The translations under genes and the position numbers were made by a program. Under the pieces are notes generated by a model. It was not told where the DNA came from, searched no databases, and was given only the letters and a program-made list of their open reading frames with translations. Source: Pseudodesulfovibrio piezophilus C1TLV30 (lineage in GTDB: Bacteria > Desulfobacterota > Desulfovibrionia > Desulfovibrionales > Desulfovibrionaceae). From it: 32,000 nucleotides of DNA. Location: contig NC_020409.1 of NCBI RefSeq assembly GCF_000341895.1, positions 1,890,001-1,922,000 on the forward strand, read 5' to 3'. Shown here piece after piece: positions 1-32,000 of this stretch. Numbering within the stretch: the first letter of the stretch is position 1; every line of letters begins with the position of its first letter.

Positions 1-1945
1 CAGTGGCGGGATCAAAGGTGGAGTTAACAAAGCATCTCCACTTGGAATCGTCCAGGCCCATGAAGTCGCCACGGTAGTAGAAGCCCGGGTAACGGGATTC
101 TTCGCGGAATTCGATGTGCTGCATGTGCAGGCGGACAGTCCACAGACGGTGGAACTGTTCCCAACAACGCATCAGTTCGTGCAAGTCACGAGCTGCGAGC
201 TTCTTGGAATCTTCCTCGATCATACCGAGCAACCAGAAACCGGTGTTCAGCAGAGCCTTGGAGGTCATGTACAGAGTCGCAACACCACCACCGTATTCAT
301 CGGTGCACTTGATGAGACGCATCATGAAGTTGTGAGGAGTGATGTAAGCAGGGTTGACAACAGGATCGGTGGAACCGCCCTTGTTCTCTTCGTAGGTGTA
401 CCAAGGCTGGTACAGCTCCTGCTTCAGTTCTTCAGCGGTTTCCTTGAAGGAAGGCTGGAAGTCCTTGTGGTCAACAACCCAACGGACCATCTGCTTACCG
501 ACGATGCGGCCTTCAGCATGGGAACCGGAGGAGAACTTGTGACCGGAAGCGCCAACACCATCAGCACAGGTCCACAAGCCGTTGACAGTCGTCATACGGT
601 TGTAAACTTTGCCGTTGTCAGCTTTGACCTTATAGGAATCAGGAACCCATTCTTCGTCAGGGCCGGAGCACCAGATGCCGCAGCAACCGGAGTGGGAACC
701 CAACAGGTAAGGCTCGGTAGGCATGATCTCGGAACCACGATCCTCAGGAGCGCAGTTGGTAGCAGCCCACAGGTTGGCCTGGCCAACGCACATGTCAAGG
801 AAGTCTTCCCAAGCCTCGGACTCAAGGTGCTTCCACTCAGGGCCGGACAGATCGCCATTGACGGTCTTCAGCAGAGCGGACTTGGTGTCCATGAAGATCG
901 GGCCGCGGCCTTCACGCATTTCACGGAGCATCATGTGGTTACGCAGACAAGTGGGGATGATGTGACCCTTGGCATAGCCGCGATCCTCGTAAGGCTTCAG
1001 CATGGCACGGTTGGTCTCGCAGTAATCCTCACCCTTGTAGTTGGTAGCTTTGGCCTTGAACAACAGGAACCATGCACCGACCGGACCGTAACCGTCTTTG
1101 AAACGGGCGGGGACGAAGCGGTTTTCCATCATGGTCATTTCGCCGCCAACCTGGGCAACCATGGTGTAGGTGGAACCTGCGTTCCAGACTGGGTACCATG
1201 CGCGACCCATACCCTCTCCAGTGGAGCGGGGACGGTACACGTTAACAGCACCACCACAAGCGACAACAGCAGCGTTGCACTTGTAGATGTAGATCTTGTT
1301 TTCGCGAGTGGAGAAACCAACAGCACCAGCGATGCGGTTAGGCTCGTTCTGGTCGAGGAGCATCTTGACGATGAACACACGCTCGACGTAACGATCTTCA
1401 CCAATGGCGTTCTTTGCAGCTTCAGCAACGATGCACTTGTAGGACTCACCGTTGATCATGATCTGCCAGCGGCCGGAACGGACAGGCTCTGCACCGTTGC
1501 GGATTGCCAGGCCTTCGGCCTTGGCTTTACCACCGTCGAGGTTTTTGCCGTCTTTCTTGACCCAGATGGGGAGACCCCATTCTTCGAAGAGGTGGACGGA
1601 ATCATCAACGTGACGGCCGAGGTCGAAGATCAGATCTTCACGAACCAGGCCCATCAGGTCAGTGCGGACCATGCGGACGTAATCGTCAACATCGTTCTCA
1701 CCGCAGTAGGTGTTGATTGCGGACAGACCCTGAGCAACCGCACCACCACGCTCGATGGCAGCTTTATCGACCAGCTCCAAGGTAATGGAAGGATCAACTT
1801 TCTCGATCCAACGCATAGCTTCGAAGGCAGCGCCGCAGTTACCCATGCCGCCGCCGACCATCAGGATATCAACACTTTTTTCGACGATTTCCGGCTCGGC
1901 GAGAGCAACACCTTTGGAGGCTTCTTTCATAGGAAGCAGAGGCAT
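1..1945 (-). CDS. aprA: Adenylylsulfate (APS) reductase alpha subunit, 3' end cut by window edge
   Basis: Not in the ORF track because there is no stop in the window. Reverse-strand ATG at 1945..1943 lies 6 nt after AGGAGA (complement of 1952-1957). My translation MPLLPMKEASKGVALAEPEIVEKSVDILMVGGGMGNCGAAFEA... (FAD dinucleotide-binding GGGxG) is stop-free to position 1 and ends ...DDSKWRCFVNSTFDPAT, about 648 codons. It lies directly downstream of aprB, as in aprBA operons. Confidence 0.95.
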   Translation of the reverse strand, partial: MPLLPMKEASKGVALAEPEIVEKSVDILMVGGGMGNCGAAFEAMRWIEKVDPSITLELVDKAAIERGGAVAQGLSAINTYCGENDVDDYVRMVRTDLMGLVREDLIFDLGRHVDDSVHLFEEWGLPIWVKKDGKNLDGGKAKAEGLAIRNGAEPVRSGRWQIMINGESYKCIVAEAAKNAIGEDRYVERVFIVKMLLDQNEPNRIAGAVGFSTRENKIYIYKCNAAVVACGGAVNVYRPRSTGEGMGRAWYPVWNAGSTYTMVAQVGGEMTMMENRFVPARFKDGYGPVGAWFLLFKAKATNYKGEDYCETNRAMLKPYEDRGYAKGHIIPTCLRNHMMLREMREGRGPIFMDTKSALLKTVNGDLSGPEWKHLESEAWEDFLDMCVGQANLWAATNCAPEDRGSEIMPTEPYLLGSHSGCCGIWCSGPDEEWVPDSYKVKADNGKVYNRMTTVNGLWTCADGVGASGHKFSSGSHAEGRIVGKQMVRWVVDHKDFQPSFKETAEELKQELYQPWYTYEENKGGSTDPVVNPAYITPHNFMMRLIKCTDEYGGGVATLYMTSKALLNTGFWLLGMIEEDSKKLAARDLHELMRCWEQFHRLWTVRLHMQHIEFREESRYPGFYYRGDFMGLDDSKWRCFVNSTFDPAT

Positions 1946-2010
1946 AATATTTCTCCTAGATTATTCGTGTTTCAAATTCAGTAAGACTAGATAAACTGCA
2001 CAATCCCGTA

Positions 2011-2511
2011 CTAGACGAGGTCGGCGTAGTCTTCCATCTTCCACTCTTTCTTCAGGTCAGCCTCAGTGATGGCAGCCGGTTCCATTGCGGTTGCAATGGG
2101 GGTGACCAATTCGGTCTCGGTGAACAGCAGTTCATTTTCGAGATCGGACGGCTCAGGCTTGCCTTCGAAAGGCTTGATGGAACCTTCAGGAGTGGTACGG
2201 ATGGGGAACTTGAAGCGCTTCACGGAACCGTTACGGAACTTGATGGTCCACATGATGTCTTCAGCAGAGCGCATGGGGATGGAGGTACCGCCCATGGGTG
2301 CGAAGTCAGCGTACGGACGGGCTTCGATTGCGCCCTGGGGGCAAATCTTGACGCAGGAGTAGCACTCCCAGCATGCAGACGGTTCCTGGTTGTATGCCTT
2401 CATTTCGGCAGGATCCAGGATCATCAGATCGTTCGGGCAAATGTACATGCAGGCGGTCTTTTCGCCACCTTTGCAGCCGTCACATTTTTCCGGGTTAACA
2501 AAAGTCGGCAT
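2011..2511 (-). CDS. aprB: Adenylylsulfate (APS) reductase beta subunit (two [4Fe-4S] ferredoxin-like clusters)
   Basis: 166-aa ORF MPTFVNPEKCDGCKGGEKTACMYICPNDLM...CWECYSCVKICPQGAI with the Cys clusters typical of AprB. SD AGGAGGAG (complement of 2517-2524) sits 5 nt before the ATG, and aprA starts 66 nt downstream. Confidence 0.95.
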   Translation of the reverse strand: MPTFVNPEKCDGCKGGEKTACMYICPNDLMILDPAEMKAYNQEPSACWECYSCVKICPQGAIEARPYADFAPMGGTSIPMRSAEDIMWTIKFRNGSVKRFKFPIRTTPEGSIKPFEGKPEPSDLENELLFTETELVTPIATAMEPAAITEADLKKEWKMEDYADLV

Positions 2512-2611
2512 AACTTCTCCTCCTAAATAGGGTTTTATTATTCACAAAAACCGACGTCCTCTACCTTAACTAAAAAATATACACGACCCAATTTAATGGG
2601 GCGGAAATTGG

Positions 2612-2640
2612 GAATTAGCAAGACGCACAATCCTTGTCAA
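2612..2640 (-). promoter_or_regulatory. Candidate sigma70-type promoter for aprBA (TTGACA-N17-TAATTC with TG at extended -10 position)
   Basis: The reverse strand reads TTGACAaggattgtgcgtcttgcTAATTC. The -35 is perfect and the -10 is poor. This is the only TTGACA on this strand within 200 nt of aprB. No TSS data. Confidence 0.25.
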
Positions 2641-2926
2641 CGTGAAAGTGAATTTTTGAACAAGCGATCATCGTCAAATCCCGTCAATGGCTTACATACT
2701 CCCGACTGCCGCTTTTTCCCCTGCTTTCGCTCCACACGAAGGCACTTCGGGCAACTTCGGGATTATCAATGAAAACCACCACAGTTTTTAGGGCAAATCG
2801 AGCGTTGTTAGCAAGCGTTTTCTGAATCTGTTGCCTGATTATCATCTGAAGAAAATAATACCCCGATTTTATTTGATTTTATAGCATAAAAGCTGCTCAC
2901 TTTTTCTAGACTTTTTTATGACTATT

Positions 2927-2955
2927 TTGACATTCCCGTGACCATTCATTTCAAT
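2927..2955 (+). promoter_or_regulatory. Candidate sat promoter P1 (TTGACA-N17-TTCAAT)
   Basis: Perfect -35 at 2927-2932, a 17-nt spacer, and TTCAAT at 2950-2955, about 170 nt upstream of the sat ATG. Confidence 0.4.
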
Positions 2956-2988
2956 CTCTATATGAGACAAGTCATTTGGAAAAACCGC

Positions 2989-3017
2989 TTGACACGACTT
3001 TCACAAACGTACAATAA
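2989..3017 (+). promoter_or_regulatory. Candidate sat promoter P2 (TTGACA then TACAATAA 15-17 nt downstream) overlapping a Rex-like half-palindrome
   Basis: TTGACA at 2989-2994 and TACAAT at 3010-3015 (15-nt spacer; ACAATA or CAATAA at 16 or 17 nt). The 18-mer TTGACACGACTTTCACAA (2989-3006) matches my recollection of the Rex operator TTGTGAA-N4-TTCACAA in 11 of 14 specified positions, with a perfect right half. Confidence 0.4.
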
Positions 3018-3091
3018 AGGCTGACCCTGATATGGGAAATAATCATGGTTTCGGGGCGGGTTGTATTCGCACACCATGAATTAAGGCTATG

Positions 3092-3107
3092 GTTTTATTA
3101 ATAAAAC
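3092..3107. promoter_or_regulatory. Perfect 16-bp palindrome GTTTTATTAATAAAAC followed by T7, immediately upstream of the sat SD
   Basis: Read directly from the sequence. T-run at 3108-3114, AGGAGG at 3115-3120, ATG at 3126. A related element GGTTTTATTATTCACAAAAACC lies at 2531-2552 in front of aprB. The function is unknown (operator or leader element). Confidence 0.4.
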
Positions 3108-3125
3108 TTTTTTTAGGAGGCTTAA

Positions 3126-4409
3126 ATGTCCAACCTCGTAGCACCTCACGGTGGTAAAGGTCTCGTCTGCTGCCTGCTCGAAGGCGCTGAGCTTGAAGCA
3201 GAAATCAAAAAGGCCGAAGGCCTGAAGACTCTCGACATTTCCGATCGCGCCAAGGGCGACCTGATCATGATGGGTATCGGCGGCTTCTCTCCGCTGAACG
3301 GATTCATGAAGAAGGCCGACTGGGCTGGCGTCTGCGAAAAGTTCCTGATGGCAGACGGCACCTTCTGGCCCATCCCCATCACCCTCGACACCGATGACGA
3401 AGACGTCAAAGTCGGTGACGAAGTCGCCCTGAAGGCAGCTGACGGCACTGTCTACGCTACCATGACGGTCGAAGAAAAGTACGAGATGACCGAAGCCGAC
3501 AAGAAATGGGAATGCGAGCTGGTCTACAAGGGCGAAGGCGAAGATTCCGCTGACGACAAATTCTGGGAAGTTGCCATGGAAGATCATCCAGGCGTCCAGA
3601 TGGTCATGGCTCAGGGCAAATACAACCTGGCTGGTCCTGTCAAGGTTCTGTCCGAAGGCGACTACGCAGTTCGTTTCCCCGGTGTTTACCTGACTCCTGC
3701 TCAGATCCGTGCCGAGATGGAAAAACGCGGTTGGTCCAAAGTTGCCGCTCTGCAACTGCGTAACCCCATGCACCGCTCCCACGAATTCCTGGCCAAGATC
3801 GCCGTTGAAGTGTGTGACGGTGTTGTCATTCACTCCCTGATCGGCAACCTGAAGCCGGGCGACATTCCGGGTGATGTCCGTATCAAGTGCATCCAGACCC
3901 TGATCGACAACTACTTCGTTCCCGAGAACGTCATCAATGCCGGTTACCCCCTCGACATGCGCTACGCCGGTCCCCGTGAAGGTCTGATCCACGCAACTTT
4001 CCGTCAGAACTACGGCATCAACAACATGCTCATCGGTCGTGACCACGCTGGTGTTGGTGATTTCTACGGCCTGTTCGAAGCTCAGGACATCTTCAAGAAA
4101 ATCCCTTACCAGGACGGTTGCGAAGCTGAGTCCGGAAAAGCTCTGCTTTGCCAGAACATGAACATCGACTGGACCTTCTACTGCTACAAGTGCGACGGCA
4201 TGGCTTCCATGCGCACCTGCCCGCATACCAAAGAAGACCGTGTCATCCTGTCCGGTACCAAACTGCGCAAGGCCCTGTCCGAAGGTGCTGAGGTCGTCGA
4301 TCACTTCGGTCGCGATGAAGTCCTCGTCATCCTGCGCGAATACTACGCTGGCCTGACCGAAAAGGTCGAGGTCAAGATGCAGAAAGCTGCTTCCGGCGCA
4401 GACATGTAG
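3126..4409 (+). CDS. sat: Sulfate adenylyltransferase (ATP sulfurylase), dissimilatory type
   Basis: 427-aa [16 protein letters not shown]... with [11 protein letters not shown] and GRDHAGVG motifs characteristic of ATP sulfurylase. Strong SD AGGAGG lies 5 nt upstream, and an intrinsic terminator follows. Confidence 0.95.
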
Positions 4410-4443
4410 TGTCAGAGCCGGTCAGACCATCTGATCGATACGA

Positions 4444-4479
4444 GGGAGGCAACAGAGATGTTGTCTCCCTTTTTTTATT
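4444..4479 (+). terminator. Rho-independent terminator of sat
   Basis: GGGAGGCAACA-gaga-TGTTGTCTCCC (11-bp stem with one G-U) followed by TTTTTTTATT. Confidence 0.85.
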
Positions 4480-4741
4480 GCCTGAATCCAGCTTGTCCAA
4501 AAGAGCACAAGTAAAAAGATGGCGCGATTTCATTCGCTCTTATCCTCTTTTTCACAAGCTGAGAATCGCCCGCACTTTTATATTTGACCGAATACTGCAC
4601 GGAGCAGTGTTGACCTCAACCTTGCAGAAGGACACACCGGAAACCTCGCAGCAGAGATGTCACCCTGTGATCATGCCTTTTTCGAAGCTGATAAAGTGAT
4701 TGGAAAGAGTCTGCATCACGCAGCCATCCTTGATGAATGAA

Positions 4742-5602
4742 CTAATCGAGCTTCAGATCAAGCAGGACTATCTCCGAATAAGCAAGATCTATATTGCGAG
4801 GTTTGACACGAGAGGTTTTATAAAATCGAGGGGACTGGAGACGCTCCACAATTGCGCCGTGACCATCGTTTTCAACAAATCGTCTATCAGCGGCAAAAAC
4901 AGCATTCCCATCAGGCAGCAAAGCTTCGGCAATATCTCCCACCCTGTCTGTAAACATGCCGGGATTGCTACGATAGAGGACGTCATAATAGAGAGTGCCA
5001 CCTTTTTTCTTTGCCAATGAAAGCAACAGCAGACACTGCGTACATCGTGTTGAAACAAGCACCGGTGTCACCGGAAGCCCTCGATGGTCTTCCAGAATTT
5101 CCACTTCATCCGGGTTACCCCGCGTCAGTATTTTTTCAGGGTCATGCAACAATTCAAGATTCTCAAAGGCATGCCCATCTTTTTTCCACAGCAAACGTTC
5201 CGTTTCCAGCACATCGAGGCCAAGCGTTTTGAAATATTCGATTTTTTTTGGAGAAAGAGAGCAAACCAGATAAGTTGTCTCAGGATCAGCAGTCGCCATC
5301 TCCAGCATCATGCGTCCCAACCCGTGTCCTCTGTATTCCTTGCGAAGATACCATGAAGTGAAATTGACAAATCGTCTTTTCCTGGTCCCCACAGTTCGAT
5401 ACGAGCAGATGTGGCCATGAAAACCAACAATCTCCTCTCCGTCTACGGCGACGATCCCCAGGTCTGGCTGCTCATGGCACCACGGGGCGTTAAAAAGACG
5501 TTGCCAGCGTTCCACCGGGATATCAGGGTTCATGAACGTATGGAGCAGATGACAAATGGCATCGCAATCATCAAGACGAACAGGGCGCAATGTCGCAATC
5601 AT
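4742..5602 (-). CDS. GNAT-family N-acyltransferase with uncharacterised C-terminal domain
   Basis: ORF 4742..5815 trimmed to the internal ATG at 5602 (MIATLRPVRLDD...). This ATG overlaps the upstream stop as ATGA (5599-5602). The 71 upstream codons of the ORF lie inside the deacetylase gene. GNAT motif-A-like YRGHGLGRMMLE is present. I recognise no motif in the last ~130 aa. Confidence 0.75.
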   Translation of the reverse strand: MIATLRPVRLDDCDAICHLLHTFMNPDIPVERWQRLFNAPWCHEQPDLGIVAVDGEEIVGFHGHICSYRTVGTRKRRFVNFTSWYLRKEYRGHGLGRMMLEMATADPETTYLVCSLSPKKIEYFKTLGLDVLETERLLWKKDGHAFENLELLHDPEKILTRGNPDEVEILEDHRGLPVTPVLVSTRCTQCLLLLSLAKKKGGTLYYDVLYRSNPGMFTDRVGDIAEALLPDGNAVFAADRRFVENDGHGAIVERLQSPRFYKTSRVKPRNIDLAYSEIVLLDLKLD

Positions 5603-6441
5603 CTTCGAGTCCTCGTTTGTGAGATTGGCCAGATATCCGCCGGCCTCATCCAATCCGTGGCGGGATGAGTGGCCAGCAGCGAAAAGAGCAGTTCCAAGAA
5701 ATCCCAGGCAGCAGTGTCCATTTCCATATGATGCGTCAGCACACAGGTCGGCTCGGACGCATCGGCAAGCCCTGTCCGCTTGGCAGCAAGATGGCTGACA
5801 AGCTCTCGCACGCATTTCTCGCTTCCGACAAAACGCGCACCAGCTTTTTTATCTTTCCATGAAAGAAGATCACAGTGAGCATCGGCACGGACCAAGTCCG
5901 CCGGAGGAACCGGGCGCTGCCGCTTGTAGGCGGCCGAAACGCCCCGATAGCCCATAACCGGCAGGTATGGGAGCAACGCTGCATCCATCCTGTTCCACGG
6001 CGGCACTATGACCGGCACAAAACGTGCGGCGAAAAGCTTTTCCAAAAGCAGCATGCCCTGCCGCAATTCCTCCAGCACCACTGAAGTCGGACGATGCAAA
6101 CCGAGTTCCCATGCCCCGTTTCCCTTGGGAGCATGATTGATATGAGCGTAGCCATGCTGCAATACCCAGGCATGCTCACACTCGTTCACAACCTGTCGAA
6201 GAGACTCTCCGGCACGCATAGGCACAGCCGCCAGCCCGCACGGGACAGCGTGTCTGGTACTGAGAGCAAGGAGATGCTCCAGAGCCGGGCAGCATTCTCC
6301 GGCATCATCATCGCGCCACCAAAGTTGAACCCGCTGGCCCATCCGGGTCCAAGCATCCAACTCTGTTATCAAAATGTGCACTCGTTCATCTGTCATGGGT
6401 GGGTCAGTTGTAGCAAAGGTCCCCCCAAAAGGGAAACCCAT
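5599..6441 (-). CDS. Polysaccharide-deacetylase-like (NodB/CE4 superfamily) protein
   Basis: 280-aa ORF. WWRDDDA resembles NodB motif 1 (Asp-Asp) and LQHGYAHINH resembles the His-His metal motif. The start is uncertain (ATG at 6441 or 6396, neither with a clear SD). It is translationally coupled to the GNAT gene. Confidence 0.65.
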   Translation of the reverse strand: MGFPFGGTFATTDPPMTDERVHILITELDAWTRMGQRVQLWWRDDDAGECCPALEHLLALSTRHAVPCGLAAVPMRAGESLRQVVNECEHAWVLQHGYAHINHAPKGNGAWELGLHRPTSVVLEELRQGMLLLEKLFAARFVPVIVPPWNRMDAALLPYLPVMGYRGVSAAYKRQRPVPPADLVRADAHCDLLSWKDKKAGARFVGSEKCVRELVSHLAAKRTGLADASEPTCVLTHHMEMDTAAWDFLELLFSLLATHPATDWMRPADIWPISQTRTRR

Positions 6442-6464
6442 ACGCTGGTGTTTTTATAGAGAAC

Positions 6465-7604
6465 ATGGCAGGAGACCCAAAGGAGATGAAGCCAATGAAA
6501 ACGCAGATAAACAGCATAATCTGGAACATGACACGCAAATGCAATTTTCGTTGCGAATATTGCTATTTCCCTCACGACAACACCCCGGTCACGGAGACAT
6601 TGCCTGTCGACAAAGTGAAGGCATTTCTGAATGGTACAGGCCGACCATGGTCTGTCCGAATGACTGGAGGCGAACCCTTCATCTACCCCGGCATCATAGA
6701 CATTTGCGCCGAGCTGTCCCGATCGCATAGAATCGGTATCGATACCAACCTATCTGTTTCCTCAAAAATACAGGACTTTGCTGACAGAATTGATCCCGAC
6801 CGTGTGGAGAACCTCTATGTGGCGCTTCATATCGAGGAACGCGAACGGGTCAAAGGAGTTAATTCCTTCATTCGCAACGCCCGACTGCTGATTGACCGGG
6901 GGTTCGCTGTCATCGTCAACTATGTGGTTCACCCGAATCTGGAAAAACGATTCCACCAAGATGTGGCTTTTTTTGCGGAACGGGGCATCACCATCACGCC
7001 GCGTCCTTTCAGGGGTGAGTACAATGGCCGAAGATATCCCGAAGCGTACGGCGACCGGGCACAAGCCATTTTCGCCAATCATCCTGAACAAGGCAAAAAA
7101 ATAGCATTCAATTTTTACGGCGTCCCCTGCACAGCAGGACAGACCCTCCTCCGGCTGGAACCAGACGGCACGATTTTCCGATGTCCGGGAGATAAGACTG
7201 TCCTCGGCAACGTTCTTGATCACGTTACCCTTGGGTCTGGTGCTGAACCTTGCCGAAAAATGCGGTGCCCCTGCCGAGGGCTGGACCATGTCCACCTGAC
7301 ACCCGCCCAATCCGCTCTGGTGGAAGGCGTCCAGTACGCAGTTGTCGGAGACAACCAGGGATCTGCCGATGCCCTGGGACGAGCTCTGGTCAGCGTTCCG
7401 GCGCACCCCTGTGCCGAAAACAACCTCGGAGTCATAGCCTGGCGAAACGGCGACACAGACTGTGCCGCAGGGCACTTCCAAGCCGCCCTTGCGGCCCGCC
7501 CCGAGCGAACTCTTTATGCTGAGAATCTTCATGGAGCCACAGAAGGGAACCCTGATTTTGACCCACAAATATGCCTGGACGTGAATCCCTTTCCCGATAA
7601 ATAG
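6465..7604 (+). CDS. Radical SAM enzyme with C-terminal Cys-rich (auxiliary cluster-like) region and Ala-rich TPR-like tail
   Basis: CNFRCEYC (CX3CX2C, nt 6540-6563), the GGEPF SAM-binding motif, and a second Cys group C222...C240...C263xxxxC268xC270 (nt 7128-7274). The likely true start is ATG 6486 or 6495, since AAGGAG at 6480-6485 is 9 nt before 6495. Confidence 0.85.
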   Translation: MAGDPKEMKPMKTQINSIIWNMTRKCNFRCEYCYFPHDNTPVTETLPVDKVKAFLNGTGRPWSVRMTGGEPFIYPGIIDICAELSRSHRIGIDTNLSVSSKIQDFADRIDPDRVENLYVALHIEERERVKGVNSFIRNARLLIDRGFAVIVNYVVHPNLEKRFHQDVAFFAERGITITPRPFRGEYNGRRYPEAYGDRAQAIFANHPEQGKKIAFNFYGVPCTAGQTLLRLEPDGTIFRCPGDKTVLGNVLDHVTLGSGAEPCRKMRCPCRGLDHVHLTPAQSALVEGVQYAVVGDNQGSADALGRALVSVPAHPCAENNLGVIAWRNGDTDCAAGHFQAALAARPERTLYAENLHGATEGNPDFDPQICLDVNPFPDK

Positions 7605-7741
7605 GCTCAACCTGATAAATTATCCCCTGTTGTCATGAATGCATTACCTTTTCTGGACAGAAAGCCTTCAACCCGGTAGTGTTTCCCTGCTGGCACGTCC
7701 CGATGACATATCCGGCCTCTTTTTTTGCCAGCGATGAATAT

Positions 7742-8908
7742 ATGAAACCGAAATCATACAATATATTGATGTATTCCCATGACACGTACGGTCTGGGACA
7801 CATCCGCCGCACCATGGCCATTGCGGGCAGCCTTGTTCGCCCTGGGGTCAATATTCTCATTGTCACAGGTTCCCCCATTGTCGGACGCTATACCATGCCC
7901 AGTGGAGTGGACTTCGTCCGTATGCCGGGTATGATCAAGAAAACCAACACGATCTACGTCCCGCATTCCATCAAGGTGGACCCGAAGATAGCCATCACCA
8001 TTCGCAAGAACATCATCCTCTCCACAGCCAAGGCATTCAAACCCGATCTTTTTATTGTGGATAAAGTGCCTTCCGGTCTGAAAAATGAAGTCCTGCCGAC
8101 GCTCAAATGGATCAGGAAGAATCTCCCTTCGACCCGCGCAGTACTCGGACTGAGAGATATTCTCGATGACGCCCGGTCCACACAGGCGGACTGGAAGCGA
8201 AAAAAATTCCCCGAAATTCTCCGAGACCTCTACTCCGAAGTCTGGGTCTACGGAGACAAAGCTCTCTACGACCCGATCGTCGAGTATGCCTTTCCCGATG
8301 ACATCGCGGAAAAAACAGTCTTCACCGGCTACATCCCACGCAAGGTGCCCAAGCACCGAAAAGTCAGACGAAAGCACAAGCAGGTCGTGGTGACCATCGG
8401 CGGCGGCGGAGACGGGTACACCGTCCTCGATAATTATCTCAAGATGCTTGAGACCAACGGCACTGTGGATTTCAAAACCCTGATGATAACCGGACCGTTC
8501 CTTGACCCGGATCGGCTTGATGAACTGGCAGATCGCGCTCGCGCCCTCAAGGTCCAGATCAAACCGTTCGTCAAGAATCTGGAGAAACGCATGGCCGCAG
8601 CTGATCTGGTCGTGACCATGGGCGGCTACAACACCCTGTGCGAAATCCTTTCGCTCAGGAAACCAGCATTGGTCATTCCGCGCGATAATCCCAGGCAGGA
8701 GCAATTGCTCCGGGCCAGGGTTTTCAAAAGCCACGGCCTCTGCGATTATATCAAATGGGACAACGCTACCCCTGAAATGCTTCGAGAAAAAGTCCACGCC
8801 CTCCTCACGGACTCCACCCGATGCGTGGCCGAACTTGAGCAATTCCGTATGACCGGCCTTGATGTCATGCGGCAGCGGCTTACCCATTTCCGAGAGTGTG
8901 ACGAGTGA
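7742..8908 (+). CDS. GT-B glycosyltransferase of the 'predicted glycosyltransferase' (COG4671-like / GT28 C-terminal domain) type
   Basis: ORF 7679..8908 (GTG) trimmed to ATG 7742, giving MKPKSYNILMYSHDTYGLGHIRRTMAIA. This N-terminal Y-S-H-D-x-x-G-L-G-H motif is what I recall for that family. GGGGDG and MGGYNT appear in the C-terminal half. Confidence 0.7.
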   Translation: MKPKSYNILMYSHDTYGLGHIRRTMAIAGSLVRPGVNILIVTGSPIVGRYTMPSGVDFVRMPGMIKKTNTIYVPHSIKVDPKIAITIRKNIILSTAKAFKPDLFIVDKVPSGLKNEVLPTLKWIRKNLPSTRAVLGLRDILDDARSTQADWKRKKFPEILRDLYSEVWVYGDKALYDPIVEYAFPDDIAEKTVFTGYIPRKVPKHRKVRRKHKQVVVTIGGGGDGYTVLDNYLKMLETNGTVDFKTLMITGPFLDPDRLDELADRARALKVQIKPFVKNLEKRMAAADLVVTMGGYNTLCEILSLRKPALVIPRDNPRQEQLLRARVFKSHGLCDYIKWDNATPEMLREKVHALLTDSTRCVAELEQFRMTGLDVMRQRLTHFRECDE

Positions 8909-10179
8909 CAGATTCCTCCCCCAAAGGGAAAACCCTCGGCATGGTGCTGAAAGGGTATCCCCGAATTTCCGAGACCTTTATTTCCAATGAAATTCGTCTG
9001 CTCGAAGAAATGGGGTTTACCATCCATATCTACTCCATGCGAGCGCCCAGAGAAAACTTTACCCACGATTCAATCAAATCGATCAAGGCCAAGGTTACTT
9101 ACCTGCCCTCATCGATGATCCTGGGGCTCCCAGCCCTGCTCTGGTATAACCTACGCCTTTTCTTCCGTAGACCTGGCCGGTATTGGCGATGCCTCAAACT
9201 CATGAAGACCCGTTTTCGCCTGGCTCCCAAGAAGCACACATGGCTCAAACATATGCTCCAGGCCGGGTATATCATGCAGAAATCCGTTCTTGATCAGGGG
9301 GTCGACCTCGGGCACATCCACGGACACTTTGCCCATACGCCGACCACGGTAACGATGTACGCCGCAGCCTTGGCGGATGTGCCTTTTTCTTTCACCGCCC
9401 ATGCCAAGGATATCTACACCCAGGACCCTCGCCGTATTGAAGACAAGATAGACCTCGCCAAATTCGTCGTGACATGCACCCGATACAATGAAGGGTATCT
9501 GTCTCGGTTCTCGAAGAACGGCAAACCCATTCATTGCGTTTACCACGGCATCAATCTTGATCTTTTTTCGCCCAATGGACGGACGACCGGGGCGACCAAA
9601 CCGTATCAAATTCTCACAGTGGCCCGCTTTGTGGAAAAAAAGGGACTCGACACCATCCTGCATGCCCTGGCCCGGCTTCGCGATGCTGGTCTTGAATTTC
9701 ATTATACCCTGGTCGGGGAAGGAAAATCCGGCTTCAACCGCACTCTTCGCGCCCTGATCACAGAACTGGGTTTGGATGATGTCATGACCCTGCCGGGAAC
9801 CATCACCCATGATGAAGTGATCAGACTTCTGGGCAACGCCGATTGTTTCACTCTCGGATGCCGGGAAGCAAGCGACGGAGACCGGGACGGTATTCCCAAC
9901 GTCGTGGCGGAAGCCATGGCAACCGGTGTCCCGGTTGTCGCCACAGACGTGTCCGGGGTGCCGGAACTTGTGGAGCACGAGAGCACCGGTCTGCTCTGCC
10001 CGGCCAACGATCCCAAGGCGCTTGCCGTTATTCTTCAGAGAATGTTGACAGACCAAACCCTTCGCGCTCAGGTCATTCCGGCTGCCCGCGACAAGGTCCA
10101 TGCAGTCTTCGACAACAAAAAACTCATTCATGACCTGGGAGATATCTATTTGGCCCATGGAGTCCCCTGCGAGCGGTAA
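8905..10179 (+). CDS. GT4-family (GT-B) glycosyltransferase, WcaL-like N-terminus
   Basis: The GTG start overlaps the upstream stop as GTGA (8905-8908); the alternative start is ATG 8941. YPRISETFISNEI lies at the N-terminus, and DGIPNVVAEAMATGVPVVATDVSGVPELV is the GT4 E-x7-E region. Confidence 0.8.
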   Translation: MTDSSPKGKTLGMVLKGYPRISETFISNEIRLLEEMGFTIHIYSMRAPRENFTHDSIKSIKAKVTYLPSSMILGLPALLWYNLRLFFRRPGRYWRCLKLMKTRFRLAPKKHTWLKHMLQAGYIMQKSVLDQGVDLGHIHGHFAHTPTTVTMYAAALADVPFSFTAHAKDIYTQDPRRIEDKIDLAKFVVTCTRYNEGYLSRFSKNGKPIHCVYHGINLDLFSPNGRTTGATKPYQILTVARFVEKKGLDTILHALARLRDAGLEFHYTLVGEGKSGFNRTLRALITELGLDDVMTLPGTITHDEVIRLLGNADCFTLGCREASDGDRDGIPNVVAEAMATGVPVVATDVSGVPELVEHESTGLLCPANDPKALAVILQRMLTDQTLRAQVIPAARDKVHAVFDNKKLIHDLGDIYLAHGVPCER

Positions 10180-10256
10180 TTGCACAAACAAGCTCTTTGA
10201 AACGCTCGTGTCTCTGCACAGGGAGCCCCCCGCCCGAGCTTCGTTGAAAACAAAAA

Positions 10257-10295
10257 GGGCCGGAACTCTCATCAAGTTCCGGCCCTTTTTGTTTT
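10257..10295. terminator. Bidirectional rho-independent terminator between the GT4 gene and folD
   Basis: GGGCCGGAACT-ctcatca-AGTTCCGGCCC (11-bp perfect stem), flanked by AAAACAAAAA upstream and TTTTTGTTTT downstream. Confidence 0.85.
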
Positions 10296-10307
10296 CAGTA
10301 TCTTGAA

Positions 10308-11165
10308 CTATGCACCGACATGCAGCTTGAATGCCTCAAGTGTGTTGACCATCAACTGAGCGATGGTCATGGGGCCGACGCCCCCTGGAACGGGGGTCAT
10401 GGCATGGACCTTGTCCTTCAGGGCTTCAAAATCGCAATCACCGGCCAACCCTTCATCTGTTCGATTGATACCGACATCAACCACGACCGCTCCTTCCTTG
10501 ACCATATCGGCAGTGACAAAATTTGGTGTGCCAATGGCCGCAAAAATAAAATCCGCCTCCAGGCATTCAGCCTTGAGGTCAGCGGTACGCGAATGACAGA
10601 GCGTCACCGTTGCATTGGCGCAGGGTCCGGCCTGAGAAAGCATCATGGCAAGGGGCTTGCCCACAATGTTCGAGCGCCCGATGACAACAGCCTTTTTGCA
10701 CGCAGGGTCAAGGTTGTAACGCTTAAGCAGGTTGATGACTCCTGCGGGGGTACACGGTTTGAATCCAGGCAGCCCGAGACTCATTTTACCGACGTTGACC
10801 GGATGAAAACCGTCCACATCCTTATTGGGATCGATCAGATCAAGAATTTTCTGAGAATCAAGCCCCTTGGGTAACGGCAATTGGACCAGGATACCATCCA
10901 CGTTGACATCACGGTTCAATTCCTGAATCAACCCCTCAAGTTCATGCTGTGTCGCTGTCTCAAGACGATGTGGAATGGACAGGATACCACAGTCCTCACA
11001 AGCACGCTCCTTGTTGCGCACATAGACCTGACTGGCCGGGTCTTCCCCCACCAGCACCACAGCCAATCCCGGCTTACGCCCGAACTGAGCCTTCAGCGCA
11101 TCGGTTTCCTGTCTGATTTCAGCTCGAATAGTGGCTGATGTCTCTTTTCCGTCCAGAAGAATCAT
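10308..11165 (-). CDS. folD: Bifunctional methylenetetrahydrofolate dehydrogenase / methenyl-THF cyclohydrolase
   Basis: ORF 10308..11228 (GTG) trimmed to ATG 11165, which is preceded by AGGAGcagac. [17 protein letters not shown]..., [29 protein letters not shown] and PGGVGPMT are classic FolD blocks. Confidence 0.93.
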
Positions 11166-11381
11166 GTCTGCTCCTGTGCCCCGTTTCCGCATCCCTTTGG
11201 GGACTTTGGTTACTGCGGTTGTGATCACGGTTATCCAGACGGCTCCGGTGCCATCTCCCTGGAATCCTTCAATCCGTTCATTTTAATCGGCCTCTCTCCT
11301 CCTGATACTCCCCGGTGCAAGTGGTCCCCTGCATCAGGACCGGAAGGACGCGGAGCTTCCTTCGATACCGGACGGCTGTGA

Positions 11382-11418
11382 CTCAAGAGAAAAGGCCGCT
11401 TCTCATGAAGCGGCCTTT
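11382..11418 (-). terminator. Rho-independent terminator of eno
   Basis: The minus strand reads AAAGGCCGCTTC-atga-GAAGCGGCCTTT followed by TCTCTT. Confidence 0.8.
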
Positions 11419-11434
11419 TCGTCAAGTCGACAGT

Positions 11435-12754
<1,320 letters not shown>

Positions 12755-13150
12755 TCATGCCCATGGAACGGCGAGATTCTAAACGAATTCTGCACAATGC
12801 TCAATTACCTTACGGCCGGGACACAAAAACACAGTTATTTTTTTACCCCACCCCATTGTCCCCCAAAACAAGATTCCATATGCTCGTATCATGTTAAAAA
12901 AAGAGACTCCTATTTTTAGAAGAATACTGAATGGATATCAAATCAACAAATTGAATTCATTAAGATTTTCATGGAATCTCACACTGTTTTTCTTGTGTTT
13001 GATTATTCAACGCGCAGCTTCACCACTATAACAGACTTGACAATATATGCATGTCTTCCTCTTCACCCACCGTATCCTCCTTCCCCAGGACATGCCACCT
13101 GTTACCTGTTTTTCAGTACGCACACCCGAACCGATACCATGGAGGTCTCC

Positions 13151-15025
13151 ATGAAACTCTCAACCAAACTCAGCCTTGGTTTCGCAACGTTATTGGCCTT
13201 GTTGCTTATCCTCGCCACAGTTGCCTACTTTTCAGTGGAAACATCCAGCAATGGGTTTGCAACATACCGTAATCTGGCCCGCAATACCAATCTGAGCGGA
13301 CGGCTCCAGGCAGATATGCTCATGGTCAGGATGAAAGTTAAAAACTTTATCATCCGAGGAAGCCAAAAGGATCTTGAAGAATACAAAACCTTCTTTGGCT
13401 CCATGATTTCTCTCATGGGCGCTGCCCAACAGGAGATCACCACCCCGGCCCGCGCACGACTCGTGGCAGCGGCGGCTGAACATGTCATGAATTATGGAGA
13501 AGCCTTCAAAAAGGTACACGGGTTTCGGACACAAAGAGATCATTTAGTTCACGACGTCCTCAACGCAAAAGGCCCGCGTATGGAACAGGATCTGACAGAA
13601 ATTCTGATTTCGGCAAAAGCGGATAATGATACGGAAGCCGCATTCACCTGCGGATTGGCCATGCGCAATCTGCTTCTGGCCCGCCTCTATGTCATCAAAT
13701 TCCTTGATGACAATTCCCAAACCTCCATAGACCGTGTTCACAAGGAAATGGATGAACTGCGTCGAGACCTTCAGGAACTGGACACATCACTCCAAAATCC
13801 TGAACGACGGCGTTTACTTGAAGAAGTTCGTGTCCTTTTCTCGGAATATTTTACTGCTTTCGATCGATTGACGGCAGTCATATTCGAACGAAATGACATT
13901 ATCACGAATACACTTGATCGGCTCGGTCCCACTATTGCGAACGATATTGAAAAAGTGAAACAATCCCTCATGAGTGATCAGGACACACTTGGCCCCAAAC
14001 TCCATCAGGCGAATCAACAGACTCTCATTATCGTTCTCCTGATCAGCCTTTTTGCGCTCGTGGTCGGCATTGGAACAGCAGCTTTCATCATCCGCAGCAT
14101 TACACGCCCGTTGCGTGCCGGGGTTGAACTGGCAAAGGCTGTTGCCAGCGGTGACCTAACCGTTGAAATCGATACCAGCCGCAATGATGAAATAGGCGCA
14201 CTGACACGGGCGCTGGATGAAATGATCGGACAACTGAAAACAGTGGTGACTGATGTTCGATCCGGTTCATCCAGTGTGGCTGGCGGGAGTGCCGAACTTT
14301 CAGGCACAGCGCAAAGCCTCGCGGAAAGCGCCACGGAACAGGCTTCCGCCATTGAGGAAATCTCAGCGTCCATCGAAGAAATGTCGAGTAATATCAGCCA
14401 AAATACAGAAAACGCAGTCTCGACTGAAAAGATAGCTTCTTCTGCCGCCCAGGAAGCCGGACAAAGTGGAAAGGCCGTTGCCGAAGCAGTCCTCGCCATG
14501 AAAGATATCGCAGGAAAAATCGGCATTATCGAGGAAATAGCGAGACAGACAAACCTGTTGGCGCTCAATGCAGCAATCGAGGCCGCCCGCGCCGGAGAAA
14601 ATGGAAAAGGATTCGCAGTCGTCGCTGCCGAGGTTCGAAAACTTGCCGAACGAAGCGGACAGGCCGCCGGCGAAATCAGCGGTCTCTCCAACGCCACGGT
14701 CACCGCTGCCGAACAGGCCGGAGTCATGCTGGAACATCTTGTCCCGAATATCCTGAAAACTGCGGAATTGGTGCAGGAAATCAGTACGGCAAGCAGCGAA
14801 CAGAATATCGGAGCGAAACAGATCAATAAAGCCATCAACCAACTGGACACCGTCATTCAACACAATGCATGTGCGGCTGAAGAAATGGCGAGCACCAGCG
14901 AAGAACTTTCAGCCCAAAGCCATCATCTTGAAAAGGCCATCTCCTTCTTCCGATCAACAGCCGCCCCACATACTATGCTTCAGCCCCCCAGACAGGGGCA
15001 AGAGAACGATTCTGCTCGGTATTGA
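13151..15025 (+). CDS. Methyl-accepting chemotaxis protein, long all-helical periplasmic sensor, HAMP, no C-terminal tether motif (MCP-1)
   Basis: ORF 12971..15025 trimmed to ATG 13151, with GGAGG at 13141-13145 five nt upstream. [21 protein letters not shown] forms TM1, and a second TM lies near residue 300 of the trimmed protein. The signalling hairpin [42 protein letters not shown] is present. Confidence 0.9.
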
Positions 15026-15087
15026 TGAGCCTCTGAACACTTTGCATCCTTAAAAACTGAAGAAGAGGATGTCCCAGGAATCCCTGT

Positions 15088-15128
15088 GAAAACTCCGACC
15101 GGTCGCCCGCTCGGAGTTTTCACGCTTT
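15088..15128 (+). terminator. Rho-independent terminator of MCP-1
   Basis: GAAAACTCCGA-(12-nt loop)-TCGGAGTTTTC followed by ACGCTTT. Confidence 0.65.
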
Positions 15129-15250
15129 GACAGTCCATTACCCACTTCTGAAATCCGCATTGCATTATATTTTTCAAATATCATTTGCCCCATACCTTTC
15201 TCAGGTAAAGTTCACAGTGAAAAGAGATAACCCTGAGAGAGGACCGTGAA

Positions 15251-17215
15251 ATGAAATTAGCCAGTAAATTGTATTTGGGATTTGGTTCCGTGCTCTGCCT
15301 ACTCCTGATTCTTGCAGGAGTCTCCCTCTGGGCCTTAGAAAATTCGAGTAACGGTTTTCTGCGATACCGGGGACTGGCTCGCGATTCAAACCTCAGCGGC
15401 AGACTTCAGGCAAATATGCTGATGGTTCGCATGAACGTGAAGGATTTCATCCTCTCGGGCAGCGAAGAGGACAAACAGGAGTACAATGACTATTTCATGA
15501 AAATGAAAGAGTTTATGGAGGCTGCGCACAAAGGCATCGATAATCCGGGACGGGCCGGGCTTATTGATGATGCGGACAGCCTTGTCGCTCAATACGGAAA
15601 ATATTTTGAGGAAATAATTCAGTACAGGGCCGAAAGAGATCACCTCGTCAACAACGTACTGAATGACCTTGGCCCGAAGATGGAAAAAGGTCTGACTAAA
15701 ATCCTGACAACGGCGAAGCTGGATAACGATATGGAATCTGCCTATCGAAGCGGTCTGGCAATGCGGAACCTTCTTCTGGCCCGACTTTACGTAATGAAAT
15801 TTCTGGACGACAATTCCCGGCCATGCATCGAACGTGTTCGAAAGGAAATAAAGGAATTCAGCCAGGAGATGTTCACACTCCAAGGGAATCTCCGGAACCC
15901 TGAACGTCGTAAAATCCTTGCAGACGTCATGGAAATGCAAACCACTTACAATGAAGCGTTTGAGATGGTGACCAAGATAATCGGCAGACGCAACAAGGTT
16001 ATAAACGAGAATCTGGATAGCCTCGGCCCGGCCATTGCACAGAATGTGGAAAAGGTGAAACTCTCCATCATAGAGGATCAAAACGCACTCGGTCCAGAGC
16101 TTCAATCGACCAATGACAGAACAACGATGTTCCTGATTATCATAGGCCTTCTGGCTACAATCGTTGGTCTGGGCACTGCTTTCCTCATTATCAGGACCAC
16201 CCAACACCAATTGGGTCAGGACCCGGCAGAGATCGCCGGTATCGCGAAGAGCATCGCTCAAGGGAACCTTGATCTGGACCTTGATGCCCAAGCTGTCGGG
16301 GTTTATGGCGACATGCGAGACATGGCTGCCAAGCTCACCGAGGTGGTCACCAGTGTCAGAGTCAGTTCATCCAATGTCGCAAGCGGAAGCAATGAGCTTT
16401 CCTCATCAGCACAAATGCTCTCGCAGGGAGCCACCGAACAGGCCGCAGCTGTTGAGGAAGTGTCAGCATCCGTCGAACAGATGGCTGGGAATATCCGCCA
16501 GAACACTGAAAACGCCATTACGACGGAAGAAATAGCCAAGACCTCGGCCCGAGATGCCGGAGAAAGCGGAACCGCAGTCACCGAGGCCGTCAGTGCCATG
16601 AAGAATATTGCAGAGAAGATTTCTATTATCGAGGAAATAGCCCGACAAACCAATCTGCTGGCGCTCAATGCAGCCATTGAAGCAGCTCGGGCCGGAGAAC
16701 ACGGCAAGGGATTTGCCGTTGTCGCTGCCGAGGTTCGCAAGTTGGCCGAACGGAGTGGGCAGGCCGCTGGTGAGATCAGTCAACTATCCACGACATCGGT
16801 GGATATAGCTGAACGTGCCGGAAAAATGTTGGACACCCTGGTCCCCAATATTCGCCGAACCGCCGAGCTGGTCCAACAGATCGCAACAGCGAGTAATGAA
16901 CAAAATACCGGAGCGGAAGAGATTAATCGAGCCATGTCCCAACTTGATACCGTCATTCAACAAAACGCCTCGGCAGCCGAGGAAATGGCCAGCACAAGCG
17001 AGGAGCTTTCCGGCCAGAGTCAACATCTTGAACAGACGATCGCTTTCTTCCAGGTACGCCATGCAAACCGAGGCTCCAGGGGTGTTTCTGTTGTTCCGCC
17101 CAACAGCGTCGCTTTGCCTTCCCCACCAACGAAGACTCATACAGCAAAGACGGTGGCTCCCTCAGGCTCCGGGCTTGAGCTGGATATGGATGACGGAGAA
17201 TTTGAACGTTTCTAA
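15251..17215 (+). CDS. Methyl-accepting chemotaxis protein, paralogue of MCP-1 with C-terminal linker and EFERF tail (MCP-2)
   Basis: 654 aa. The sensor region is collinear with MCP-1 (for example [21 protein letters not shown] versus [21 protein letters not shown], and [22 protein letters not shown] in both). It has the same signalling hairpin and ends ...[13 protein letters not shown]. Confidence 0.92.
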
Positions 17216-17245
17216 AAGAGACCTGACAGACTGAAGAACTCATGG

Positions 17246-17285
17246 CAGCGCCCCAACTCTGAGAAGAGATGGGGCGCTTTCAAAT
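17246..17285 (+). terminator. Hairpin terminator after MCP-2 (convergent with coaX)
   Basis: AGCGCCCCA-(14-nt loop)-TGGGGCGCT followed by TTTCAAATC. The T-tract is weak. Confidence 0.5.
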
Positions 17286-17320
17286 CAAATATACCGAAAT
17301 TACTAAAAGTTATTTTTCTC

Positions 17321-18094
17321 TCATTCATGATTGGAATACGCCAGCCACAATCCTTCCATGACCAACTCCGGACGAATCTGATCAATACGACGACTGACTT
17401 GCGCAACATTACGTGCCAAACCGCCTGTTGCGACGACAAAGGGATCTTCCATCTTCTCCGACAGCTTTTCGACAAGACCGTCAACCATGGACCCGAAACC
17501 GAAGACAAGCCCCTGATTGAGACACTCTTCCGTAGTCGTTCCCCATGACAGAGTCTTATTATGTATCTCGAGATCAACTTTAGGCAACTTTGCCGTGCCG
17601 CTCGCCAAGGCTGCTGTCGAAGAAAGAACACCGGGACAAATCAATCCGCCCTTGAAGGCGCTCCCTTTGACACAGGCCAGAGTCGTAGCGGTTCCAAAAT
17701 CAATAACAATTATATTTTCAGACTCATGCATCATGCGTGCGGCGAGGCATCCAACCAGGATATCCGCGCCGACCTGCTCGGGGCGAGCATAGCAATTTTC
17801 CAAAGCAATCTTGAGAGTCCGTCCTGCAAAAAGGGCATCACAATCGAAAAAACGACGGGCCATGCTTGAGATCAACGGGTCCAGCGGAGGGACGACGGAA
17901 GAGATGACACACGCCTCGACATCTCTTGAGGTGACTCCTTCTCGAGCCAGAATGGCCTCGATCTTGATACCCCAGTCATCAGCCGTGTTGGCCGGTCGTG
18001 TCGGGAGGGTATAACTTGTTCCGAGACCTTTTTCGTCAGCCAGGCAAATCTTTGTATTGGTATTTCCTGCGTCAAAGAGCAGTGTTGTTCCCAT
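17321..18094 (-). CDS. coaX: Type III pantothenate kinase
   Basis: 257 aa. MGTTLLFDAGNTNTK (DxGNT phosphate-1 motif), IVIDFGTATT, VVATGG. SD AAAGGAG is upstream. Confidence 0.9.
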   Translation of the reverse strand: MGTTLLFDAGNTNTKICLADEKGLGTSYTLPTRPANTADDWGIKIEAILAREGVTSRDVEACVISSVVPPLDPLISSMARRFFDCDALFAGRTLKIALENCYARPEQVGADILVGCLAARMMHESENIIVIDFGTATTLACVKGSAFKGGLICPGVLSSTAALASGTAKLPKVDLEIHNKTLSWGTTTEECLNQGLVFGFGSMVDGLVEKLSEKMEDPFVVATGGLARNVAQVSRRIDQIRPELVMEGLWLAYSNHE

Positions 18095-18132
18095 GATCGT
18101 CTCCTTTCACGGAATACCTACCTGTTTCCGGG

Positions 18133-18169
18133 CAAAAGACAAGGCCCGCATCCACAGGGATACGGGCCT
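18133..18169 (-). terminator. Rho-independent terminator of MCP-3
   Basis: The minus strand reads AGGCCCGTATCC-ctgt-GGATGCGGGCCT (12 bp with one G-U) followed by TGTCTTTTG. Confidence 0.75.
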
Positions 18170-18191
18170 GCCTCATTCCCTGAACGCCACT

Positions 18192-20363
18192 TTAGAAGCG
18201 CTCAAAATCCTCATCGTCGTCATCCCCCAAATCCAGGGCGACCCCACCCTCTGGAGCCTTGGGCGCAGCCTTGGAAGGAAGCGGTTTGGGCGCCGGTCTT
18301 GAAGGAGTTTTGGGAGTGGACTGAGTAACACGAACTGTTTTGTGCGTGCCTACGTTGCCAACACCAATACTGAAGTAACCAATATTTTCCTGCATGATCG
18401 CGGCATGACTCGCCAATTCCTCCGAGGACGCGGCCACCTCTTCGGACTCGGCAGAATTTTGTTGAACAACGCGATCAAGTTCCAACATGGCATTCTTGAT
18501 TTGTGTTGCCCCGGTATGCTGCTCATTACTGCCAACGGCAATTTCTTGCACCAGTTCCGCAGTTTTATTGATGTCCGGAACCATTTTCTCAAGCATCTTC
18601 CCGGCCTGTTCGGCAATCTGGACACTGCTCGCTGAAAGTTCACTGATCTCGGCAGCGGCCACACCACTTCGTTCGGCCAACTTGCGCACCTCGGCAGCGA
18701 CAACGGCAAATCCCTTGCCATGTTCTCCGGCTCGAGCTGCTTCAATGGCGGCGTTAAGCGCCAGCAGATTGGTCTGACGGGCAATCTCCTCGATAATGGC
18801 AATCTTATCTGCAATCTGTCGCATGGCCTCTACAGTCTTGCCCACAGAGTCACCACCCTGACGCGCATCCTCCGCAGCCTGGCGTGCTATCTTTTCCGTC
18901 TGATTGGCATTCTCGGTATTCTGCTCGATGTTTGATGTCATTTCTTCCATGGAGGCGGAAACCTCTTCCACGGCACTGGCCTGGTTGGTTGCTCCTTCGG
19001 AGAGCGACTGCGAGGTCATTGCCAGCTCCGAACTCCCGTTTGTCACGCTTCCGGCCGTACTCTGTATATTGGTCACAACCTCACGCAACTTGTGTGTCAT
19101 GGAGTTCACCGCAGCTCCCAATGCCTCAAGCTCATCCTTGGGACCTCTGGAGTTGACCGGTAATTGCTGAACATTGAGATTGCCGCGATCAATATCACTC
19201 ATGACGGCCACGATCCGGCTGATGGACAGACTCATGTTGCGGCCAAAGTAAAAAGAAATAAAGACACCCAAAACGACCATGAGCACTCCGATGACACCAG
19301 ACCACCATTTGGCATTGGCCAAGGCAACAGCCGCTTCATGTTTGCCCTCCATGAATTCCTGCACAAAGCCTGTTCCGACAATAATCCAGTCCCATGGCTT
19401 GAAATAGGAGGCAGTCAAAATGACTTCCTTACCATCAAGCGTGGCATCACGCGTTACCGCTTCGCCATTAGCCTGTTTGGCAGCCTCGAAAAGGTCCTTG
19501 TACACCAGCATCCCATTCTGGTCTTTGGACTCAAGCAGGTTGTCTCCCTCTCTGGAATTGTTCTTATGCATTTTGACAACTCCGGCAGCTGTACCGGACC
19601 CACCCACAACCGAAAGATATCCTGTCTCGCCGAGCACCACGGACTTGAGTCCGTCGCGCAACTGCTGGACTCCCTCCTGAAGGATGCCGACGTACAGACA
19701 GCCCAGAACATTCCCGGAAGCGTCCTTGATCGGCCGATACTGTGTCAGGTACCATGCGTTGACCACATATGCGGTCCCCCGATACGTTTCGCCGGACTTG
19801 ATCGTCTGGGCGACAATACTGGAGCTGGGGATATACGTTCCTACCGCCCGGTTCCCATCAAGCTTCATGATATTCGTTGCCACGCGCAACAAATCACCCT
19901 GTGCATTCATTGTCTGAAAAACGGTACAGGTTGTCCCTGTCATACGCATGATCTCATCGACCATGGGCGTTGTTTTATTCGGGTCCGCATTGTGGCCGAA
20001 CCAGGTGTCACCGAAAAGCATCCTGGGTAATTCAACCCGGCTCTTCTCTTTGGTAATCTGATTGAGAGCCGTCCATTCCTCAGGCTCTGTCGAGAGTGTT
20101 ATCCCACCCGCTCGATCAACAACGTCCAGCAGAACGCGCATGTCGTTTTCCAACTGGTTGGATAATGTCGCATGCTGTGTGGACAGTAGATTCCTGGCAT
20201 CATCGACCGCCAATTCGATTGTATGTTCCGCCTGTTTATCAAAATAATCCGACAGTTTCATGCCGATCTTAGAACTCTGCCAAAACAAAATAGCCAGAAT
20301 TCCAAGTGTCGTCAGCCCCACCAACGCCACTCCTAATGTCGTCAACTTCGTTCCGATCTTCAC
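18192..20363 (-). CDS. Methyl-accepting chemotaxis protein with mixed alpha/beta (Cache-like) periplasmic sensor and C-terminal DFERF tail (MCP-3)
   Basis: 723 aa with a GTG start (GGAG 9 nt upstream). The periplasmic region contains [32 protein letters not shown], which I associate with Cache-type sensors. It has HAMP, the same signalling hairpin as MCP-1 and MCP-2, and ends ...[14 protein letters not shown]. Confidence 0.9.
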
Positions 20364-20460
20364 GCCTGCTCACTCCGTTTTATGATTGATCTCTCAAGCG
20401 GAACCACCCAACTCCCCCGAAGACTACTTTGGACGATACCTGCCGTAATAACTTCAAGCC

Positions 20461-20466
20461 ATTATA
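20461..20466 (-). promoter_or_regulatory. Candidate -10 box (perfect TATAAT on minus strand) for MCP-3
   Basis: The complement of ATTATA at 20461-20466 lies about 98 nt upstream of the GTG start. The -35 is only a weak match (AAGACG-like). Confidence 0.3.
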
Positions 20467-20575
20467 AACAAAGAATTCCTTTTTCGTCTTGTGTAATTTA
20501 ACGGTATTGTCGGCAGGGGATTGTGTCTACCGATGAAATCCCATATAGAATACGGCTTAACACTTAGGAGGCCCC

Positions 20576-21619
20576 ATGAATCCCGCATCGCTCATTCCCT
20601 TGGCAGAGCCTATTCCTGTCCCGTGGCCATGGTTCGACGCACTGCTCGTCATCACATTCGCCGCCCATATCCTTTTCATGAACTCCATGCTCGGTTCCGC
20701 TGCCATCGGCCTTGTGCATGCCTTCAAAGGCAAAGAGGGCCTCACTCGTGACATCGGCCAGAAACTCCCTCCGCTTCTGGCCCTGACCATCAACCTGGGA
20801 GTGGCTCCCCTCCTGTTCCTACAAGTCAATTACGGACAATTCGATTACGTCAGTTCCGTCCTCATGGGAGGCTGGTGGCTCTGTGTCATCCCGGTCCTCA
20901 TTCTCTCTTATTATGGTCTCTACGCTTATAAATTCGCCTATGACTCCATGTCTCGCCCACGACGACTGGCCATCTTTTCCCTCTCTGTTGGCGGACTGCT
21001 TTATGTCGGGTTCATGCTCTCCAACAACATGACAATCATGCTCCGTCCCGAAATATGGTCCCGGTACTTCGAGGGGCATACGGCCTTTCTCAATTGGGGA
21101 GACCCCGCCATTTATCCCCGGTTCCTTCATTTCATGGTCGGAACAGTCGCCATAGGAGGAGTCTTCATCGCTCTGCTCGGGCACTGGCGCAAGCAGGAAG
21201 AATACGTGGCAATCGGCCTGACGTGGTTCATCCGCGCGACCATCGTTAATATCGCCATCGGCCTCTGGTTTCTCATGGCCCTGCCCGGAAACATGATGCT
21301 CAATTTCATGGGGCAGACCCTGCCTGCCACCGCCACTTTCGTAGCCGCCCTTGCCTCGGCTGCTCTTATGCTCTGGGCCGCGATTCGGAAAAAGACCACA
21401 CAAACGGCTGTATGGGCCGCAACCACGGTGCTCTTCATGAGCTTCACCCGGCACTGGGTTCGCACTCTCTACCTCGAACCATGGTTTCGGATAGAAACAA
21501 CCCCGATCACTCACCAGTATGGCTCACTGTATCTCTTTATCGGCTTCCTCGTTGTCGGTCTTGCCCTGATCGGGTACATGCTCAAACTCTATTTCAAATC
21601 TCGTGGGGGGGAGGCGTAA
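20576..21619 (+). CDS. Polytopic membrane protein, degenerate cytochrome-bd-subunit-I-like four-helix core (partner subunit)
   Basis: 347 aa with SD TAGGAGG 4 nt upstream and about 9 hydrophobic spans by eye. The helix pattern AAHILFMNSMLG / LTINLGVAPLLF / GGWWLCVIPVLILSYYGLY / SNNMTIMLRPEIW parallels the N-terminus of the downstream protein. Confidence 0.85.
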   Translation: MNPASLIPLAEPIPVPWPWFDALLVITFAAHILFMNSMLGSAAIGLVHAFKGKEGLTRDIGQKLPPLLALTINLGVAPLLFLQVNYGQFDYVSSVLMGGWWLCVIPVLILSYYGLYAYKFAYDSMSRPRRLAIFSLSVGGLLYVGFMLSNNMTIMLRPEIWSRYFEGHTAFLNWGDPAIYPRFLHFMVGTVAIGGVFIALLGHWRKQEEYVAIGLTWFIRATIVNIAIGLWFLMALPGNMMLNFMGQTLPATATFVAALASAALMLWAAIRKKTTQTAVWAATTVLFMSFTRHWVRTLYLEPWFRIETTPITHQYGSLYLFIGFLVVGLALIGYMLKLYFKSRGGEA

Positions 21620-21622
21620 CTC

Positions 21623-24139
21623 ATGGAATATCCTATCTGGCATCTCACCACTCTGGCTGGCGGTTTCTGGATCGCCTTCATAGCCACGGTTCATGTCTAC
21701 GTAGCCCACTTTGCTGTAGGCGGCGGACTTTTTCTGGTCCTGACGGAACGAGCCGCCTACCGTTCGGAAAACCCGCACCTGCTCGAATACGCAAAAAAAC
21801 ACACCAAGTTCTTCCTCCTGCTGACCATGGTTTTCGGAGCGGTGACCGGTGTGGCAATCTGGTTCACCATCGCACTGCTCGCACCGCAGGCAACCATCAC
21901 CCTCATCCACCAGTTCGTCTTTGGCTGGGCCGCGGAATGGGTCTGTTTTCTGGGCGAGATAGTCGCCCTGATCATCTACTATTACACATGGAAAACCATG
22001 AAACCCGGCGACCATATGACTGTGGGCTGGCTCTACTTTCTTTTCGGATGGCTTTCCCTGTTCCTGATTAACGGTATCATCGGATTCATGCTCACACCTG
22101 GGGACTGGCTCGAAACAGGATCATTCTGGGATGGTTTTTTCAATCCCTCGTTCTGGCCAGCATTGGTCTTCCGAAGCTTTTTTTCTGCGGCCTGTGCCGG
22201 ACTATTCGGCTTTGTCACCGCCACACGCATTCCCGATACAACAACACGGCACACCACCGTCCGGACCTGCTCCGCCTGGACCATCCTCGGCGTTTTGGCA
22301 ACCATGGCAGCCGGGTACTGGTATGTGACGGCTCTGCCTGCGCCACAGCAGGAAATGATCCTGCTCAAGTCCCACCGTGTCTCCGACTTCATGCAGTGGT
22401 TCTGGATTTTCGGCGTTCTGACGCTCCTTGGTGGGTTGGCTCTGGCCATCAAACTGCCCCGAGCCATGAGCTTTCCCCTGGCATTGATTGTCCTGCTCGC
22501 CGGACAGGGCCTCTTCGGTTCATTCGAATTCATCAGGGAATCAGGACGCAAACCCTACCTCATCTGGAACTACGCCTACTCCAACTCCATAATCAAAGCA
22601 CAAGTCCCGGTCATCAACCAGAAAGGGGCCATTGCCAGTGCGCGATGGGCACCACATGAGCTGAAAACCGGCATAACCGATGCCAATGTGATGCAGGCGG
22701 GTGAATTCCTCTACCAACTCGAATGTGCTTCCTGCCACTCCATCGGCGGTCCCATGAACGAAATCCGCAAACGCACACGAAACTATGACACCAACGCCAT
22801 GGAAGCCTTCCTGACAGGCATGGGCAAACTCAACAGATACATGCCCCCCTTCATCGGCACGAGGCAGGAAAAAACTGCGTTGGCGATCTATATCGCCCAA
22901 GGGCTGAACAAAAATGAAAGTGTAGAACCTGTCGCCATCCCGACACCGGAACCGACCACACCTGCTCCTTTTGATTCCGTCCACTCCGAATACACCCTGA
23001 CGGCATGGGCTGATCAGGGTATGCAGTTCTATGTTCAATCAAGGCAATTCACCCTCCTCCCTGCCGGAAACATGATGCGTGCCCAACTCGTACGACGAGG
23101 CAGCTCTCCAGAAATAGTCACTGAAGACATCAAGATGCACTACAGCATGGAACCGGGATTCAAAGGTGAGAATCTGAGCGGCGAGCTTGAGGCATTCCCA
23201 GAGGCCGGACGATTTGAGGGGCGATTGGCGATTCATCCCTTCAAGGACGGCGTCTTTGAGCCACTGCCTATAATGACCCTGGAAGCCCGAACGCCTGAAG
23301 ATGAAATCCTGGCAACAGCCAAAGTGACAGTCCCGACCAGTGACCAAATGGGCTGTCGCAATTGTCATGGCGGGGATTGGGAACAGAATGGACACGGCAT
23401 AGCCTCGCCCACGGCAGCCAACATCCTCGAAACACACGACCGCATGAATAATACAAATCATGTGGAACGAGCAAAAAAAGGCCCTATCCTCTGCATAGAA
23501 TGCCATGATGATCCAGCTCAAAATGCACAAGGATCAAATGGCTATCCAACGCTTTCCGCCGCCATTCACGGTACCCATGCCGTTTTTCTGGCCGGACGGG
23601 ATGCAGAGGATTCCTGCCTGAAATGCCACCCGAAGAACTCCCTGCGAGGACAGCACAAAGGCGTGGGTCTAGAGTGCACCAATTGCCACGGCTCCATGGA
23701 AAATCACGCCATATCCCTGCTCAAGGCCGATCAAGTGCAGGGCAAGAAAACCGCAGACAGATTATTATCACTGATCAAGCCCAGTGGAGACCAGACTATC
23801 GAAAGCATCAATCCCAGAAAACCCTGGATCAACGAACCGGACTGCCTGACCTGCCATGTGGACTTTGAAACACCGGAAACCGATATGGGCTTCAATACCT
23901 GGACCAAAGATGAAGGTGCCCTTTATTCCATCCGACGCGACGACATGGAAGCCATACACTGCGCCGGATGCCACGGAAGCCCCCATGCCATATACCCCGC
24001 AACGGAACGGGACAACGTTTTACCTCTGCAATACATGGGAGCAGCCCAGAGCTTTGGTGCCGACGGAAGCTGCTCGGTCTGCCATATTGATATGATGGAT
24101 TATCCCATGCATCACCCAGGCATGGGTATAGAAGAATAA
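21623..24139 (+). CDS. Cytochrome bd subunit I (CydA)-like 8-helix membrane domain fused to periplasmic mono-haem c domain plus seven-haem c domain
   Basis: 838 aa. SD GGAGG lies within the end of the upstream gene, and the ATG is 3 nt after its stop. Residues 1-160 align by eye with the CydA helices 1-4 blocks. There are 8 CxxCH motifs: C368ASCH, C578RNCH, C624IECH, C665LKCH, C685TNCH, C741LTCH, C780AGCH, C817SVCH. Confidence 0.9.
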   Translation: MEYPIWHLTTLAGGFWIAFIATVHVYVAHFAVGGGLFLVLTERAAYRSENPHLLEYAKKHTKFFLLLTMVFGAVTGVAIWFTIALLAPQATITLIHQFVFGWAAEWVCFLGEIVALIIYYYTWKTMKPGDHMTVGWLYFLFGWLSLFLINGIIGFMLTPGDWLETGSFWDGFFNPSFWPALVFRSFFSAACAGLFGFVTATRIPDTTTRHTTVRTCSAWTILGVLATMAAGYWYVTALPAPQQEMILLKSHRVSDFMQWFWIFGVLTLLGGLALAIKLPRAMSFPLALIVLLAGQGLFGSFEFIRESGRKPYLIWNYAYSNSIIKAQVPVINQKGAIASARWAPHELKTGITDANVMQAGEFLYQLECASCHSIGGPMNEIRKRTRNYDTNAMEAFLTGMGKLNRYMPPFIGTRQEKTALAIYIAQGLNKNESVEPVAIPTPEPTTPAPFDSVHSEYTLTAWADQGMQFYVQSRQFTLLPAGNMMRAQLVRRGSSPEIVTEDIKMHYSMEPGFKGENLSGELEAFPEAGRFEGRLAIHPFKDGVFEPLPIMTLEARTPEDEILATAKVTVPTSDQMGCRNCHGGDWEQNGHGIASPTAANILETHDRMNNTNHVERAKKGPILCIECHDDPAQNAQGSNGYPTLSAAIHGTHAVFLAGRDAEDSCLKCHPKNSLRGQHKGVGLECTNCHGSMENHAISLLKADQVQGKKTADRLLSLIKPSGDQTIESINPRKPWINEPDCLTCHVDFETPETDMGFNTWTKDEGALYSIRRDDMEAIHCAGCHGSPHAIYPATERDNVLPLQYMGAAQSFGADGSCSVCHIDMMDYPMHHPGMGIEE

Positions 24140-24148
24140 CAGCAAAGA

Positions 24149-24172
24149 CCTCCCGGAAACCGGAGGCCTTTT
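24149..24172 (+). terminator. Probable terminator of the bd-like operon
   Basis: CCTCCCGG-aaa-CCGGAGG (stem with a one-base bulge) followed by CCTTTTCC. On the opposite strand it is followed by TTTGCTGTTATT, so it may act in both directions. Confidence 0.5.
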
Positions 24173-24502
24173 CCAGAACTCTTGACAGATGGACAGAATC
24201 CCCCGGAGACATTTGTTTCTGGGGGATTCTTCATGGGAAACTCATTTCCATATCATCTCTCGATTTCGCCAATGGCAAGAATGGGCTTCTCAAGAAAAGG
24301 GCTCTTGAGCCATCGAAGGCGAAACCACCTGACAATCCCGCCGCAGGCGGTTTTCCCTTCTGTCTTTTCAATAGTGAAAAACCGCCCTGCACGGAAACCA
24401 GAGCCTTTTTCACAGAAGAAAAATCCCTATGCCGAGAAATTCCCACACAAAGACGGCACTGAGCAACGGCCCTCATGCATGGTTCCGCATTCTCCCGCAC
24501 CA

Positions 24503-24532
24503 GAAAAAAAGGCTCCCCGATCTCGGAGAGCC
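24503..24532 (-). terminator. Rho-independent terminator of cysS
   Basis: The minus strand reads GGCTCTCCG-agat-CGGGGAGCC (9 bp with one mismatch) followed by TTTTTTTCTGG. Confidence 0.7.
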
Positions 24533-24566
24533 ATTTTCTATCTTATCTACCAAGAGGAAAGCCCTT

Positions 24567-26024
24567 CTACAGGACATCCCACGTCGCCCCTTGCGGGGTA
24601 TCTTTCACTTCAACTTTCATGGCCATCAATTCATCTCGAATGGCGTCAGATTTTTCAAAATCCTTATTGGCACGAGCTTCTTTGCGAGCACCGAGCAACT
24701 TCTGCACCCTGACCGGATCAATATCGGAACGTACGGCTCGGTTGTCGCGCAGTTCCACCAGAAAATCTTCTGGCTGACATTCAAAAATCCCCAGGACAGC
24801 ACCCCAGGTTTTCATGTCATCCATAATGCGAAGGAGCATATCCCGGCCCCCTTCCGACTTGCGCAGATTCTTGTCTTCGACAATGCGTCCGGTCAGGCGA
24901 ATGGCGGAAAACACATGCCCCAGCGCTCCCGCGGTATTCATGTCATCTTCCATGGCCTCGACCCAATGCTTCTCGATCTCGTCCAACTCCGTGACCAGCT
25001 CTTCCGGGAAAGGAGATTTCTTCCATTGAGTCTTGGCAAGTTCCACATCGGCCTGCGCCAGGGCTGAGTAAATGCGCTTGATGCCTTTTTCCGCTTCCTC
25101 AAGAGCCTCAAACGAAAAGTCCAGGGGAGAGCGGTAATGCATGGTCAACAGGAAATACCGCAGCGTCTCAGGTAAAAATTTGTCCAGAATATCCCGAATG
25201 GTGAAAAAATTGCCAAGAGATTTCGACATTTTCTCCGAATTGATCTGCACAAACCCGTTGTGGACCCAATACTTGGCAAACGGTTTCCCTGTGGCCGCCT
25301 CGGATTGGGCTATCTCGTTCTCATGGTGCGGAAAAGACAAATCCTGTCCGCCACCATGGATATCCAGCGGCAACGGAGCATATTTTTCGCTCATGGCGGA
25401 ACATTCGAGATGCCAGCCAGGACGCCCCTGCCCCCAGGGAGATTCCCAGGAAGGCTCGCCGGGCTTGGCTCCTTTCCAAAGGGCGAAGTCGAGAGGGTCC
25501 TGCTTCTCTTCGCCCGGAGCAATGCGCGCCCCGGACTCCAACTCATCCACATTCCGGCCCGAAAGCTTGCCATAGTCCTCAAAGGAACGAACACGAAAAT
25601 AGACATCGCCCGACGGGGTGGCATAGGCGTGGTCTGTCTCGATAAGGTGTTGAGTCAATGCGATCATTTCCGGGATATGTTCGGTACATTTCGGTTCGAT
25701 GTCAGCTCGGTTGACGGAAAGCCTATCCATGTCCACATAAAATTCACCAATGAATTTTTCAGCTATCTCGCCCGCTTCCTTGCCGACCTCATTGGCCCGC
25801 TTGATGATCTTGTCGTCAATATCTGTAAAGTTGCGGATGAATGTGACATCAAAACCCTTATGACGCAGATAGCGGTAAAGTACATCAAAGACCACACTGG
25901 AACGGGCATGTCCGATATGACACAAGTCATAAGCGGTGATACCGCACACATACATGTTGACCTTGTTTTCGTGTATCGGGGTAAATTCCTGCTTCTGCCG
26001 CGCCAGGGTATTGTAGAGTCTCAT
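24567..26024 (-). CDS. cysS: Cysteine--tRNA ligase
   Basis: ORF 24567..26027 (TTG) trimmed to ATG 26024, with GGAG 7 nt upstream. MRLYNTLARQKQEF..., the HIGH motif (CHIGHARS) and the KMSKS motif (EKMSKSLGN) are present. Confidence 0.95.
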   Translation of the reverse strand: MRLYNTLARQKQEFTPIHENKVNMYVCGITAYDLCHIGHARSSVVFDVLYRYLRHKGFDVTFIRNFTDIDDKIIKRANEVGKEAGEIAEKFIGEFYVDMDRLSVNRADIEPKCTEHIPEMIALTQHLIETDHAYATPSGDVYFRVRSFEDYGKLSGRNVDELESGARIAPGEEKQDPLDFALWKGAKPGEPSWESPWGQGRPGWHLECSAMSEKYAPLPLDIHGGGQDLSFPHHENEIAQSEAATGKPFAKYWVHNGFVQINSEKMSKSLGNFFTIRDILDKFLPETLRYFLLTMHYRSPLDFSFEALEEAEKGIKRIYSALAQADVELAKTQWKKSPFPEELVTELDEIEKHWVEAMEDDMNTAGALGHVFSAIRLTGRIVEDKNLRKSEGGRDMLLRIMDDMKTWGAVLGIFECQPEDFLVELRDNRAVRSDIDPVRVQKLLGARKEARANKDFEKSDAIRDELMAMKVEVKDTPQGATWDVL

Positions 26025-26067
26025 CAAAAAGCTCCGTCGTTATTCTCTTGTAATTACTATAAATCGA

Positions 26068-26949
26068 TTAAATATCGTCGTTTGATCCCGCCGTTGCGGA
26101 GATATTCATCAAGCGCATATTTTCATAAATATCCCGCCCCAGAAAACACGCCAGAAACGGAACTGGTTCCACAGGCTTTGCCTCCAGGAAAAGCGTTCCG
26201 GGCTTCACAAGAAACTTTCGTAATCCGGTCAGGACTCCCTCTGCCACAGGATTTTTCGAATCCCCGGCATAATCTGCCATGAGGGCAAGCTCTGTCACCA
26301 TCTGATTACGAGCCACAGGATCACTTGTCCCGAAACTTTTGGCGATGGAATGGACAACGGCTCTGACCATGCCATGGTCCGTCACAGTCAGCATCGCGTG
26401 TTCCATGCGCAAACCAATGATTTTTTCCATACGGAATGCATCCAGGTCAAGCCTATCCAGAGTTGTCGCCAAATGCAGATCTCCCAAGTCTTCGGCTTTC
26501 ACGACCAGTTCGTCCACTTTCAGTTGTTTCTCTTTGGCATCATACTCATAGCTCATGCCAAAGCTCCCGTGAACCGTGGAAAATCCCGATGCGAGCAATG
26601 GGGCTGCCCATGACCCGAAATTGGAAAATGTGGTTTCCATGGAGACTCCGATTGCCTCCACCGTCGCAAAATGCGGAACCGGATTCTCTTGGTCAAACCG
26701 AGAAATACGCAGAACATCCGCAGTGAAATATTTTCCGTCAGGAAGATGCGTCTCGACATTTTCCAGTGTCACCGCATGGTCTGTCAGTGAGACGGAAAGG
26801 TCACCATAAGAAAGCTCCAGTCCCGGAGTTTCGGCCACGACACGATCTATCTCTCTGGAGACTTCACTGTTCACAAACCACATAAGCCCGAAAGAGCAAA
26901 CCGCAATGAACAAACAGAAAGAAAAAAAGAATTTCCAGATACGAGACAT
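26068..26949 (-). CDS. Hypothetical protein with N-terminal signal-anchor helix
   Basis: ORF 26068..26955 (TTG) trimmed to ATG 26949, 2 nt after the ispDF stop. MSRIWKFFFSFCLFIAVCSFGLMWFV forms the anchor. I recognise no motif in the rest. Confidence 0.7.
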   Translation of the reverse strand: MSRIWKFFFSFCLFIAVCSFGLMWFVNSEVSREIDRVVAETPGLELSYGDLSVSLTDHAVTLENVETHLPDGKYFTADVLRISRFDQENPVPHFATVEAIGVSMETTFSNFGSWAAPLLASGFSTVHGSFGMSYEYDAKEKQLKVDELVVKAEDLGDLHLATTLDRLDLDAFRMEKIIGLRMEHAMLTVTDHGMVRAVVHSIAKSFGTSDPVARNQMVTELALMADYAGDSKNPVAEGVLTGLRKFLVKPGTLFLEAKPVEPVPFLACFLGRDIYENMRLMNISATAGSNDDI

Positions 26950-26951
26950 TG

Positions 26952-28148
26952 TCAAACTTCCCTCAGTGCCGTCACTGTGGCCACGGCCTTGATGCCTTTT
27001 TTCTGGCCCGTGAAGCCAAGTTTTTCTTCTGTGGTGGCCTTGAAATTCACTTGATGCCGCTCAAGCCCCAGTACTCTGCACAGATTTTTGGCAATCTGGG
27101 CGGAATGGGGAGCCATGCGCGGCACTTGGGCAATAAGAGTCAGATCTGCATGAACAAGACGCGCACCGGCTTCATCGGCCATGGCGAGAACTTCCTTGAG
27201 CAGGAGAGAACTGTCCGCGCCGGAAAATTTTTCATCGGTATCCGGGAAATGCGTGCCTATATCCCCGCCACCGAATGTGCCGAGTATGGCATCGGCCAAG
27301 GCATGTAAAAGGACATCACCATCAGAATGAGCAAGAATGTGGTACGGTCCCGCGATGGGGACTCCGCCAATCACCAGAGGCCGATCGTGCTCACCACCGA
27401 ATCGATGCACATCATACCCCCAGCCGACACAGGGAACCGTCACACGCGGCTCTTCGAGTTTGGCAAGATCCTGAGGAGTCGTAATCTTGATATTCCCCTG
27501 CTCGCCGGGAATGACGATCACTTCGGCTATCCGTTCCACCATGCTGGCATCGTCGGTAACATCCCACCCCTCTTGGACGGCCTGTTCGTGAGCCTGCATC
27601 AAGAGAGCGGTCTCAAAAATCTGTGGTGTCTGGACGCTGCGAAGCTCTGCTCGAACCAATGTTTCGGTCACGACACCATCCGCCACCCGCTTGATGGTGT
27701 CCGTGATGGACAGGCCGGGAGTGGCAGCCTGTGCGCCCTGATCGAGACAGTCGATCAATTCACGGACGAGTCGTGCGGAAACAAATGGGCGGGCGGAATC
27801 ATGGACCAGAACTCCGTCGCAGTCGCGAGGCAATTCAGCCACCCCATGACGAACCGAATCCTGCCTGCGTTCCCCGCCAGCACAGACCTTCCATCTGAGA
27901 CCAAGCTCTTCGGCCTTGAAAAACTGACGGAGCTGTTTCTCCATGGGAATGACATCTTCCGGCGGGAAAACGAAAACCACACCCTTGACTCCCGCCACGC
28001 GGGAAAATGTTCTGGCCGAATGCCAAAAAAGCGGTGCGCCCTTGAACTCAAGATATTGCTTTCGAACACCACCTGCGGCCTCGCCCAATCGGGAGCCGGA
28101 CCCTGCGGCGAGAATAATGCTCCATGTGTTCTTCAGAGGTCGATTCAT
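26952..28148 (-). CDS. ispDF: Bifunctional 2-C-methyl-D-erythritol 4-phosphate cytidylyltransferase / MEcPP synthase
   Basis: ORF 26952..28154 (GTG) trimmed to ATG 28148. The IspD N-terminus carries ILAAGSGSRLG, and the IspF C-terminal half carries GYDVHRF...AHSDGDVLLHAL...FPDTD. Confidence 0.93.
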   Translation of the reverse strand: MNRPLKNTWSIILAAGSGSRLGEAAGGVRKQYLEFKGAPLFWHSARTFSRVAGVKGVVFVFPPEDVIPMEKQLRQFFKAEELGLRWKVCAGGERRQDSVRHGVAELPRDCDGVLVHDSARPFVSARLVRELIDCLDQGAQAATPGLSITDTIKRVADGVVTETLVRAELRSVQTPQIFETALLMQAHEQAVQEGWDVTDDASMVERIAEVIVIPGEQGNIKITTPQDLAKLEEPRVTVPCVGWGYDVHRFGGEHDRPLVIGGVPIAGPYHILAHSDGDVLLHALADAILGTFGGGDIGTHFPDTDEKFSGADSSLLLKEVLAMADEAGARLVHADLTLIAQVPRMAPHSAQIAKNLCRVLGLERHQVNFKATTEEKLGFTGQKKGIKAVATVTALREV

Positions 28149-28227
28149 GCACACAATCCTGTATTGGCTCCGGCGAAAAAAGTTGCTCCAACCCGGAACA
28201 TCTGTTCATTCGCACGCCATTTGTGGT

Positions 28228-28259
28228 CGCACCGGAGAGGAATCATCCCCTCCGGTGCG
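28228..28259 (-). terminator. Strong hairpin just 3' of rnpB (terminator or processing structure)
   Basis: CGCACCGGAG/CTCCGGTGCG is a perfect 10-bp stem extendable to 13 bp with one mismatch. No U-tract follows it on the minus strand. Confidence 0.45.
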
Positions 28260-28268
28260 CTATTTCAA

Positions 28269-28632
28269 GTCTGGAGTCGGTCGATAAGCCGGGTCTTGTT
28301 CCCCTTTCGGGGCAACTGTCATTCATCTAGGACGGCTGTTACCAGACGCCTCAAGCAACCTACCCGGTAGCTCGATCGGGCCGATCTACTGCGCTACCCT
28401 ATTTGGTCTTGCTCCGAACGGAGTTCACCTGGCCTGCCGTATCACTACGACAGCCGGTGGGCTCTTACCCCACCCTTTCACCCTTACCTCCGGGATATAC
28501 CCGAAGGCGGTCTACTCTCTGTTGCACGTGACGGAGATCGCTCCCCCTGGGAGTTACCCAGCGTTCTGCCCTGTGGAGCCCGGACTTTCCTCCCCGATAC
28601 AAATCGCGGCGACAGTCTGTCCGGCTCCAGAC
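28269..28632 (-). ncRNA. rnpB: RNase P RNA, bacterial type A
   Basis: The reverse strand carries the universal blocks GGAGGAAAGTCCGGGCTCC (28593..28575), GGTAAGGGTGAAAGGGTG (28488..28471), CTAGATGAATGAC (28330..28318) and ACAAGACCCGGCTTATCG (28299..28282). It is collinear with E. coli M1 RNA as I remember it. The ends pair as P1 (GTCTGGAG at the 5' end with CTCCAGAC at the 3' end). Ends are accurate to about 5 nt. Confidence 0.93.
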
Positions 28633-28742
28633 TTTTTTTCAAATATCCATCACTTCGCTCACTTTCGAAACACGGACGTGGACCGCAGGACTCTCCCGCT
28701 GGTCCTCCCTGATATACATGAACTGTGAACGAAGAAGTTTTC

Positions 28743-29468
28743 CTACTCGTCGTCTTCGCCCTGGCGCTGCCAGTGGATAAGACGTTGACAATTGGGGCAA
28801 CTCAAGATCTGCTGTCCCTTTTGCAGATCATTGTAAATCTGCGGCGGAATCATGATGTGACAGCCATAGCAAACACCGCTGCTGACCGGAACGATGACCG
28901 GATTCTGCATACGGGAACGAATGAACTCATACCGCCCGAGGATAGGCGGGGGAACGACCTTGCATGCCTTTTTCCGCTTGCGATTCAGGCTGTCCAATTT
29001 CTTCTGTGCTTCGGCAAGACGCACATCCAGAGTTGTCTTCAGCGCATCATACTGTTCCTGCACGCCGCTCATATCTTCTTTCAGGGCCTTAGTGGCTTCA
29101 TCCTGCCTGTCCAGCTCTTCATTGACGGCGACCTGCTCTTCCTCACGCATCCGGTTAAGCTTCTCCAGAGAATCCATCTCGCGCATCATGGCGTGATATT
29201 CCTTGGTATTGCCGACCAACATGAGCTTGTTTTTACTCTTCTTGATCTTTCCTGCATCCTCTTCAATCTCAACGGCCAGTTTCTTTTTCTGGTCCTTGAG
29301 GAGGGTGATGCGCTCCTGAATCTGCGTCCGACGCTCGTCAAAATCGCTCATCTGGCTTTCCAGGTCAGCCAACTCCAGAGGAGCCTTTTCAATCTCTTCC
29401 TGAAGAATGATGATCTCGTCATCGACCTGTTGCAGAATGATCAATTGCTCGATCTGTTTTTCGTACAT
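28743..29468 (-). CDS. Coiled-coil protein with C-terminal C4 zinc ribbon (COG1579/DUF164-like)
   Basis: ORF 28743..29498 (GTG) trimmed to ATG 29468, with GAGGT 6 nt upstream. A long heptad-rich region precedes CYGCH...(20 aa)...CPNCQRLI. Confidence 0.85.
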   Translation of the reverse strand: MYEKQIEQLIILQQVDDEIIILQEEIEKAPLELADLESQMSDFDERRTQIQERITLLKDQKKKLAVEIEEDAGKIKKSKNKLMLVGNTKEYHAMMREMDSLEKLNRMREEEQVAVNEELDRQDEATKALKEDMSGVQEQYDALKTTLDVRLAEAQKKLDSLNRKRKKACKVVPPPILGRYEFIRSRMQNPVIVPVSSGVCYGCHIMIPPQIYNDLQKGQQILSCPNCQRLIHWQRQGEDDE

Positions 29469-29512
29469 GCTGTTACCTCGCTCATTTATTGAAATCACGC
29501 GTCAGCGCGGTT

Positions 29513-30517
29513 CTATCCATCGTGCCTGATGTGGAACCGAAAAGGGTCTTCACCCTTGAAAAAACGGACTTCCACCGCCCCGAAAACCTGGTCCAACTCC
29601 ATGGCGAACAGACGCATCATTTCCTCTTCCAAAGAAAAATGCCCGACATCCGCCACACAAATATCTGTCTCAACTGCCGGGTGGTACTTCATGTCTCCAG
29701 TGATAAAGACATCCGCCCCTGCCTGTGATGCCTCACCGATAAGAGATGCGCCGGAACCACCGCAATAAGCGACCGTCCTGACAGTCGCAGGTTTGGGCCC
29801 GGAAACGGTATACGCCTCCCGATCGATAAGCCCGCCCAACATTTCCGAGAAGGCATCCCATGGCATGGGCGCAGGCAGCGTCCCGACTTGACCAAAACCC
29901 ATTTCCCGCCGAGGGGCGGTCAGGGAACGAATATAAAAAAGTGGTTTGTGCCCAAGTGAAAATTCAATGCTTCCGGCAACCCCACTCCAGGAATCTTCAT
30001 CGCAAACCACACGAACTTCACCGGTACGATTCTGAGACACGGAATGAACGCCATCGCTGTCCGCCCATATATCTGCGGTCTTCCGATCAATGGATTCTTC
30101 CAGATAGAAAGACACCTCGATGGGGGCCATGCCCCGCTCAACCTCCAGGAACCGTGTGTCCTCAAGTTTCAGAGCCTTGCCCAGCCAAAAGGCGGGACCG
30201 TCGGGTCGGGTATCAAGAGAAGTATGCGCTGCGTAGAGCCATGCTCCATGGTTCACCATCTGGCGGACCACATTCATAAACATGTTGTTGGAATCCAGTG
30301 CCTTGGGCTTCATGTAAAGCGGGTGATGGGTCAGAATCACACCCGCCTCCCAATCCAGGCACTTGGACACCATGGACGGGGTCGGCTCAAGACAGACGGC
30401 CACACGATCAGTTTCCCCCAGCGAACCAGCAATCTGCACGCCACAGTTGTCCCAGGCGCTCTGGTTTTCCTCTGGAGCCAAACGACGGAAAATCGGCAAA
30501 ATATCTTTTATTTTCAT
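29513..30517 (-). CDS. Nif3-family dinuclear-metal-centre protein (GTP cyclohydrolase 1 type 2 homologue)
   Basis: ORF 29513..30589 trimmed to ATG 30517, with GAGGTG 7 nt upstream. MKIKDILPIF..., WDNCGVQIAG, ILTHHPL, YAAHTSLD and the C-terminal GDMKYH...VGHFSLEE match the NIF3 pattern with an inserted middle domain. Confidence 0.85.
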   Translation of the reverse strand: MKIKDILPIFRRLAPEENQSAWDNCGVQIAGSLGETDRVAVCLEPTPSMVSKCLDWEAGVILTHHPLYMKPKALDSNNMFMNVVRQMVNHGAWLYAAHTSLDTRPDGPAFWLGKALKLEDTRFLEVERGMAPIEVSFYLEESIDRKTADIWADSDGVHSVSQNRTGEVRVVCDEDSWSGVAGSIEFSLGHKPLFYIRSLTAPRREMGFGQVGTLPAPMPWDAFSEMLGGLIDREAYTVSGPKPATVRTVAYCGGSGASLIGEASQAGADVFITGDMKYHPAVETDICVADVGHFSLEEEMMRLFAMELDQVFGAVEVRFFKGEDPFRFHIRHDG

Positions 30518-30544
30518 ATATTTACACCTCATTACCAGAAAGAG

Positions 30545-30578
30545 AATGCTCCCGTAGGGATTCCCCCTCGGGAGCATT
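30545..30578 (-). terminator. Hairpin between tRNA(CAT) and nif3
   Basis: AATGCTCCCG...CGGGAGCATT is a 10-bp perfect stem with an internally pairing loop. On the minus strand it is followed by CTCTTTCTGG. Confidence 0.5.
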
Positions 30579-30693
30579 ATTTTCTTCATCTATATCCCAG
30601 CCTGCGGCCTTCACGGGATACTTCAAGACATATGCGTTGAACATCGTTCCTGTATCGTATGGAATCAATCATTCCTCCCGCCTGAGGGGGGAT

Positions 30694-30769
30694 TGGTGGG
30701 CCAGCCAGGATTCGAACCTGGGACCGACCGGTTATGAGCCGGTGGCTCTGCCAACTGAGCTACTGGCCC
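30694..30769 (-). tRNA. tRNA with CAT anticodon (elongator Met, or Ile2 if lysidine-modified)
   Basis: The reverse strand reads GGGCCAGTAGCTCAGTTGGCAGAGCCACCGGCTCATAACCGGTCGGTCCCAGGTTCGAATCCTGGCTGGCCCACCA (76 nt). It forms a full cloverleaf with 7/4/5/5-bp stems, a GTTCGAATC T-loop, an encoded CCA and a G1-C72 pair. Confidence 0.95.
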
Positions 30770-30813
30770 GTAGTCTATGAGCAGGATACCTTATCCAAAG
30801 AATCCGACAAATG

Positions 30814-31134
30814 TCAAGAGATCTTCTCACCAAAGAGAGACGTTTTCTTCTCCAAGCCTGTCGAAACGACCTCGACATCCATTTCAGTCCTCAGTGCTTG
30901 CAGAAACTGCCGGATTTCCTTTTTCTGGTGAGGACTATACCACAGTTGCAAAATCCCCTTGAACTTATTGGTCACGGTAAAGATACCTAGGTTGTCATAC
31001 CCTTCAAGCAAAAATCGAAACAAGCCGATTTTCGCCGGATCAAGGCGGATATACATTCTTTGCGAACGAAGGGGCGGTGGCGGGCATATCCGCTTACGAG
31101 GCCGCCTGCGCGACGATTTTCCGACTTTGCTCAT
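30814..31134 (-). CDS. Small conserved protein, DUF4911-like
   Basis: ORF 30814..31170 (TTG) trimmed to ATG 31134. A basic N-terminus (SRRRPRKRICPPPP) is followed by MYIRLDPAKIGLFRFLLEGYDNLGIFTV, which I recall as the DUF4911 core. The family call is from memory only. Confidence 0.6.
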   Translation of the reverse strand: MSKVGKSSRRRPRKRICPPPPLRSQRMYIRLDPAKIGLFRFLLEGYDNLGIFTVTNKFKGILQLWYSPHQKKEIRQFLQALRTEMDVEVVSTGLEKKTSLFGEKIS

Positions 31135-31158
31135 GGGCGTGGTCCTACATTCAGTCCG

Positions 31159-31196
31159 GGGAAAAGGCAATATCCAAGATACCTTTGCCTTTTCCC
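31159..31196. promoter_or_regulatory. 12-bp perfect inverted repeat GGGAAAAGGCAA-N14-TTGCCTTTTCCC in divergent intergenic region
   Basis: Read directly from the sequence. The 14-nt spacer contains its own TATC-caa-GATA mini-palindrome. It lies 25 nt upstream of the DUF4911-like ATG and about 90 nt upstream of the plus-strand ATG at 31287. Confidence 0.4.
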
Positions 31197-31286
31197 TTGT
31201 TTAAGCTATGATTAGACGTAAACGTCAAAATCCTACTCCCTTTTTTGACACATTTCATCTCATTTTTTGCTTGCAAGGAGGCCACC

Positions 31287-32000
31287 ATGGCTCATATCGC
31301 ACAGGATTCCCTGGCGACAATATATTTCACCTTCACCTGGAAGAGTTCTCATGCATCACATATTGAGAATTATCTGGCCAGGAATGTCAGCTTTACCCGC
31401 GACATTCTGCCTGTCGGCGTCAAAAGCCGCATGCGGGGACTTGGTGAAGGAGATTCCGTCCAGATGACGCTCGATCCATCAGAAGTCCCGGCCTTCAAAC
31501 CAGGCAAGATTCTGGATATGCCCATAGCCCGCTTTCAACCCAATGAGCTTGATATGCGCCCACGCATCGGGCGGTATTATCCTAAATATTTCATTGCTTC
31601 CGTTCCCGGTACTCGTCCGGACTCCACTACACCATTTCGCGTGGTCAACGTGGACCGGGGCGGATTCAAGGCCGACCTGAACCACCCCATGGCAGGTCGT
31701 GAAGTTACGATGAAAGCCAAGGTCATCGAAATAACGGACAAAAGCAGCGCAAAGGGAGTGCTCAATCGCTGGCCGGATATTTTCTTCAGTGGCCCCGGCA
31801 TGCAAGTCCGCCTGCTTGACTCTCCAACAGATTTTCTTGGCAATGAACCTTTTAAGCGGGAAGATGAGGCCGGAGATGCCGACTTTTACGCCAACCCGCA
31901 TCGTATCCATCACCTGGACAACCAAGCCAGACACAATGTGCAAACCGCCTATGGACACCTGCTCACGGACGGCATGGATATTCTCGACCTCATGGCCGGA
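31287..32000 (+). CDS. FKBP/SlyD-like domain fused to class I SAM-dependent methyltransferase, 5' partial (runs off the window)
   Basis: Not in the ORF track because there is no stop. AAGGAGG (31276-31282) lies just upstream of the ATG at 31287. My translation MAHIAQDSLATIYFTF...VVNVDRGGFKADLNHPMAGREVTMKAKVIEI (SlyD-like NHPLAG block) ...DFYANPHRIHHLDNQARHNVQTAYGHLLTDGMDILDLMAG (N-terminal lead-in of a methyltransferase family) is stop-free for 238 codons to position 32000. Confidence 0.75.
   Translation, partial: MAHIAQDSLATIYFTFTWKSSHASHIENYLARNVSFTRDILPVGVKSRMRGLGEGDSVQMTLDPSEVPAFKPGKILDMPIARFQPNELDMRPRIGRYYPKYFIASVPGTRPDSTTPFRVVNVDRGGFKADLNHPMAGREVTMKAKVIEITDKSSAKGVLNRWPDIFFSGPGMQVRLLDSPTDFLGNEPFKREDEAGDADFYANPHRIHHLDNQARHNVQTAYGHLLTDGMDILDLMAG

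Follow-up and report, generated by a model that had tools for sequence, protein, structure and literature searches.

Assignment of a two-gene locus of Pseudodesulfovibrio piezophilus C1TLV30 to the OR-C1 family of cytochrome bd homologues with a haem c tail

Gene pair and genomic context

The window analysed is a stretch of 32,000 nucleotides of P. piezophilus C1TLV30 (contig NC_020409.1, positions 1,890,001 to 1,922,000), and all coordinates given below are counted from its first nucleotide. Two consecutive genes on the forward strand encode a small membrane protein, referred to as the partner, and a large subunit in which a membrane domain is followed by a haem c tail (Table 1). The TAA of the partner gene (21617-21619) and the ATG of the large gene (21623) are separated by 3 nt, and the GGAGG motif situated 8 nt ahead of this ATG lies inside the end of the partner gene, which implies translational coupling. 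ORF coordinates, gap and position of this motif had been given exactly in a preliminary description of the locus. Sigma-70-like promoter matches upstream of the pair do not exceed the chance level (2 matches against 2.9 expected). The hairpin that follows the stop codon of the large gene is likely the end of a two-gene operon, and in the 427-bp gap downstream of this gene neither a CydX-like small hydrophobic ORF nor an Rfam family was found.

Table 1. Features of the gene pair and its flanks (positions in the window).
Feature	Position	Strand	Remarks
Intergenic region, divergent MCP gene / operon	20364..20575	+	promoter-like site 20359-20386; AGGAGG Shine-Dalgarno of partner gene 20566-20571
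OR-C1b-type partner subunit gene	20576..21619	+	347 aa, 9 predicted TM helices, bd fold, no haem c
Codon of partner H31, CydA His19 equivalent	20666..20668	+	68/68; aligned with large-subunit H24
Codon of partner H185, position of CydA His186 (haem b558 ligand)	21128..21130	+	68/68; aligned with large-subunit F183
GGAGG Shine-Dalgarno of large gene	21610..21614	+	within last codons of partner gene
OR-C1a subunit gene BN4_11825	21623..24139	+	838 aa; NCBI annotation 'cytochrome ubiquinol oxidase subunit I'
Membrane domain of large subunit, aa 1-308	21623..22546	+	8 TM helices, CydA-like, without Q-loop; Pfam PF01654
Key codons of large subunit	H24 21692-21694; E105 21935-21937; E112 21956-21958; E306 22538-22540	+	each 80/80 conserved
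Class-I mono-haem cytochrome c domain, aa 325-428	22595..22906	+	C368ASCH and M407; helical in AF2 model
All-beta (Ig-like) domain, aa 457-569	22991..23329	+	nine strands, pLDDT about 90 (AF2)
Seven-haem c region, aa 578-838	23354..24136	+	seven CxxCH and seven further conserved His
Hairpin, 10 pairs, directly 3' of large gene's stop codon	24144..24171	.	then TTTT on + strand

Among the 76 loci with upstream sequence, 72 have the partner gene directly ahead of the large gene, mostly with a gap of -4 to +4 nt. Four loci contain a large-subunit gene without an adjoining partner, and one of these orphans (L037) is situated close to an Rrf2-rubrerythrin fusion gene. Across 80 loci, no third conserved neighbour gene was observed.

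Membrane domain of the large subunit

Residues 17-212 of the large subunit match the Pfam family Cyt_bd_oxida_I (PF01654) with 39.2 bits at a cut-off of 26.2, and its profile matches the CydA chain 5doq_A among PDB sequences (E 1.7e-5). The best ten Foldseek matches of its model are all CydA (probability 1.00). Both the HMM check suggested in the preliminary description and the fold comparison speak for a bd-type core; the chains recovered with the structure models are CydA/CydB, apart from the NrfD-like ActC among the matches of the large subunit (rank 20, E 0.08). In the AF2 model, eight TM helices are located within residues 14-308, where about eight hydrophobic spans had been counted, and the TM6-TM7 link comprises 18 residues, so that there is no Q-loop, in line with the absence of a Q-loop-sized insert noted earlier.

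H24, E105, E112, E302, E306, and R309 are each conserved in 80 out of 80 sequences. E105 and E112 are the two conserved Glu recognised before. The equivalent of His19 is H24 in ATVHVY (80/80); the earlier pairing of VAHF with MYHF of E. coli is five residues off, and the H29 of this motif is His in 74 and Gln in 6 sequences. The E. coli H186 position is taken by F183/R184 and S/T185, which agrees with the FRS previously noted at the site of the haem b558 His and with Murali Table S6, where F183 is equated with E. coli H186. In TM7, no conserved Met or His was found in the orthologue alignment. The numbering of H24, E105, E112, S145, and H131 is identical to the OR-C1a reference in the same table. 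Judged by its sequence, the large subunit has a CydA-like membrane core that has lost the Q-loop as well as the two ligands of haem b558.

In the Pfam bd model, the TM7-TM8 segments of orthologues match positions 312-382, the part also matched by residues 382-477 of E. coli CydA; the orthologue matches, which were not obtained with the P. piezophilus protein itself, are sub-threshold (E 7e-4, 2e-3, and 0.09). They set the E306 motif ExGRxP[YW] at about profile positions 362-368, and in a local HMM alignment fiREagRkPy is opposite FVAEYGRQPW. A TM6-TM8 sub-profile had no match in the PDB at E <= 10, and hhalign of either subunit profile against the single E. coli CydA or CydB sequence gave very low probabilities and a pointer to ExGRxPW only. 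In Murali Table S6, E445 is marked '-' (absent) for OR-C1a (bioRxiv 10.1101/2021.01.16.426971). On the sub-threshold profile matches, the invariant E306 appears to be the equivalent of E. coli E445. With this assignment, the two active-site ligands as well as the two channel Glu appear to be retained, and the b558 site alone appears to be lost.

Lys and Arg residues in the membrane loops are distributed 12 inside versus 2 outside in the large subunit and 16 versus 4 in the partner. By the positive-inside rule and with eight TM helices, residues 310-838 are placed in the periplasm, as had been presumed for the tail.

Haem c tail

Eight CxxCH motifs (C368, C578, C624, C665, C685, C741, C780, and C817) occur in the large subunit, compared to 0.016 expected from its own composition, and all eight are retained in 76 of 80 species. 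Residues and nucleotides of all motifs had been located correctly, as had the YMPPF downstream of the first one, the M407 of which is invariant (80/80; H372, 79/80). The class-I domain around this motif scores 24.8 bits with PF13442, just under the cut-off, and is precomputed as a match in orthologues. The following stretch of about 140 residues is free of Cys, as described before, but it is not a linker: residues 457-569 are predicted to fold as an all-beta domain, for which Foldseek returned weak beta-sandwich matches only. In the C-terminal region, further conserved His residues occur at positions 605, 649, 652, 678, 788, 830, and 831. They are consistent with bis-His ligation, which is probable for the seven C-terminal haems c. 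The MtrC/MtrF pentahaem domain PF22113 matches residues 662-823 (37 bits, cut-off 30) and covers the last five haems. The tail is thus laid out as a class-I domain followed by a beta domain and then by two plus five haems.

Partner subunit

The AF2 model of the partner (pLDDT 84.4) has nine predicted helices, and its best 20 Foldseek matches in the PDB are all bd oxidase chains. Aligned by hhalign to the N-terminal domain of the large subunit, it reaches a probability of 93% (E 3.4e-7). The partner has no match to a curated Pfam or NCBIfam family and its profile gave no bd match among PDB sequences, the kinship being visible through profile-profile and fold comparison only. The partner is CydB-sized, has the bd fold, and is paralogous to the large subunit's membrane domain.

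In accordance with the earlier reading that both Glu are missing, no Glu is present in TM3, and no CxxCH occurs. The term 'degenerate' applied to this protein does not hold, as the family is well conserved, with H31, H185, M288, R292, and R296 being invariant. H31 and H185 may bind further haems. A b558-like His/Met pair of H185 and M288 was considered but not adopted, since M288 would be mid-membrane in helix 8 and H185 close to where helix 5 reaches the periplasm. An NrfD/PsrC polysulfide-reductase subunit was rejected, given the lack of Pfam and NCBIfam matches and the bd oxidase chains among the best 20 folds.

Affiliation to the OR-C1 family

Murali, Gennis and Hemp (2021) define OR-C1a and an adjoining paralogous partner, OR-C1b, and the OR-C1a sheet of their Supplementary Table 7 includes BN4_11825 of Desulfovibrio piezophilus C1TLV30, with a count of 8 haem c (bioRxiv 10.1101/2021.01.16.426971). 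The large subunit shares 100% identity with a P. piezophilus protein. By the homology of its first four helices to CydA, the missing quinol site, eight TM helices with a haem c tail and the equivalents of H19, E99, and E107, it is a member of OR-C1a. The OR-C1b sheet presents a sample and does not include the partner, which is assigned to OR-C1b by its features: it adjoins OR-C1a, has the bd fold, retains H31, and is devoid of the channel Glu. The preliminary description had referred correctly to this survey, which has the same architecture and lists the same gene. The novelty it implied is not given: architecture, missing quinol site, haem c tail, a/b pair, and the hypothesis of a cytochrome c donor have all been in print since 2021. 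The P. piezophilus gene pair is a well-annotated example and not a discovery, the question having been posed in print in that year for the same gene. Details added here are E306 as the apparent E445 equivalent, the nine-helix partner, the partner His at the H186 position, and the layout of the tail.

OR-C enzymes are widespread, with at least 569 relatives in species-representative genomes. They are frequent in Desulfobacterota, the phylum to which the host and most relatives, all strict anaerobes, belong. The ligand residues are invariant across 68-80 species with identities down to 44%. In the literature searched, no biochemical study (activity, cofactors, expression, or mutants) of any OR-C enzyme and no published function for this architecture was found, and a search by locus tag, including BN4_11825, retrieved no report. 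The public names 'ubiquinol oxidase subunit I', 'hypothetical protein', and 'NrfD' are misleading.

Comparison with known systems

With the OR-C1 family, the pair shares the CydA-like core without quinol site, eight TM helices, the C-terminal periplasmic haem c, the equivalents of H19, E99, and E107, and an adjoining 'b' subunit without Glu. No difference at the family level was observed; in detail, the partner model has nine helices and not eight.

Common to canonical CydAB(X) (qOR1-3; structures of E. coli, Geobacillus, and Mycobacterium) are the fold of both subunits, the N-out topology, the ligand position of His19 and apparently, by the sub-threshold matches of E306, that of Glu445, and the E99/E107 proton channel, the Glu of which show the 6-residue spacing of the Geobacillus type. 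In contrast to these enzymes, the large subunit has no Q-loop, no H186/M393 b558 site, and eight instead of nine TM helices. The pair further differs by its periplasmic haem c tail of 530 residues, the absence of a CydX-like small ORF, and a second subunit which retains CydA-type His residues.

CydAA' (qOR4a/qOR4b) of Caldivirga maquilingensis likewise consists of two CydA paralogues, of which the second lacks the channel Glu and the quinol site and possesses His19, but it oxidises quinol via subunit I and contains no haem c. For CydAA', O2 reductase activity was measured (bioRxiv 10.1101/2021.01.16.426971). The OR-N families (Nitrospirota-type) are also bd homologues without quinol site, thought to be fed by other donors and often occurring as a/b paralogue pairs. 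They differ by 10-14 TM helices, a retained H186 position, the lack of a fused haem c, and operons with separate donor modules.

With Qrc, Tmc, Hmc, Nhc, and Ohc of sulfate reducers and with the MtrC/MtrF pentahaem domain, the pair shares a periplasmic multihaem c module, which probably docks type-I cytochrome c3. In Qrc, Tmc, Hmc, Nhc, and Ohc, however, the haem module is a separate protein and not fused, and the membrane subunits are NrfD-like or HdrE-like, their electrons going to quinone or into the cytoplasm and not to a bd-type haem site.

Proposed function and alternatives

We propose that both gene products together form a single heterodimeric OR-C1 enzyme in the membrane which reduces O2 via its own haem wire, and assign a probability of roughly 0.6 to this reading. 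O2 reduction fed by periplasmic cytochrome c would be the likeliest function, and the quinol-independent bd-like oxidoreductase suggested in the preliminary description is supported. Electrons from the periplasmic cytochrome c3 pool (H2 or formate oxidation) would enter the low-potential seven-haem wire and pass to the His/Met haem c, which would substitute for the His/Met haem b558. From there they would reach the di-haem site held by H24 and E306, where O2 would be converted to water, the protons being supplied by the cytoplasm via the E105/E112 channel. Due to the use of cytoplasmic protons and periplasmic electrons for O2, its removal would go along with a gain in membrane potential. Several points stand against this proposal: the host is a strict anaerobe, so that O2 may not be the physiological substrate, the equivalence of E306 and E445 is based on sub-threshold matches and is at odds with Murali Table S6, and the adjoining partner is missing from four loci.

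The same architecture could serve a different oxidant (NO, nitrite, H2O2, or peroxynitrite) in a periplasm-fed detoxifying reductase, which we regard as unlikely, though worth considering. In its favour, H2O2, NO, and peroxynitrite are also turned over by canonical bd oxidases, the host and most relatives are strictly anaerobic, and an Rrf2-rubrerythrin fusion gene is located near one orphan locus; the active-site ligands, which appear to be retained, fit as well, though the substrate is not thereby identified. The proton channel from the cytoplasm (E105 and E112, 80/80) is, however, the hallmark of the O2-reducing chemistry of the superfamily, and no nitrogen-oxide or peroxide gene is a conserved neighbour across the 80 loci.

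About equally tentative is the idea that the membrane haems are split between the subunits, with a di-haem site on H24/E306 in the large one and the partner holding one or two further haems on H31/H185. The pair would then represent a third, unrecognised membrane terminal reductase of sulfate reducers and might depart from canonical bd oxidases in its substrate or coupling, be it with O2, another oxidant, or menaquinone. In that case it could be among the 'still unknown' mechanisms to which the wild-type-like growth of a cox bd double mutant of D. vulgaris at 0.02% O2 was put down (PMC4383621).

Sulfate reducers possess many membrane complexes with multihaem c subunits, and this abundance would suit a non-oxidase conduit from the cytochrome c pool to menaquinone or a cytoplasmic acceptor, comparable to Qrc, Tmc, and Hmc, in which the bd scaffold merely holds b-type haems. 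Such complexes are mentioned in the supplement of the survey (bioRxiv 10.1101/2021.01.16.426971). A transmembrane haem pair could be carried by the invariant H31 and H185 of the partner, the UniRef name of which (P0121) is 'Polysulphide reductase NrfD'. Against this reading, neither protein matches Pfam NrfD, and the best 20 structural matches of the partner are all bd oxidase chains, ActC appearing for the large subunit only. Furthermore, the Q-loop and the b558 site, which define quinol reactivity in the superfamily, are absent and no conserved gene for a cytoplasmic redox partner is located nearby, so we consider a conduit improbable.

A decaying, non-functional bd remnant with incidental CxxCH, for which the lack of a curated-family match and the earlier view of the partner as degenerate could be cited, is refuted by the number of relatives, the invariance of every ligand residue, confident AF2 models, intact and coupled ORFs, and the excess of CxxCH over chance.

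If OR-C enzymes do reduce O2 on periplasmic cytochrome c electrons, they would provide a quinone-independent, energy-conserving O2 defence in 'strict' anaerobes and a natural experiment in which haem c takes the place of the haem b558 of bd oxidases.

Identity and classification

The two proteins of the pair each have a 100% identical counterpart in Pseudodesulfovibrio (formerly Desulfovibrio) piezophilus; their public names are misleading. The large protein is deposited as 'cytochrome ubiquinol oxidase subunit I', which is inappropriate because the quinol site is missing, and its partner as 'hypothetical protein' or, in UniRef, as 'NrfD' ('polysulphide reductase NrfD'), a name supported by neither profile nor fold. 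Pfam Cyt_bd_oxida_I matches residues 17-212 of the large protein with 39.2 bits (gathering score 26.2); multihaem models (Cytochrome_C7, c3_2, MtrC/MtrF domain II/IV) match as well, and a class-I cytochrome c match at residues 357-424 lies near threshold. No match to curated families was obtained for the partner.

The pair belongs almost certainly to OR-C1. Murali, Gennis and Hemp (bioRxiv 10.1101/2021.01.16.426971) defined OR-C as bd homologues without the quinol site, with 8 TM helices, a periplasmic C-terminal haem c extension (up to 8 haems in members from the Desulfovibrionia) and an adjoining paralogous OR-C1b subunit, and proposed cytochrome c as donor. Their Supplementary Table 7 includes, under OR-C1a, 'BN4_11825 ... 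Desulfovibrio piezophilus C1TLV30 ... 8', and their OR-C1b list holds haem-free 'hypothetical' partners adjoining OR-C1a. For the OR-C1a reference, Table S6 of the same work gives H24, E105, E112, S145, H131, Y119, and Y121, and shows H186 replaced by F183; these residue numbers are those found invariant here. The preliminary description of a bd-like core lacking the quinol site and fused to an eight-haem tail is thus confirmed as an observation and supported in its interpretation. The finding is already known, since this interpretation has been published for BN4_11825 itself. Later papers only cite the OR-C classification, and the literature searched contained no work on an OR-C enzyme at the biochemical, genetic or expression level.

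Organisation of the locus

The two reading frames (see table) have exactly the extent previously assigned to them, and GGAGG is indeed situated within the end of the first gene. No CydX-like ORF occurs at the locus. Between the large gene and cysS, whose stop codons converge, lies a gap of 427 bp (24140-24566). It has neither a convincing ORF nor a match in Rfam, and terminator-like hairpins are located at each end, the second at 24511-24532. The neighbours of the pair in the window, i.e., three chemoreceptor genes, coaX, cysS, and ispDF, have no functional link to it.

Features of the locus and domains of the large subunit
Feature	Position	Strand	Remarks
Methyl-accepting chemotaxis protein gene	12971-15025	+	Upstream of pair
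Methyl-accepting chemotaxis protein gene	15251-17215	+	Upstream of pair
Methyl-accepting chemotaxis protein gene	18192-20363	-	Nearest; Cache_3-Cache_2 sensor; divergent from operon
Partner ORF	20576..21619	+	347 aa; TAA at 21617-21619
GGAGG	21610-21614	+	Within last partner codons, 8 nt 5' of the large gene's ATG
Large-subunit ORF	21623..24139	+	838 aa; same strand as partner ORF
Hairpin	24144-24171		3' of the large gene's stop codon
295-aa ORF	26068-26955	-	Between cysS and ispDF; hydrophobic N-terminal segment; no Pfam match at E <= 1e-5
RNase P RNA class A	28269-28628	-	308.6 bits
tRNA-Met (CAT) gene	30694-30769	-	
Class-I cytochrome c domain	Residues 325-428		Helical, after TM helices (AF2 model)
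Beta domain	Residues 457-569		Nine strands (AF2 model)
Multihaem region	C-terminal to beta domain		AF2 model

Structure of the two subunits

The AF2 model of the large subunit (pLDDT 81.8) contains 8 TM helices within residues 14-308, and all ten top-ranked PDB matches are CydA chains (prob 1.00, E as low as 3.8e-7, alignments of up to 415 columns). The link between TM6 and TM7 comprises 18 residues; the Q-loop is therefore absent. With the N-terminus outside, the membrane loops carry 12 K+R inside versus 2 outside, and thus the haem c tail is periplasmic, where maturation is possible. All eight CxxCH motifs noticed earlier are present (C368, 578, 624, 665, 685, 741, 780, and 817), compared to 0.016 expected from the protein's own composition. 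What had been described as a Cys-free stretch corresponds to the beta domain.

For the partner, nine helices were modelled (pLDDT 84.4, pTM 0.84), and every one of its top twenty PDB matches is a bd oxidase subunit; TM-scores are highest against chains of CydB size (0.67/0.70). With the N-terminus outside, K+R amount to 16 inside versus 4 outside. In profile-profile alignment its residues 28-243 match residues 21-245 of the large-subunit membrane domain (93% probability, E 3.4e-7), whereby H31 pairs with H24, and H185 aligns with F183, the position of E. coli H186. The partner is not degenerate as first described; it keeps the His19 position and has a histidine at the H186 position.

Conserved residues and haem sites

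At least 569 relatives occur in the species-representative genome collection, and conservation was counted in the 80 best loci. In the large subunit, H24, E105, E112, Y119, H131, S145, M156, R184, E302, R305, E306, R309, P311, and M407 are found in 80 of 80, as are H31, R182, H185, W161, M288, R292, and R296 in all 68 partner sequences, none of which contains CxxCH. This conservation rules out that the pair is a relic. The His19 equivalent is H24 (ATVHVY) and not, as initially proposed, H29 (VAHF), which is replaced by Q in 6 of 80 species.

All eight CxxCH motifs are retained in 76 of the 80 loci. Seven further tail histidines (605, 649, 652, 678, 788, 830, and 831) are kept in 78-80 of 80, which gives each of the seven later haems a distal ligand of its own; the periplasmic chain carries a His/Met haem c and seven further haems c with probable bis-His ligation.

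TM8 is followed by an invariant motif, FEFIRE(S/A)GRKPY, which matches 442-FVAEYGRQPW-451 of E. coli. In three orthologues, the TM7-TM8 segment matches the Pfam bd model at positions 312-382 (E 7e-4, 2e-3, and 0.09), the same part that the E. coli segment covers (309-393), and GRxP[WY] falls on profile positions ~364-368 in both alignments. The corresponding segment of the window protein itself did not score against this model. Our own sub-profile likewise yields this pairing with E. coli; a sub-profile search of the PDB was empty. E306 is therefore probably the equivalent of E445, which is suggestive rather than proven. Table S6 marks E445 as absent for OR-C1a (bioRxiv 10.1101/2021.01.16.426971).

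Proposed function

The bd-type scaffold of the large subunit retains the proton channel and the axial-ligand positions of the O2-reducing di-haem site, H24 and, probably, E306; the quinol and b558 module is missing. We favour, with a probability of roughly 0.55-0.6 for the mechanism as a whole, that the pair reduces O2 with electrons fed from cytochrome c3 via a haem c wire. Electrons would enter the low-potential heptahaem part, the His/Met haem c directly after TM8 would stand in for the His/Met haem b558, and O2 would be reduced at the H24/E306 site using cytoplasmic protons, resulting in O2 removal and charge separation. Circumstantial context is given by D. vulgaris, in which a cox bd double mutant grows like the wild type at 0.02% O2, a result that led the authors to postulate unknown mechanisms of compensation (PMC4383621); according to Table S7, strain DP4 possesses a mono-haem OR-C1a (bioRxiv 10.1101/2021.01.16.426971). 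That an oxidant other than O2 serves as substrate is unlikely; more doubtful still is a role as an electron conduit without oxidase function, or one linked to quinone.

Synteny and variation among relatives

The partner gene is located directly upstream of the large gene in 72 of 76 loci with upstream sequence, in most of the 72 with a spacing of -4 to +4 nt. No other neighbour gene is conserved across the 80 loci, and the chemotaxis-gene neighbourhood is kept within the genus only (7 of 80). In four loci (L019, L028, L037, and L046) the large subunit is an orphan, an upstream partner being absent by tblastn, and these orphans share an N-terminal extension (MNSNWLLHYP...). In case of Desulfonema magnum (L037, orphan at 5983-8622), a gene for an Rrf2-rubrerythrin fusion is situated ~1 kb downstream (9654-10607), and a partner homologue (P0229) is encoded elsewhere in the genome.

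At the eighth haem site, several homologues (P0049, P0051, P0064, and P0080; column ~911 of alignment A2) have C-V-C-H or C-I-C-H in place of CxxCH, as does the L018 protein at residue 816; such a CxCH, with a single residue between the cysteines, would, if functional, be an unusual motif for attaching haem c. In the Desulfovibrionaceae, the 8-haem enzyme occurs in two paralogous clades, one of 820-840 aa, to which the window protein belongs, and one of 875-890 aa with a 30-45-residue insert within the beta domain. Some genomes contain both, e.g., L021 and P0035 on the same Pseudodesulfovibrio sp. chromosome.
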